Assembly (NCBI RefSeq): GCF_965200135.1
Contig: NZ_CBDATK010000007.1
Location: 244,659-308,658, forward strand
DNA: 64,000 nucleotides
Reading direction: 5' to 3'
Source of the DNA: Sphingomonas sp.
GTDB lineage: Bacteria; Pseudomonadota; Alphaproteobacteria; Sphingomonadales; Sphingomonadaceae
Below the pieces are notes generated by a model. It was not told the origin of the DNA. It saw only the letters and a list, made by a program, of their open reading frames with translations, and made no database searches. The position numbers were made by a program, and so were the translations under genes. Of this stretch, positions 1-64,000 are shown piece after piece (within the stretch, counting starts at the first letter, position 1; every line of letters starts with the position of its first letter).

Positions 1-1599
1 AAGCTGACCGGCCCGCTGGTGGCCCGCCGCGCCCGTGCCGGCGAGAGCGTCGAGGCGCTCAACGGCCGCACCTACCTGCTCGACGAGGGCATGACGGTGA
101 TCGCCGACGACCGCGCGGTCCACGACATCGGCGGCATCATGGGTGGCGCCGAGTCGGGCGTGTCGGCGGCGACCACCGACGTGCTGATCGAGTGCGCCTA
201 CTTCACGCCGGAAGCGATCGCACGGACCGGACAGAAGCTGCAACTGACCAGCGACGCCCGCCAGCGGTTCGAGCGTGGCGTCGATCCCGCCTTCCTCGAC
301 GAGGGGCTGGCGATCGCGACGCGGCTCGTGCTCGACCTGTGCGGCGGCACGCCGTCCGCGATCGCGCGCGTCGGCGCACCGCCCGTGCAGAAGCGCGTGG
401 TCGTCTACGATCCGCACCTCGCGCGCGATCTCGGCGGCCTTGCCGTGCCGCCGGAAAAGCAGGCGCGCATCCTGCTCTCGCTCGGTTTCCAGATGGGCGC
501 GATCGATCATCCCGACGCCTATAGCGACGCGCTGTTCGCGACGATCGAGCGTGCCTGGCCGGTGACGGTGCCGACCTGGCGCCCCGACATCGATGGCCCC
601 GCCGATCTGGTCGAGGAGGTGATCCGCATCGCCGGCATAGACGCCGTGCCGCCGGTGCCGCTCGACCGCGCGCCGGGCGTCGCCCGCCCGACCGCGACAC
701 CCGAGCAGAAGCTGGAGCGCCGCGTCCGCCGCGCCGCCGCCGCGCGCGGGCTGGACGAGGCGGTGACGTGGAGCTTCGTGCCGGAGGCGCAGGCGGCGCT
801 GTTCGGCGGCGCGGTCTGGACCGTCGCCAACCCGATCAGCGAGGAGTTGAAGGCGATGCGCCCGTCGCTGCTCCCCGGCCTGCTCGCGGCCGCCTCGCGC
901 AATGCCCGCCACGGCGTCGCGACGACTCGGCTGTTCGAGATCGGCCGCCGCTATCTCGCCGACGCCGAGCCGCTGACGCTCGGGCTGGTGTTGGCCGGCG
1001 ACAAACGCGCGCGCGGCTGGCGGGACGGCAAGGCGACACCGTTCGACGCCTTCGACGCGAAGAGCGAGGCGCTGGCGCTGCTGCGGGAGGCGGGCGCGCC
1101 GGTCGACAATCTTCAGGTCATGGGGGAGGCGGGCGACGCCTGGCACCCCGGCCAGTCGGCGACGCTGCGGCTCGGGCCGAAGACGATCCTCGCGCGCGCC
1201 GGGATGCTCCACCCCACGCTGCTCAAGGCGTTCGACCTCGACGGTCCGGTCGCCGCGGCCGAACTCTATCTCGACGCCATCCCGGCGAAGCGGGGGACCG
1301 GGTTCGCGCGCCCGTCCTATGCGCCGCCCGCGTTGCAGGCGGTGCGCCGCGACTTCGCCTTTTCCGTCCCCGCCGACCTCGCCGCCGACACGCTGGTCCG
1401 CGCACTTCGTGGCGCCGACAAGGCTGCCATCGTCGCCGCACGCGTGTTCGACGTCTTCGCGCGCGACGACGAGCGCTCGATGGCGGTCGAGGTGACGTTG
1501 CAGCCCGGCGACAAGGCGTTCGTCGATGCCGAACTGAAGGCGATCGCGGACAAGGTCGTCGGCGCCGCGACGAAACTGGGAGCGACCCTGCGTGGCTGA
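1..1599 (+). CDS. pheT: phenylalanine--tRNA ligase beta subunit, C-terminal part (5' end outside window)
   Basis: The frame is open from nt 1. The translation contains VIADDRAVHDIGGIMGG and a PheT-like C-terminal half ending RSMAVEVTLQPGDKAF. Stop at 1597-1599. Confidence 0.85.
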   Translation, partial: KLTGPLVARRARAGESVEALNGRTYLLDEGMTVIADDRAVHDIGGIMGGAESGVSAATTDVLIECAYFTPEAIARTGQKLQLTSDARQRFERGVDPAFLDEGLAIATRLVLDLCGGTPSAIARVGAPPVQKRVVVYDPHLARDLGGLAVPPEKQARILLSLGFQMGAIDHPDAYSDALFATIERAWPVTVPTWRPDIDGPADLVEEVIRIAGIDAVPPVPLDRAPGVARPTATPEQKLERRVRRAAAARGLDEAVTWSFVPEAQAALFGGAVWTVANPISEELKAMRPSLLPGLLAAASRNARHGVATTRLFEIGRRYLADAEPLTLGLVLAGDKRARGWRDGKATPFDAFDAKSEALALLREAGAPVDNLQVMGEAGDAWHPGQSATLRLGPKTILARAGMLHPTLLKAFDLDGPVAAAELYLDAIPAKRGTGFARPSYAPPALQAVRRDFAFSVPADLAADTLVRALRGADKAAIVAARVFDVFARDDERSMAVEVTLQPGDKAFVDAELKAIADKVVGAATKLGATLRG

Positions 1600-2467
1600 G
1601 TGGATCGAGATCACGTCCGGGCAGCTCACCGCCGCGATCGACCCGCTCGGCGCGCAGTTGTCGTCGCTCCGCGATGCGGGCGGCCGCGAGCTGATGACCG
1701 ACGCCGACCCGGCGTTCTGGACCGGCCGCGCGCCGCTGCTGTTCCCGGTCGTCGGGCGATGCGCCGGCGACACGATCCGGGTCGGCGGCCGTGACTATCC
1801 AATGCAGCAGCATGGTTTCGCGCGTAAATCGACATTCACGATTGCCGACCGGGCGCCCGACTGCGTCGTCTTCGCCCTGACCGACAGTGCCGCGACGCGC
1901 GCGCAATATCCATTCGCGTTCCGGCTGGAGGTCGCCTTTTTGCTCGTCGGCGCGACGCTCGCGGTCGACGTGACGATCGCCAACCCCGCCGACACCCCGC
2001 TCCCCGCCAGCTTCGGCTTCCACCCCGCCTTCGCTTGGCCGCTACCCTACGGCCACGATCGCGCCGACCACCGCATCGTCTTCGCCGCCGACGAGCCCGA
2101 TGCCATCCGGCAGATCGGCGCCGACGGCACCATACTGCCGGTGTCCCGCCCGTCACCGCTCGACGGCCGCGAGCTTCCGTTGACGGACGAGCTGTTCGCG
2201 CAGGATGCGCTGATCTGGGATCACGTCCACACGCAGTCGGTGACCTATGGCGCGGCCACCGGCCCGCAGCTGGAGATCACCTTCCCCGACACGCCGATGC
2301 TCGGCATCTGGACCAAGCCCGGCGCGCATTTCGTCTGCGTCGAGCCCTGGCACGGCATCGCCGACCCACAAGGCTTCGCGGGCGACTTCCGCGACAAGCC
2401 CGGCGTGTTCTCGGTGCCGCCGGGCGGCAGCAAGCACATCGCGCTGCGCGTGACGCTACACGACTGA
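1592..2467 (+). CDS. aldose 1-epimerase family protein
   Basis: 291-aa ORF with a GTG start overlapping the pheT stop by 8 nt. Contains FGFHPAF and VEPWHG blocks typical of the galactose-mutarotase-like fold. Confidence 0.65.
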   Translation: MAEWIEITSGQLTAAIDPLGAQLSSLRDAGGRELMTDADPAFWTGRAPLLFPVVGRCAGDTIRVGGRDYPMQQHGFARKSTFTIADRAPDCVVFALTDSAATRAQYPFAFRLEVAFLLVGATLAVDVTIANPADTPLPASFGFHPAFAWPLPYGHDRADHRIVFAADEPDAIRQIGADGTILPVSRPSPLDGRELPLTDELFAQDALIWDHVHTQSVTYGAATGPQLEITFPDTPMLGIWTKPGAHFVCVEPWHGIADPQGFAGDFRDKPGVFSVPPGGSKHIALRVTLHD

Positions 2468-2586
2468 ATGCTGTCCTATGTCGGCGAAAGCTGCCATGCG
2501 GCGCTCGCCTTCACGCATCGGCGCTGGCGCAAGGCCACGACGACCCTGTGTAGGATGCGACTTTGCGATTCGAGTAACCCCTGCCG

Positions 2587-4110
2587 ATGACCTCCCCCCG
2601 CCGCACCTTCGCGATCATCTCGCACCCCGACGCCGGCAAGACCACCTTGACCGAGAAGCTGCTCTACGTCGGCGGCGCGATCCACCTTGCCGGCGAGGTC
2701 AAGGCGCGCGGCCAGAACCGGCGCGCGCGCTCCGACTGGATGAAGATCGAGCAACAGCGCGGCATTTCCGTTACCTCGTCGGTGATGACGTTCGAGAAGG
2801 ACGGCGTCACCTTCAACCTGCTCGACACGCCGGGACATGAGGATTTCAGCGAGGACACCTATCGCACGCTGACCGCGGTCGACTCCGCCGTGATGGTGAT
2901 CGACGCGGCGCGCGGGATCGAGGCGCAGACGCGCAAGCTGTTCGAGGTCTGTCGCCTGCGCTCGGTGCCGATCATCACCTTCGTCAACAAGGTCGATCGC
3001 GAGGGCCGCGCGCCGTTCGAGCTGCTGGACGAGATCGCCGACATCCTGGCGCTCGACGTCGCGCCGATGAACTGGCCGATCGGCATGGGCGGCGAGTTCG
3101 AGGGCGTGCTCGACTTCGCGACCGGCCGGATCGGGCGGCCGGAGGGCGACAGCCGCAATTTCCGGGGGCAGACCGACGATACGCCGCTGTCCGACCGTTT
3201 CGCCGAGGAGGTCGAGCTGGCGCAGGGCGGCTATGCGGCGTTCGACGGCGAGGCGTATCGCAACGGCGACCTGACGCCCGTCTATTTCGGCTCCGCGCTC
3301 AAGGACTTCGGCCCCGCCGAGCTGATCGCCGCCCTCGCCACCCACGCCCCCGCGCCACGCCCGCAGCCCGCCGAACCCGCCCCCGTCTCGCCCGATGACG
3401 ACGAGGTCACCGGCTTCGTCTTCAAGGTCCAGGCGAACATGGACCCGCAGCATCGCGACCGCATCGCCTTCATGCGGCTGTGCTCGGGCACCTTCAGGCG
3501 CGGGATGAAGCTGACGCCGTCGGGTTCGGGCAAGCCGATCGCGGTGCATTCGCCGATCCTGTTCTTCGCGCAGGACCGGGAGATCGCCGACGTCGCCTAT
3601 CCCGGCGACATCATCGGCATCCCGAACCACGGCACGCTGCGCGTCGGCGACACGCTGTCGGAACGTGCCGACGTCCGCTTCACCGGCCTGCCCAACTTCG
3701 CGCCCGAGATCCTGCGCCGCGTCCAGCTCAAGGACCCGACCAAGACCAAACAGCTCCGCAAGGCGCTGGACGACATGGCCGAAGAGGGCGTGACGCAGGT
3801 CTTCTATCCGGAGATCGGCTCCAACTGGATCATCGGCGTCGTCGGTCAGCTCCAGCTCGACGTGCTGCTCAGCCGCCTCGACGCCGAATACAAGGTCGCC
3901 GCCGCGCTGGAGCCGGCACCGTTCGACACCGCGCGCTGGGTGTCGGCGGACGACGCGGCCGACCTCAAGGCGTTCGCCGACCTCAACCGTACCGCGATGG
4001 CGAAGGACCGCGACGACAATCCGGTGTTCCTCGCCAAGTCGGCGTGGGAAGTCGGCTATGTCCAGGACCGCTACCCGAAGGTCCGCTTCGCGGCGACGCG
4101 GGAGCGCTAG
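2587..4110 (+). CDS. prfC: peptide chain release factor 3
   Basis: GTPase motifs AIISHPDAGKTTLTEKLL, DTPGHEDF and NKVDR; length 507 aa; RF3-like C-terminal domains. Confidence 0.95.
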   Translation: MTSPRRTFAIISHPDAGKTTLTEKLLYVGGAIHLAGEVKARGQNRRARSDWMKIEQQRGISVTSSVMTFEKDGVTFNLLDTPGHEDFSEDTYRTLTAVDSAVMVIDAARGIEAQTRKLFEVCRLRSVPIITFVNKVDREGRAPFELLDEIADILALDVAPMNWPIGMGGEFEGVLDFATGRIGRPEGDSRNFRGQTDDTPLSDRFAEEVELAQGGYAAFDGEAYRNGDLTPVYFGSALKDFGPAELIAALATHAPAPRPQPAEPAPVSPDDDEVTGFVFKVQANMDPQHRDRIAFMRLCSGTFRRGMKLTPSGSGKPIAVHSPILFFAQDREIADVAYPGDIIGIPNHGTLRVGDTLSERADVRFTGLPNFAPEILRRVQLKDPTKTKQLRKALDDMAEEGVTQVFYPEIGSNWIIGVVGQLQLDVLLSRLDAEYKVAAALEPAPFDTARWVSADDAADLKAFADLNRTAMAKDRDDNPVFLAKSAWEVGYVQDRYPKVRFAATRER

Positions 4111-5405
4111 GCCGGCTGTTCCACCCAGCCGCGCCGCAGCGCCTTGACCGCGAACAGCGCCAGCACGGCGGCGACCAGATAGAACCCCACCGCGATGATC
4201 GCGCCATAGCGCAGCGAGTCGTCGCCATATTGCCCCTTCAGCGCCACCGACAACGCGCCCATCAGCCACGGGCCGACGCCCAGCCCGATCAGGTTGTTGA
4301 TGAGCAGGAACGTCCCCGACGCGCTGGTCCGCATCCGCGCGGGCACCAGATGCTGGACGGCGGTGATGACCGGCCCCAGCCACAGCGTGTTGAGCGCGTT
4401 GGGAATGACCAGCAGGAACCAGGTCATCATCGGCGCGTCGCTGAGCAGCCCCAGCACGAACATCGGCGCGGTGATGAGCCAGGCGATCGCCGGGATCTTC
4501 ACGTACCAGCCCCGGTCGCGCTTCCCCAGCCAGTCGGCGACCACCCCGCCCATGAAGATGCCCGTCGCCCCGCCGAGCAGCAGCAACGAGGCCATGAACT
4601 GCCCCGCCGGGATCAGCCCCCAGTTGAACCGCTGCATCAGGATCTTGGGCGTCCACAGCGCCAGACCATAGCCCGCGAGCGAGCTGCACCCGGCCGCGAA
4701 CGCCATCAGCCAGAAGGCGGGCTTCGACGCCAGGATGGGAAAGACCGCGAACACCGGCACGCGATCGGCCGGCGCGGCGAGCGTGCCCGGCTTGTCGCGC
4801 ACGATCCACATGAAGAACGGTGCCAGCACGACGCCGGCGAGGCCGACGCTGACGAACGCGGTCTGCCAGTCGACCAGCGCCGCGATATAGGCACCCGCCA
4901 GCACCCCGCAGGCGAGCCCGATCGGAATACCCATCGAATAGATCGCCAGCGCCCGCGCGCGGCGTTCCAGCGGGAAATAGTCGGCGATCAGCGCATAGGA
5001 CGGCGCCACCCCGCCCGCCTCGCCCACGCCGACCCCCAGCCGATAGAGGAACAGCTGCCAGAAGCCGACCGCCGTCCCGCACAGCGCGGTGAAGGCGCTC
5101 CACACCACCAGCGATCCGGCGATCACCTTGGTCTTGCCGATCCGGTCGGCGAGCAGCGCCAGCGGCACGCCGAACACCGAATAGAGGATCGCGAAGGCGA
5201 GCCCCGCGATCGCCCCGAACTGCGCGTCGTCCAGATGCAGGTCCGCCTGGATCGGCTTGGCGAGGATGCCCAGGATCTGCCGGTCGAGGAAGTTGAAGGT
5301 ATAGACCAGCAACAGCATCGCCAGCACGATGCGCGGATAACCGGACGAGGAGGTATCGTCGTTCGTCGCCCGCATCACACCCTCTCCCGGTCGCGTCGAT
5401 CGCAA
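4107..5405 (-). CDS. MFS transporter
   Basis: 432 aa and polytopic. N-terminal FNFLDRQILGILAKPIQ and multiple hydrophobic spans. Start may be the internal Met at 5375. Confidence 0.8.
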   Translation of the reverse strand: MRSTRPGEGVMRATNDDTSSSGYPRIVLAMLLLVYTFNFLDRQILGILAKPIQADLHLDDAQFGAIAGLAFAILYSVFGVPLALLADRIGKTKVIAGSLVVWSAFTALCGTAVGFWQLFLYRLGVGVGEAGGVAPSYALIADYFPLERRARALAIYSMGIPIGLACGVLAGAYIAALVDWQTAFVSVGLAGVVLAPFFMWIVRDKPGTLAAPADRVPVFAVFPILASKPAFWLMAFAAGCSSLAGYGLALWTPKILMQRFNWGLIPAGQFMASLLLLGGATGIFMGGVVADWLGKRDRGWYVKIPAIAWLITAPMFVLGLLSDAPMMTWFLLVIPNALNTLWLGPVITAVQHLVPARMRTSASGTFLLINNLIGLGVGPWLMGALSVALKGQYGDDSLRYGAIIAVGFYLVAAVLALFAVKALRRGWVEQPA

Positions 5406-5490
5406 CCATGCCGGTTTTCGCCGGCGTGGCTAGTCCCGATGGCGTCCTGGCGACTTCTCTCCCGACCTCTCCGACGGCTCGTCACCGGCA

Positions 5491-5853
5491 TCACGCGGAA
5501 AGGTCGACTCCGTCATCCGCCGACAACGCGGCGGCCAGTGCCTCGCGGATGGCGCGCAGCTCCGCATTCGCAGCGGCAGGCGCCTCGACCGGCCCGGCCG
5601 CCAGCAGTTGCTGCATGCCACGCACCGTGTAGCCCTGCCGGTTGAGCGCCGCGTCGATCCGCCGCACCAGTGCCACGTCCTCCGCGCGATAATAACGCCT
5701 GCCGCCGGCACGCGTCAGCGGCCGCAGCTGGACGAAGCGCTTTTCCCAGTAACGCAGGATGTGCTGCGGCAACCCGGTTTCGCGCGACACCTCGCCGATC
5801 GTCCGCAGCGCGCCGCTTGCCTTCGAACTGGCCGCCGCGGGGCCATCCGCCAT
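5491..5853 (-). CDS. MerR family transcriptional regulator
   Basis: Internal ATG of track ORF 5491..6186. HTH block TIGEVSRETGLPQHILRYWEKRF. Lies immediately downstream of ihfA, as is common in alphaproteobacteria. Confidence 0.8.
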   Translation of the reverse strand: MADGPAAASSKASGALRTIGEVSRETGLPQHILRYWEKRFVQLRPLTRAGGRRYYRAEDVALVRRIDAALNRQGYTVRGMQQLLAAGPVEAPAAANAELRAIREALAAALSADDGVDLSA

Positions 5854-5858
5854 CGCCG

Positions 5859-6173
5859 TCAGCCGGCCGCCACGATGCGCTCGCGCATCATCTGGCTGGC
5901 TCGGAAGGTGAGCACACGTCGCGGCGCGATCGGCACCTCGACGCCTGTCTTGGGATTGCGGCCGACGCGCTCGCCCTTGTCGCGGAGCACGAAGGTGCCG
6001 AAGCCCGAAATCTTGACGTTCTCGCCGTTCGACAGCGCCTCGCACATGTCGCCAAGGATCTGCTCGACGATCTTTGCCGAATCGGCGCGGCTCAGCCCCA
6101 CCTCGCGGTGCAGCGCTTCGGCCAGATCGGCGCGGGTCAGCGTTCCCACCGTCGTCATCAGCACACCAGTCAT
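5859..6173 (-). CDS. ihfA: integration host factor subunit alpha
   Basis: IHF/HU fold: [17 protein letters not shown] ... [37 protein letters not shown]. Start may be the Met at 6158. Confidence 0.9.
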
Positions 6174-6231
6174 CCCCCGAATCCACTGTCTTTAACCGAG
6201 GTTACCGGTAACGGAAAGCCTTTGACAAAGG

Positions 6232-7212
6232 CTAATAGCGCAACACCGCCGCACCCCAGGTGAACCCGCCGCCCATCGCCTCCAGCACCAGCAGATCGCC
6301 GCGCTTGATCCGCCCGTCGCGCACCGCCGTGTCGAGCGCCAGCGGCACCGACGCGGCCGAGGTGTTGGCGTGCTGGTCGACCGTCACCACCACCTTTTCG
6401 GGCGGCAGCCCCAGCTTGCGCGCGGTCGCGTCGAGGATGCGCGCGTTGGCCTGGTGCGGCACCACCCAGTCGACCTGGTGCGACTCGAGACCGGCGAGGT
6501 CCAGCACCTCCTGCATCACCGCCGCCAGGTTGACGACGGCGTGGCGGAATACCTCGCGGCCCTTCATGCGGAGCTTGCCGACCGTCCCCGTGGTCGACGG
6601 CCCGCCGTCGACATAGAGCATGTCGTTGTGCCGCCCGTCGGCGTGGAGCCGGGTCGCCAGGATGCCGCGCGCGTCGGGGCTGGCGACGTTGTCCGCACTC
6701 TCCCGCGCTTCCAGCACCAGCGCACCCGCGCCGTCGCCGAAGAGCACGCAGGTCGCACGGTCCTCCCAGTCGAGGATGCGGCTGAACGTCTCCGCGCCGA
6801 TCACCAGCGCCTTGGCATGGAGGCCGGTCTTGAGCATCGCGTCGGCGACCTGCACCGCATAAAGGAAGCCCGAGCACACCGCCGCCACGTCGAACGCGAC
6901 GCAATCGGGGATGCCGAGCGCCGCCTGCACCTTCGTCGCGGACGACGGAAAGGTCTGGTCCGGCGTCGCGGTCGCCAGCACGATCAGGTCGATGTCGACC
7001 GCGAGGACGCCCGCCGCCGCCAGCGCCGCCTTGCACGCATCCGTCGCCAGCGTCGCGGTGGTCTCGTCCGGACCGGCGATGTGGCGGAAGCGGATACCGG
7101 TGCGCTCGACGATCCACTCGTCGCTGGTATCGACCTCCTGCGCAAGTTCGGCGTTCGACACGCGCCGGACGGGCAGCGCCGAGCCGGTGCCGGTGACGAC
7201 GCTGCGGATCAC
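6232..7212 (-). CDS. fabH: 3-oxoacyl-ACP synthase III
   Basis: 326 aa. Active-site Cys context AAVCSGF, then VPHQAN and GGGFTWGA. Confidence 0.95.
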
Positions 7213-8261
7213 GCGGCCGGCCGGATCATGGTCTGGGCGACATTGCCCAGATCGTCGGCGATGCGGCGCGTGAGGTCGGCACGGACCATCTTGGCCGCAT
7301 TGCCGATCGCGGTCGCGACACCGCTAGCGGACGCGCCGCCATGGCTCTTCACGACGATGCCGTTCAGCCCCAGAAAGACCGCGCCGTTGTGGTTGTTCGG
7401 GTCGAGATGCTCGCGCAGCAGCTCGGTCGCGGGTCGCGAGATCAGAAAGCCGAGCTTCGACCGGATCGACGACGTAAAGGCGCGGCGCAGCAGGTCGGCG
7501 ACGAACCGCGCCGTCCCCTCCGCGGTCTTGAGCGCGATGTTGCCCGCAAAGCCGTCGCATACGATCACGTCGTGGTCGCCGCGCGCCAGCTTGTCGCCCT
7601 CGACGAAGCCGGTGAAGGTCAACGGCAACGTCGCGCTACGCAGCACCTGTGCCGCCTCGCGGATTTCGCCGGTGCCCTTCTGCTCTTCCGAGCCGATGTT
7701 GAGCAGCCCGACGCGCGGGCTTTCCAGATCGAAATTGGTCCGCGCATAGGCCGCACCCATCACCGCGAACTGGACCAGGTTGCGCGCGTCGACCTCCGCA
7801 TTGGCGCCCAGGTCGAGCATGATGACGTCGTTCGCGCCCAGCGTCGGCAGCGGCGCGGCGAGCGCGGGCCGGTCGATTCCCGGCAGCATCCGCAGGCTGA
7901 TCTTCGCCATCGCCATCAGCGCGCCGGTGTTGCCCGCCGACACGGCCGCGCCCGCGCGCCCCTTCTTCACCAGGTCGATGGCGATGCCCATCGACGTGGT
8001 CTTGGCGCGCCGGATCGCCTGGCTCGGCTTGTCGCTGCCGCCGATCACTTCGGGCGCGTGAACGACCTCGGCGCCGGCCGACAGGTTCGGGTGCTTCCGC
8101 AACCCGTCGGCGATCCGCGACTCGTCGCCGACCAGGATGAAGCGCATTCCCTCATCCGCGCCTCGCGCCTTTGCGACGCCTGCCAGCATGACCGCCAACC
8201 CCTCGTCGCCGCCCATCGCATCGACGGCGATCGTTGATTGATCGGGCATGGAAGGTTTCAC
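7209..8261 (-). CDS. plsX: phosphate acyltransferase
   Basis: 350 aa with AVDAMGGD near the N-terminus. Sits in the conserved position between rpmF and fabH, with a 4-nt overlap with fabH. GTG at 8261, or ATG at 8249. Confidence 0.93.
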
Positions 8262-8278
8262 GTTCGTCTTGTGCTGGC

Positions 8279-8458
8279 TCAGCCCTCGACCGCGACGATC
8301 TCGCGGCCGTTATAATGACCGCACGCGTTGCAGAGATTGTGCGGGCGCTTCAGCTCGCCGCAGTTCGGGCATTCCTGAAAGCTGTCGATGCTCAGCGCGT
8401 CGTGCGCCCGGCGCATGCCACGGCGGGAAGGCGAAGTCTTTCTTTTGGGGACGGCCAT
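8279..8458 (-). CDS. rpmF: 50S ribosomal protein L32
   Basis: Not in the ORF track (59 aa). Read by eye as [59 protein letters not shown]. Lies upstream of plsX. Confidence 0.9.
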
Positions 8459-8656
8459 TGCGGCACCTTGTTCTTAAATCGGACCACTGCGTTAGGCCCG
8501 CTCAGGCGCTTCGGCAACCGGCTTGGAATGGCCGGCCGCGAGAAGCAGCTCGAACGGCCGGACGCATCGCGAAGCGCGCGCCTATAGCGCAATGCCCGCG
8601 CGTTGCAACCCATGCGGAACGGTGGCAATCCGCAACCGAACCGCGGGGAGATCGAT

Positions 8657-9094
8657 ATGGTGCTGCGCTTGCCGGAAGTGACGCTGGTGCTGGCGGGGCT
8701 GTGCGCGCTGCTCAACATCTGGCTCGGCTACCGCGTCGGTCAGGTGCGGCGCGCGGCGAAGGTGTCGGTCGGCGACGGCGGCGACGAGCGGGTCATCCGC
8801 CGGATGCGCGCCCATGCCAATTTCGCGGAGAACACGCCGATCGTGGTGCTGCTGGTGCTGGCGCTGGAACTGAGCGTCGGACCGTCGCCGTGGCTGTGGG
8901 CGGCGGCGGCGCTGTTCGTCGTGGCGCGGATCGGCCACGCGCTCGGCATGGACGGCTGGTCGCTCGGGCGGAGTGGCGGCATCGGCATCACCTTCGCGCT
9001 GCAACTGGCGCTGGCGGTCTGGGCGATCGCGCTGCCGCTGACCGTGCCGCACGCCGGCCAGCCGCAGGACGTGACGGTGCCGGCGAACGGTTAG
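8657..9094 (+). CDS. MAPEG family membrane protein
   Basis: Internal ATG preceded by GGGGAG. Hydrophobic helices and the RRMRAHANFAENTP motif. Confidence 0.6.
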   Translation: MVLRLPEVTLVLAGLCALLNIWLGYRVGQVRRAAKVSVGDGGDERVIRRMRAHANFAENTPIVVLLVLALELSVGPSPWLWAAAALFVVARIGHALGMDGWSLGRSGGIGITFALQLALAVWAIALPLTVPHAGQPQDVTVPANG

Positions 9095-9750
9095 CCCGCC
9101 AGCGCCGCGTCGCTCACGAACGGATTGTGCCGCCGCTCGTGCCCGAAGGTCGAGGGCTGGCCGTGACCCGGAATGAACGCGATGTCGTCGCCCAGCGGCC
9201 ACAGCTTGTCGACCACCGACCGGACCAGCGTCGCGTGGTCGCCGCCCGGCAGGTCGGTGCGCCCGACCGAGCCCTGAAACAGCACATCGCCGACCTGCGC
9301 GAAGTTCGACGGCGCGTGGTGAAAGATCACATGCCCCTGCGTGTGGCCCGGCGTCTCGTAGACGTCGAGCGTCAGCTCGCCGACGCTGACCGTGTCGCCT
9401 TCCTTCAGCCAGCGGTCGGGCTCGAACTGCACGCCGTTTATGCCCCAGTTGCGGCCGTCGTCATCGAGTCGCGCCAGCCAGAAGCGGTCCGCCTCGTGCG
9501 GTCCCTCGATCGGCACGCCCAGCGCGTCCGCCAGCGGCTTCGCCTCGCCGGCGTGATCGATATGACCGTGGGTCAGCCAGATCCGGTCGATCGTCACCCC
9601 CGCCTGATCGGCCGCGGCGCGGATGCGCGCCATGTCGCCGCCGGGATCGACCACCGCCGCCTTCATCGTCGCGGTGCACCAGATCAGCGTGCAGTTCTGC
9701 TGGAGCGGCGTCACGGGCACGATCGCGGCGCGCAGGGGAGGGTTGGTCAT
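9091..9750 (-). CDS. MBL-fold metallo-hydrolase (glyoxalase II-like)
   Basis: HxHxDH motif in WLTHGHIDHAG. Start taken at the internal Met (MTNPPLRAAIVPVTPLQQNC). Confidence 0.8.
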   Translation of the reverse strand: MTNPPLRAAIVPVTPLQQNCTLIWCTATMKAAVVDPGGDMARIRAAADQAGVTIDRIWLTHGHIDHAGEAKPLADALGVPIEGPHEADRFWLARLDDDGRNWGINGVQFEPDRWLKEGDTVSVGELTLDVYETPGHTQGHVIFHHAPSNFAQVGDVLFQGSVGRTDLPGGDHATLVRSVVDKLWPLGDDIAFIPGHGQPSTFGHERRHNPFVSDAALAG

Positions 9751-10033
9751 GGTCGCGAGATGGCGGCGGCTCCCCGCGACGTCAACGCGCTTGCCGCACG
9801 TCCCCGCGCTGCTAGGCTGACACACGGAGGCCTGGCCTCCGCACGTTCGCGCGCCTGGTCGGACCCACCTTACGGGTGGGCGCGGTCGCAGAAGGGCGAG
9901 CGTTCACAGCTCAGGACTGCCACCAACGGTCCCCGGCGCCACGCCCTCGGGCAGGTCGTGGTCGGGCCAAGCGGGTCTTGCACCCCCGCCCGGCCACCCC
10001 GGCGCCGGGGGACTTCGGAAGAAGGGAAAGAAA

Positions 10034-10798
10034 ATGATCGGCTGGATCCTGCTCGCCGTCGCGCTGATCGCCGTATTGTTGATCGCCGCGACCGCGCCGA
10101 CGGTGGTGACGGTGCGACCGTGGGAGACGGTGCTGGTCTATGCCGGCGGTCGCTTCGACCGTGCGCTCGGCGCGGGGCGGCACTGGCTGTTCCGCCCCTT
10201 CGGTCGTCCCGAACTGGTGCGGATCGTGACGACCCCGCAGAGCGCGCAGGTCGGCCCGGTCGAGGTCTTCAGCCGAGAGGGCTTCGCCTACCGCGTGACG
10301 CTCGCCCTCACCTTCGTTCCCGCCGATCCGCGCGCCTATCACGAGGCGAGCGCCGGCACCGCGTTCCTTCCCGGCGTCAGGCTGCCCGGCTTCGACGCCG
10401 CGCTGACCGCCGCCGTCATGGCCGCCGCCGCGACGCGCCCGCTCGCCGAGCTGCTGACCGACCCACAGCCGCTCGCCACCGAGGCGCTCGCCGCCGTCGC
10501 GCCCGCTTTTCCGGCGGTGACGCTCGCTCAGCCGGCGGTGTCGCGCCTGCAATTGCCGCCGGAGGTCCGCCGCCTGTTCACCGAGGTAGAGGCCGCCCGC
10601 CTTCAGGGGCTGGCCGCGCTGGAACGCGCGCGCGGCGAGCAGGCGGCGCTGCGCTCGCTCGCCAATGCCGCGCGGCTGGTCCGCGACAATCCCGAATTGG
10701 CGCAGCTCCGCCTGCTCCAGACGATCGAGACCGCCAAACGCCCCGCGACGGTGGTGCTGACCCAGCCCGGCATCCCGGTCGCCGCCCCCGCCGGCTGA
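10034..10798 (+). CDS. SPFH/band-7 (slipin-like) domain membrane protein
   Basis: N-terminal TM helix followed by VRPWETVLVYAGGRF...WLFRPFG, the typical start of an SPFH domain, and a coiled C-terminal part. Confidence 0.55.
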   Translation: MIGWILLAVALIAVLLIAATAPTVVTVRPWETVLVYAGGRFDRALGAGRHWLFRPFGRPELVRIVTTPQSAQVGPVEVFSREGFAYRVTLALTFVPADPRAYHEASAGTAFLPGVRLPGFDAALTAAVMAAAATRPLAELLTDPQPLATEALAAVAPAFPAVTLAQPAVSRLQLPPEVRRLFTEVEAARLQGLAALERARGEQAALRSLANAARLVRDNPELAQLRLLQTIETAKRPATVVLTQPGIPVAAPAG

Positions 10799-10803
10799 TC
10801 CGG

Positions 10804-12546
10804 GTGCTCGACCCCGCCGATCCCTTCGTCCTCCTCGACGACGTGCGCGCCGGTGGGGCGCCCGCGCGGCTCTATCGCCATCCCGTCGAGCTGCTCGAAG
10901 CGCGCACGGTGGCGGCGGTCCGCCCCGCCCTCACCCGCATCCGCGCCGCCGTCGCCGACGGGCTCAGCGCGGCGGGGTTCCTTTCCTACGAAGCCGCGCC
11001 CGCGTTCGAGCCGACGCTGCCGGCGCAGCCGTCGCCGACGCCGCTGCTCTGGTTCGGGCTGTTCGACGGCTGGGAGGACGTCGACGTCGCCGCGCTCCTG
11101 CCGGACCCCGCCGGTGCCCGCGTCCTGCCGCCCCGGCCCGCGATCGCCCAGCCCGACTACGACCGCCGCATCGATCGGGTCCTCGCGCTGATCGCGGCGG
11201 GCGACCTCTATCAGGCGAACCTGACCTTCCAGGCGACGGTGCCGTTCCTCGGCGACCCGCTCGCGCTCTACGCGGCGGTGCGCGCGCGCGCGGCGGCGGG
11301 CTGGGGCGGCATCGTCTCGACCGGCACCGACCTCATCCTCTCCTTCTCGCCCGAGCTGTTCTTCTCGGTCGCCGACGGCGCGATCACCTGCCGCCCGATG
11401 AAGGGCACCGCGCGGCCGGGCGAAGGCGCCGCCGCGAAACTTGCCGCCGATCCCAAGCAGCGCGCCGAGAACCTGATGATCGTCGACCTGCTCCGCAACG
11501 ACCTGTCGCGGGTGGCGACGCCGGGCAGCGTCCGCGTTCCCGCGCTGTTCGCGGTCGAGCATTATCCCACCGTGCTCCAGCTGACCTCTACCGTCACCGC
11601 CGACCTCGCGCCGGACCGGGACGAGGTCGACCTGCTCGCCGCCGCCTTTCCGTGCGGCTCGATCACCGGCGCCCCCAAGCTGCGCGCGATCGAGGCGCTC
11701 GCCGCCATCGAGGACGCGCCGCGCGGGATCTACACCGGCGCGATCGGCGCGATCGATCCGGACGGCGCGGCGCGGTTCAACGTCGCGATCCGCACCCTGA
11801 CCGTCCGTGACGGCGCGGCGACGATGGGACTGGGCGGCGGCATCGTCGCCGATTCGACCGCGGCGGACGAATGGGACGAAGCGCTCGCCAAGGGCGCGTT
11901 CCTGACGCAAGGACAGCGCGTGGTGGACCTGATCGAGACGATGCGCTTCGACCCGCTCGACGGGCTGCTGCTGCTCGACCGGCACATGGCGCGAATGACG
12001 GTGAGCGCCGCCGCGCTGGGGCTACGCTTCGACCGCCACGACGCGCGCAACGAGCTGCAGGCCGCCACCTTCCGTCTGCGTGAGGGCAAGCGGGTCCGTC
12101 TCCTCCTCGCCCCCTCGGGCGCGATGGCGATCGAGGTCGCGCCGCTGCCGCCGACGCCCGCCTTGCCGATCCCCGTCGCGATCGTCCCGCTTCCCGTCGC
12201 CCCCGCCGACTGGCGGCTGCGTCACAAGAGCAGCGACCGCGCCTTTTACGACCGTGCCCGACAACAGGCGGGCACCGCCGAGATCGTCTTCGTCACCCCC
12301 GACGGCCTGCTGACGGAGGGCAGCTACACCAACGTCTTCGTCCACCGCGACGATCGGCTCGTCACCCCGCCACTGGCGCTCGGGCTGCTGCCGGGCGTAC
12401 TACGCGCCGAACTGATCGCGACCGGCCGGGCGGCGGAAGGCGACCTGACCGTCGCCGACCTCGCGGAGGGCTTTCTCCTCGGCAACGCGCTGCGCGGCCT
12501 CATGCCGGCGATCGTGGCGGTTGCGGACCGACCGACCGCACCGTAG
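10804..12546 (+). CDS. pabB: aminodeoxychorismate synthase component I fused to a class IV aminotransferase (ADC lyase-like) domain
   Basis: GTG start inside the artefactual 8248..12546 ORF. Chorismate-binding blocks PCGSITGAPKLRAIE and RGIYTGAIG. The C-terminal ~200 aa carry YTNVF...GLLPGVLR, typical of fold-type IV enzymes. Confidence 0.75.
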   Translation: MLDPADPFVLLDDVRAGGAPARLYRHPVELLEARTVAAVRPALTRIRAAVADGLSAAGFLSYEAAPAFEPTLPAQPSPTPLLWFGLFDGWEDVDVAALLPDPAGARVLPPRPAIAQPDYDRRIDRVLALIAAGDLYQANLTFQATVPFLGDPLALYAAVRARAAAGWGGIVSTGTDLILSFSPELFFSVADGAITCRPMKGTARPGEGAAAKLAADPKQRAENLMIVDLLRNDLSRVATPGSVRVPALFAVEHYPTVLQLTSTVTADLAPDRDEVDLLAAAFPCGSITGAPKLRAIEALAAIEDAPRGIYTGAIGAIDPDGAARFNVAIRTLTVRDGAATMGLGGGIVADSTAADEWDEALAKGAFLTQGQRVVDLIETMRFDPLDGLLLLDRHMARMTVSAAALGLRFDRHDARNELQAATFRLREGKRVRLLLAPSGAMAIEVAPLPPTPALPIPVAIVPLPVAPADWRLRHKSSDRAFYDRARQQAGTAEIVFVTPDGLLTEGSYTNVFVHRDDRLVTPPLALGLLPGVLRAELIATGRAAEGDLTVADLAEGFLLGNALRGLMPAIVAVADRPTAP

Positions 12547-13776
<1,230 letters not shown>

Positions 13777-13926
13777 ACGCAGACATGAACGGCGCTTCCA
13801 GCTTCCGTTAATGCCGCGACGTTAAGACGGGGTTGTCACCGGTCGGATCAATTCCGACCTCCGTGCAACCTTTCGCGTGAGCGCTCGTAGCTGTTCACAC
13901 GGAAAGTCAACCAACGAGTGTTGCAA

Positions 13927-14061
13927 ATGTTGAGCTATTTCAAATCCAGCTTCGTGTGGCAGTTCGCCGCCGGTTTCGCGCTCGGCGCCGCCGGTCTCGT
14001 CGTGCTGCATCCCGCCGAGGCGAAGGCGCACGTCACTCCGACCCACACGGTCCAGCGATGA
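13927..14061 (+). CDS. small hypothetical membrane protein (44 aa)
   Basis: Read by eye as MLSYFKSSFVWQFAAGFALGAAGLVVLHPAEAKAHVTPTHTVQR. Its TGA overlaps the msrA ATG (ATGA). No homology recognised. Confidence 0.3.
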   Translation: MLSYFKSSFVWQFAAGFALGAAGLVVLHPAEAKAHVTPTHTVQR

Positions 14062-14717
14062 AGCGCCTCCTGCCCTTCCTCGCTATGGGCGCTGCCGTGG
14101 CAGGCGGCGTCGCGCTGACCGGCGCGGCAAGCGCGGAGCGCGCGGTGCCGATCCCCGCCGCGCGCGCCGACGTGGCGCCGGCGCCGGGGCTACAGACTGC
14201 GGTCCTCGCTGGCGGCTGTTTCTGGGGCATGGAGGCGGTGTTCGAGCAGGTCCGCGGCGTCCGTGACGTCGTCGCCGGCTATGCGGGCGGCACCCGCGCC
14301 ACCGCGACCTATGACCAGGTCTCGACCGAGCGCACCGGCCATGCCGAGGCGGTGCGGATCACCTACGATCCCCGCCAGGTCAGCTACGCGACGCTGTTGC
14401 GTGTCTATTTCTCGATCGCGCACGACCCGACCGAACTGAACCGTCAGGGTCCGGACTCCGGCCCCAGCTATCGCTCCGCCGTCTTCCCGCAGAACCCGCG
14501 TCAGGCCGCCGTCGCGCGTGCCTATATCGCGCAACTCGGCGCCGCCCATGCCTATCCGCAACCGATCGTCACGCGGGTCGAGACCGGCGGCTTCTTCCCG
14601 GCGGAAGCCTATCACCAGGGCTTCTATCGAAAGAACCCGGCGCACCCGTATATCGTGATGTGGGACAAGCCCAAGGTCGCCGGTTTCAAGGCCGGGTTCC
14701 CCGCGCTGGCGCGCTGA
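14058..14717 (+). CDS. msrA: peptide-methionine (S)-S-oxide reductase, with signal peptide
   Basis: Active-site motif GGCFWGMEAVF. Signal-like N-terminus MKRLLPFLAMGAAVAGG. Confidence 0.9.
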   Translation: MKRLLPFLAMGAAVAGGVALTGAASAERAVPIPAARADVAPAPGLQTAVLAGGCFWGMEAVFEQVRGVRDVVAGYAGGTRATATYDQVSTERTGHAEAVRITYDPRQVSYATLLRVYFSIAHDPTELNRQGPDSGPSYRSAVFPQNPRQAAVARAYIAQLGAAHAYPQPIVTRVETGGFFPAEAYHQGFYRKNPAHPYIVMWDKPKVAGFKAGFPALAR

Positions 14718-14886
14718 TCGCCGTTCGACGGGCTTAAGGCAAGGCAATCCCCGCCCCTCTTTCTCGCCACGTCAGGGGCACATCCAGACTCGGGTGGCCG
14801 AGCAGAAGGCGGCGTAGGGATAGGGGCAGGGCTACCTGCCGGGTGCAATGTCCTGCACCGACCGCAGCGCCCAGCGGGACAATCAC

Positions 14887-15033
14887 CGCTGTCCTACAAG
14901 AGAGCCCTTGTGCCACCCCTACCAGGCACGTTCTCATCGCCGGCCGACCGACAGCGCCATCGTGCGATCCGACGATGTAGGGCCCGTGCGGGCCCGCGAC
15001 GCAGGTCGTTTTGGTATTACCTTTGGTCACCTT
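14887..15033. repeat. intergenic repeat element, copy A
   Basis: Shares its terminal blocks with copy B at 35745-35875: CGCTGTCCTACA, TCGCCGGCCG and GACGCAGGTCGTTTTGGTATTACCTTTGGTCACCTT. Confidence 0.7.
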
Positions 15034-15115
15034 CCGCCGCCGCCACTCCGATGCGGCCTGGATCTGGCGTGAAGTTCGGGAAGTTCCGCTCGCCACAGGC
15101 CGCTGACCGAAAAGC

Positions 15116-15147
15116 CGTTTTGGTGTTACCTTTCGTTACCTTTGGCC
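15116..15147. repeat. partial copy of the 3' block of the same intergenic repeat
   Basis: CGTTTTGGTGTTACCTTTCGTTACCTTTGGCC, about 80 nt downstream of copy A. Confidence 0.65.
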
Positions 15148-15203
15148 CCGACCCGAGCGGACCGCCCGGATTTCCAGGACCCCAGGCACCTCTTCCACCG
15201 CGT

Positions 15204-15866
15204 TCAGGCGGCCAGCCTAAACCGCAGCATCCGATCCTCGACCGGGACCAGCGCCTCCGCCGGCCCGCCCATCGCCCGCACGATCGCGGGGTGGCTCGGG
15301 TCCATGCCGCCGGTCAGCGCGCCGAAGGCGGGCAGGATCAGCTTGCTCGGCGACGCGACGAAGCACCGCCGCGCGACGGGTCGGCCCCGCACCGTCAGCC
15401 GCAGCTTGGGATGGAAATGCCCCGACAGCTCCGGCCGCGTCTCGTGCGGGTCGGCCTCGTGGCGCAGCACCAGCCCGTCGACCACCGCCTCCTCGATCAG
15501 CGCGCCGCCGCAGCGGTCGGTGATGATCGGATCGTGATTGCCCGTGATCCACGTCCAGCGCGTCACGGCCGTCAGTCGCTCCAGCGTCGCCCGCGCTTGC
15601 ACCGGCAGCCGCTCGCACCCCTCGCGATCGTGGAAGCTGTCGCCCAGGCACCACGTCTCCGTCGCGCCGGTCGCCGCGACCAGCGCCTCCAGATCGGCCA
15701 GCGTCGCCAAGGTGTCGTAGGGCGGCAGCATCTGGCCCTTGGTCGCGAACCAGCTGCCCTTTTCCAGATGCAGGTCGGCGACGAGCAGCGCGCGCCGCGC
15801 CGGCCAGAACAGTGCCCCCTGCCCCAGCGCGAACAGCGCGTGCCCACCGAACGAAAAGGGAACCAT
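15204..15866 (-). CDS. pdeM: ligase-associated DNA damage response endonuclease PdeM (metallophosphoesterase)
   Basis: 220 aa with LVADLHLEKG, CLGDSFHD, ITGNHD and SGHFHP motifs. Confidence 0.8.
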   Translation of the reverse strand: MVPFSFGGHALFALGQGALFWPARRALLVADLHLEKGSWFATKGQMLPPYDTLATLADLEALVAATGATETWCLGDSFHDREGCERLPVQARATLERLTAVTRWTWITGNHDPIITDRCGGALIEEAVVDGLVLRHEADPHETRPELSGHFHPKLRLTVRGRPVARRCFVASPSKLILPAFGALTGGMDPSHPAIVRAMGGPAEALVPVEDRMLRFRLAA

Positions 15867-15907
15867 GTCCCGGCCCTTAGCCGCCGCGACTCGGTCGGTT
15901 CAAGGGC

Positions 15908-17299
15908 TTAGCCCGCATATGCCTTGACCAGATCGAACAGATAGTCCCGCCCGTCGTACAGCGACCGCACCCGGATGCGCTCGTTCAGGCCGTGGATACC
16001 GCCGCCGTCCTTGTCGATGAACATGCCGGGCACGCCATAGACCGGGATGCCGATCGCCTCGAAGAAGATGCCGTCGGTCGCGCCCGTCGACATCACCGGC
16101 AGGATCGGCAGACCGGGAAAGTGGCGCGCCGCCACCGCCTGCGCCGGGCCGATGATCTTCGGGTCCAGCGTCGGCGGGATCGCGGTCGGGCGGATCGGCT
16201 GGTTGGCGGTGACGGTCACCCCCGCCCCGGCCAGCTCCTTCAGCCGGGCGAGCGTGCCCTCCACCGTTTCGCCGGGAAAGATGCGGCAGTTGACGTTGGC
16301 GGTCGCCCGCTGCGGCAGCGCGTTCTCGGCGTGGCCGGCGTTGACCAGCGTCGCCACGCAGGTGGTGCGGAGCGTCGAGTGCAGCGCCTTGTCGCGGCTG
16401 ACGATCGCATCCGCCCCGCCGTCCTGCGGGTTCGCCAGAAGCCGCGTGATCGCCGTCCCCGTCTCGCCGCCCAGCTGTTTGGCGCTGGCGGTGAAGAACG
16501 CCCGCGTCGTGTCGGTGAAGCGGACGGGGAACTCGTAGCCCTGCACCGCCTTCAGCGCATCCGCGAGGCGGTAGATCGCGTTGTCCGGCACCGGCTGCGA
16601 CGAGTGCCCGCCCGGATTGGTGGTCGCGAACGTATAGTTCTGCGCCGCCTTCTCACCGACCTGGATCGCGAGCAGCTGGCGGTTGCCGCGCTCGTCGTTG
16701 CGCCCGCCGCCGCCCTCGTTGAGCGCGAACTCCGCCGCGATCAGCTCGGGCCGGTTCTTCGCCAGCCACTCCGCGCCGTTGAACGCGAAGGTCGTCTCTT
16801 CGCCACAGGTCAGCGCCAGCTTGATCGTGCGCTTCGGCCGATAGCCGGCGGTGCGGAAGCGGATCATCGCATCTGTCCAGATCGCCGCCTGCGCCTTGTC
16901 GTCGACGGTGCCGCGACCGTAATAATAGCCGCCCTCCTCGACGAGGGTGAACGGATCGCGCTGCCAGTCCTCGCGCCGTGCCTCGACCACGTCGAGATGC
17001 GCGAGGAGCAGCATCGGCCTGGCGCGCGGATCGCTGCCGGGCAGCACCGCGACCAGCCCACCCTCCTTGGGGTGATCGGGCACGGAGAAGTAGGTCAGCT
17101 GCGCGTCGGTATAGCCCGCCGCCTTCAGCCGCGCGCCGATCTGCGCCGCCGCCTGCGTGCAGCTGCCCGACGACAGCGTCGTGTTGGTTTCGACCAGCTC
17201 CTTGTAGAGCGCGAAGAACGCCTGCTGATCCGGCCGCGTCTGCGCCTGCGCACCCGGCGCCATCAGCACCGCCGCCGCCGTCATCCACCCCAGCTTCAT
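15908..17299 (-). CDS. M20/M25/M40 family metallopeptidase, secreted
   Basis: Internal Met start with a signal peptide (MKLGWMTAAAVLMAPGAQAQ). Contains LLAHLDVV and GRGTVDDK blocks. Confidence 0.8.
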   Translation of the reverse strand: MKLGWMTAAAVLMAPGAQAQTRPDQQAFFALYKELVETNTTLSSGSCTQAAAQIGARLKAAGYTDAQLTYFSVPDHPKEGGLVAVLPGSDPRARPMLLLAHLDVVEARREDWQRDPFTLVEEGGYYYGRGTVDDKAQAAIWTDAMIRFRTAGYRPKRTIKLALTCGEETTFAFNGAEWLAKNRPELIAAEFALNEGGGGRNDERGNRQLLAIQVGEKAAQNYTFATTNPGGHSSQPVPDNAIYRLADALKAVQGYEFPVRFTDTTRAFFTASAKQLGGETGTAITRLLANPQDGGADAIVSRDKALHSTLRTTCVATLVNAGHAENALPQRATANVNCRIFPGETVEGTLARLKELAGAGVTVTANQPIRPTAIPPTLDPKIIGPAQAVAARHFPGLPILPVMSTGATDGIFFEAIGIPVYGVPGMFIDKDGGGIHGLNERIRVRSLYDGRDYLFDLVKAYAG

Positions 17300-17369
17300 C
17301 GCACCCTCCCGATCATCTGTCCGGTGTAGAGCGGCAAACGGCGGCAAGGGCAATGTGCCGGTGTGACGG

Positions 17370-18362
17370 TCAGTCGACCGGCACCGATCTCGAGTCGTCG
17401 AACCCCAGCCCGACCCGCCCTTTCGGCAGGGCGAAGCGGATCTCGCGGTTGGCGAAGTCGATGTTGACCTGCCGGAACAGCCGCAGGGCATCCATCCCGA
17501 GCAGCAGCGCCGGGGTGTCGCCCAGCCCGAAGCGCGCGAACGGCGGCACGTCCGAAAAGGCGACGGTGAAATTGCGGAAGCCGATGCCGGCGATGTCGAG
17601 CTGATCGACCGTGAATGCCTCGGCGCGCAATGTGCCGCCGGTCGCCGAGGTCATCTCCATCGGCCCGACCAATTTGGGCCGGCTGGTGATCGCGGTCAGC
17701 AGCGCGCGGTTGCCGATCGTCACCGGCGATCCCGTGTCGATGATGACCGAGATGCGCCGGCCGTGCCAAAAGGCGTCGGTGACGATCAGCTGCCCGTAGA
17801 GCGAGCGCGCGGTGACGACGACCTCGTTCGCGGCCTGCTGGTAACGCGCCGACGCGCGCCGCCGCGACGGCTTGAGCGTCATGCGGCCGCGGTCGAAGTC
17901 GATCGATACGGCATGACCCTGCAAGGCGTCGATGCCCAGCATCCCCACCGCGCCCAGGTCGCGCGCGCCCAGCGCCGGTGCCTCAATCCCGGCATGCGCG
18001 ATGGTCGAGACCGACAGCCGGGGCACGACGACGGAGCTGGTCAGCGACGGCCCGGTCATCGAGATCACCCGCAGGATCGGCCCCGACGACAGGCCGAGCA
18101 CGCCCGCCAGCTCGCGGCTGACCACCGTCCGCTCGGCGCCGGTATCGATGACGAAGTTCCACGGCCCCCGCTGATTGATCGAGACCGGCACCGTCATCCG
18201 GCTGCCGTCCGCCCCGAAGGCGAGCATCGCCTCCTCCGACAACGGCACCGGCGCAGGCGTCGGCGGCGCGATCACCAGTTGTGCGAGCGCAGTGTCGAGC
18301 GGCGGCGGCGCGGCGGGAACGGCTGCTGCGGCGGCGGCGAGCAGGAGGAGAAAGCCGGCCAT
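17370..18362 (-). CDS. secreted protein with two tandem retropepsin-like aspartic protease domains
   Basis: Signal peptide plus two DTG motifs (FVIDTGAERTVV and VIIDTGSPVTIG). Each is followed by LG(I/M)DAL...IDF...L. Confidence 0.7.
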   Translation of the reverse strand: MAGFLLLLAAAAAAVPAAPPPLDTALAQLVIAPPTPAPVPLSEEAMLAFGADGSRMTVPVSINQRGPWNFVIDTGAERTVVSRELAGVLGLSSGPILRVISMTGPSLTSSVVVPRLSVSTIAHAGIEAPALGARDLGAVGMLGIDALQGHAVSIDFDRGRMTLKPSRRRASARYQQAANEVVVTARSLYGQLIVTDAFWHGRRISVIIDTGSPVTIGNRALLTAITSRPKLVGPMEMTSATGGTLRAEAFTVDQLDIAGIGFRNFTVAFSDVPPFARFGLGDTPALLLGMDALRLFRQVNIDFANREIRFALPKGRVGLGFDDSRSVPVD

Positions 18363-18401
18363 GACCCGATGCTGCGCCCGATCCGGGCCTTTCGCAATCC
18401 C

Positions 18402-20813
18402 TCATGGATCGACGCGCATTGCCTCCGCCGCCAGCGCCTCCGCCTCGATCAGCAGCGCGTCCTCGCCCGAACCGCCGGTCGCCACCCGCTCGCGGCCGAT
18501 CAGCGTCAGCACCGGCACCGCCAGCGGCGTCACGCGCGGCAGGTCGACATGGACCATCGTGTCGGCGGCTCGATCCAGCAGCCCCGCCAGCCGCCCGACA
18601 TCGGTCATCCGCGCCCGCGCGTCGTCCCACGCCGCCTGAAGCAACAGGTGGCCCGGCTCGTATTTCCGCAGCACGTCATAGATCAGGTCGGTCGAAAAGG
18701 TGACCTGCCGCCCGGTCTTGCGCTTGCCGGGGTGCTGGCGCTCGACCAGCCCGCCGATCACCGCTACTTCCCGGAACGCACGCTTCAGCAAATGCGACTG
18801 CTGCACCCAGTCGACGAACTCGTGCTCCAGGATATCGGCGGAGAACAGGCTGGCGGGATCGGTGACCGGCTCGATCGAATAGGTCGCGAGCGCATAGTCG
18901 TTGGCGACGAAGCCGAGCGGCTTCAGTCCCGTCGCCTCCATCCGCCGCGTCACCAGCATGCCCAGCGACTGGTGCGCGTTCCAGCCCTCGAAGCTGTAGG
19001 CGACCATATAGTTGCGCCCTTCGCGCGGGAAGGTCTCGACCAGCAGCTGGCCAGGCTCGGGCAACACCGAGCGCTTGAGCTGGATCTCCAGCCATTCCCG
19101 CACGTCGGCGGGGAAGCGCGCCCATTGCGCCGAATCGGCGAGGAAGCCGCGAACGCGGTCGGCGAGGTTGGTCGACAGCGGCATCCGGCTGCCGCCATAG
19201 GTCGGGATGCGCGCGGGCCGGCTTGACGCGCGCACCACCAGATCCTCGGTATCGATGCGCTCGACCTCGCAGCTGAGGCCGGCGAAGAAGAAGGTGTCGC
19301 CGGGCGACAGCTGCGCGGCGAAACTCTCCTCGACCTTGCCGAGATTGCGGCCGTTCTTGAACCGCACCGTCAGCATCGTCGCCTCGACGATGATGCCGGC
19401 GTTGAGGCGGTGCTGGGCGACGAACTTCGGGTGGCTGACGCGCCAGACGCCGTCTTCCTCGACCAGCCGCTTGAACCGGTCGTACGCCTTCAGCGAATAG
19501 CCGCCGTCGCGGATGAAGCCGAGGACACGGTCGAACAGCTCGTCGGTCAGCGCCGAATAGGGCAGCGCCGACCTGATCTCGTCGAGCAGCTCGGGCGCGC
19601 GGAACGGCGCTGCACAGGCACACGCCATGACGTGCTGCGCGAGCACGTCGAGCGCGCCGGGGCGGAAGATGTCGGGGTCGAGCTCCCCCGCCTCCACCGC
19701 GTCGAGCGCCGCGCGCGCCTCCAGATACTCGAAGCGGTTGCCGGGCACGAGGATGCCCTCGGATGCCTCGTCGAGCCGGTGGTTGGACCGGCCGAGCCGC
19801 TGCAGCAGCCGCGACGAACCCTTGGGCGCACCCATCTGGATCACGCAATCGACGTCGCCCCAGTCGACGCCGAGGTCGAGCGACGCGGTCGCGACCAGCG
19901 CGCGCAGGCGGCCGTCCGCCATCGCCTGTTCCACCTTGCGCCGCGCCTCCCTCGCGAGGCTGCCGTGATGGACGCCGATCGGCAGGCCCAGCGTGTTCAC
20001 CTTCCACAGATCCTGGAAGATCAGCTCGGCGAGGCTGCGCGTGTTGCAGAAGACGATCGAGGTGCGGTGCGTCTCGATCTCCGCCATCACCTGTTCGGCG
20101 GCGTAGCGGCCCGAATGGCCCATCCACGGGACCCGGTCCTGAGGTAGCAGGATGGCGATGTCGGGATCGGCGCCGGGCTCGCCCAGCACCAGGTCGACCG
20201 CGCCGATATCGCCGTCGGGCGCCAGCCACGCGCGATAGCCGTCCGGGTCCGCCACCGTCGCCGACAGCGCGACGCGGCGCAGCGCAGGCGCGAGCCGTTG
20301 CAGCCGCGCCATGCATAAGGACAACAGGTCGCCGCGCTTGCCGGTGGCGAAGGCATGGACCTCGTCGACGACGATCGTCCGCAGGCCGGCGAAGATCAAC
20401 GCGCTGTCGGGATAGGACAGCAGCAGCGACAGCGATTCGGGCGTCGTCAGCAGGATGTTGGGCGGTTTGACCCGCTGCCGCGCCTTGCGGTCGGACGGCG
20501 TGTCGCCGGTGCGCGTCTCGACGGTGATGGGCAGGTCCATCTCGCCGATCGGTCCGAGCAGATTGCGCTGGATGTCGATCGCCAGCGCCTTGAGCGGCGA
20601 CACGTAGAGCGTGTGCAGCCCGGCCGACGGATGCTCGATCAGCTCGGCGAGTGTCGGCAGGAACCCCGCCAGCGTCTTGCCCGCCCCGGTCGCGGCCACC
20701 AGCAGCGTGTGCCGCCCGGCGCGGGCGCGATCGAGCATGTCGCGCTGGTGCCGCCGCGGCGTCCAGCCGCGTCCGGCGAACCAGTCGGGAAGGGGCGCGG
20801 GAAGATCTGTCAC
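18402..20813 (-). CDS. ligase-associated DNA damage response DEXH-box helicase (Lhr-like)
   Basis: 803 aa with VAATGAGKT, VVDEVH, helicase C motifs and an Lhr-type C-terminal extension. Confidence 0.85.
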   Translation of the reverse strand: MTDLPAPLPDWFAGRGWTPRRHQRDMLDRARAGRHTLLVAATGAGKTLAGFLPTLAELIEHPSAGLHTLYVSPLKALAIDIQRNLLGPIGEMDLPITVETRTGDTPSDRKARQRVKPPNILLTTPESLSLLLSYPDSALIFAGLRTIVVDEVHAFATGKRGDLLSLCMARLQRLAPALRRVALSATVADPDGYRAWLAPDGDIGAVDLVLGEPGADPDIAILLPQDRVPWMGHSGRYAAEQVMAEIETHRTSIVFCNTRSLAELIFQDLWKVNTLGLPIGVHHGSLAREARRKVEQAMADGRLRALVATASLDLGVDWGDVDCVIQMGAPKGSSRLLQRLGRSNHRLDEASEGILVPGNRFEYLEARAALDAVEAGELDPDIFRPGALDVLAQHVMACACAAPFRAPELLDEIRSALPYSALTDELFDRVLGFIRDGGYSLKAYDRFKRLVEEDGVWRVSHPKFVAQHRLNAGIIVEATMLTVRFKNGRNLGKVEESFAAQLSPGDTFFFAGLSCEVERIDTEDLVVRASSRPARIPTYGGSRMPLSTNLADRVRGFLADSAQWARFPADVREWLEIQLKRSVLPEPGQLLVETFPREGRNYMVAYSFEGWNAHQSLGMLVTRRMEATGLKPLGFVANDYALATYSIEPVTDPASLFSADILEHEFVDWVQQSHLLKRAFREVAVIGGLVERQHPGKRKTGRQVTFSTDLIYDVLRKYEPGHLLLQAAWDDARARMTDVGRLAGLLDRAADTMVHVDLPRVTPLAVPVLTLIGRERVATGGSGEDALLIEAEALAAEAMRVDP

Positions 20814-21079
20814 CGGCTAGGCCGGTCCGCGCGGAACGTCGCGGTCCTCACGCCATCTCACCGTACCATCGCGGAATGGGCATAACCGCACCTGCCGACA
20901 TGGCGCGGAGCCTTGCACCGTGAGGATCGGATAACATTAGCCGGCGCCCGATATCTGTCCCCACATGAGGAAGGCCGGTGGGATCACACGCCCTTATCTC
21001 ACGGCCGGGCGTCCGTAGACCAGCGTTCGCAGACGCGACATCGCTGCTCAGACACTCGCCGGGTGGCGCGGCGATGCGC

Positions 21080-21262
21080 CTATCGCGCGTCGTCGCGCTG
21101 ACTCTCACCCGCCTTGTCCGCGCGATCCTGCTCCGCGTAGAGGTCGCGCGTCGCGCGTTCGGTACGCTCCAGCCCGCGCTTCGACTGGCGATTGTTGAGC
21201 GCCGCCCAGCCGATCGCAGCGGCGAGCAGCACAGCGCCGATAATCGTCCACATATACATCAT
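21080..21262 (-). CDS. small hypothetical membrane protein
   Basis: 60 aa with one TM helix (WTIIGAVLLAAAIGWAAL) and a charged tail. No homology recognised. Confidence 0.35.
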   Translation of the reverse strand: MMYMWTIIGAVLLAAAIGWAALNNRQSKRGLERTERATRDLYAEQDRADKAGESQRDDAR

Positions 21263-21366
21263 CGCGCCGCCACCTTCTCGAACCTGTGTCGTCCCTCAAC
21301 GCCGCGAGCCGGCGTTTCGCTCCGTTGCGCGCGGATCGCCGCACGGGCTTCAAGCGTAGTGGTAAC

Positions 21367-22365
21367 ATGGCGCGTCTCGGCGACTGGCTCGAACCTCATC
21401 CGCACGGCATCTACGTCCGCCCCGCCGACGCCTGGATCGACCCGTCCGAGCCGACCGCGCGCGCGCTGGTGACGCACGGCCATGCCGACCATGCGCGCGG
21501 CGGTCATCGCGAGGTGTGGGCGACGCCCGAGACGCTGGCGATCATGGCCGCGCGCTACGGCGAGCAGACCGGGCGTCCGGTCGCCTATGGCGAGACGATC
21601 CGTCTGGGAGAAGTCGACATCGGCTTCGTCCCCGCCGGCCATGTGCTCGGCTCCGCGCAGATCGTGCTCGACCACCGCGGCGAGCGCGTCGTCGTGTCGG
21701 GGGACTACAAGCGCCGCGCCGACCCGACCTGCCTGCCGTTCGAGCCGGTCAGGTGCGATGTGTTCGTGACGGAGGCTACCTTCGCGCTGCCGGTGTTCCG
21801 CCATCCCGACACCGGCGACGAGATCGACAAGCTGATCGCCGCGCTCCACGCCAACCCCGACCGCTGCGTGCTGGTCGGCGCCTATGCGCTGGGCAAGGCG
21901 CAGCGCGTCATCGCCGAGTTGCGCGAGCGCGGGCACATGGCGCCGATCTATATCCACGGCGCACTCACCCGGCTGTGCGAGTTGTACGAGGATCACGGCG
22001 TGCGGCTGGGCGAGCTGTTGCCCGCCACGGGCGCGCCGAAAAAGGAGGTGGCGGGCCATGTCGTGCTCTGCCCGCCCGGCGCGCTCAACGACCGCTGGTC
22101 CCGGCGCCTGCCCGACCCGATCACCGCAATGGCGAGCGGCTGGATGCGGATTCGCCAGCGAGCGCGGCAGAAGAACGTCGAGCTGCCGCTGATCCTGTCC
22201 GATCACGCCGACTGGGACGAGCTGACCGACACGCTGACCGAGATCGCGCCAAAGGAGGTGTGGGTCACGCACGGGCGCGAGGAGGCGCTGGTCCACTGGT
22301 GCGCGATGCGCCAGATGAAGGCGAAACCGCTGCATCTGGCGGGGTTCGAGGACGAGGATGATTAG
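21367..22365 (+). CDS. ligase-associated DNA damage response exonuclease (MBL / beta-CASP)
   Basis: Internal ATG (MARLGDWLEPH). Contains HxHxDH (VTHGHADHARG) and the C-terminal SDHADWDEL typical of beta-CASP nucleases. Confidence 0.85.
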   Translation: MARLGDWLEPHPHGIYVRPADAWIDPSEPTARALVTHGHADHARGGHREVWATPETLAIMAARYGEQTGRPVAYGETIRLGEVDIGFVPAGHVLGSAQIVLDHRGERVVVSGDYKRRADPTCLPFEPVRCDVFVTEATFALPVFRHPDTGDEIDKLIAALHANPDRCVLVGAYALGKAQRVIAELRERGHMAPIYIHGALTRLCELYEDHGVRLGELLPATGAPKKEVAGHVVLCPPGALNDRWSRRLPDPITAMASGWMRIRQRARQKNVELPLILSDHADWDELTDTLTEIAPKEVWVTHGREEALVHWCAMRQMKAKPLHLAGFEDEDD

Positions 22366-22437
22366 CGACCAGACCGCCGCAAAACGGTTGACGCCGAAAT
22401 CTGCCACAGCGCCATACAAGCGGTACGGAGCATTGTT

Positions 22438-22611
22438 ATGACTGACGAGATCAAGCGCCTCATCGAGCGCGCGGCCAGCGTGCCTATGTCTGCCGCCGAC
22501 AAGGAGGAGCAGCGGCGAAGCTTCGCATACGGCAACGCGCATATCGAGAACGAGCGCGTCACGCGCGCAATGATCGACGCGGCAGCCGACAAGGCGACAA
22601 CGCGGACGTGA
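22438..22611 (+). CDS. small protein (57 aa), possible VbhA-like Fic antitoxin
   Basis: ATG preceded by GGAG. MTDEIKRLIERAASVPMSAADKEEQRRSFAYGNAHIENERVTRAMIDAAADKATTRT. Its stop overlaps the Fic GTG (GTGA). NAHIEN is a near-match to the (S/T)xxxE(G/N) inhibitory motif. Confidence 0.45.
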   Translation: MTDEIKRLIERAASVPMSAADKEEQRRSFAYGNAHIENERVTRAMIDAAADKATTRT

Positions 22612-23294
22612 GTGACGAAGGTGACAGCGATGCAGACGCCCCGTCGCTTATCGTCGACGAGCAGGAGCGAGCCGAACGCGAGGCGGCCAACGCAGTCGCG
22701 CAGTTCGACCGGGTACTGGACCTCATCGACGACGTGGAGCGTGGGGGGTCAATCGTTCCGGCTGCGTGTCTCGATCATCCAGCAGCTTCATCGCCTCGCC
22801 TTGGAGGGGCTGTCGGCTTATACGGGAAACTGGCGCCCCGGCGACATCAGGATCGGCAAGAGCAGCCATAATCCGCCCGGAGCGTATCTGGTAGCAGGGT
22901 TGATGGAGGAGATGTGTGACTGGGTGAACGACCGATGGTCACATGCGTCGCCGATCACACTGTGCTCGTACGTGATGTGGCGCCTGAACTGGATCCATCC
23001 TTTTAACGATGGCAACGGCCGGACATCGCGCGCGGTAGCATACCTCGTCCTGCCTGCCGCTGCGGGGCACCGCTTTCCCAGCCGCGTGACATCCCCGAAC
23101 TGATCGCACGCAACAAGACACCCTATTATGATGCGTTGGAGAGTATCGACGAGTCGGCCAAGCAAGGTGATCCTGACCTGTTACCGATGAAGGAGCTATT
23201 GGAGAGCTATCTGGCCAAGCAGCTGGCAGGTGTTTTCGACGCTGCCAGCCAACAGCCTGGGTCCACGCCCGACGACGCCCGCATTCTGCATTGA
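22608..23294 (+). pseudogene. Fic family protein, disrupted by two frameshifts
   Basis: The N-terminus is in the frame of 22608. The core with HPFNDGNGRTSR is in the frame of 22612 (shift at the G6 run 22743-22748). The C-terminus IPELIARNKTPYYDALESID is back in the first frame (shift near 23086-23090). Stop at 23292-23294. Confidence 0.75.
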
Positions 23295-23310
23295 TCGCGC
23301 AACGTTAAGG

Positions 23311-24750
23311 CTACGCCCGCTCCAGCGCCTTCGCCCGCCGCCGCTGCACCGAGCTGCCGATGCCCATCGCCTCGCGGTATTTCGCCACCGTGCGGCGCGC
23401 GATGTCGAAGCCCTTGGCGTTGAGCAGGTCGACCAGCGTATCGTCGGACAGCACCTGATCGCCCTCCCCCGCGATCAGCGCCTTCAGCGCCGCGCGGACC
23501 GCCGCCGCCGACACCGCCTCGCCGCCGTCCGCCGCCTGGATCGCGCTGGTGAAGAAGTATTTCAGCTCGAACAGTCCGCGCGCACAATGGAGATATTTGT
23601 TCGACGTCACGCGGCTGACGGTCGATTCGTGCATCTCGATCGCGTCGGCGATGCGCGCCAGCGTCAGCGGCTTCAGGTGCGAGACGCCATGAAGGAAGAA
23701 CGCCTCCTGCTGCCGGACGATCTCGGTCGCGACCTTGACGATCGTGCGCTGGCGCTGGTCCAGCGCCTTGACCAGCCAGTTGGCGCTGGCGAGCATATCG
23801 CCCAGCCACGCCTTCGACGCCTTGTCCTGCGCGCCCGACGCGAGCTGCGCGTGATAGCGGCGGTTGACCAGCACGCGCGGCAGCGTCGCGGCGTTGAGTT
23901 CGATCGTCCAGCCGTCGCGGCTGCGCGTCACGAACAGGTCGGGGACGACCGCCTGCACCGGGTCGCCGCCATAGCGGCAGCCGGGCTTGGGGTCATAGCC
24001 GCGCAGTTCGCGGATCATGTCCGCCATGTCCTCGTCGTCGACGCCGCACATCCGTTGCAGCCGCTTCACCTCGCCGCGCCCGAGCAGGTCGAGATTGTCG
24101 ATCAACCGCGCCATGCACGGATCGTAGCGATCGGCCTCGCGTGCCTGCAACGCCAGACACTCCGCCAGGTCACGCGCACCGACGCCGGTCGGGTCGAAGG
24201 TCTGGATAGTGACGAGGACCGCCTCGACCCGCGCCAGCGGCACCCCGAGCCGCGTCGCCATGTCGAGCAGCGAGGCACGGAGATAACCGGCCTCGTCGAT
24301 CTGGTCGATCAGCGCCTCGGCGATCCCGAGGTCGGTCGCCGCCACCGCCGTTCCAGCCTGCGCGCGGAGATGATCATGGAGGCTTTCGGGCGGCGCGCCG
24401 AGCGTGTCCAGGTCGGGCAGCTCCTCGCCGGCCGCGCCCGCGCCGACGGGGCCGGTCGACAGCGCCGCCTCGCTGGGTCCGTCGTCGAAGCGCTCGGCGG
24501 CGACGTCGACATCCAGCGCGCCCTCGCCCGCCGCGCTGTCCGCCTCGACGGGCGCGGCCTCGACCGGCTCGGGGGTGGAACGCCCGCTCGTCTGGTCGGC
24601 GGCGAGCAGCGGGTTGCGCTCGACTTCTTCGGCGATGAACGCCTCGATTTCCAGGTTCGACAGCGTCAGCAGCTTGATCGCCTGCTGCAATTGTGGCGTC
24701 ATCACCAGCGACTGCGACTGGCGAAGCTGGAGCGAGGGGGCGAGGCTCAT
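23311..24750 (-). CDS. rpoN: RNA polymerase sigma-54 factor
   Basis: 479 aa. N-terminal LQLRQSQSLVMTPQLQQAIKLL and C-terminal RpoN box ARRTVAKYR. Confidence 0.95.
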   Translation of the reverse strand: MSLAPSLQLRQSQSLVMTPQLQQAIKLLTLSNLEIEAFIAEEVERNPLLAADQTSGRSTPEPVEAAPVEADSAAGEGALDVDVAAERFDDGPSEAALSTGPVGAGAAGEELPDLDTLGAPPESLHDHLRAQAGTAVAATDLGIAEALIDQIDEAGYLRASLLDMATRLGVPLARVEAVLVTIQTFDPTGVGARDLAECLALQAREADRYDPCMARLIDNLDLLGRGEVKRLQRMCGVDDEDMADMIRELRGYDPKPGCRYGGDPVQAVVPDLFVTRSRDGWTIELNAATLPRVLVNRRYHAQLASGAQDKASKAWLGDMLASANWLVKALDQRQRTIVKVATEIVRQQEAFFLHGVSHLKPLTLARIADAIEMHESTVSRVTSNKYLHCARGLFELKYFFTSAIQAADGGEAVSAAAVRAALKALIAGEGDQVLSDDTLVDLLNAKGFDIARRTVAKYREAMGIGSSVQRRRAKALERA

Positions 24751-24767
24751 CGGCGCACGCGCATGGC

Positions 24768-25562
24768 CTAAAGCTCGAAGCTTTCGCCGAGGTACAGCCG
24801 CCGCACGTTGGCGTCCGCCACCAGCGCTTCCGGCGAGCCGCTGAACAGCACGCGGCCGTCGTAGATGATGTAGGCGCGGTCGACGATCTCCAGCGTCTCG
24901 CGGACGTTGTGGTCGGTGATGAGCACGCCGATGTCGCGGCGCTTCAGGTCCTTCACCAGATCGCGGATGTCGGCGATCGAGATCGGGTCGATGCCCGCGA
25001 ACGGCTCATCCAGCAGCATGATCGAGGGCTCCGCGGCCAGCGCGCGCGCGATCTCGGCCCGGCGCCGCTCGCCGCCCGACAGCGCCATCGCCGGCGCCGA
25101 CCGCAGTCGCGTCAGCCCGAACTCGTCAAGCAGCGTGTCGAGCTTCTGCTGGCGCACCGCCTTGTTCGGCTCCGATAGCTCCAGCACCGTCAGGATGTTC
25201 TTCTCGATCGACAGGCCGCGAAAGATCGAGGTCTCCTGCGGCAGATAGCCGAGCCCCAGGATCGCGCGGCGGTACATCGGCAGGCCGGTGATGTCGTCGC
25301 CGTCGAGCATGATGCGGCCCGAATCGGGCTTCACCAGCCCCATCACCGAATAGAAGCACGTCGTCTTGCCCGCACCGTTGGGTCCGAGCAGCCCGATCAC
25401 CTCGCCACGGCCGACCGACACCGACACGTCGGTCAGCACCGATCGCTTGTCGTAGCTCTTGGCGATCGACACGACCTGCAGCCCGCGGTCGACGGGCGCC
25501 TCCTCCAGCGGGGCGTTCAGCGTGTCGGTGACGGCGTCCATCGGCAAGCGGCCTCGCAGCAA
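24768..25562 (-). CDS. lptB: LPS export ABC transporter ATP-binding protein
   Basis: GPNGAGKTT, LSGGERRR and LLDEPFAGID motifs. Sits between lptA and rpoN. TTG at 25562, or ATG at 25541. Confidence 0.9.
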   Translation of the reverse strand: MLRGRLPMDAVTDTLNAPLEEAPVDRGLQVVSIAKSYDKRSVLTDVSVSVGRGEVIGLLGPNGAGKTTCFYSVMGLVKPDSGRIMLDGDDITGLPMYRRAILGLGYLPQETSIFRGLSIEKNILTVLELSEPNKAVRQQKLDTLLDEFGLTRLRSAPAMALSGGERRRAEIARALAAEPSIMLLDEPFAGIDPISIADIRDLVKDLKRRDIGVLITDHNVRETLEIVDRAYIIYDGRVLFSGSPEALVADANVRRLYLGESFEL

Positions 25563-25634
25563 AGTGGTTAACGGTTCGCTACCGCCGACCTTGATGGCAG
25601 GATTCGTGCATGAGATCGGCGCCCGGCGCCAGCC

Positions 25635-26159
25635 CTACCGCCGATCGGGAACCGAGAAGGTGCCGGTGACGCGGCCACCGCGCGTGGTCGTGGCGCCGGA
25701 CGGTGCACCCGCGCTGCCGGTCGACGAACCGTCGATCACCGCGCGCCCGGTATCGAGGTTGATCGTCAGCCGCCCGCCGTTGATCGTATTGCCGCCTTGC
25801 GTCAGCGTCACCGCGCCCAGCATGGTGATGACCCGCTTGTTGAGGTCGTAGATCGCATAGCTGGACCGCGCAGTCTGGTCGGGCCGGCGCACCGTGACGC
25901 CGCCGCTGGCGTCCAGCCGCGAGACCTGCGGGTTCCCGCCGACCACCTGCCCGGTATAGGCGACGGTCATCCGCGCGGCGGTGAGGTTCATCTCCGACTG
26001 CTTCACCGAGACGTTGCCCGACAACAACGCCCGGTTCGCCTTGTCCTGCAACTCGATATGGTCGGCGCCGAAATCGATCGGCGCGTTGGTGTTGTGGCCG
26101 CGCTGGGCCAGCGCGGGGCCGGCGACGGCGAGAACGAACAGGAGCGGAAGAACGCGCAT
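25635..26159 (-). CDS. lptA: LPS transport periplasmic protein (OstA-like)
   Basis: 174 aa with a signal peptide. OstA-type beta-jellyroll repeats (ADHIELQDKANRALLSGNV...). Its position in the lpt cluster supports the call. Confidence 0.75.
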   Translation of the reverse strand: MRVLPLLFVLAVAGPALAQRGHNTNAPIDFGADHIELQDKANRALLSGNVSVKQSEMNLTAARMTVAYTGQVVGGNPQVSRLDASGGVTVRRPDQTARSSYAIYDLNKRVITMLGAVTLTQGGNTINGGRLTINLDTGRAVIDGSSTGSAGAPSGATTTRGGRVTGTFSVPDRR

Positions 26160-26165
26160 GGCCGG

Positions 26166-26822
26166 TTACTTCGGACCTCGTGGCTGGATACGCAAGCGGG
26201 CATTGCCGTCGAGCGTCACCGTGCGCCCGGACAGATCGGCGTGCAGGCGATTGGCGGAGAAGGTCCCCTGCCGAACCGTGCCCGTCACCACGCCCCCGCT
26301 CTGCAATCGCCGCGCCTTCAGGTCCAGCGTCGCATCCGACGTGTCGAGCGCATAGCCGTCGGCGGCGCGGAACTGGATAGGGCCGTCGACATGCACCTGC
26401 TCGCTGTCCATGTCGTAGCGCCCGCGGTCGGCGTGGAGCCGCGCGGGGCCATCGGGCAGTTGCAGCCCCGCGTCGAGCCGGGTCAGTTCCACCACCGGCT
26501 GCGCCGAGGTGCGCTGGACCGCGGACCCCGCGTTCAGCGTGAACGCCTGACCCTTGGCGTCCTGCCCGCGATATTGCGCGGCCTGGATCTTCAGCCGCTC
26601 GTGCGCGACCGCGACCTTGTTCTTGTCGAGCACGAACGACACGTCGCCCGACTGATAGATCGGCGCCATCACCAGGAACGCCGCCAGCACGCCGACCCCG
26701 ACCGGCAGCGCCACCGACAGCGTCGCGATCAGCCGGTCGTGGCTGCTGCCGGGCGCGGCCCACCGCTCGCGCGCGCTGCGCTCCCGCCTGGCCGCGTTCG
26801 AGACCGGCAGCACCTCAAGCAT
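26166..26822 (-). CDS. lptC: LPS export system protein LptC
   Basis: Single N-terminal TM helix followed by a beta-rich domain. Called by position upstream of lptA. Start uncertain (26822 or 26861). Confidence 0.6.
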   Translation of the reverse strand: MLEVLPVSNAARRERSARERWAAPGSSHDRLIATLSVALPVGVGVLAAFLVMAPIYQSGDVSFVLDKNKVAVAHERLKIQAAQYRGQDAKGQAFTLNAGSAVQRTSAQPVVELTRLDAGLQLPDGPARLHADRGRYDMDSEQVHVDGPIQFRAADGYALDTSDATLDLKARRLQSGGVVTGTVRQGTFSANRLHADLSGRTVTLDGNARLRIQPRGPK

Positions 26823-27438
26823 GCGCGAAGATATCGATCTCGGGCCAGCCGGCCAAGTCAAGCGCCGCGCGCGTCGGCAGGAAGTCGAAGCACGCCTGCG
26901 CTAGCGCCATCCGCCCCTCGCGCACCAATCGCCGCTCCAGCTCCGCCTTCAATCGGTGAAGGAAGCGCACGTCGGACGCGGCGTAATCCTTTTGCGCGTC
27001 CGACAGCTCCGGCCCGCCCCAGTCGGACGACTGCTGCTGTTTCGACAGGTCCTGCCCTAGCAGTTCCTTGACCAGCTCCTTCAGCCCGTGCCGATCGGTG
27101 TAGGTACGGATCAGCCGCGACGCGATCTTGGTATCCCAGGCGGGCGCGGCGACGATGCCGAGGTAATGCCCGAGCGCCGCGATGTCGAAGCGGCCGAAAT
27201 GATAGAGCTTCAGCCGGGCCGGATCGCCGAGCAGCGCCTTCAGATTGGGCGCGGCATAGTCGCTGCCGGGGCCGAAGCGGACCAGATGCTCTTCCGCCCC
27301 GCCGTCCGACAACTGCACCACGCACAGCCGGTCGCGCGGGGTGATGAGCCCCATCGTCTCCGTATCGACGGCGATCGCGGCGCCCGGAGCGAACAGGTCG
27401 CCGGCGGGCAGGTCTTCCTCGTGCAGGTGAACGGTCAT
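26815..27438 (-). CDS. 3'-5' exonuclease (short RNase D-like, DEDD family)
   Basis: AIAVDTETMGL, LYHFGRFD and YAASDVRFL motifs. Confidence 0.75.
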   Translation of the reverse strand: MTVHLHEEDLPAGDLFAPGAAIAVDTETMGLITPRDRLCVVQLSDGGAEEHLVRFGPGSDYAAPNLKALLGDPARLKLYHFGRFDIAALGHYLGIVAAPAWDTKIASRLIRTYTDRHGLKELVKELLGQDLSKQQQSSDWGGPELSDAQKDYAASDVRFLHRLKAELERRLVREGRMALAQACFDFLPTRAALDLAGWPEIDIFAHA

Positions 27439-27478
27439 CGACGCTGCCCTAGCCGCGCCGCCCGGCGATGCAAACCGC

Positions 27479-28249
27479 TCAGTGCGTCGCGTTGCGTCGC
27501 CGTGAGAACAGGTTCAGCCCTTCGACCAGCCCCGCGAAGCCCATCGCGGCGTAGATATACCCCTTGGGTACGTGCACGCCGAACCCGTCGGCGATCAGCA
27601 CCAGCCCGATCATCAGCAGGAACGCGAGCGCCAGCATCACCACCGATGGGTTCCTGGCGATGAAATTGCCCAGCGGATCGGCCGCGAGCAGCATCGCGCC
27701 GACCGCGATGACGACCGCGGCGATCATGATCGGCAGGTGATCGGTCATGCCGACCGCGGTCAGGATCGAATCGATCGAGAAGACGAGGTCCAGCGCCAGG
27801 ATCTGCGCGATCGCCGAACCGATCGAGGGCGCGGGCCGCTCGGTCTTCTCCGCGCCGTCGCCGTGATCGTCCATGGTATGGCCGATCTCGGTGGTCGCCT
27901 TCCACAACAGGAACAGCCCGCCCGCGATCAGGATCAGGTCGCGCCACGAAAAAGCGGTCTCGAACGTCGGCTCGCCATGCGCGCCCGGTGCGCCGCGCAG
28001 CCCCAGGTCGATCACCGGCGCGGTCAGCCCGACCAGCCACGCGATCGCCGACAGCAGGAGCAGCCGCATCCCCAGCGCCAACCCGATGCCCAGCCGCCGT
28101 ACCCGCTGCCGATCCGCTTCCGGCAGGCGGTTGGACAGGAGCGAGATGAAGACCAGATTGTCAATGCCGAGTACGATCTCCAGCACCACCAGGGTGAGCA
28201 GCGCGGCCCAGGCGGACGGGTCGGTCGCGAGCGTGAAAATGTCGGACAT
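27479..28249 (-). CDS. TerC family integral membrane protein
   Basis: Internal Met start [36 protein letters not shown] second DS(I)LTAVG repeat is typical of TerC. Confidence 0.8.
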
Positions 28250-28445
28250 GCCCCAGTCCTGTGCCGTTCCTGCCACAATTACGCAAGGAAGCGCACCGGA
28301 GGACGACGAATCGCCTCGCGCGTGCTTGCGAAATGGGTTATGGACTGTTCGAGGCGCCAAAGATTTTTGCGCGTTCGGCCGGTTGCGTTCGTCGTCCGAC
28401 GTCCGGTTTTGTTGAAGAGGACGAGTCGGGAAGACGAACAGGGTT

Positions 28446-29315
28446 ATGGGTTACGACAAGGGTGGCCGCGGCAATCGTGGCGGACGCGGGCGCGACAAGC
28501 GCGACGATTTCGGCGGCGGCAGCAGTGATTTCGGCGGCGGTGGCGGCGGCGACTTCGGTGGCGGTAGCAGCTTCGGCGGCGGCGGTTTCGGCGGCGGTGG
28601 CAGCAGCTTCGGCGGCGGCGGCGGTGGGTTCCGTGGCGGCGGCGGTGGTGGCTTCGGCGGCGGTAGCGGTGGCGGCGGTGGGTTCCGCGGCGGCGGCGGT
28701 GGCGGCTTCGGTGGCGGCGGCGGCGGTGGGAACCGCATGCCCCCGCAGGTCGTCGGCGAGGGCACCGGCGTGGTCAAGTTCTTCAACGGTCAAAAGGGCT
28801 TCGGCTTCGTCGTCCGTGACGATGGCGGCGAGGACGTGTTCGTCCACATCTCCGCGGTCGAGCAGGCGGGCCTGTCCGGCTTGGCCGAGGGTCAGCCGCT
28901 CGGCTTCACCCTGGTCGATCGTGGTGGCCGCATCTCCGCGACCGACCTCAAGATCGACGGCGAGCCGATGGCCGTTACCGATCGCGCGCCCCCGCGTGAG
29001 CCCCGCGACAGCGGCGGCTTCGGCGACCGTGGTCCGCGTCAGGGCGGCGGTGGCTTCGGCGGTGGCGACCGCGGCGGCGCGCCGCAGCGCGAGCTGACCG
29101 GCGAAAAGGCGACGGGCACCGTCAAGTTCTTCAACGCCATGAAGGGCTTCGGCTTCATCCAGCGCGACGACGGCCAGCCGGATGCGTTCGTCCACATCTC
29201 CGCCGTCGAGCGCGCGGGCATGCCGACGCTCAACGAGGGCGACAAGCTCCAGTTCGAGCTGGAGGTCGACCGTCGCGGCAAGCATGCGGCGGTGAACCTC
29301 GCCCCGCTGGGCTGA
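28446..29315 (+). CDS. cold-shock-domain protein with two CSDs and a glycine-rich (RGG/FGG) N-terminal region
   Basis: CSD1 is [32 protein letters not shown]2 is [29 protein letters not shown]. The first ~97 aa are almost only G, F, R, S and D. Confidence 0.85.
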
Positions 29316-29342
29316 GCCAGCTCATACCCGTCTGAAAGATGT

Positions 29343-29378
29343 AAGCCCGTCCGGACCTTCCGGGCGGGCTTCTTCTTG
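29343..29378 (+). terminator. rho-independent terminator after the cold-shock gene
   Basis: 12-bp stem AAGCCCGTCCGG / CCGGGCGGGCTT (one G-U pair), loop ACCTT, followed by CTTCTTG. Confidence 0.6.
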
Positions 29379-29418
29379 CCCGCCGGATCGCGTTTGTCCG
29401 CCACCGCCTCCTCCGGCG

Positions 29419-30156
29419 TCACGCCTCGCCGTAACTCAGGTCGCGCAGGAGGGGCACCGCGGTCGTCGCGTCGACCTCAAGCGCCACCTCGACGTCCTCG
29501 CCATAGCCCCAGCCGATGAGTTCACGGCCGGACCTGCTCGCGCGCACCACGTCGCCCAGCTCCATTGCCGCCGCCCGATACGTCGCCGCCGCCAGCCCGG
29601 CTTCCGCGTCGGCGGTCGCGCGTGACCCCGCGACGATCGCACCCGCGCCGAGCCAATCCTCGATCGCCGGCCGCAGCGACTGATCCGGCCAGCGCTCGCC
29701 CGCCGCGATGACGACGATGTTGCCGTCGCCCGCGATCCGGTCCGCCATTGCGGCGACCGCCGATGCATTGCGAAGACAGCCCGCGATCGTCGGCACATCG
29801 CCGGTCGCGAGCGACAGGCGTGCGCCGTTCGGCGACGGCAGCAGCACCCGCGCGCCGGGTTCGAGCATCTTCAGGCTGACCGGCGACAGGCTGAGCTGCC
29901 CGCCACCCGCGCCGCGCGGCGATGCCGCCACCGCCCCACGCCGCGCCGCCTCGGCGGTCGCCGCCGCCGGATCACCATAGGGAAAGGGGATCACCGTCGC
30001 GCCTCGCTCCACCGCGACGCTGACCGCCGTCGAGAAGGAAAGCACGTCGACGATCACGAAGACGGCCGCCCGATTCCGCCATGCCTCGATCCCGGCCAGG
30101 CCCCATTCGCACGCGATCGTCGGCATCGGCCTCGTCATGCCAGCGCGGATCGGCAC
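29419..30156 (-). CDS. 2-phosphosulfolactate phosphatase (ComB-like) family protein
   Basis: VIVDVLSFSTAVSVAVERG block and matching size. Start uncertain (several Met near the N-terminus). Confidence 0.55.
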   Translation of the reverse strand: MPIRAGMTRPMPTIACEWGLAGIEAWRNRAAVFVIVDVLSFSTAVSVAVERGATVIPFPYGDPAAATAEAARRGAVAASPRGAGGGQLSLSPVSLKMLEPGARVLLPSPNGARLSLATGDVPTIAGCLRNASAVAAMADRIAGDGNIVVIAAGERWPDQSLRPAIEDWLGAGAIVAGSRATADAEAGLAAATYRAAAMELGDVVRASRSGRELIGWGYGEDVEVALEVDATTAVPLLRDLSYGEA

Positions 30157-30227
30157 AAGCCAAGGTAATCCGTGGAACGATCGCTAAGCGATGGCGCCGC
30201 CCCCGCCGGGGCGTGTAACGGGAGCGC

Positions 30228-31013
30228 GTGCGCGTGATTCTCTCCTTTGCCCTTCTCGCCGCCGCGCCTCAGGCAGCGCCCGCGCCCCAGACAGCGCCAG
30301 CGCCGACCTCGCCCATCCCCATCCTGACCGCCCGCATCGTCGCGCGCTTCCCACACGACACCAGCGCCTTCACCGAGGGGCTGCTATTCCACGACGGCGC
30401 GCTGTACGAGAGCACCGGGATGGAGGGCCGCTCCGACGTCCGGCGCGTCTCCCTCGCCGACGGCAAGGTCACCGCACGCGCGCGCATCCCCGCGAGCGAG
30501 TTCGGTGAGGGCCTCGCCGCCTGGGGCAGCGAGCTGGTCAGCCTTACCTGGCATGGCGGCGTCGCGCATCGCTGGGACATCCGTACGCTGAAGCCACGGG
30601 GCAACGGACGGTTCACCGGCGAAGGCTGGGGGCTGACCAGCGACGGCACGCAGCTGATCCAGTCGGACGGCACGCCGACGCTGCGCTTCCTCGATCCGCG
30701 CACGCTGGCGGTGCGCCGCACCGTATCGGTGACGCTGCGCGGCCGGCCGCTCGATCAGGTCAACGAGCTGGAATGGGTCGACGGCGCGCTGCTCGCCAAC
30801 GTCTGGCACACGCCGTATCTGGTCCGTATCGACGCCGCGAGCGGGCGCGTCACCGCCGTGATCGACCTGCGCGCGGTGGTGGCACAGGTCCGCGTCACCG
30901 ATCCGGAGGCGGTCGCCAACGGCATCGCCTGGGACGTCACGCACCGCCGCCTGTTCGTCACCGGCAAGCTCTGGCCCAGCGTCTTCCAGATCGCGCTCAC
31001 CCCAGCAGGATGA
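30228..31013 (+). CDS. glutaminyl-peptide cyclotransferase (beta-propeller, plant/bacterial type), secreted
   Basis: Signal peptide, then FTEGLLFHDGALYESTG, LTWHGG, GWGLTSDG and NELEWVDG propeller repeats. Confidence 0.8.
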   Translation: MRVILSFALLAAAPQAAPAPQTAPAPTSPIPILTARIVARFPHDTSAFTEGLLFHDGALYESTGMEGRSDVRRVSLADGKVTARARIPASEFGEGLAAWGSELVSLTWHGGVAHRWDIRTLKPRGNGRFTGEGWGLTSDGTQLIQSDGTPTLRFLDPRTLAVRRTVSVTLRGRPLDQVNELEWVDGALLANVWHTPYLVRIDAASGRVTAVIDLRAVVAQVRVTDPEAVANGIAWDVTHRRLFVTGKLWPSVFQIALTPAG

Positions 31014-31878
31014 GGCCAGCGCCGGCGAGGATGCCGCCCACCGCCGCCGCCCGCCGCCACGTCACCGACTCGCCCAGGAAGGCCACCGACAGGATCAGCG
31101 CGGTCACCATCCCGGTCTCGCGCAAGGCGGCGAGCGGCGCGGTCGGCCCGAGCGACAGCGCCCACAAGGCCAGCCCATAGGTGACGACCGACAGCGTCCC
31201 CGCCGCCGCACCGGGCCGCCATTGCGCGCGCAGGTCGGCGAACAGCCGCCCGCGCGTCAGCCCTGCGAACATCGCGATGCTGATCGCGCCGATCAGCACG
31301 AAGTCCCAGGCGATGTAGCTCGCCGGCGACGGCGCCGCGCGCACGCCGTGCGCGTCCGCGACGGTGTAGAGCGCGGTCATCGCGCCCGTCGTCAGCGCCC
31401 AGCCCAGCGCCTTCGCATCGAGGTGCCGGCCCAGCACCAGTGTCAGGATCGCCGCGCCGATCATCGCGATCCCCGCCAAATCGGCGATCGCGACCCGCTC
31501 GCCGAACAGCCCGACGCTGATCGCCGCCGTCAACAGCGGCGCGCTCCCCCGCATCACCGGATAGGCGGCGCTGAGGTCGGCGACGGCATAGGTGCGGATC
31601 ATCGCGTAGAGGTAGACGAGGTGAACGGCGGCGCTGATCGCCAGCCAGCCGATCGCGCCGCTCGGCCATGCCACCAACAACGTCGCGGGCAGCAACAGCA
31701 GCGCGCTCGCCCCATCGGTGCTGCCGCGCGCGACCATGCGCGCGTGCAGCGGGTCGCTGGCCTGTGCCTTGGGGCCCTTCACGATCGCGTTGACGACCGC
31801 GTGGATCGCGCCGGACGCGACCATCATCGCGGCGGGGAGGATGAAGGGCGTCACGCCGGGTCGCGCGCGCGGCGCCAT
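30997..31878 (-). CDS. EamA/DMT family transporter
   Basis: Internal Met of the artefactual 30997..32562 ORF. About 10 hydrophobic helices in two EamA-like halves. Start could be 31827. Confidence 0.7.
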   Translation of the reverse strand: MAPRARPGVTPFILPAAMMVASGAIHAVVNAIVKGPKAQASDPLHARMVARGSTDGASALLLLPATLLVAWPSGAIGWLAISAAVHLVYLYAMIRTYAVADLSAAYPVMRGSAPLLTAAISVGLFGERVAIADLAGIAMIGAAILTLVLGRHLDAKALGWALTTGAMTALYTVADAHGVRAAPSPASYIAWDFVLIGAISIAMFAGLTRGRLFADLRAQWRPGAAAGTLSVVTYGLALWALSLGPTAPLAALRETGMVTALILSVAFLGESVTWRRAAAVGGILAGAGLILLG

Positions 31879-32696
31879 AGATCGCCCATCGCCAGATCGA
31901 GCGACGGCGGGATCACGGGCATCAGGCCCGATCCCGGATAGACGGTGAATTCGCCGAACCGCGGCTGGCCGGCGACTTCGTAGAGATCGACGCGCAGGAA
32001 GTCGTATCCCGCCGCCAGCGCCTCCGCCCCGGCGATCATGCGATCGAGCGACACGGGACGCGAGGGATCGCGATCGCCCGTCGCCGGCGAGGCCCGGCGC
32101 CACCGTCGGTCCATGACGATCCAACGGTGGCGGGTGGCGCGATCCAGGTGGACCTGCACGAACGCGACGCGGCCGCCGAAGACGAACAGCTTGTAGTCGA
32201 CCGGCAATGTCGGGCCGTCGCCGAGATAGGGTTCGACCAGCAGACCGCGCGGCACGCCCGCATAGGCCCATTCGTCGAGCCAGCGACCATAGCCGTGGCG
32301 GGTCCAGCGCGCGGCGCGGCGCCGCGCTTCGGTCCAGTCGCGCCGATCGCGCACGACCATGACCTGACCGCAGCCGTGCCGTGCCTTCAGAACGAACGGG
32401 AACGGCCAGGGCGGCGCGTCCGGCAGCGTCCGGCCATGCCACAGCGTCGGGGTCACCCAGTCGCCTCCCAGCCGACCGGCGACCAGCGACTTGGCGGCGA
32501 CCTTGTCCAGCAGGGCCGGCAGGCGCGGATCGCGGTCGCTCGCCTTGCGATGCATGACCCATTCGGTGAACAGCACCGGTCGGGCCAGCCGCAGGCGGCG
32601 GCGCAGGCGCCAGCCATAGGTCAGGTGAAGCCGCATCCGGGCGAGCAGACGCGGCGCGCGCCCTGCGGAACCGATACCGGAAAACGAGGTGCTCAC
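31851..32696 (-). CDS. ATP-grasp fold amidoligase family protein (TupA-like)
   Basis: FVLKARHGCGQV..., DYKLFVFGGRVAFVQVHLDR and FLRVDLY...GEFTVYPGSG blocks. Confidence 0.65.
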   Translation of the reverse strand: MSTSFSGIGSAGRAPRLLARMRLHLTYGWRLRRRLRLARPVLFTEWVMHRKASDRDPRLPALLDKVAAKSLVAGRLGGDWVTPTLWHGRTLPDAPPWPFPFVLKARHGCGQVMVVRDRRDWTEARRRAARWTRHGYGRWLDEWAYAGVPRGLLVEPYLGDGPTLPVDYKLFVFGGRVAFVQVHLDRATRHRWIVMDRRWRRASPATGDRDPSRPVSLDRMIAGAEALAAGYDFLRVDLYEVAGQPRFGEFTVYPGSGLMPVIPPSLDLAMGDLWRRARDPA

Positions 32697-32745
32697 CGGA
32701 TGCCGATAGGGCGGTCGACCCGCCGGAGGACAGCGGTTTGTGCGG

Positions 32746-34353
32746 TCAGGTCATCAGCCGCTTGAGCGTGTCGATCCGGTCCGCCTCCGCCGCCGGCTTG
32801 TCGGTCCTGATCCGGGCGATGCGGGGGAAGCGCATGGCGACGCCGCTCTTGTGGCGGCCGGAGGCGTGGATCGAGTCGAACGCGATCTCCAGCACCATCG
32901 TCTTCTCGACCTCGCGCACCGGGCCGAAGCGGTTCAGTGTGTGGGTGCGTACAAAGCGGTCGAGTTCGGCGATCTCCTGATCGGTGATCCCCTGGTACGC
33001 CTTGCCGACCGGCAACAGCTCGCCCTCCTCGGTCCAGCAGCCGAAGGTGTAATCGGAATACCAGCTCGACCGGCGGCCGTTGCCGCGCTGCGCGTACATC
33101 ATCACGCAGTCGGCGGTCAGCGGATCGCGCTTCCATTTATACCACAGCCCGGCACGGCGACCCTGGACGTACGGGCTGTCGCGTCGCTTGAGCATCATGC
33201 CCTCGATCGCGGCGTCGCGGGCACCCGCGCGGACCGCCTCGAGCGTGGTGAAGTCCTCCGCCTCGACGACCTGCGACAGGTCGAAGCGGTCGGGGTCTAG
33301 GCCGGTGACGAACCGCTCCAATCGCGCGCGTCGCTGCGTCCACGGCAACGCGCGGACATCCTCGGTGCCGTCGATCAGGATGTCGTAGAGCCGGACGAAG
33401 GCCGGATAGTCGGCCAGCATCTTCGCCGACACGACCTTGCGCCCGAGCCGCTGTTGCAGCGCGTTGAAGCTCGCCGCGCCACCGCCGTCGTCCAGCGCCC
33501 CGCCCTGGAACTCGCCCTTCACCAGCAGCTCGCCGTCGACCACACCCGGTTCCGCAAACGCGCTCGCGACATCGGGGAAGCTGCCGGTCACGTCGTCGCC
33601 GGTGCGGCTGTAGAGGCGAGTCTGCCCGGCCCCCTCCTTGTCGACGACATGGACGATCTGGACGCGGATGCCGTCCCACTTCCATTCGGCGACATAGTCG
33701 TCGAGCGACACGCGCGCGTCCTCCAGCGGGTGGGCGAGCATGAACGGACGGAACACGGGCACATCGGCGGCGGTCGGCTGCGCGCCGGTGCCCTGGCCCC
33801 AGGCGAACAGCTCCGGGTACGGCGCGTCGATGCCGTGCCACACCTCCTCCACCGCCTCGAGCTCCAGCCCGAAGGCTTGCGCGAAGGCGGTCTTGGCGAG
33901 GCGGGCGGACGCGCCGACGCGCATCGCGCCGGTCGCCATCTTGAGCAGCGCGAACCGCTCCTCCGCGTCGAGCCGGTCGAGCATCCCGGCGAGCACCGCC
34001 GGCGCGTCCGAGCGCGACAGGTGCTTCAGCCGGTCCACCGCCTCGGTGATCGACAGCGGCGCCGGATCGACCGGAGCCGTAGGCGCTGGCCAGAGCAGCG
34101 CCACGCACTCCGCGGTGTCGCCGACATAGTCGCGGCTCATCCGGAACAGCACGGGGTGGACGCGGCTCTCGATCAGCGCGCGGATCAGCGCCGGCTTGAC
34201 CGCGGGCAGGTCCAGCTCCTCGGTCAGCGCCGCCATCGCCCAGCCCCGGTCGGGATCGGGTGTCGCCTGCAGGTAATCGGCGATCAGCTTCAGCTTGCCG
34301 TTACGCCCGCGCGTATAGATCAGACTGTCCAGGAGCGCGGCGAAGGTGTGCAT
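32746..34353 (-). CDS. ATP-dependent DNA ligase (ligase-associated/cisplatin damage response type)
   Basis: Internal ATG (MHTFAALLDSLIYTRGRNGKL). Adenylation motif I is EWKWDGIRVQ, and the protein has an OB-fold C-terminus. Confidence 0.85.
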   Translation of the reverse strand: MHTFAALLDSLIYTRGRNGKLKLIADYLQATPDPDRGWAMAALTEELDLPAVKPALIRALIESRVHPVLFRMSRDYVGDTAECVALLWPAPTAPVDPAPLSITEAVDRLKHLSRSDAPAVLAGMLDRLDAEERFALLKMATGAMRVGASARLAKTAFAQAFGLELEAVEEVWHGIDAPYPELFAWGQGTGAQPTAADVPVFRPFMLAHPLEDARVSLDDYVAEWKWDGIRVQIVHVVDKEGAGQTRLYSRTGDDVTGSFPDVASAFAEPGVVDGELLVKGEFQGGALDDGGGAASFNALQQRLGRKVVSAKMLADYPAFVRLYDILIDGTEDVRALPWTQRRARLERFVTGLDPDRFDLSQVVEAEDFTTLEAVRAGARDAAIEGMMLKRRDSPYVQGRRAGLWYKWKRDPLTADCVMMYAQRGNGRRSSWYSDYTFGCWTEEGELLPVGKAYQGITDQEIAELDRFVRTHTLNRFGPVREVEKTMVLEIAFDSIHASGRHKSGVAMRFPRIARIRTDKPAAEADRIDTLKRLMT

Positions 34354-34509
34354 CCGCGGGTAACGCGTCGGCAGCGGGTTCCGTTTCGGCCGCGTGCGGT
34401 ATGCAGCAACGATGGCGCGGCGATCCTCATCCGGCAGGGTCGAGCGTGACGGGCGATCTGGCGGGCCGAGAGATTGCGTCTCGCCCGCCGATCGGGGCAG
34501 GAGTGTCGC

Positions 34510-35367
34510 ATGGAGCAGCGCTTGCGAAAGAGACGTAAATTCGGCCGGGTGGTGCTGGTGCTCGCGCTCATCGTCGGCGTCGTGGCGCTGGTCGGTTACC
34601 GCAACGCTCGCGCCGACCCGGTGGTGCCGCGGCTGACGGTGCGGCTGCCCGGCTGGCCCGCCGGCGCGGCCCCGGTCACCGTCGCGCTGCTGTCGGACAT
34701 CCATATCGGCAGCCCGGCGACCGACGAGGATCGCCTGACGCGCGTCGTGGCGCAGGTAAACGCGCTGCGGCCCGATCTGGTGGTGATCGCCGGTGACTTC
34801 GTGGCGGGGCACGATCCGGTGAAGGGGCGTGACTATGCGGCGCGGCTGACGCGACCGCTGGCCGGACTGCACGCACGGCTGGGCGTGGTGGCGGTGCTGG
34901 GCAATCACGATCACTGGACCGCGCCGGTCGAGGTACGGCGCGCGCTGGAGCGGGCCGGGATCACCGTGCTGGCGAATCAGGCGACAGCGCGCGGGCCGCT
35001 GGCGGTGATCGGGATCGACGACGGCTTCTCGGGCCATGCCGACGTGGGCCGGGCGCTGGCGGCGGCGCGAGGAGTGCCCGGCGCGCGCGTCGTGCTGACG
35101 CATACGCCCGACACCACGAAGCAGCTGCCGCGCGGCGAGGCGGCGCTGTTGCTGGCCGGGCACACGCATTGCGGGCAGGCGGTGCTGCCGCTGGTCGGGT
35201 CGCTGGCGCTGCATCGCTATGGCGAAGCGCTCTACGACCCGCGCTACGAGTGCGGCGCGGTGCGCGATCCGGGTCGGCTGGTGCTGGTCACCGGCGGCAT
35301 CGGCGCCAGCCTGCCGCTGCGCTACGGCGCGCCGCCGGACCTGTGGCTGCTGACGCTCGGTCCCTAG
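34510..35367 (+). CDS. metallophosphoesterase (YaeI-like), membrane anchored
   Basis: ATG preceded by AGGAG. Motifs LSDIHIG, AGDFV, LGNHDH and AGHTHCGQ. Confidence 0.8.
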   Translation: MEQRLRKRRKFGRVVLVLALIVGVVALVGYRNARADPVVPRLTVRLPGWPAGAAPVTVALLSDIHIGSPATDEDRLTRVVAQVNALRPDLVVIAGDFVAGHDPVKGRDYAARLTRPLAGLHARLGVVAVLGNHDHWTAPVEVRRALERAGITVLANQATARGPLAVIGIDDGFSGHADVGRALAAARGVPGARVVLTHTPDTTKQLPRGEAALLLAGHTHCGQAVLPLVGSLALHRYGEALYDPRYECGAVRDPGRLVLVTGGIGASLPLRYGAPPDLWLLTLGP

Positions 35368-35395
35368 CCGGCCCCTAGCCGGCCCCTAGCCGGCG
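35363..35395. repeat. three tandem copies of the 11-mer CCTAGCCGGCC
   Basis: CCTAGCCGGCC CCTAGCCGGCC CCTAGCCGGCG. The first CTAG gives the TAG stop of the plus-strand gene. The third gives the TAG stop of the minus-strand gene. Confidence 0.9.
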
Positions 35396-35697
35396 TCGTA
35401 GGCCGCCAGTTCATAGGCGATCGACGCTTCGACCAGCCGGTCCCACAGGTCGGCCAGCACCGCCTCCGGCAACCCCGCCGCCCGCGCCAGCGCGCGGACG
35501 TTGTCGATCACCTGCGCCTTGCGCGCTTCGTCGCGGACGGCGTCGCGGCTCGGTTTGATCCGCGCCGCCGCGTCCATATAGGCGAAACGACGGGCGAGCA
35601 GCGCCACCAGTTCCTGATCGACCTGGTCGACGCCGGCGCGGACCTCCGCCATCGTGGTGCAGTCGGGGCCGGCCAGGATCGCCGCGGGCGTCGTCAT
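35386..35697 (-). CDS. chorismate mutase (AroQ class, PchB-like size)
   Basis: 103 aa. MAEVRAGVDQVDQELVALLARRFAYMDAAARIK is typical of the AroQ helical bundle. Confidence 0.75.
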   Translation of the reverse strand: MTTPAAILAGPDCTTMAEVRAGVDQVDQELVALLARRFAYMDAAARIKPSRDAVRDEARKAQVIDNVRALARAAGLPEAVLADLWDRLVEASIAYELAAYDAG

Positions 35698-35744
35698 CCG
35701 CGCCGCTTAGCCGGTTGCGCGGCCAAGTCCATCACGGACCTTTA

Positions 35745-35875
35745 CGCTGTCCTACACCTCGCCGGCCGTGGCATCGACGCCGCCGCTCTTTGACCCGACC
35801 GGACGACCAAGCCGACGCCGTTTCCGGCGCCGATCGGACGCAGCGTTTTGGTGTAACCTTTGGTCACCTTTGGCC
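35745..35875. repeat. intergenic repeat element, copy B
   Basis: CGCTGTCCTACA ... TCGCCGGCCG ... GACGCAGCGTTTTGGTGTAACCTTTGGTCACCTTTGGCC. Matches copies at 14887-15033 and 15116-15147. Confidence 0.7.
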
Positions 35876-35907
35876 GGGTGCGGCTCTTTCGGACGAACCT
35901 CGGACGC

Positions 35908-36279
35908 TCAAAACAACCGGCCGCCGTTCGGCACCGGCTGGCCCGGCGCGATCAGTACGACTGCGCCCGCCGCATCGGGAAAGCCGAGCGTCAGCACCTC
36001 GGACAGAAACTTGCCGATCTGGCGCGGCGGGAAGTTGACCACGGCCGCGACCTGACGCCCGACCAGCGCCTCGGGTGTGTAATGCTCGGTCACCTGCGCC
36101 GACGAGCGCTTGACGCCGATCGTCGGGCCGAAGTCGATGCGGAGCTTGAGCGCCGGCTTGCGCGCCTCCGGAAAGGGCTCGGCGGCGACGACGGTGCCGA
36201 CGCGGATGTCGACCCGCAGGAAGTCGTCGAAGCCGATCGCCTCGGCCGCCGGCGCGGCGGGATCGGGAACCAGATGCAT
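35908..36279 (-). CDS. csaA: tRNA-binding protein (CsaA-like)
   Basis: Internal Met. FLRVDIRVGTVVAAEPFPEARKPALKLRIDFG...VAAVVNFPPRQIG is an OB-fold tRNA-binding domain. Confidence 0.8.
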   Translation of the reverse strand: MHLVPDPAAPAAEAIGFDDFLRVDIRVGTVVAAEPFPEARKPALKLRIDFGPTIGVKRSSAQVTEHYTPEALVGRQVAAVVNFPPRQIGKFLSEVLTLGFPDAAGAVVLIAPGQPVPNGGRLF

Positions 36280-36950
36280 CAGAAGTCCACATTGTCGTAA
36301 TGCTGCGGCGGCGCGACCATCTCCATCCGCTCGCTCAGCAGCGGGCGGAAACTGGGGCGGCTCTTCAGCCCGCGATACCAGCGCGCCGTCTGTTCGTGCC
36401 CCTTCCAGTCGATGCCGCCGAGATAGTCGGTGACCGAAATCTGCGCCGCCGCCGCCAGATCGGCGAGGCTCATCGTCGCCCCGCCCAGCCACTGGCGGTG
36501 ATCGAGCAGATAGTCGGTATAGTCGAGATGCTTGATCGCGCCCTTCATCGCCTCGCGCAGGTGCCGCGCCTCGGGCGCTTGCCCGTGCGCGACGCGCTTT
36601 TCCATCCGCTCGAACAGCAGCGGGCCGGTGACGTCGCGGAAGAAATCGGTGTCGAACCAGGTGACGAGGCGGCGAATTTCCGCGCGGTTGACGGCGGTGC
36701 CGTTGATCATCGCCGTCTTGTCGACGGTCTCCTCCAGATATTCGCAGATCGCCATCGAATCGATCAGGACGATGCCGCGCCCCGCATCGACCATCACCGG
36801 CGTCTGGCCGGCGGGGTTCATGTCGATGAACTCGTCGCGCCGCGCCCAGGGCGATTCGCGCACCAGCTCATAGCCGATGCCCTTCTCGCCGAGCAGCAGG
36901 CGCACCTTGCGGCTGAAGGGGCACAGGGGGAATTGGAAAAGCTGCCACAT
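36279..36950 (-). CDS. glutathione S-transferase family protein
   Basis: MWQLFQFPLCPFSRKVRLLLGEKGI is a thioredoxin-like N-domain, followed by a helical C-domain. Overlaps the csaA start by 1 nt. Confidence 0.75.
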   Translation of the reverse strand: MWQLFQFPLCPFSRKVRLLLGEKGIGYELVRESPWARRDEFIDMNPAGQTPVMVDAGRGIVLIDSMAICEYLEETVDKTAMINGTAVNRAEIRRLVTWFDTDFFRDVTGPLLFERMEKRVAHGQAPEARHLREAMKGAIKHLDYTDYLLDHRQWLGGATMSLADLAAAAQISVTDYLGGIDWKGHEQTARWYRGLKSRPSFRPLLSERMEMVAPPQHYDNVDF

Positions 36951-37045
36951 GGCATCGTCGTTAGGCCAGCGGACGAGGCGCGGGAAGCGGTTGCGCGGCC
37001 GAGCCGTCATTTCTAGAAAGAACGCGACTTTTCTGGAAAGAGCCG

Positions 37046-37300
37046 ATGGGCATCAGCATCAAGCATGACGAATATGAACGCGCGATCCGTCAGCTCGCGA
37101 CCGAACGCGGCCTGTCCCTGACCGACGCGATCGGCATCGCGGTTCGCAACGAGCTCAAACGGGAGGGCACGCCCGTGCGCTTCGAGTCCTACCTGCACCA
37201 GATCCGCGAGGCACAGACCATCATCGCGACGATGCCGGTGCTCGATCCGCGAACGCCCGACGAAATCCTCGGCTATGACGAGCACGGCCTGCCGACATGA
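37046..37300 (+). CDS. vapB: type II antitoxin, VapB-like
   Basis: 84 aa. Has a 4-nt overlap with the downstream PIN toxin gene. Confidence 0.6.
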   Translation: MGISIKHDEYERAIRQLATERGLSLTDAIGIAVRNELKREGTPVRFESYLHQIREAQTIIATMPVLDPRTPDEILGYDEHGLPT

Positions 37301-37695
37301 TCGCGCTGGATACGTCGGCGCTCGTCACGATCCTCGAACAGGAACCAGAGGCCGACCTGTATGCGGAAACGATGGCGGCTGCCGATCGGCTGTTGATCGG
37401 TATGCCGACGATCCTGGAACTGCGGCTGGTGATGACGGCGCGGGTCGGCGCCCTCACGGCGGAGAAAGCGATTGCCGCGCTGCTGGCCGACACGGTCGAG
37501 CAAATCGCTTTCGGCCGGCCGCACCTCATTGCCGCGACCGGCGCGCTTGATCGCTTCGGCAAGGGTCGCCACCGCGCCGCGCTCAACTTCGGGGACTGCA
37601 TGGCCTATGCGGTGGCGGCGGTCGCCGGGTGTCCGCTGCTCTACAAGGGCGATGACTTCGCCCAGACGGATATCATGTCGGCGCTAACCGCCTGA
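37297..37695 (+). CDS. vapC: type II toxin VapC (PIN domain ribonuclease)
   Basis: MIALDTSALV (first acidic residue), ...E..., NFGDCMAYAVA and YKGDDF, all typical of the PIN domain. Confidence 0.85.
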   Translation: MIALDTSALVTILEQEPEADLYAETMAAADRLLIGMPTILELRLVMTARVGALTAEKAIAALLADTVEQIAFGRPHLIAATGALDRFGKGRHRAALNFGDCMAYAVAAVAGCPLLYKGDDFAQTDIMSALTA

Positions 37696-37698
37696 CCC

Positions 37699-38145
37699 TC
37701 AATAGTCGGAACCGTCTCGATCCCCGCCCGCACCTAGCGCCGCGATCACCGGCGCAAGCGCGGCGTCGAGACGGTCGGCGGTGCGCTTCAACTCGCGCGC
37801 CTGCCTTGCGGCGCCGCCGGCCACCGCCGCAGCGGTGCCCATCGTGCGGCGCGTGCCCTGATAGAGGTGGTCGTCGAAGCGCGGGTCGTCGCGCCGCACG
37901 AGATCGCCCAGGGTGTCGGTAGCCCGCACCCGGTCGCGCGGATCGGTCAGCGCCGCCGCCGGCCCGACATGGGTGTCGAGCACGATCCCGACCAGCTGCG
38001 TCAGCGATCGTGCCGCCAGTTCCTGAACGGTCGGATCGCCGAGCGCGGCGACCGCCTGCTCGGGTGTCGGACGGTGGTGCTCGGCCGGTGCCGCGATGGC
38101 GGGAGCGGCGACGACAAGACCAAGGGCGGCAAAAGCGACGCGCAT
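37699..38145 (-). CDS. hypothetical secreted protein
   Basis: Internal Met with a signal peptide (MRVAFAALGLVVAAPAIAAPA). No motif recognised. Confidence 0.4.
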   Translation of the reverse strand: MRVAFAALGLVVAAPAIAAPAEHHRPTPEQAVAALGDPTVQELAARSLTQLVGIVLDTHVGPAAALTDPRDRVRATDTLGDLVRRDDPRFDDHLYQGTRRTMGTAAAVAGGAARQARELKRTADRLDAALAPVIAALGAGGDRDGSDY

Positions 38146-38281
38146 GGGGACCTCTCGAAAGCTGACTGGGATGCGGACGACTCCGCACCCGAACGCTTGC
38201 ATCATAGCAGCTTAACGGCAGCTGGCCAACGCACGCCGGTCGCGTGTGGCCTTCGCGCGGTCGCACCGTTAAAGCCAGGGG

Positions 38282-38614
38282 ATGAGCGACGGGTTCGAGA
38301 CGGTGGCGATCAGCTATAGCCAGCCGGAGGCGGCGGTGATGATGTCGTTCCTCGCCTGGCACGGCATCGACGCCTATGCGCTGAGCGAACACGCGCGCAC
38401 CGACATGGGGCTGGTGACGGCGCTGGGCGGCATCCCGGTGCGGGTGCACTGGACGCTGATCGATGAGGCCCGCGCGCTGCTGGCCGACGTGACGCCACCG
38501 ACGCCGTGGACGCCGCCCCCGCCACGCCGCGGCCTTTGGTTCAAGGTGAAGGCGGTAGGCTGCTTCCTGCTCGGGTCGCCGCCGCCACCCCCCGTCAGGG
38601 CCGAGCTGCGCTAA
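38282..38614 (+). CDS. hypothetical protein (possibly DUF2007-like)
   Basis: 110 aa with a proline-rich tail. Only weak resemblance, so the domain assignment is tentative. Confidence 0.35.
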   Translation: MSDGFETVAISYSQPEAAVMMSFLAWHGIDAYALSEHARTDMGLVTALGGIPVRVHWTLIDEARALLADVTPPTPWTPPPPRRGLWFKVKAVGCFLLGSPPPPPVRAELR

Positions 38615-38616
38615 GG

Positions 38617-43124
<4,508 letters not shown>

Positions 43125-43128
<4 letters not shown>

Positions 43129-43595
43129 GTCAGCAGCCTCCGTTCGGCGATCCGCGCGCGCAGATTGGCGTAGGCAGCGACCAGCAAGCCGCTTGCTACC
43201 CAGGTCTGGTTGACGCGATCGACCTGTTCGCCCTCGTCGGTCGGGTATTCGTGGACCAGCCTGTTGCGCAGCTCCGATGCGCCGATCCAGTCGTCCGCGT
43301 CGGCGAAAATGCCGAACTTCTCCAATTGATTGGCCTGATCGCGGCGCGTCATCGCACGCACGTCCTCCAGCTCCCAATCGAGATAGGCGCGGAACAGCCG
43401 GCCCAGCATGTCCTGAAGCTGCTCGTAGCGTTTCAGCAGCGCGACGCTAGCGATCCGCTCGATCACGGGGAGCCGCTCCAGCTCATCCTCCGTCGCCGGA
43501 AGCCGCGGCAGGAGAAATGGCCGCAGGTCGTCGAAGCCGCGTACGATCCGATCGCATCGTTCGACGGCGGCGCGGATCACGTCCTCCGTCGTCAT
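43125..43595 (-). CDS. HEPN-domain protein (DUF86/HepT-like toxin)
   Basis: 156 aa. The Rx4HxY motif is present in ELRNRLVHEYP. ATGA overlaps with both neighbouring genes. Confidence 0.65.
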
Positions 43596-43894
43596 GCGAT
43601 GACGATCGAGTCGGGCGCGATGAGCCGCGCGAACGCCGATAGCGGGCGCCCGCGTTCCACCAGCACGACATCGACCTTCTGTTCATCGATATGTCGGAAC
43701 AGCAAGTCCTTGAAAGCGCCCACACGACGCCATACGGGCTGATCGCTGACGTCGGCCTCGATCAACAGGTCGATATCCCCGCCGCGCAGGTCGTCGCGGG
43801 TGCGGCTTCCATATAGCCGGACCGTCGCCGTTGCGCCGAACACGTCGCACGTCGCCGTCTTGATCGCGTCGACGTCGCGCTGCTTCAGCCTCAC
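43592..43894 (-). CDS. nucleotidyltransferase-domain protein (MntA-like antitoxin)
   Basis: GTG start overlapping the gltD stop (GTGA). The minimal NTase motif is in LYGSRTRDDLRGGDIDLLIE. Confidence 0.65.
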   Translation of the reverse strand: MRLKQRDVDAIKTATCDVFGATATVRLYGSRTRDDLRGGDIDLLIEADVSDQPVWRRVGAFKDLLFRHIDEQKVDVVLVERGRPLSAFARLIAPDSIVIA

Positions 43895-45327
43895 GCCGCC
43901 CTCCGCGCGCCCGCTGCCCGCGCCCTGAGCCATTTGTGCATGGTCGCCGCGACGTCGCGGCCGTCGCGGACCGCCCACACCACCAGGCTGGCACCGCGCA
44001 CGATGTCGCCGGCGGCGAACACGCCGTCCAGGCTGGTCATCAGCGTCCTGCTGTCCGCCAGCACGGTGCCCCAGCGCGTCACCTGCAGGTCGGGCGCGCC
44101 GAACAGGACCGGCAGGTCTTCCGCGTCGAAGCCGAGCGCCTTGATGACGAGGTCGGCGCGCGTCGTCGTGTCGCTGTCCGGCTCGTGCTCGGGCGCGCGG
44201 CGGCCGCTCGCGTCGGGCGCGCCGAGCCGCATCCGGCGCAACGCGACCTCACCGCCGTTCGGGCCGTCCCGCAACGCCGTGGGGGCGGAGAGCCATACGA
44301 ACTCGACGCCCTCCTCCTCCGCGTTGGCGACCTCGCGCTGCGATCCCGGCATGTTGGCGCGGTCGCGGCGATAGAGGCAGCGGACGCTCGCCGCGCCCTG
44401 CCGCACCGCCGTCCGCACGCAGTCCATCGCGGTGTCGCCGCCGCCGATCACGACGACGTGCTTGCCGGTCGCCGACAGCGTGCCGTCGTCATAGGCCGGC
44501 ACGCTGTCGCCGAAGCCCTTGCGGTTGGAGGCGGTGAGATAGTCGAGCGCCGCCGTCGCCCCGTCGGCGCCCGGCATGTCGACCTGGCGCGCACGATAGA
44601 CCCCGGTCGCGATCAGCACCGCGTCGTGGCGCTGTCGCAGCTCGTCGAGGGAGGCGTCCTCGCCGACCGCGAAGCCGTGGTGAAAGATGATACCCCCGTC
44701 GCGCAGCCGCTCGACCCGGCGCATCACCACCGGCTTTTCCAGCTTGAAGCCGGGAATGCCATAGGTCAGTAGCCCGCCCGCGCGATCGTGCCGGTCATAG
44801 ACATGGACGTTGTAGCCGTGATTGCGGAGGTATTCGGCGGCGGTCATCCCGGCGGGGCCCGCGCCGACGATCCCGACCGACTGGCCGCGTGCCGGCCCGA
44901 CGGCGACCGGCTCGACCCAGCCTTCCTCCCATGCCTTGTCGGTGATGTATTTCTCGACCGAGCCGATCGTGACGGCGCCGTGGCCGGCGAACTCGATCAC
45001 GCAATTGCCCTCGCACAGCCGGTCCTGCGGGCAGATGCGGCCACAGATCTCGGGCATCGTCGAGGTCGCGTTGCTGAGCTCGTACGCCTCGCGCAGCCGC
45101 CCCTCGGCGGTCAGGCGCAGCCAGTCGGGGATGTGGTTGTGGAGCGGGCAATGCACCGTGCAGTACGGAACGCCACATTGCGAGCAGCGCCCGGCCTGAT
45201 CTTCCGCATCCGGGGTAGCGTAGCGCGCGGCGATCTCGGCGAAGTCGGCGGCTCGGTCGCCCGCCGATCGCTTGGCGGGGTAAGCCTGATCGCGCCCGAC
45301 GAATTGCAGCATTGGATCGACGGCCAT
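43891..45327 (-). CDS. gltD: glutamate synthase small subunit
   Basis: Cys clusters CSQCGVPYCTVHCP and GRICPQDRLCEGNC, and NAD(P)/FAD motifs VGAGPAG and VIGGGDTAMD. Start uncertain (GTG 45357, ATG 45327 or ATG 45312). Confidence 0.93.
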   Translation of the reverse strand: MAVDPMLQFVGRDQAYPAKRSAGDRAADFAEIAARYATPDAEDQAGRCSQCGVPYCTVHCPLHNHIPDWLRLTAEGRLREAYELSNATSTMPEICGRICPQDRLCEGNCVIEFAGHGAVTIGSVEKYITDKAWEEGWVEPVAVGPARGQSVGIVGAGPAGMTAAEYLRNHGYNVHVYDRHDRAGGLLTYGIPGFKLEKPVVMRRVERLRDGGIIFHHGFAVGEDASLDELRQRHDAVLIATGVYRARQVDMPGADGATAALDYLTASNRKGFGDSVPAYDDGTLSATGKHVVVIGGGDTAMDCVRTAVRQGAASVRCLYRRDRANMPGSQREVANAEEEGVEFVWLSAPTALRDGPNGGEVALRRMRLGAPDASGRRAPEHEPDSDTTTRADLVIKALGFDAEDLPVLFGAPDLQVTRWGTVLADSRTLMTSLDGVFAAGDIVRGASLVVWAVRDGRDVAATMHKWLRARAAGARRAA

Positions 45328-45474
45328 GCGGAGACTCGTACAAGGAGTGAACGTCACCCCTGTAACAGAGCCTTCGTGATCTTCTAGTCAGGCTAACTTA
45401 CCTATATTGTAATTTGGAATCCTTCATCGCAGCGCATCATAAATATATGACGCTCAATCACGCCCGGATCGGAA

Positions 45475-46281
45475 CTATTTCAGCAGGAACACGAGCGCGA
45501 GGCCCCCCGCTACGATGCGATACCAGGCGAACGGGGCAAAACCATGCCGCCCGACCAGCGCGACGAAACCCTTTACTACCCCGAGCGCCACGACGAACGC
45601 GACGATCGCGCCGACGCCGATCTCCGGCCAGCTCACCCCCTGCCCCGCCGCCAACGCATGCCGGTTCTGCCACAGCTCCAGCGTGCTCGCCCCGAGCATC
45701 GTCGGGATCGCAAGGAAGAAGGAGAACTCCGCCGCCGTCCGCCGCTCCACCCCCAGCGCGACGCCGCCCAGGATGGTGGCGCCCGAGCGGCTGACGCCCG
45801 GCACCATCGACAGGCACTGGATCACGCCGATGCCCGCCGCCGTCCCGACCGGTATGTCCGCGATGCCGCGCGTCTCCCCCGGCCTGGCGAACCGCTCCAC
45901 CAGCAGGATTGCGACGCCGCCGACGATCAGCGCCACCGCCACCACCGTGGCGTTGCCGAGCAGCGCCTCCACCTTCTTGTGCAGCGCCAGTCCAACGACC
46001 ACCGCGGGAAGGAACGCGATCAACAGGTTGCGGACGAAACGGACCGCGCCGTCCTGCCACCGTAGCAACCCGGCCGCGACGGTCCAGAACGTGCGCCAGT
46101 ACAGCACGACCACCGCCGCGATCGCGCCGAGCTGGATGACGACGTTGAACAACGCCCAGCGCGCCGCGTCGTAGCCGAGCAGCCGCGTCGCCAGGATCAG
46201 GTGCCCGGTGGAGGACACCGGCAGAAACTCGGTCACGCCCTCGACCACGCCCAGCAGCGCGGCGGTCAGCAGGTCGCTCAT
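45475..46281 (-). CDS. uppP: undecaprenyl-diphosphate phosphatase
   Basis: 268 aa. GVVEGVTEFLPVSSTGH and PGVSRSG motifs. Confidence 0.9.
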   Translation of the reverse strand: MSDLLTAALLGVVEGVTEFLPVSSTGHLILATRLLGYDAARWALFNVVIQLGAIAAVVVLYWRTFWTVAAGLLRWQDGAVRFVRNLLIAFLPAVVVGLALHKKVEALLGNATVVAVALIVGGVAILLVERFARPGETRGIADIPVGTAAGIGVIQCLSMVPGVSRSGATILGGVALGVERRTAAEFSFFLAIPTMLGASTLELWQNRHALAAGQGVSWPEIGVGAIVAFVVALGVVKGFVALVGRHGFAPFAWYRIVAGGLALVFLLK

Positions 46282-47243
46282 GCGCCGACCTTCTCCGCCT
46301 GAAGCTCGACCGATTCGGTGGCGCGGCGGGCGAACCGGCCCTGTTTGCGATATCGGACCAGCCAGCCGGGCGCGACCGAGGCCATCGGCGTCGGCTCGAT
46401 GCCGAACGCGGCGAGTCCCTCAGCGCCCGGCGCCACGACATTGTCGCGCTGGAGCATCAGCCACTGATCGCGCGTGATCGGCGCGCCCGGCAGGAACCCG
46501 GCGCCGGCGATCAGCGCGCCGGCGATGTCGGGCAGCTCGACGAAGCGCGGCCGCCGGTTGGTCTCCGCCGCGATCCATTGCAGCAGCGCCGCCATCGTCG
46601 GCGTGTCGGGGCCGCCTAGTTCATAGGTGCGGCCGGCGAACCGGCCCGGCTCGGTCGCGGCGAAGCGGATCGCCTCGGCGACATCGCCCACGAACACCGG
46701 CTGGAAACGGGTATTCGGCTTGAGGACGGGCACCATCGGCGCCTTGGCGATCAGGCCGGCGAAGCGGTTGAGGAACTGGTCCTCCTGCCCGAACACTACC
46801 GAAGGCCGCAGGATCGTCGCGGCCGCGAAGGCCACGCGCACCGCTTCCTCGCCCGCGCCCTTGGTCTGCGCGTAGGCGGACTGGCCGGTCGCGTCGGCAC
46901 CGATCGCCGAGATATGGACCAGCGCCTCCACCCCGGCGTCGGCGGCGGCCTGCGCCACGATCCGCGCGCCGTCGACATGGACGCGCGCCATGTCGCCGAA
47001 GCTGCCCACCAGGTTGACGACGGCGTCCGCGCCCGCAACCGCGCGCGCCACCGTGTCGGGGCGGGTGATGTCGGCGGCGACGAACTGGCTCTGCCCCAGG
47101 CCACCCAGCGGTTTCAGGTAAAAGGCGCGCCGCGGATCGCGCTCGGCGAAGCGCACGCGCGCGCCTGCCCGCAACAGCGCCTGCGCGGCATAGCGGCCGA
47201 TAAAGCCCCCGCCCCCGAACAGCACCACCAGCCTGTCACGCAT
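46278..47243 (-). CDS. complex I NDUFA9-like NAD(P)-binding SDR family protein
   Basis: Rossmann motif VLFGGGGFIGRY. Size and C-terminal region match the NDUFA9-like proteins of alphaproteobacteria. Confidence 0.8.
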   Translation of the reverse strand: MRDRLVVLFGGGGFIGRYAAQALLRAGARVRFAERDPRRAFYLKPLGGLGQSQFVAADITRPDTVARAVAGADAVVNLVGSFGDMARVHVDGARIVAQAAADAGVEALVHISAIGADATGQSAYAQTKGAGEEAVRVAFAAATILRPSVVFGQEDQFLNRFAGLIAKAPMVPVLKPNTRFQPVFVGDVAEAIRFAATEPGRFAGRTYELGGPDTPTMAALLQWIAAETNRRPRFVELPDIAGALIAGAGFLPGAPITRDQWLMLQRDNVVAPGAEGLAAFGIEPTPMASVAPGWLVRYRKQGRFARRATESVELQAEKVGA

Positions 47244-47292
47244 CGCCCAATCCTCGCACCGAACGCGCGCTCCCTGCTCTCCCGCGCTCCGG

Positions 47293-47320
47293 TTGACAAG
47301 GCGCCGACGCCGCCCCTAAA
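47293..47320 (+). promoter_or_regulatory. possible sigma-70 promoter for tRNA-Leu
   Basis: TTGACA (47293-47298), a 16-nt spacer, then CCTAAA (47315-47320), about 35 nt before the tRNA 5' end. The -10 element is weak. Confidence 0.3.
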
Positions 47321-47354
47321 GGCCCGCCCCTACCCGGAGCTTCCAGCTCCCCGT

Positions 47355-47441
47355 GCCCAGATGGCGGAATTGGTAGACGCACCAGCTTCAGGTGCTGGCG
47401 ATCGCAAGGTCGTGGAGGTTCGAGTCCTCTTCTGGGCACCA
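47355..47441 (+). tRNA. tRNA-Leu (anticodon CAG)
   Basis: Acceptor stem GCCCAGA/TCTGGGC. Anticodon arm CCAGC-TTCAGGT-GCTGG. Long variable arm, T-loop TTCGAGT, and an encoded CCA. Confidence 0.95.
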
Positions 47442-47446
47442 TTTCC
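47424..47446 (+). repeat. attL-like core (3' end of tRNA-Leu plus 5 nt)
   Basis: GTCCTCTTCTGGGCACCATTTCC. It is repeated imperfectly at 62484-62505. Confidence 0.7.
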
Positions 47447-47592
47447 CTGTTCGCGAGAGTTCGCCACTGGTCGACAAACCCTAGGTTTTCTGCCATTTTC
47501 GCCAGCGACACGGTTGCTGGCGTACGCCTTTGTTCGCCGACAGCCGGGCCAAAACAGGGGCCTTTTTGGGGGCCCTTTTTGGAGGGCCTGAT

Positions 47593-48819
47593 ATGGCGCT
47601 TACCGATACGGCGATCCGGGCGGCAAAGCCGAAGGAGCGGGATTACAAGCTCGCGGACGGCAGCGGCCTCTATCTTCTGGTGACTAAGGCCGGCGGCAAG
47701 CTCTGGCGGCTGAAGTACCGGGCGCATGGCGTCGAGCGGAAGTTGGCGCTGGGGAAGTATCCCGATGTGACGCTGGGGGCGGCCCGTAAGGCGCGGGGCG
47801 AGGCGCGTGCGAAGGCGGGCGCGGGCGACGATCCGGCAGCGGCCAAGCGGCGCGAGCGGGTCGCGGCCAAGCTGGCGGCAGGCACCACTTTCGGCGCTGT
47901 CGCCCTGGAATATGTCGGCAAGGCTGAACGCGAAGGCCGCGCGCCCGCCACGATCGCTAAGCTTCATTGGGCGCGAGAGTGGCTGCGACCCGCGATCGGT
48001 CATCGTCCGGTCGATCAGGTGGAGCCTCACGAGTTGCTGGCCGTCCTAAAAAAGCAGGAAGCGCAAGGCAACCTAGAGACTGCCCGCCGGACCCGCGCCT
48101 TTGCCAGTCGCGTGTTTCGCTATGCGGTCGCCACCGCTCGCGCCAAGGCCGATCCGGCCGGGCTGTTGCTCGGCGCGGTGGCGTCGCCCAAACCCAAAAA
48201 CCTGTCCGCAATCGTCGACCCCAAGCGGATCGGCGAGCTGCTGCGCGCAATTGACGGCTATACTGGACAGCCGGTCACGCGGCTGGCGCTGGCGCTTTCG
48301 CCCCATGTGTTCGTCAGGCCCGGCGAGCTTCGCCAAGCGGAGTGGAGCGAGTTCGATCTGGAGGCAAACGTCTGGCGCATCCCGGCGGCGCGCATGAAGA
48401 AGCGGCGCGAGCATGTCGTACCGCTATCCCTTCAAGCACTGGCGATCCTTGGCAATCTGCGCGAATTGAGCGGCGGCGGGCGACTGGTATTCCCTGCGAT
48501 GGGCAAACGTGATCGTCCCCTTTCAGAGAATACGGCAACGGCCGCGCTTCGCCGGATGGGGTTCGGCGCGGACGAAATGACGGCGCATGGGTTCCGCGCA
48601 ATGGCGAGCACGCTGCTGAACGAGTCGGGCAAGTGGCATCCCGACGCGATTGAGCGCGCTCTGGCGCATCGTGACAGCGATCAGGTTCGCGCCGCCTACC
48701 ATCGCGGCGCGCATTGGGACGAGCGGGTCCGGATGGCGCAATGGTGGAGCGACAAACTGGACGCGCTGAAGACCGGGGCAACTATCCTGCCGCTGACGGC
48801 TCAGGCCCTTTTGCGTTAG
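47593..48819 (+). CDS. int: P4-type tyrosine integrase (DUF4102 arm-binding N-terminus)
   Basis: MALTDTAIRAAKPKERDYKLADGSGLYLLVTKAGGKLWRLKY at the N-terminus. Catalytic HGFRAMAST...AHRDSDQVRAAYHRG at the C-terminus. Confidence 0.9.
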   Translation: MALTDTAIRAAKPKERDYKLADGSGLYLLVTKAGGKLWRLKYRAHGVERKLALGKYPDVTLGAARKARGEARAKAGAGDDPAAAKRRERVAAKLAAGTTFGAVALEYVGKAEREGRAPATIAKLHWAREWLRPAIGHRPVDQVEPHELLAVLKKQEAQGNLETARRTRAFASRVFRYAVATARAKADPAGLLLGAVASPKPKNLSAIVDPKRIGELLRAIDGYTGQPVTRLALALSPHVFVRPGELRQAEWSEFDLEANVWRIPAARMKKRREHVVPLSLQALAILGNLRELSGGGRLVFPAMGKRDRPLSENTATAALRRMGFGADEMTAHGFRAMASTLLNESGKWHPDAIERALAHRDSDQVRAAYHRGAHWDERVRMAQWWSDKLDALKTGATILPLTAQALLR

Positions 48820-48851
48820 CGTGCTTGATCGAACGCGACGGCTGGCGATAG

Positions 48852-49781
48852 TTGGCGAGCATGGCCGAACACTGGATTGAGGCACGCGAGGCCGCTCGGA
48901 TCGTCAATGATACAGACGCGCTTCGCCAGCGCGTGTCGTTCGGGATGGTGCGATGCTGCGCCCGACGCGCCACGATCGACGGCGAGCCCGTCGAGTTCCT
49001 CTGTCTTCCCGATGAGTTCTGGTCCGACAGTGGACGAGAGCGCCTGCAACAAGACTGGGAGCATGGCGACTTCCAATCTAGTTTCGATGGGCTGACGGTT
49101 TCCTGCGCGTTCGGCGTGCGCTTCGACGCTTCGGATGTGATCGCAATGGTTCCTGTCGAAAAGCGGGCAGCGGCTGCGCGCAGTCTATCAGTTGCGGGCA
49201 ACGCGGCGTGGGTCTCGGCGCGGGAGGCTAGGCGCTTCGCTTACGATATGGCGGGGTTTAACCCGATGACGGCCGGCGCAGCTGTGGTCGAGCAATGCCG
49301 ACTTGGGTTTGTGACAGCGCGAGCGATCGAGATGCGATGGGCGGCCGGGCAAAGGCCGGATGACTGGACGCAGGAAGAGCGCGAGTGGGACATCCCAGCT
49401 TGGTTTTGGGAGCGTTTCACGACGCAAGACGCTAGTTCGCAGGATTGGGAGCAAGGTCGGTTTGCTGGACGGGGGCGCGCACCTCAGGGCTACGGCTGGC
49501 TAACGCTCAACGGAGTGCACTTCCTGCGGTCCTCGCTCGATGTCCTTTTGCCGGTTGCGCCACCAGTGCCGGGAGAGCACGACCAAGCGGATCCGCGCAA
49601 GCCGGCACTTCCGGAAGCCGAATTGGAGAGATGGTGGAATAAGCTCGCGAAGGCACGAGACGGGCTTACGCAGGAACAGCTACGCGGGCTCGCGGCCAAC
49701 GATCATCCGCAACATAGCGTCTCGCGAGATCGCATCCGGGCGCTGGCAGAAGGCCGCAAACCGGGCCCAAAGACAAATTAG
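48852..49781 (+). CDS. hypothetical protein with an internal ~100-aa duplication
   Basis: 309 aa. aa 8-101 and 120-233 align with each other (W[IV]xAREAxR ... FW...QDWE[HQ]G.F ... G.T..GV.F...). No known domain recognised. Confidence 0.5.
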   Translation: MASMAEHWIEAREAARIVNDTDALRQRVSFGMVRCCARRATIDGEPVEFLCLPDEFWSDSGRERLQQDWEHGDFQSSFDGLTVSCAFGVRFDASDVIAMVPVEKRAAAARSLSVAGNAAWVSAREARRFAYDMAGFNPMTAGAAVVEQCRLGFVTARAIEMRWAAGQRPDDWTQEEREWDIPAWFWERFTTQDASSQDWEQGRFAGRGRAPQGYGWLTLNGVHFLRSSLDVLLPVAPPVPGEHDQADPRKPALPEAELERWWNKLAKARDGLTQEQLRGLAANDHPQHSVSRDRIRALAEGRKPGPKTN

Positions 49782-49895
49782 GCGGGAATCTTCCGCGGAA
49801 TTGCCGCGCAATAGCCGCCGAAATAGCCGCCTGATTCCACCTGCCTCAAACCCCGATCATGTCCGCCGATGCTCGCACGGACACGGGAGTGACGC

Positions 49896-50063
49896 ATGGA
49901 AAATCTCGCAATTTCGATCAACGACACGGCAAAGGCGCTGAGCCTGGGCCGGACGACCGTTTATGCGATGATCGCCGATGGGCGATTGGAGGCGTTCAAG
50001 CTGGGCCGTCGGCGGCTGGTGAAGGCGGAGTCGGTGCGCAGGCTGATCGAGTCGCAGGGTTAG
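49896..50063 (+). CDS. AlpA/excisionase-family HTH protein (55 aa)
   Basis: Not in the track. ATG preceded by GGGAG. MENLAISINDTAKALSLGRTTVYAMIADGRLEAFKLGRRRLVKAESVRRLIESQG. Confidence 0.7.
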   Translation: MENLAISINDTAKALSLGRTTVYAMIADGRLEAFKLGRRRLVKAESVRRLIESQG

Positions 50064-50073
50064 GGCGGTCGCT

Positions 50074-50559
50074 ATGGCCGCGCGGCGGGCCGGCCCAAAT
50101 TCCGTCAAGCTCAACCGCACCTATGACGTGGCAGAGCTGGCGGCGCGATTGGGCGTGCATAAGAATACGGTGCGCCATTGGCAGCGCGACGGGTTGAAAC
50201 CGCTCGACAGCGGCCGGCCCGTGCTGTTCCACGGCGCGACAGTCCGCGCCTTCCTTTCGAGCCGTAGCGCCAGCCGCAAGTCGCCCTGTCCGCCGGGGAC
50301 CCTCTACTGCTTCAAGTGCCGCTCGCCGCGTTCGCCGGCTTTGGGCATGGTCGATTATATCCCGATCAACGCCACGGGCGGCAACGTCCGGGCGATCTGC
50401 GCCGCCTGCGAAACCGTCATGCATCGCCGCGCCGCCAAAGCCTCGCTCGCGACCATCCTGCCCGGCTGCGACGTCCAAATCGCGCAAGCACCGCCACGCC
50501 TAAAGGGCAGCCCCTCGCCCTCCCTGAACTGTGACTTGGAAAGGCAGGCGACAATATGA
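50074..50559 (+). CDS. HTH (MerR/excisionase-like) plus CxxC...CxxC zinc-ribbon protein
   Basis: YDVAELAARLGVHKNTVRHWQRDGLKP, then CFKC ... CAAC. Has an ATGA overlap with the next recombinase gene. Confidence 0.6.
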   Translation: MAARRAGPNSVKLNRTYDVAELAARLGVHKNTVRHWQRDGLKPLDSGRPVLFHGATVRAFLSSRSASRKSPCPPGTLYCFKCRSPRSPALGMVDYIPINATGGNVRAICAACETVMHRRAAKASLATILPGCDVQIAQAPPRLKGSPSPSLNCDLERQATI

Positions 50560-51671
50560 CGAAGCACAACGCCGCAAACGAGCGGGTGAAGCGAGATTAC
50601 TACCGCTATCTGAAGGAGGCGAAGGGCCGTGACGAGGCTACGATCGACGCCGTTGCCAAGTCGCTGGCGCGGTTCGAGGAATCGACCAAGCGCAAGGAGT
50701 TTCGGCGCTTCCACCGCGAACAGGCGGTCGCCTTCAAGCGGGCGCTGGCAGACGCGTTGAACGCGCGCACGGGGGAGCGGCTGAGCAAGGCGACGATGCT
50801 GTCGACGCTGCGCGACCTCCGCGCCTTCTTCTTCTGGTTGGCACACCTGCCTGGCTTCAAGTCGCATATTGCCTATGCGGACGCGGACTATTTCAACCTG
50901 AGCGACAAGGACGTGGCGGTCGCGCGCGCGCGGCGCGAAAAGCGGGTGCCGACACTCGCGCAAGTGCACCTCGTTCTGTCGTCCATGCCCGCCGACACCG
51001 TGCTCGAAAGGCGCAACCGGGCGCTGATCGCTTTTGCCGCGTTGACCGGCGCGCGCGTTGGCGCGCTGGCATCCTTCCGGCTGGGGCACGTCAACCTGGA
51101 CGAAGGTTATGTCGAACAGGATGCGCGGTCCGTCCGCACCAAGTTCGCCAAGACGTTCCGTACCTATCTCATGCCGATCGAAGGCAGCGCGCAGACCGTG
51201 TTCGCCGACTGGACCCGCGAGCTGGAGCGGGATCATCATTGGGGCGGCGACGATCCGCTGTTCCCAGCGACCGAAATGGGGCTCGACGAAAACGGCGGCT
51301 TTCGCGCGGCGGGGATCATGCGGAACGGCTGGAGCACGACACAGCCGATCAATGCGGTGTTTCGGCGAGCGTTCGAGCGGGCCGGCCTGCCGTATTACAA
51401 CCCTCACAGCTTCCGCGATATGCTGGTGCGCCATGCGATGACGCTCAACCTGTCGCCGGAAGCGATGAAGGCATGGTCACAAAATCTGGGCCACGCCGAC
51501 GTACTAACCACCTTCACGAGCTATGGCAGCGTACCGACACACCGCCAGGGCGAACTTATCCAATCAATCTCGCATGCAGGGGGATCGTCACCAGCCCGCG
51601 ACGAGGTCGCTCAGGCTCTTGCTACGCTTCAGCGCGTGATCCCCGGACTAGGCGGTTCGAGACACGCGTAA
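50556..51671 (+). CDS. tyrosine-type site-specific recombinase/integrase
   Basis: ALTGARVGAL (Arg), HSFRDML (HxxR), NLGHADVLTTFTSYG (His and Tyr). Confidence 0.85.
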   Translation: MTKHNAANERVKRDYYRYLKEAKGRDEATIDAVAKSLARFEESTKRKEFRRFHREQAVAFKRALADALNARTGERLSKATMLSTLRDLRAFFFWLAHLPGFKSHIAYADADYFNLSDKDVAVARARREKRVPTLAQVHLVLSSMPADTVLERRNRALIAFAALTGARVGALASFRLGHVNLDEGYVEQDARSVRTKFAKTFRTYLMPIEGSAQTVFADWTRELERDHHWGGDDPLFPATEMGLDENGGFRAAGIMRNGWSTTQPINAVFRRAFERAGLPYYNPHSFRDMLVRHAMTLNLSPEAMKAWSQNLGHADVLTTFTSYGSVPTHRQGELIQSISHAGGSSPARDEVAQALATLQRVIPGLGGSRHA

Positions 51672-51733
51672 CTGATTGGCCTTGTCGGGTCCGAACGCCC
51701 CAGGCTAACTAGCAGCCTGGGGAAGGGGCACCA

Positions 51734-53848
51734 ATGAAACCATACACACGCTCAATTATCGAGCTTTTCGATGGTAAGAAGCGATACCTGATCCCCCTTT
51801 ATCAACGCCAGTATGCGTGGAAGGTCGAGCCGCAGCTTAGGCTGTTGTGGGAAGACATTGTTCGCGCATACCAGCGCCTCTTGAAGGATCGGGCTTCGGT
51901 GGTCCCCCACTTCATGGGGGCAATGGTTATCGCGCAAATTAAAACCTTCGGGAAGGAGGTCCAAGCGTTCGAAGTTATTGATGGGCAGCAAAGGATGACT
52001 ACTTTCCAGCTGTTGCTGGCGGCGCTTCGTGACGTGGCCGCCGCGAACGGCTCGTCGTATGCTGCCGAAATCCAGAAGTACCTGTTCAATGAGGGTATCA
52101 TGGAGACGCCCAACGTCGAACGATTTAAGGTTTGGCCGTCGCTGATGGATCGAAGGGCGTTTGCGCATGTCATCGATTCCGCCATCAATCTTGATGAGAT
52201 CGCGAAGAGGCCGCCGGAAGAAGATGGTTTCGTTCGTAAGGCCGTGCAAGCACACGAGTGGTTCCGCGAGCAGATCAACGCCCATGTCGGTAGCGGTGAG
52301 CACTACGACGAAGCCAAGCTTGAGAAGCTCTTCGAAGCCATGAAGGAGGGGCTCGCTGTCGTCTCAATCGAGCTTGAAGGCGGCGACGATCCCCAGACCA
52401 TCTTCGAAACGCTTAACAGCCGTGGTGTCGACTTGACCCCAGGCGATCTAATGCGGAACTTCATATTTCAACGCGCAAAGGGCATGGGCCAAGAACAGGG
52501 CTCTTTGAAGATCGACGAGCTGTATGAGAAGCACTGGCTCCCGCTTGACGGTCCCTTTTGGGGAACTTTGGCTTATCGAGGTCGGCAGGGGGCGAGTCGT
52601 CTGGACTGGATGCTGACCGACCATCTCTCGATGGAGAAAGCCGACGTCATCTCAAAAGAGGCACTCTTCGAGAGCTATAGGCGGTGGATTATTGATCAGC
52701 AGCCTTTTGCGGGAGTCGAACCGGAACTGGCAGCGATCACTGCGTCGGCAGCCGTCGAGCGGAAGATTTTCGAAAAGGACAAGGACAACCCAATCGGCAA
52801 GTTCGGCTTACTTGCGGAGGCCTTTGACGTCAGCACGGCGTTTCCTTTGGTCGTATACCTAGCCACGGAGGCCGATGTCGGCGAGAGGCTGTCGGCCGCG
52901 CTTGAAATGTTGGAAAGTTATATACTGCGGCGTGACATCGCCGGCCTCTCCACGAAGAGCTACAATCGATTTTTTGTGGGCACAATCGATCGCTTGCGGG
53001 AAAGCGAAGGATGTAAGGTCGCCGCGCTGGCGCGGTGGCTTTCGACAAGGCCAAATGAGACGGATCGGTGGCCCAACGATGCCGAGTTTAGGCAGGGATG
53101 GCTGGGACGCGATCAGTATAAATCAGCTCGCCAGCCCCGACTGCGCTACGTTTTCGAGCGGATCGAGCGCGCTAAACGAACGGCCCTTAGTGAAGAAATA
53201 GAGATAAAGTCCGCACTGACTATTGAGCACATTATGCCACAGAAGTGGCGTGACAATTGGCCAATCGAGGGGTTCGATCACGCAGGGTCCGCGTACGCTG
53301 ATCCAGACCAACTGAGCGCAGAGATTAAACGAGACGAGTGCATCAACAAACTCGGCAACCTGACGCTAGTTACGTCCCCACTTAACTCGACCATGTCGAA
53401 CGGGCCGTTTTCAGCCAAGCTTCCGGCGCTGCGGGCTCATGCCAGTCTCGCGTTGAATCGTGAACTGCACGACTTCGATGTCTGGAACGAAGGATGCGTC
53501 GAGGCGCGTGGAGCGGCGTTGTTGGAGGCCGCGCGAAAGGTGTGGATGCCGCCGCTTGAAGCCAAAACTGCTTTCCCCGAGCTGGGTCGCTTGGGTGAAA
53601 ACGGCAACCTCCCGGCTGAAGGCACCATCTGTCGATTCCAGTATGGCGGCGAGACGTTCATAGGTCTGGTCAAAAGCCGTAAGATGGAAGTGGAAGGCGT
53701 CGGAGGCTCGCACAGCTCTTTCTCCGGGGCCTCGTCGGCAGCGACTCAAACGAGCCGTAACGGATGGAACGATTGGGAGCTAAAAGGCCGGGACGGTTGG
53801 GTTTCGGCCGACACCTGGCGCTCTCAATCGGGTGCCGGCACGGCATAA
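51734..53848 (+). CDS. GmrSD-like DUF262/DUF1524 protein (type IV restriction-like) with a DUF4357-like C-terminal tail
   Basis: YLIPLYQRQYAW and EVIDGQQRMTT (DUF262). TIEHIMPQKW ... LGNLTLVTSPLNSTMSN (His-Me finger, DUF1524). Tail is SFSGASSAATQTSRNGWNDWEL. Confidence 0.8.
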   Translation: MKPYTRSIIELFDGKKRYLIPLYQRQYAWKVEPQLRLLWEDIVRAYQRLLKDRASVVPHFMGAMVIAQIKTFGKEVQAFEVIDGQQRMTTFQLLLAALRDVAAANGSSYAAEIQKYLFNEGIMETPNVERFKVWPSLMDRRAFAHVIDSAINLDEIAKRPPEEDGFVRKAVQAHEWFREQINAHVGSGEHYDEAKLEKLFEAMKEGLAVVSIELEGGDDPQTIFETLNSRGVDLTPGDLMRNFIFQRAKGMGQEQGSLKIDELYEKHWLPLDGPFWGTLAYRGRQGASRLDWMLTDHLSMEKADVISKEALFESYRRWIIDQQPFAGVEPELAAITASAAVERKIFEKDKDNPIGKFGLLAEAFDVSTAFPLVVYLATEADVGERLSAALEMLESYILRRDIAGLSTKSYNRFFVGTIDRLRESEGCKVAALARWLSTRPNETDRWPNDAEFRQGWLGRDQYKSARQPRLRYVFERIERAKRTALSEEIEIKSALTIEHIMPQKWRDNWPIEGFDHAGSAYADPDQLSAEIKRDECINKLGNLTLVTSPLNSTMSNGPFSAKLPALRAHASLALNRELHDFDVWNEGCVEARGAALLEAARKVWMPPLEAKTAFPELGRLGENGNLPAEGTICRFQYGGETFIGLVKSRKMEVEGVGGSHSSFSGASSAATQTSRNGWNDWELKGRDGWVSADTWRSQSGAGTA

Positions 53849-56171
53849 CATTGATCGGCGGGTCGGAGCCTCGGTGCCCGCGCGAGTGGAAGGTGCACGA
53901 GTGGAATTGAGTGACGACGACAAGGCGCTGATCGCCGACCACCTCGCGCGCGGGGAGCCATTGCCGGACCGGTTCCGCTGGACGCTGTTCCGCGAACCGC
54001 GCGAGGCGGAGCTGATCTGGCCGGGCAAGACGAGCGAAGTCACCAACGTCGTCCTGCCGTTCCAGAGCATCGAACAGATTGACGAACCCCGCAGCGAGGC
54101 GGGCGCTCAAGTCGCGGACCTTTTCCAGATGGGCAGCGGCGGGCGACAAGGCGGTGGCTGGTCGAACAAGCTGATCTGGGGCGACAACAAGCTGGTACTA
54201 TCCAGCTTGATTGGCGGCCCCTTACGGCGTGATATTGAAGCCGCCGGCGGCTTGAAGTTGGTGTACATCGACCCTCCATTTGACATTGGGGCCGACTTTT
54301 CAGTGGAGCTGGACGTCGGGGGTGAGACTCTCTCCAAGTCTGCAAGTGTCATTGAAGAGATTGCTTACCGAGACACGTGGGGTCGTGGAACAGACTCCTA
54401 TGTTCACATGATTATTGAACGTCTTCGTGCAATTCACGCGCTGTTGCATGCCGAAGGTTCAATAATGGTTCATGTAGGTTGGGCCGTCTCTCACATCATG
54501 CGGATAGCCTTAGATGAGGTATTCGGCGCACAGAACATCATGAACCAAATCATTTGGAAACGGCAAACCGCACATAGCGATGGCGGTCAAGGTGCTCGAC
54601 ATCTAGGCCGTATCCATGACGTTATCTTGTATTATAGAAAGTCGGAGTCTTTCACATTCAATACGCAGTACACTGATTACGATGCAAGATACTTAGAAAC
54701 CCATTACAAGGGCAAGGAGGAGGGCACAGGTCGACGATTCGAACTTGATAATCTAACCGCTCCTGGCGGAGCTGGGAAGGGTAACCCCTACTACGAACTA
54801 ATGGGTGTTAAGCGGTACTGGCGCTATAGCATCGACAAGATGGATCAACTGGTGAAGGCCGGTCGAATAATTCAACCAAGTCCCGGTGCTGTGCCGCGGT
54901 ACAAACGCTACCTCGATGAAATGCCTGGTCTTCCGCTCCAAGACATATGGTCTGACGTCAGTGCGATAAACTCTCAGGCAGTAGAGGCGGTTGGATACGC
55001 AACACAAAAGCCAGAGTCGTTGATGCAACGGATCGTATGTCTAGCATCCAATCCCGGAGATATAGTAGCCGACCTGTTTTGTGGCTCAGGGACTACCATA
55101 GCCGTTGCCGAGAAGCTCGGCCGTAAGTGGATTGGCGCGGACTTGGGCCGCTTCGCTATTCATACCAGTCGCAAGCGCCTGATCGGAGTGCAACGCGAGT
55201 TGAAGGCGGCTGGCAGGCCGTGGCGCAGCTTTGAAATTCTTAATCTCGGCAAGTACGAGCGCCAATGGTTCGCGGGGATCGACCCCGCGCTTCCGGCGGG
55301 GGAGAGCGCTCAAGCGGCGGCGGCGAAGGAAGCGGCCTATGTCGCGCTGATCCTGGAGGCGTATCGCGCGCAACCCGTCGAGCAGTCGCCGCCCTTCCAT
55401 GGGGTGAAGGACAGTGCCTTCATCGTCGTTGGGCCGCTCGACGCGCCGGTTAACGAGCTGACCGTCGCCGAGGCGGTGGAAGCGGCGCGGCGCATGGGCG
55501 TGGCGCGGGTCGACGTGCTCGGATTCGAGTTCGAAATGGGCCTTGCCCCGCGCGCGGTCGACGATGCGAAGGCAAAGGGTGTCGCAGTCGCGCTGCGCTA
55601 TATCCCGAAGGACGTGTTCGACCGGCGGGCGATCGACAAGGGACAGGTGAACTTCCACGACCTCGCCTATGTCGAGGCGCGCGCGACGATCGCCGACAAG
55701 AAGGCGCGGCGGGTGACAGTCACCCTGTCGAACTTCGCTGTCGCCTATCGGCAGGACGGGCTCGACAACCTGATCGACGGGATGCGGCCGGGCACCAAGG
55801 TGGCGGTCGACGACGGGCAGGTCGTCAAGCTGACCAAGGCGAAGGACGGCACCGTCACGCGCGAGGTGCTGACCAAAGAATGGACCGACTGGATCGACTA
55901 TTGGGCGGTCGATTTCGACTACGCCAGCCGTCCGGAAACGATCCACGAAACCGTGACGCAAGCCGACGGGACGGTGAAGCACGTGCCGCAATGGACCGGG
56001 CGCTACATCTTCGAAAACGAGTGGCAGAGCTTCCGCACCCGCCGCAACCGCGCGCTGGAGCTGACCAGCGCGACGCATGAGTATGCGACGCCCGGCCGCA
56101 AACAGATTGCGGTCAAGGTGATCGACATATTCGGGAACGACACGACCAAGGTGATCGGGGTGGAGGTTTAA
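53832..56171 (+). CDS. mod: type III R-M DNA methyltransferase (Mod, beta-class N6A/N4C MTase)
   Basis: LVYIDPPFD (54270-54281) lies upstream of DLFCGSGTT (55077-55097). The conserved N-terminus LSDDDKALIADHLARGEPLP suggests the true start may be GTG 53901. Confidence 0.9.
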   Translation: MPARHNIDRRVGASVPARVEGARVELSDDDKALIADHLARGEPLPDRFRWTLFREPREAELIWPGKTSEVTNVVLPFQSIEQIDEPRSEAGAQVADLFQMGSGGRQGGGWSNKLIWGDNKLVLSSLIGGPLRRDIEAAGGLKLVYIDPPFDIGADFSVELDVGGETLSKSASVIEEIAYRDTWGRGTDSYVHMIIERLRAIHALLHAEGSIMVHVGWAVSHIMRIALDEVFGAQNIMNQIIWKRQTAHSDGGQGARHLGRIHDVILYYRKSESFTFNTQYTDYDARYLETHYKGKEEGTGRRFELDNLTAPGGAGKGNPYYELMGVKRYWRYSIDKMDQLVKAGRIIQPSPGAVPRYKRYLDEMPGLPLQDIWSDVSAINSQAVEAVGYATQKPESLMQRIVCLASNPGDIVADLFCGSGTTIAVAEKLGRKWIGADLGRFAIHTSRKRLIGVQRELKAAGRPWRSFEILNLGKYERQWFAGIDPALPAGESAQAAAAKEAAYVALILEAYRAQPVEQSPPFHGVKDSAFIVVGPLDAPVNELTVAEAVEAARRMGVARVDVLGFEFEMGLAPRAVDDAKAKGVAVALRYIPKDVFDRRAIDKGQVNFHDLAYVEARATIADKKARRVTVTLSNFAVAYRQDGLDNLIDGMRPGTKVAVDDGQVVKLTKAKDGTVTREVLTKEWTDWIDYWAVDFDYASRPETIHETVTQADGTVKHVPQWTGRYIFENEWQSFRTRRNRALELTSATHEYATPGRKQIAVKVIDIFGNDTTKVIGVEV

Positions 56172-56174
56172 CCC

Positions 56175-58844
56175 ATGCCGCTCAACCCCGCCTTTTCCGC
56201 CGACCCCTATGTGATCCTGTCGCCCGACGTCCGTTGGTATCCGGGCGACGAGCTGTTGGGGGGTATGGGGCAAGCCTCGCTCATTCCGCCGCTGGTCGAC
56301 AAGGTCCGGCGGGGTGTCGCCTCATGGCGGGCGGCGAGATATGCCGGGGCGAGCGAGACGACGCGCGCGCTGCTGCGCTGGTGGTTCGAACGCGAACACG
56401 TGCTGTACGGCGACGACGGCCCGTTCCTCTGGCAATGGTATTTCGCGCAGCGCGAGGCGGTGGAAAGCGCGGTGTGGCTGTATGAAGTCGCCAAGGCGCG
56501 CGACCCGCTGAGCCTGATCGCCTATGACAGCACGGGCGCGGTATCGCAGCAAATGTTCGACGAGCATTGGACGCGCTACGTCCTGAAGCTCGCGACGGGC
56601 GCGGGCAAGACCAAGGTCGCGAGCCTGCTGATCGCCTGGAGCTATTTCCACAAGCTCTATGAGGCGGATTCGACGCTTTCGACCAACACGCTGCTGGTCG
56701 CGCCGAACATCATCGTGCTCGACCGGCTGCGCGTCGATTTCGATGGCGCGCGGGTGTTTCACAGCGACCCGGTGTTGCCGCCGAACGGGTATGAGGGACG
56801 CGACTGGAGCGCTGATTTTCAACTGACCGTGCACGTGCAGGACGACATCGGGCACGTCGCGCCGCGTGGAAACCTGTTCCTGACCAACATTCACCGGGTC
56901 GACGAGGGCGGGCGGGCAACGCCGACGTGGGATTTGCGCGAGCAATTCCTGGGCGCGAAGCCGGTTGCCAAGACGACGGACAGCAAGGCGGACCTGGGCG
57001 TCATCGTGCGTTCGGTGCCCGACCTGATCGTCATCAACGACGAGGCGCACCATGTTCGCGAGGGCACGGCCTGGTTCCGGCAAATGGGCGAACTCGACGC
57101 TGGGCTTCGCCGGCGGGGAACCGGGCTGTCGGCGCAATTCGACCTGACCGCGACGCCCAAACACAACAACGGCGCGATATTCGTGCAGACGGTGTCGGAC
57201 TATCCGCTGGTCGAAGCGATTGCCCAAGGCGTGGTCAAGACGCCCGTCCTGCCCGACGCCGCCAGCCGCGCGCGCCTGACCGTCCGGCAAAGCGAGGATT
57301 TCGTCGAGCAGTATCAGGATCATCTCGACTTGGGCGTGCTAGAATGGAAGCGGACCTTCGGCGAGCTGAGGAAGGCCGGCAAGAAGTCGGTGCTGTTCGT
57401 CATGACGGACAACACGTCCAATTGCGACCGGGTCGCTGAGTGGCTGGGCACGCGCTATCCCGAACTGAAGAACAAGGTGCTGGTGATCCACACCAAGGAC
57501 AACGGCGAGATTTCGGAAAGCTCGACGGGGAAGGGCAAGGCCGAACTCGACGAGTTGCGCAAGCAGAGCCGTGAAATTGATGGCTGGGAAAGCCCCTATC
57601 TGGCGGTCGTGTCGGTCATGGTGCTGCGCGAAGGCTGGGACGTGCGCAACGTCACGACGATCGTCGGCTTGCGCGCCTTCAAGGCACCGTCGAACATCCT
57701 GCCCGAACAGACGATCGGGCGCGGGCTCAGGCGCATGTTCACCGGCCGCGACGTCAAGGAACAGGTCAGCGTGCTCGGCACCGAACGGTTCCTGGAGTTC
57801 GTCGAGACGATCAAGAACGAAGGCGTCGAGCTGGAACAGCGGCCGATGGGGAGCAACAGCGGACCCGCCGGGCCGATGGTTGTCGAAATCGATCGCGACA
57901 AGGACGTCGCCGCGCTCGACATCGAACTCCCCAAGCTGAAGCCACGCATCGAACGCCAGTTCTATCGTTTCGAGGAAATCGACGACGCTAGCCTGCCCGC
58001 CCCCCGCGTAACCTTGCGCGAGTTCACCGAAGCCGAGCAGCGCGAAATCGTGTTCCGGGACATCCGCACCGACGAGGTGAGTCACACGACGCAGCTCGAC
58101 GCGGGCGCGGTCGCGGACTGGCGCAACGTCGTCGGCTGGTTCGCCAAGTCGATCAAGGACGATTTGCGACTGGTGGGCGGCTATGACGTGCTGTTCGGGA
58201 AGCTGGTGCCATTCATCGAAGACGGGTTGTTCGACCGCAACGTGTCGCTCGACGACCCGAACGTCTTGCGGAACCTGAGCGAGACGGGCGTCACCCGCGC
58301 ACTGTTTGACACCATCAAGGGCGCCATCAACCGGCTGACCGTGCACGACAGCGGCGACACGCACGTCGTCGACCGGATCAAGCTGTCGGCAACCCGGCCG
58401 CAAGTAACGAAGCGGCGGGACATGATCGAAGCGACCAAATCGCTGATGAACAAGGTCGTCGGCGACAACGCCTTCGAACTTGCCTTCGCCCGCTTCCTAG
58501 AGGCGGCGGCGGACGTGCAGGCGTTCTTCAAGAACACGGAAGCGACGGGCTTCACCGTCGAATATCAATCAGCCGGGGGCGGTATCGTGCGCGACTACCG
58601 GCCGGACTTCATCGCGCGGGCGGTCGACGGCACCGTCTGGATCGTCGAAACCAAGGGACGCGAGGATTTGGACGATCCGCGCAAATGGACCCGCCTCAAG
58701 CTCTGGTGCGCTGATGCGACCAAACAGGATGCGCCGAACCACTACCGGGCGTTGTTCGTGCGCCAGGAAGCCTGGGAAGGCCGGTTGAACCCCGTTCGCA
58801 CGCTTGGGGAGGCCTCTGCCGCCTTCGACACAAACGCCGACTGA
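56175..58844 (+). CDS. res: type III restriction enzyme Res subunit (SF2 helicase plus PD-(D/E)xK nuclease)
   Basis: GGAGG RBS. LATGAGKTKV, VINDEAHHV, LTATPK and QTIGRGLR helicase motifs. C-terminal YRPDF...WIVETKG nuclease motif. Confidence 0.9.
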   Translation: MPLNPAFSADPYVILSPDVRWYPGDELLGGMGQASLIPPLVDKVRRGVASWRAARYAGASETTRALLRWWFEREHVLYGDDGPFLWQWYFAQREAVESAVWLYEVAKARDPLSLIAYDSTGAVSQQMFDEHWTRYVLKLATGAGKTKVASLLIAWSYFHKLYEADSTLSTNTLLVAPNIIVLDRLRVDFDGARVFHSDPVLPPNGYEGRDWSADFQLTVHVQDDIGHVAPRGNLFLTNIHRVDEGGRATPTWDLREQFLGAKPVAKTTDSKADLGVIVRSVPDLIVINDEAHHVREGTAWFRQMGELDAGLRRRGTGLSAQFDLTATPKHNNGAIFVQTVSDYPLVEAIAQGVVKTPVLPDAASRARLTVRQSEDFVEQYQDHLDLGVLEWKRTFGELRKAGKKSVLFVMTDNTSNCDRVAEWLGTRYPELKNKVLVIHTKDNGEISESSTGKGKAELDELRKQSREIDGWESPYLAVVSVMVLREGWDVRNVTTIVGLRAFKAPSNILPEQTIGRGLRRMFTGRDVKEQVSVLGTERFLEFVETIKNEGVELEQRPMGSNSGPAGPMVVEIDRDKDVAALDIELPKLKPRIERQFYRFEEIDDASLPAPRVTLREFTEAEQREIVFRDIRTDEVSHTTQLDAGAVADWRNVVGWFAKSIKDDLRLVGGYDVLFGKLVPFIEDGLFDRNVSLDDPNVLRNLSETGVTRALFDTIKGAINRLTVHDSGDTHVVDRIKLSATRPQVTKRRDMIEATKSLMNKVVGDNAFELAFARFLEAAADVQAFFKNTEATGFTVEYQSAGGGIVRDYRPDFIARAVDGTVWIVETKGREDLDDPRKWTRLKLWCADATKQDAPNHYRALFVRQEAWEGRLNPVRTLGEASAAFDTNAD

Positions 58845-58849
58845 AGTCG

Positions 58850-59032
58850 CTAGTCGTGAAGCAAGCCGCACAAGCTTGCTCGGTCAATCAGTCGCGCGCG
58901 GCCCACCTTCACACTGCGGAGCCTGCCCGACTTCATTAGCTCATATATCGTTGTCCGTCCGAGGCCGTGCCTACATGCCGTGCCTACTCGCACGGTAAGC
59001 GGCTCCGCTTCGTCGATCCACACTTCGGCCAT
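58850..59032 (-). CDS. AlpA/excisionase-family HTH protein (60 aa)
   Basis: Internal Met. MAEVWIDEAEPLTVRVGTACRHGLGRTTIYELMKSGRLRSVKVGRARLI. Confidence 0.6.
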   Translation of the reverse strand: MAEVWIDEAEPLTVRVGTACRHGLGRTTIYELMKSGRLRSVKVGRARLIDRASLCGLLHD

Positions 59033-59150
59033 TTGAGGCTCCATATCGGTCTGGAGCGTGGTGGGCACTACACAATGCATGCAGAACATATGACGGACAA
59101 CAGCGGGCCGTCAAGGTCGAAGCCCGCGGATTAGCCCGGATTTTCGCGAC

Positions 59151-59185
59151 TGACCATCAGTGATGGGCAGGTGGTCATTGACCAC
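59151..59185. promoter_or_regulatory. cluster of TGACCA/TGGTCA palindromes (possible operator)
   Basis: CCATCAGTGATGG (59154-59166) and the perfect GTGGTCATTGACCAC (59171-59185). Located in the divergent region between the AlpA-like gene and the SIR2-NTPase gene. Confidence 0.3.
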
Positions 59186-59543
59186 GAACCGCACGCCTTA
59201 TGGCCAAGCGTAAGATGCTGTATTAAAGCGCATTATCTGAGGCGCGCCGCGTAAGGTGTGCCTGGTTTTAAGCGCATAGTGAGTGGCTATTAGGCGAAGC
59301 CCAAGCTTCTGAGATACGGTTCTATATACCCTTCTGGCGGGAGCGCCGGAGGCGCAACAATGCTCCAGCCTAAGGACCGTGCCTCCGAGCTGAACCCATT
59401 GACCGGTTAACCCGGGGGCGGTCGCCTGCACCGGTGTCGTAGCGCGTTGAAGGACCTAGGCTTGCCCCGGCAGTTGCAAGAGACCTAAGATCGTAATCTG
59501 AAGTCCACCGGAGATAGAAGACGATGATTTATCATGTGGGCTC

Positions 59544-62042
59544 TTGACCGTGGGCGATAAGTTGGCGGGCCAGAAACACGCGAGGCTCGTGAGTTCGAAG
59601 GGGGACGACGTGGCGGACTTAGATTGGGAAGCGATCGGCTCAGCCGTCAAGAGTGGCCGGTACAATCTGCTCTTGGGAGCGGGCGTGAGCTTGGACAGCC
59701 AGAGCGGGCTGCCCAACGAGAAATGTCCGGCGGCTGGAGGGCTAGCAAAGGCACTGCAAGACGCATTGCCGGGAGTGCGTCCCGGTTCCTCATTGAACCG
59801 GCTATACCGAACGATGAAGCCGGAGCAAATTGAGCAACAAATAACCAATAGGTTCCGTGGCTGCGTACCAGGCGATACCGTCAAGGAAATCGCGAAATTT
59901 AGATGGAAGCGCATCTTCACATTGAATGTAGATGATGCGCTTGAGAGGGCCTACGAAACTAAAGAGCTTTCTGTTCAGAGTGTCAGACCGTTTAACTATG
60001 TGGACCCGTACGAGAGTATTCGTGACCTTCGTGTCCTCCCGATTGTCCATCTTCACGGATGGGCCCGCCGCCCGGAGGATGAGTACATCTTTGACATCAA
60101 GGAGTACATGGGTGCAATCAGCTCCAACAATATTTGGGCTCATATCCTTGGCACCCTAATCAGAACGGAGCCATTTATTGTCCTTGGCAGTTCGTTGGAA
60201 GAGCCGGATATCACATACTTTCTCTCGGACAGAGCTAACGTAATCGAGCGAAGGGATCGTCCGCCATCGATCATAGTAGAGCCCTTTCCTGACGCTGGAA
60301 CGGAAATCGACTGCGAAGAGTACAAAATGGGCCTCTTCACGGGATCGGCGCTGGAATTTCTGAATGAAGTAAATCGCCGGTTCCCAGTTCGCCCAACTGT
60401 CGATGAGGCTATCGCGGACAATCTCGGGGACATCGCTTCAGCGAAGATTGATGCCAGTGCCCTGACGGAATTTCACTCGGATTTCGAACGCGTTCCCGAC
60501 GACGGGCGGGAGGGAGCCGACGGGGGAACGAACTTCGCCTACGGTCACCAACCCACTTGGCTAGATATTCAAAACGGGCGCGATGTCTCTCGCGAAAACA
60601 CCGGGTCGCTTGAAGCGGAGATAATCAAAAACGGTGATAAAACACTTTATGTAGTCGCCGGAGGTCCTGGGGCGGGCAAAACTACCCAGCTGAAGAGGCT
60701 TGCATGGAACATCGCTCAGTCAGGCGCTCCGTGCTTCTGGCTCCGTTCAGTCGGCCGTATTCGTACTTCAAGCGCCGCAGCGGTGCTCGGGAGCCTAGGT
60801 CGACGCTGCTACGTGTTTGTCGACAATCTAGCAGATAACGTGTCTGAGATACTCGCACTCCAACAACGGTTACCACGCGACAACGTGGTGTTTGTTGGGG
60901 CGGAACGAGCCTACCGGATCGGCCATGTCCGGAGAGTCCTGGGAGGCGGCGTACTCACTCCGGAAATTCTAGGCCCTGTCGGAGAATCGATCGCTGGAGA
61001 GCTTCTCACCGCCTACAAGAACTATGGTCTCGCGAACCCGCCACAGCAGGATGCCAACCTGAGCCCGGTGGCGGACGAAGTTGTTGCAGTGGCCTGCTGC
61101 CGCATTCTAAATAACTTTGAACCCCTCGCAAACATAATAGATAAGTCTCTTGCCGATGCCCCGCAGGATGTCGATTGCTATGTCTTCGCGGCATTAGCTG
61201 CTCATTGCTTTAGGCAGGGGGTCGAGTACGACATCATCAGCGCGAAGTTTCCAGGGTATCAGGTGGAGACACAAATCGACGATGAAGCGGCTCTTCCCTT
61301 AAAGTTAGAAGACGTTTCAGGGCTAGAGCTTGTTACTCCGCTCAATGAGGCTGTTTCGGACTCCGTTCTAGGCCGCTTTACCAACCGCTTTCCCGATAGG
61401 TCTTTGAAGCTCTTCGGAGACTTGGCTCATGCGATTCGTCCAAGGGTTAGCATCAAGGCTATGATGGCCGGTGACCCAGCAGCACGAATTGCATCACGAC
61501 TGTTTGATTTCGATGAGGTAGTCAAGCCGCTCTTAGGCATTCAAGGTGCTGGCCTATTCTACGAAGCGACTAAGAAGGAATGGAAGTGGAACTCCCGCTA
61601 CTGGCACCAAATTGCCCAGTATCGGCTCGACTTGGCTGCATATGCAGACGACCCGGCTGTTAGAAAACAAGAAGCCGAGCTTGCAGTGCAGCATGCTCGT
61701 TTTGCAAAGACCATAGAGCGCTCACACCAGTTTACGATGACGACCATAGGCCGAGTTATTTTTGGTAAGATGCGTCTCCTCGGCAGGGTTATCCCGAGTG
61801 AGCTGGAGGAAGCGCTGGACGCGTTGTCCTCCGCAATACGCATAGAAGCTTACAAGGGCAGGGTAACGGTCCACCCCTTTATGATCCTCTTTAAAGGCCT
61901 TGCGGAGTCGCTCGAAGCAGGTGCTGTGCTATCAAGCGAGCAGAAGAGTATTGTGCGGTCACAAATCGAAAGGGCGATGGACGCTTTTAGGCGGGATCAA
62001 GACCTTGCCGCTGAAGCTAACCGCATGCGCAAATTAATTTGA
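59544..62042 (+). CDS. SIR2-like domain / P-loop (STAND-like) NTPase / helical-repeat protein, candidate antiphage defence
   Basis: LLLGAGVS, IFTLNVDDALE, VHLHGW and FIVLGSSLEEPD form a SIR2_2-like region. GGPGAGKTT is Walker A and CYVFVDNLAD is Walker-B-like. The C-terminal ~370 aa look helical. The likely start is GTG 59610, behind GAAGGGGGA. Confidence 0.8.
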   Translation: MTVGDKLAGQKHARLVSSKGDDVADLDWEAIGSAVKSGRYNLLLGAGVSLDSQSGLPNEKCPAAGGLAKALQDALPGVRPGSSLNRLYRTMKPEQIEQQITNRFRGCVPGDTVKEIAKFRWKRIFTLNVDDALERAYETKELSVQSVRPFNYVDPYESIRDLRVLPIVHLHGWARRPEDEYIFDIKEYMGAISSNNIWAHILGTLIRTEPFIVLGSSLEEPDITYFLSDRANVIERRDRPPSIIVEPFPDAGTEIDCEEYKMGLFTGSALEFLNEVNRRFPVRPTVDEAIADNLGDIASAKIDASALTEFHSDFERVPDDGREGADGGTNFAYGHQPTWLDIQNGRDVSRENTGSLEAEIIKNGDKTLYVVAGGPGAGKTTQLKRLAWNIAQSGAPCFWLRSVGRIRTSSAAAVLGSLGRRCYVFVDNLADNVSEILALQQRLPRDNVVFVGAERAYRIGHVRRVLGGGVLTPEILGPVGESIAGELLTAYKNYGLANPPQQDANLSPVADEVVAVACCRILNNFEPLANIIDKSLADAPQDVDCYVFAALAAHCFRQGVEYDIISAKFPGYQVETQIDDEAALPLKLEDVSGLELVTPLNEAVSDSVLGRFTNRFPDRSLKLFGDLAHAIRPRVSIKAMMAGDPAARIASRLFDFDEVVKPLLGIQGAGLFYEATKKEWKWNSRYWHQIAQYRLDLAAYADDPAVRKQEAELAVQHARFAKTIERSHQFTMTTIGRVIFGKMRLLGRVIPSELEEALDALSSAIRIEAYKGRVTVHPFMILFKGLAESLEAGAVLSSEQKSIVRSQIERAMDAFRRDQDLAAEANRMRKLI

Positions 62043-62063
62043 GCGCGTCCACGAGACCGCCGC

Positions 62064-62395
62064 TTACGCGGGCAGCCGCCTCGCGATCACATCGTCGGCT
62101 GAGTGCGCGTACCGCGCCGTCGTCTGGGAGGGAGCGTGCCCGAGCAGCTTGCGGTCATCGACAGCGGTATGCTGTCCGAGAGGGTGACGCAGGCGAAGCT
62201 ATTTCGAAGGTCGTGCAGTCGCACGTTCGGCAACGCCCCGCGTGTGCGCGGGCGTTCCCTTGCAGGAGTTGGAGCTCTTACGGCGATAATCTTGGATCAT
62301 CGGCCCTCAAGTGCTCCATCTACCGGTTTCGATCGCGCTCGTTGCTCGGATGAGCCCGTCCGAAGGTCCGCCCCGCCGCAGGAAAGTAGGCGCAC
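62064..62395 (-). pseudogene. tyrosine integrase C-terminal remnant
   Basis: Reverse-strand reading gives VRLHDLRNSFA (62224-62192) and, in another frame, KLLGHAPSQTTARYAHSADDVIARRLPA* (stop 62064-62066). There is an in-frame TGA at 62297-62299. The N-terminal two-thirds of the gene are absent. Confidence 0.7.
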
Positions 62396-62458
62396 AAACT
62401 TTTCTGGGGGCCCTTCTGGGGGCCCTTCACTAATGCGGAATTATTTAAGCTTTAGTCT

Positions 62459-64000
62459 TCAATGGTTTGCACTGCAAACGCGCGTCCTCTTCTGGCACCA
62501 CTTCCGGTCAAAACTGGGCACCGTAGCGCAAGCTGCGGGATCGCCTTTCCGGGCGGCGTTTTCGAGCGCAGCCTTCGAACCGGCGATGATGATCTCGTTG
62601 TCGTTGACCGTCACGTTGGACACCAGCAAGCGTACATACGCGCGACGCATTTCGCTGTTTTCGGCCAGAATGCTGGCGCGCAGCGCATTACCGAAGCGCT
62701 GGATTGCTTCGTCGGTGATCTGGTGCGCGGCGTTGCCGAGCTGCCCGGCCAGGCTGCGCTCGGTTTCGGCGAGGGTGGCGATGGAGGCATTGGCCTCGGC
62801 GAGCTTGGTCGCGAAGATCGGATCGCGGACGCTCATCATTCCGTCCTCGACGATCTCGAGCAGCCGGCGCAGCCGCGTCTCCGCCGCGATGCGTTCGCGA
62901 CGCACGCGGTGGAGATCCTGTTCACGGCGCTGCCTGGCATCATCGGACCGATCGAGCACGTCGGCGAGCAGCGCGCGCAAGCGATCCGGCGCTAGGACGC
63001 GATGGAGCAGGCCGTCGAGCACGATCGCATCGAGCGCGTCTTCGCGAATCGACTTGCTGGGACATTCGCTTGCGCCCGCCGTCGCCTTCTGGTTGCAGAC
63101 GTAGTAGCGATACTGACCACCCTTGCCGCTGCGGATCACCATCCCGGCATTGCACTCGGCATGGCCGCAGGTCGCCAGGCCACCCAGCAGCACGGGCGAG
63201 TTGGTGATGCGTGGCGCCGTCACACGCGGCGCGGCCTTCGACCGAATCGCGGCGACGCGCGCCATCACGTCAGGCTCGATGATCTTCGGGCATTCGACAA
63301 CGATCTCGTCGGCGGTGTTGGGCGTAGCACCATGATCGTCGCGCGTGCGGTCCCGGTAGGATCCGGCGTAATGTTCGCGCGTCAGGATGCCATCGACGTT
63401 GCTGTGATAGAACTTCCTGCCGCGCAGCGTGTAGCCCTGATCGTTGAGATATTTGGCGATCGCCCGCGTGCCCATCGGCTGGCCGGCCAGACCGGTGCAC
63501 GCCAGTTGCACGATCAGGCGAACGACCGCCGCTTCGGGCGCACGCACGAACAGCTTCTTCCGCTCCTTGCGTCCCTCGACGCTGACTACGCGCGATTCAT
63601 AGCCGAACGGGACCGGCCCGCCGTTCCAATATCCCGCCTGGGCATTGCCGCGCCGATCGCGGCAGGTGAACGTGGATGCGTCGTTGGCGTACTTCTCGTT
63701 CATCACCGCGATGAAACCGCGCATCATCCGGCTGTTGGGATCATCGCCCATTCCCTCGATGACGGAGATGAGCTTCACTCCAGCCTCGGTCAGCTTGTGC
63801 TCGGCGGTGACTTGAGTGAGCAGCCGCCGGGTGAACCGGCTCAGCGCATAGACGACCACGACATGCACCGGGCGGGCGGGCGACGTCGCCAGCGCGATCA
63901 TCCGGTCGAACTGCCTGCGCTGCAGCTTCCGGCCCGACACGTTCAGTTCCTCGAACACCTCGGCGACCGCGATGCCTTCGCGTTCGCACAGGGCCCGGCA
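62459..64000 (-). CDS. large serine recombinase (N-terminus outside window)
   Basis: The ORF is open to the window edge. It has a resolvase-domain end (VVVYALSRFTRR), a recombinase domain, a zinc ribbon (CGHAEC...YYVCNQ) and a coiled-coil C-terminus. Confidence 0.9.
   Translation of the reverse strand, partial: CRALCEREGIAVAEVFEELNVSGRKLQRRQFDRMIALATSPARPVHVVVVYALSRFTRRLLTQVTAEHKLTEAGVKLISVIEGMGDDPNSRMMRGFIAVMNEKYANDASTFTCRDRRGNAQAGYWNGGPVPFGYESRVVSVEGRKERKKLFVRAPEAAVVRLIVQLACTGLAGQPMGTRAIAKYLNDQGYTLRGRKFYHSNVDGILTREHYAGSYRDRTRDDHGATPNTADEIVVECPKIIEPDVMARVAAIRSKAAPRVTAPRITNSPVLLGGLATCGHAECNAGMVIRSGKGGQYRYYVCNQKATAGASECPSKSIREDALDAIVLDGLLHRVLAPDRLRALLADVLDRSDDARQRREQDLHRVRRERIAAETRLRRLLEIVEDGMMSVRDPIFATKLAEANASIATLAETERSLAGQLGNAAHQITDEAIQRFGNALRASILAENSEMRRAYVRLLVSNVTVNDNEIIIAGSKAALENAARKGDPAACATVPSFDRKWCQKRTRVCSANH
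62484..62505 (+). repeat. attR-like degenerate copy of the tRNA-Leu 3' end
   Basis: GTCCTCTTCTGGCACCACTTCC versus GTCCTCTTCTGGGCACCATTTCC in the tRNA. One G is missing and there is one T>C change. Confidence 0.7.

Follow-up and report, generated by a model that had tools for sequence, protein, structure and literature searches.

An intact gene for a divergent Avs5 relative on a tRNA island of Sphingomonas

A low-G+C gene within the 64,000-nt stretch of Sphingomonas sp. DNA that we analyzed (the window) encodes a SIR2-type domain, a P-loop NTPase and a helical repeat in one polypeptide. This raises the question of whether the locus holds a new family of antiphage protein or a divergent member of a known one. 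A preliminary description, made from the sequence, had likened the gene to AVAST type V (Avs5) while leaving room for a distinct, undescribed family. Using Avs5 in the broad sense of PMC12931631, that of Sir2-STAND homologues, we find that the gene is intact and codes for a divergent Avs5 relative, which adds a member to a known family but no novel type of system. Its product is quite probably an antiviral protein of the STAND (NLR-like) class, self-contained and of the Avs5/AVAST type 5 kind, from a divergent subfamily of about 810 aa that is related to the PaAvs5-1 clade.

The 832-codon frame reported earlier is present as described (Table 1). Its likely start codon, also proposed before, is GTG 59610, which gives 810 aa: homologues begin at ORF residues 23 to 26, ORF residues 1 to 23 have a pLDDT below 50 in the structure model, and the purine-rich element GAAGGGGGA lies 4 nt upstream. 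The gene has a G+C content of 53.8%, compared with 69.5% in window positions 1 to 47000, and its GC3 is 57%, compared with 85% in the adjacent res gene. The two 60-nt rows cited previously for a low-GC patch, 45% at 60121-60180 and 75% at 55441-55500, are exact to the figure, and just 0.75% of the 60-nt rows across the window have 45% G+C or less. The database gene call at this locus (P0001) is shorter, at 785 aa, and its start, presumably 47 codons into the ORF, would cut the GAGxS motif; from this one might suspect that the gene is decaying and no longer functional, a leftover of an old island. Nevertheless, the frame is uninterrupted, 810 aa is the typical length for the family, every invariant family residue is kept and the structure model is confident throughout, and we therefore consider decay the least probable of the alternatives weighed here.

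Table 1. Features of the Avs5-like SIR2-STAND gene and its island (window positions; residues are numbered along the 832-codon ORF; "invariant" refers to 27/27 homologues)
Feature	Position	Strand	Basis and remarks
tRNA-Leu	47355-47441		Island
P4-type integrase	47530-48819		Island
Small HTH_17 (AlpA/excisionase-type) gene	58850..59089	-	Divergent; Pfam HTH_17 28.3 bits; context only
Mechanical ORF	59544..62042	+	832 codons from TTG
In-frame 5' extension (TTG 59544)	59544..59609	+	Probably untranslated; without consistent homologue cover; disordered in model
Purine-rich Shine-Dalgarno-like element	59597..59605	+	Read from sequence; putative function
Avs5-like SIR2-STAND CDS	59610..62042	+	Start GTG 59610; 810 aa; coordinates include the stop codon
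SIR2-type NADase effector domain (predicted)	59625..60383	+	Residues ~28-280; Pfam SIR2_2; model secondary structure; hhalign
GAGxS NAD-binding motif, G45-S49	59676..59690	+	G45, G47, S49 invariant; PaAvs5-1 equivalent at aa 24-28 (PMC12931631)
TxNxD catalytic motif, T126/N128/D130	59919..59933	+	Invariant; corresponds to PaAvs5-1 TTNXD
HLHG motif with H171 (the canonical catalytic His of sirtuins) and G172	60048..60059	+	H171, G172 invariant
E220, acidic residue of SIR2 domain	60201..60203	+	Invariant; aligns to invariant E195 of clade-1 alignment
Helical linker, SIR2 to NTPase	60399..60578	+	Residues ~286-345; model secondary structure; invariant F310, G334, W339, D347
STAND nucleotide-binding domain	60600..61043	+	Residues ~353-500; Pfam nSTAND_NTPase5; hhalign
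Walker A, GGPGAGKTT 373-381	60660..60686	+	G378, K379 invariant
Walker B strand, CYVFVDNLAD	60807..60836	+	Single acidic residue D427, then N428
GAERAYR, R455 (sensor-1-type arginine) and R458	60897..60917	+	Both invariant
HD and winged-helix-like domain of NOD module	61083..61343	+	Residues ~514-600; helices and beta-hairpin 586-599 in model
C-terminal TPR-like alpha-helical repeat, presumed sensor	61347..62039	+	Residues 602-832; region-only model
WNSRYW motif, W682/R685/W687, then Q689	61587..61604	+	Family-invariant
Motifs quoted in the preliminary description	ORF residues: LLLGAGVS 42-49; IFTLNVDDALE 124-134; VHLHGW 168-173; FIVLGSSLEEPD 211-222; GGPGAGKTT 373-381; CYVFVDNLAD 422-431		All six found at these residues

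Both folds proposed for the protein, SIR2 and NTPase, are present by profile and structure searches. Pfam recognizes SIR2_2 (PF13289) at 46.3 bits (cut-off 24.5) and nSTAND_NTPase5 at 74.2 bits (cut-off 34). In 27 homologues that are 22 to 64% identical to the protein, thirteen residues spread over these domains never vary (G45, G47, S49, T126, N128, D130, H171, G172, E220, G378, K379, R455 and R458). Given this invariance and the Pfam scores, we conclude that the motifs are not chance matches. Of the two Walker B positions, 427 is D in 26/27 homologues, and 428 varies (19 N, 4 S, 2 G, 2 D); a single-acidic Walker B is also found in PaAvs5-1 (PMC12931631). In the alignment with EfAvs5, R455 falls on the arginine of its "TTR" motif, the role of which is described in PMC11897194. 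By analogy with the NBD-HD-WHD order of EfAvs5 (PMC11897194), we tentatively assign residues ~514-600 to an HD and winged-helix-like domain. Toward the C terminus, the ~810-aa subfamily has invariant motifs of its own, WxWNSRYWxQ and H728...T733, and these set it apart from Avs5 clade 1. The match of WNSRYW to YWLQRA of 9nah is faint and by itself not significant.

The SIR2 and NTPase domains keep the residues on which immunity depends in PaAvs5-1, where N110A and D112A in the TTNXD motif, E202A and Walker A mutants all abolish immunity (PMC12931631). We infer that E220 is the equivalent of E202. The HLHG motif lines up with KLHG in ThsA and, in Avs5 clade 1, with the NG variant, and HG and NG occur about 1:1 at the sirtuin catalytic-His position among Avs5 homologues (PMC12931631). 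Clade 1 has NG, whereas this protein is of the HG type, and its subfamily keeps the canonical histidine.

SIR2-fold enzymes carry out several chemistries. Such diversity could allow the domain a role other than bulk NAD+ depletion, whether by ADP-ribosylation of a target, by deacylation of a protein, by making a nucleotide signal or in the mainly structural or regulatory capacity that has been proposed for SAMD9, and SAMD9 is indeed among the best structural matches. We nonetheless think such a role quite unlikely, given that the residues for PaAvs5-1/ThsA-type NAD+ hydrolysis are all invariant (HG histidine included), that the domain belongs to Pfam SIR2_2, that the nearest solved relatives include EfAvs5, ThsA and DSR2, the first two of which are documented NADases (PMC11897194, PMC12931631), and that there is no separate effector domain or partner gene.

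How closely is the protein related to Avs5? BLASTP aligned it to an 827-aa Pantoea conspicua protein at 29% identity over 454 aa (E 2e-39, 143 bits). By species and length only, this subject corresponds to WP_094119783.1 (827 aa), which appears in the consulted part of Table S1 of PMC12931631 among the Avs5 homologues, with 36% identity to PaAvs5-1. The aligned span comprises SIR2, linker and NBD, and the similarity stops at about residue 432. With hhalign, the match to the PaAvs5-1 clade was collinear over 775 columns (probability 100%, E 1.6e-54, 19% identity). Domain by domain against clade 1, the SIR2 domain (probability 100%, E 1e-39) and the NBD (99.5%, E 2.6e-22) aligned strongly, the HD-WHD region alone weakly (18%) and the helical repeat, against the clade-1 C terminus, at 24% (E 8e-4; controls below 1%). 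When HD-WHD and repeat were aligned together, the probability rose to 70% (E 4e-5), in register and again with controls below 1%. On these sequence comparisons, the SIR2 and NTPase core can firmly be considered homologous to Avs5, and the C-terminal ~370 residues only weakly to Avs5 clade 1.

The same C-terminal region is what could speak for a separate, undescribed SIR2-STAND family, one that resembles Avs5 through shuffled modules and has acquired its sensor independently. This would account for the end of BLASTP similarity at the NBD, for the low C-terminal hhalign probability and for a sensor model that matches generic TPR folds only; in addition, the Avs5 models of PADLOC and NCBIfam miss the protein, and the checked parts of the published Avs5 table (PMC12931631) hold no member of the ~810-aa subfamily. 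We regard this as unlikely, however. The hhalign match is collinear throughout, HD-WHD and C terminus align in register when taken together, and clade 1 has the very same domain order and Pfam architecture, the pair SIR2_2 and nSTAND5. (EfAvs5 scores nearly equally on two Pfam models, nSTAND3 at 34.4 bits and nSTAND5 at 34.2 bits.) A sister tier of 830 to 862 aa, moreover, aligns with this protein over 714 to 824 aa and with the Pantoea clade-1 protein over 438 to 675 aa, and BLASTP places the protein nearer to clade 1 (143 bits) than it places an EfAvs5 fragment (26 bits).

The curated Avs5 models, at face value, speak against this assignment. NCBIfam NF041814, with its cut-off at 1000 bits, reached 22.7 and covered just residues 94-219, and the Avs5 model of PADLOC (PDLC02170) reached 15.2 bits and covered just residues 100-219, both within the SIR2 stretch. 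Neither therefore gave a full-length match above its cut-off, as narrow-sense Avs5 would. Since NF041814 likewise has no match to the Pantoea clade-1 protein, matching it defines one clade and not all of Avs5, and a miss by the curated HMMs is uninformative on family membership.

Thus, the notion of a distinct family has mostly given way to the 100% hhalign match, the clade-1 Pfam architecture and the Pantoea alignment, and what stands of it is the weak similarity of the C-terminal ~370 residues, the miss by curated HMMs and the lack of a member in the checked part of the homologue list. Compact size, which had been taken as a sign of novelty, is none, as Avs5 proteins span 763 to 869 aa. The preliminary description had also held that a full-length match to an already typed family would make the gene known, and the 775-column alignment to the PaAvs5-1 clade is such a match.

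Structure prediction gave a confident full-length model (AlphaFold pLDDT 87.1, pTM 0.87), and its best PDB match in Foldseek was EfAvs5 (9jap), aligned over the full length at E 1.5e-21. Further full-length alignments were to human SAMD9, with an E of 6e-19 and a TMq of 0.47-0.49, and to 9nc9, the AVAST5 filament (E 5e-17); the Avs5 and SAMD9 alignments thereby take in the C-terminal helical repeat. TM-scores against the Avs5 filament structures were low, at 0.26-0.30, and global superposition was poor, probably because a predicted closed state was compared with filament structures in the active state. A profile of the family searched against the PDB likewise placed EfAvs5 first (E 2.3e-12, over SIR2 and NBD); 9nah matched over the SIR2 region (E 9e-11), and its NBD and C-terminal alignments were not significant. 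Modeled alone, the C-terminal region (residues 602-832) forms twelve helices at pLDDT 96. Foldseek of this sensor-only model returned generic TPR and SAMD9-TPR matches only (best E 8e-3), and no significant specific match.

We also asked how the protein compares with characterized systems. The closest parallel is PaAvs5-1 (Pseudomonas aeruginosa WP_079381190.1) of clade 1, likewise made as one chain of about 810-830 aa, with GAGxS, TxNxD, the catalytic Glu and the single-acidic Walker B all kept, although the C-terminal ~370 aa are barely alignable. Clade 1 genes often lie beside a P4-type integrase, and one is present on this island too. PaAvs5-1 is triggered by the jumbo-phage protein JADA, which cannot be assumed for the ~810-aa subfamily. 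Clade 3 EfAvs5 (Escherichia fergusonii, PDB 9JAP; 869 aa) has the same order of SIR2, NBD-HD-WHD and helical sensor, but structural alignment yields 15% identity and a TM-score of 0.30, BLASTP against the EfAvs5 fragment yields 36.6 bits, and the basic C-terminal tail that bundles EfAvs5 filaments has no evident counterpart here; EfAvs5 responds to T7 gp1.7 (PMC11897194). EcAvs5-type proteins (NF041814/PDLC02170; PDB 9NAH/9NC9, "AVAST5 filament") share the SIR2-STAND-helical architecture, although our protein falls far below the curated-model cut-offs.

Human SAMD9/SAMD9L and bacterial Avs9 (defined in PMC12680541) also have a core of SIR2-like, P-loop STAND and TPR regions. The link between Avs5 and SAMD9 has been published previously (PMC12680541, PMC12803255). 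SAMD9 structures gave the highest TM-scores to our model, and with the sensor alone their TPR region again ranks near the top, though the matches are weak. Assignment to SAMD9/Avs9, in which an AlbA_2 nuclease effector precedes this core, was rejected: identity is 10-13%, the SIR2 domain stands at the very start of the protein, there are no Pfam matches to SAM, the AlbA_2 nuclease or the OB-fold, and SIR2 is here the predicted effector, with its catalytic set intact. DSR2 and ThsA also carry NADase domains of the SIR2_2 type, in which the catalytic N and H are the same, but their similarity is restricted to that domain (Foldseek E about 1e-7, far weaker than for Avs5 or SAMD9). In DSR2 a large helical domain directly follows SIR2, and the P-loop NTPase whose Walker A and B motifs are present here is lacking. 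ThsA has a SLOG domain and requires ThsB, the product of an adjacent TIR gene, whereas in our protein the PADLOC ThsA matches are confined to the SIR2 stretch and Pfam finds no SLOG; none of the scanned neighboring genes has a TIR-domain match. A bNACHT/NACHT NLR was also set aside, as Pfam NACHT (PF05729; cut-off 26.7 bits) reached no more than 13.9 bits (E 0.049).

The gene lies on horizontally acquired DNA adjoining other defense genes. The tRNA island with restriction-modification (R-M) neighbors that had been noted was borne out (tRNA-Leu, P4-type integrase, GmrSD and type III mod/res), as was the small divergent AlpA-type HTH gene, although adjacency of the HTH_17 gene is not conserved at homologue loci. 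Across 66 homologue loci, no neighbor was conserved and the commonest neighbor cluster occurred in 4. Since contexts are this heterogeneous and no neighbor is conserved, we conclude that this is a single-gene system without an obligatory partner, in line with the original reading. A 217-aa ORF downstream accompanies the closest homologues only. Settings of homologues include proximity to a type I R-M system and Mrr, a place ~6 kb downstream of an MmeI-type enzyme and mobile elements bearing ParA, ParB or ArdC.

Many homologues, however, are flanked by housekeeping and not by defense genes, among them ThiC, gyrase, tRNA synthetase and ribosomal protein operons, as might be expected of a cellular signaling or housekeeping STAND ATPase that is on the island by chance. 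We consider this very unlikely: relatives are found in only 105 of 185,579 species genomes, in a very patchy distribution across many phyla, G+C and GC3 are strongly atypical, several loci have integrase, ParAB or ArdC elements or adjoin R-M, GmrSD or Mrr genes, and the protein is homologous to Avs5 proteins with experimentally validated antiphage activity. The ~810-aa group comprises about 80 clusters at 90% identity. Its members are named in NCBI only as "SIR2 family protein" or "P-loop NTPase."

If the protein is an Avs5-kind sensor, its NADase activity, its oligomerization or filamentation, its trigger and its protection against phage can be pictured by analogy. PaAvs5-1-mediated immunity is accompanied by a drop in NAD+ upon infection (PMC12931631), and filament bundles of EfAvs5 switch on its NADase (PMC11897194). 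As with these two proteins, ours would be an inactive monomer in the uninfected cell. The C-terminal helical repeat, possibly together with the linker between SIR2 and NTPase, may bind a phage-encoded protein, whereupon the nucleotide-bound NTPase module would drive the protein to assemble into a higher-order oligomer or filament. Assembly would juxtapose the SIR2 domains and turn on NAD+ hydrolysis, and the resulting depletion would keep the phage from replicating while sacrificing the infected cell.

As far as the checked part of the published homologue list extends, the ~810-aa subfamily appears unsampled in the Avs5 phylogeny, and the literature we searched contained no experimental test of any member. 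It is conceivable, though we hold this tentatively, that the subfamily is a further Avs5 clade absent from the published four-clade phylogeny, one that keeps the HG histidine and whose strongly diverged C-terminal half answers to neither JADA nor T7 gp1.7 but to another phage trigger, which most likely comes from phages that infect Alpha- or Betaproteobacteria. The gene reveals no new mechanism or architecture, and the novelty that remains is modest, namely a ~810-aa subfamily with its own sensor region that curated models miss. Its main import is a detection gap, in that a well-populated group of Avs5-like SIR2-STAND proteins goes unseen by the models of PADLOC (v2.0.0) and NCBIfam. With a profile for this group, the defense systems of Alpha- and Betaproteobacteria and of environmental phyla would be better annotated, and another diverged sensor on the conserved SIR2-NTPase chassis could help to map the phage-recognizing parts of Avs5.

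The preliminary description had proposed an 832-codon ORF encoding a SIR2 effector, a STAND NTPase and a helical-repeat C terminus, and had left room for a distinct, undescribed family. The ORF is real (59544 to 62042, forward strand, opening with TTG, from which residues are numbered here), and all six quoted motifs are present at their claimed residues. The proposed architecture is likewise correct, being recovered both as Pfam domains (SIR2_2, 46 bits, and nSTAND_NTPase5, 74 bits, each above its curated cut-off) and as regions of an AlphaFold model (pLDDT 87.1, pTM 0.87). The low G+C that had been noted proved exact (45% at 60121-60180, against 75% at 55441-55500), and the gene as a whole has a GC content of 53.8% and a GC3 of 57%, compared with 69.5% GC across window positions 1-47000 and 85% GC3 in the neighbouring res gene. 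By these measures, it is clearly foreign DNA.

GTG 59610, previously named as the probable start, is favoured by three observations: homologues start at residue 23-26 of the ORF in the alignment, residues 1-23 form the sole long low-confidence stretch of the model, and GAAGGGGGA lies 4 nt 5' of this codon. Initiation there would give a product of 810 aa, the typical length of the family. The public gene call for the locus, P0001, is 785 aa; counting 47 codons from the ORF start, we infer that it begins at about codon 48, inside GAGxS, the motif that binds NAD. This start appears to be an annotation error, the homologues favouring 810 aa from GTG 59610. The 520-bp intergenic region between the gene and the divergent HTH_17 gene (59090-59609) is unusually long. 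It gave no Rfam match to an RNA element at E ≤ 1, a promoter and terminator scan yielded no excess over shuffled expectation, and the sole consensus promoter-like match within it falls within the number expected by chance.

A word-indexed search returned 82 clusters, nearly all of ~810 aa and carrying SIR2_2 plus nSTAND_NTPase5 like the window protein. Across an alignment of 27 family members (22-64% identity to the window protein), the invariant or nearly invariant positions were GAGxS, TxNxD (N128, D130), the HG histidine H171 and E220 in the SIR2 domain; Walker A G378 and K379, Walker B D427, R455 and R458 in the NTPase; and a C-terminal WxWNSRYWxQ motif. D427 is followed by N in 19 of the 27, and R455 aligns with the arginine of the "TTR" motif of EfAvs5 (clade 3 of Avs5, the single-protein SIR2-STAND antiphage sensor). 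EfAvs5 was also among the best PDB matches to the model, all of them full-length alignments (EfAvs5, 9jap, E 1.5e-21; human SAMD9, E 6e-19, TMq 0.47-0.49; the AVAST5 filament, 9nc9, E 5e-17), whereas DSR2 and ThsA matched much more weakly and through SIR2 alone.

Is the protein a divergent Avs5, or does it represent a separate family? The curated Avs5 models scored poorly on it (PADLOC, 15 bits; NCBIfam, 22.7 bits with a cut-off of 1000), and only over the SIR2 stretch. The NCBIfam model, NF041814, covers the EcAvs5-like clade only; it found no match in a clade-1 protein from Pantoea. We also considered the NTPase label as a sign of a non-Avs5 family, since Avs5 has been described as Sir2 plus nSTAND3 (PMC11897194, PMC12931631). 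This sign was rejected, given that an EfAvs5 fragment reconstructed from HMMER alignments scored equally on both models (nSTAND3, PF20720, 34.4 bits; nSTAND5, PF25199, 34.2 bits) and that the whole clade of PaAvs5-1 (Pseudomonas aeruginosa, clade 1) is nSTAND5. Relatives of EfAvs5 scored higher on nSTAND5 than on nSTAND3. The two models overlap on Avs5 NTPase domains, many clade-1 proteins having precomputed matches to both, and thus the published "nSTAND3" label does not separate Avs5 from nSTAND5-annotated proteins. The text of the 2021 eLife paper mentions nSTAND1 and nSTAND2 only, and a literature search for "nSTAND5" returned only irrelevant papers. Avs6 and Avs9 are excluded by their effector types, PNP and AlbA_2, respectively (PMC12680541).

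A link to published Avs5 proteins came from an 827-aa Pantoea conspicua protein, encoded next to a P4 integrase, that is 29% identical to the window protein in a 454-residue alignment (E 2e-39). From species and length, we infer that it is WP_094119783.1, which Table S1 of the 2026 Mol Cell paper on Avs5 (PMC12931631), a BLAST list seeded with PaAvs5-1, gives as an 827-aa P. conspicua protein with 36% identity to the seed. A search seeded with the Pantoea protein recovered proteins from Table S1 species, all with SIR2_2 plus nSTAND5, including Pectobacterium, Enterobacter kobei, Morganella, Pseudomonas juntendi, Thiomicrospira sp. WB1, Marinomonas gallaica and Gilliamella. In profile-profile comparison, the ~810-aa subfamily (the window protein and its close homologues) aligned with the PaAvs5-1 clade over 775 collinear columns (probability 100%, E 1.6e-54), and this full-length match speaks strongly against the suggestion of a distinct family. 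Furthermore, the window protein scored 143 bits against the Pantoea clade-1 protein, whose own score with the EfAvs5 fragment of clade 3 was only 26 bits; this places the window protein inside published Avs5 diversity. It is a member of a divergent, apparently unsampled Avs5 subfamily.

Domain-wise hhalign of the subfamily against clade 1 was strong for SIR2 (probability 100%, E 1e-39) and the NBD (99.5%, E 2.6e-22), and faint for HD-WHD (18%, E 1.3e-3) and the C-terminal repeat (24%, E 8e-4), although these last two taken together reached 70% (E 4e-5). Controls with a reversed C terminus and with an unrelated domain (SIR2) gave 0.7% (E 0.077) and 0.1% (E 0.57). A separate model of residues 600-832 (pLDDT 96) matched only generic TPR proteins and the TPR region of SAMD9 (best E 8e-3). 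Together, these results indicate that the effector and NTPase core is firmly Avs5, and that the C-terminal ~370 residues keep the fold class and order of Avs5 with a sequence diverged almost past recognition. Published Avs5 clades are themselves 18-21% identical to each other, with poor conservation in the corresponding C-terminal regions (PMC12931631).

In PaAvs5-1, N110A, D112A, E202A and Walker A mutations abolish immunity, and NAD+ drops upon infection; only one residue of its Walker B is acidic, and the E410Q mutant retains protection (PMC12931631), pointing to nucleotide binding rather than hydrolysis. EfAvs5 binds ATP without hydrolysis and turns on its NADase on forming filament bundles, a bundling promoted by T7 gp1.7 (PMC11897194). 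The matching residues are all kept in the window protein (N128, D130, E220, K379, D427, R455), as is the canonical HG histidine, and an Avs5-like mechanism is therefore most likely. The C-terminal region would sense a phage protein, nucleotide-dependent higher-order assembly would follow, and the assembly would activate SIR2, which would then deplete NAD+. Neither the jumbo-phage protein JADA nor gp1.7 can be presumed to be the trigger. At the sirtuin catalytic-histidine position, the ~810-aa subfamily has an invariant HLHG (window residues 169-172), in contrast to KLNG in the PaAvs5-1 clade and HING in EfAvs5; HG and NG types occur at about 1:1 among Avs5 homologues (PMC12931631).

An exhaustive profile search, counted as 50%-identity representatives, returned 1,154 at E ≤ 1e-30, 2,881 at E ≤ 1e-10 and 5,573 at E ≤ 1e-3, numbers that probably take in sister groups beyond the ~810-aa subfamily. 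Proteins of 830-862 aa form a second tier, which has the SIR2_2 plus nSTAND5 pair and aligns with the window protein over 714-824 residues at 24-26% identity. The lengths and taxonomy of this tier resemble those of the alphaproteobacterial 836-871-aa block at the tail of Table S1. None of the species or lengths of the ~810-aa subfamily was found in the portions of that table inspected or queried. Relatives occurred in 105 of 185,579 species-representative genomes, spanning Alpha-, Beta- and Gammaproteobacteria, Planctomycetota, Acidobacteriota, Chloroflexota, Gemmatimonadota and Spirochaetota, a patchy distribution suggestive of horizontal transfer. Only generic AAA+ matches were found among viral proteins in BFVD, tblastn against phage genomes found no match, and plasmids gave only four distant matches, to the N-terminal half.

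The annotated features bear out the described setting of a tRNA island with restriction-modification genes and a small divergent HTH gene. Three recombinases on one island suggest nested or tandem mobile elements. A second copy of the 3' end of tRNA-Leu, which could mark a right-hand att site, was not found in the window, so the island probably ends past 64000. The serine recombinase was considered as a pseudogene and rejected, its frame being open up to the window end. The GmrSD and type III genes form a compact defence cluster (51734-58844) upstream of the SIR2-STAND gene, through which G+C climbs from 56% to 59% to 64%; the mechanically listed mod ORF starts at a GTG 17 nt before the GmrSD stop.

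Features of the island and regions of the SIR2-STAND protein
Feature	Position	Strand	Remark
tRNA-Leu(CAG)	47355-47441		
P4-type tyrosine integrase	47530-48819		adjoins tRNA-Leu
309-aa ORF	48852-49781		directly downstream of island integrase; no Pfam match
HTH_17 gene	50074-50559		precedes second tyrosine recombinase
Second tyrosine recombinase	50556-51671		
GmrSD-type (type IV) restriction enzyme	51734-53848		
Type III mod	53832-56171		
Type III res	56175-58844		
HTH_17 gene	58850-59089	minus	divergent from SIR2-STAND gene
Large serine recombinase	62459-64000 region	minus	cut by window end
SIR2	ORF residues ~28-280		AlphaFold model
Helical linker	ORF residues ~286-345		AlphaFold model
NBD	ORF residues ~353-500		AlphaFold model
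HD and WHD-like region	ORF residues ~514-600		AlphaFold model
Twelve-helix repeat	ORF residues 602-832		AlphaFold model

A partner gene was also considered and rejected: when 699 neighbour ORFs drawn from 66 homologue loci were clustered all against all, no conserved gene emerged (largest cluster, 4 of 66 loci). A 217-aa ORF for which no Pfam hit is recorded is confined to four loci (L082, 12427-13080; L083; L084; L007, 12470-13078). Neither the window nor any other locus has it, and the window ORF at the equivalent position (62039-62353) is unrelated. In the closest pair of homologues (64-65% identical), this 217-aa ORF has a 4-nt overlap with the SIR2-STAND stop codon, which could reflect translational coupling. 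Homologue contexts vary, some having housekeeping surroundings and others showing a type I restriction-modification system with Mrr, an MmeI-type enzyme ~6 kb upstream, a Mob_Pre gene or a ParA/ParB/integrase/ArdC element. Bulk Pfam and PADLOC scans of the 141 nearest neighbours, in aggregate, showed housekeeping, mobile-element and scattered defence genes, the last including methylases, Hma, DrmD and BrxH. Such varied contexts without a conserved neighbour fit a self-contained single-gene system.

The protein is thus of a known kind, Avs5, and what is new is the divergent ~810-aa subfamily, apparently unsampled until now. Its practical value is that current defence-finder profiles leave it out and that it adds one further diverged sensor on the Avs5 chassis.
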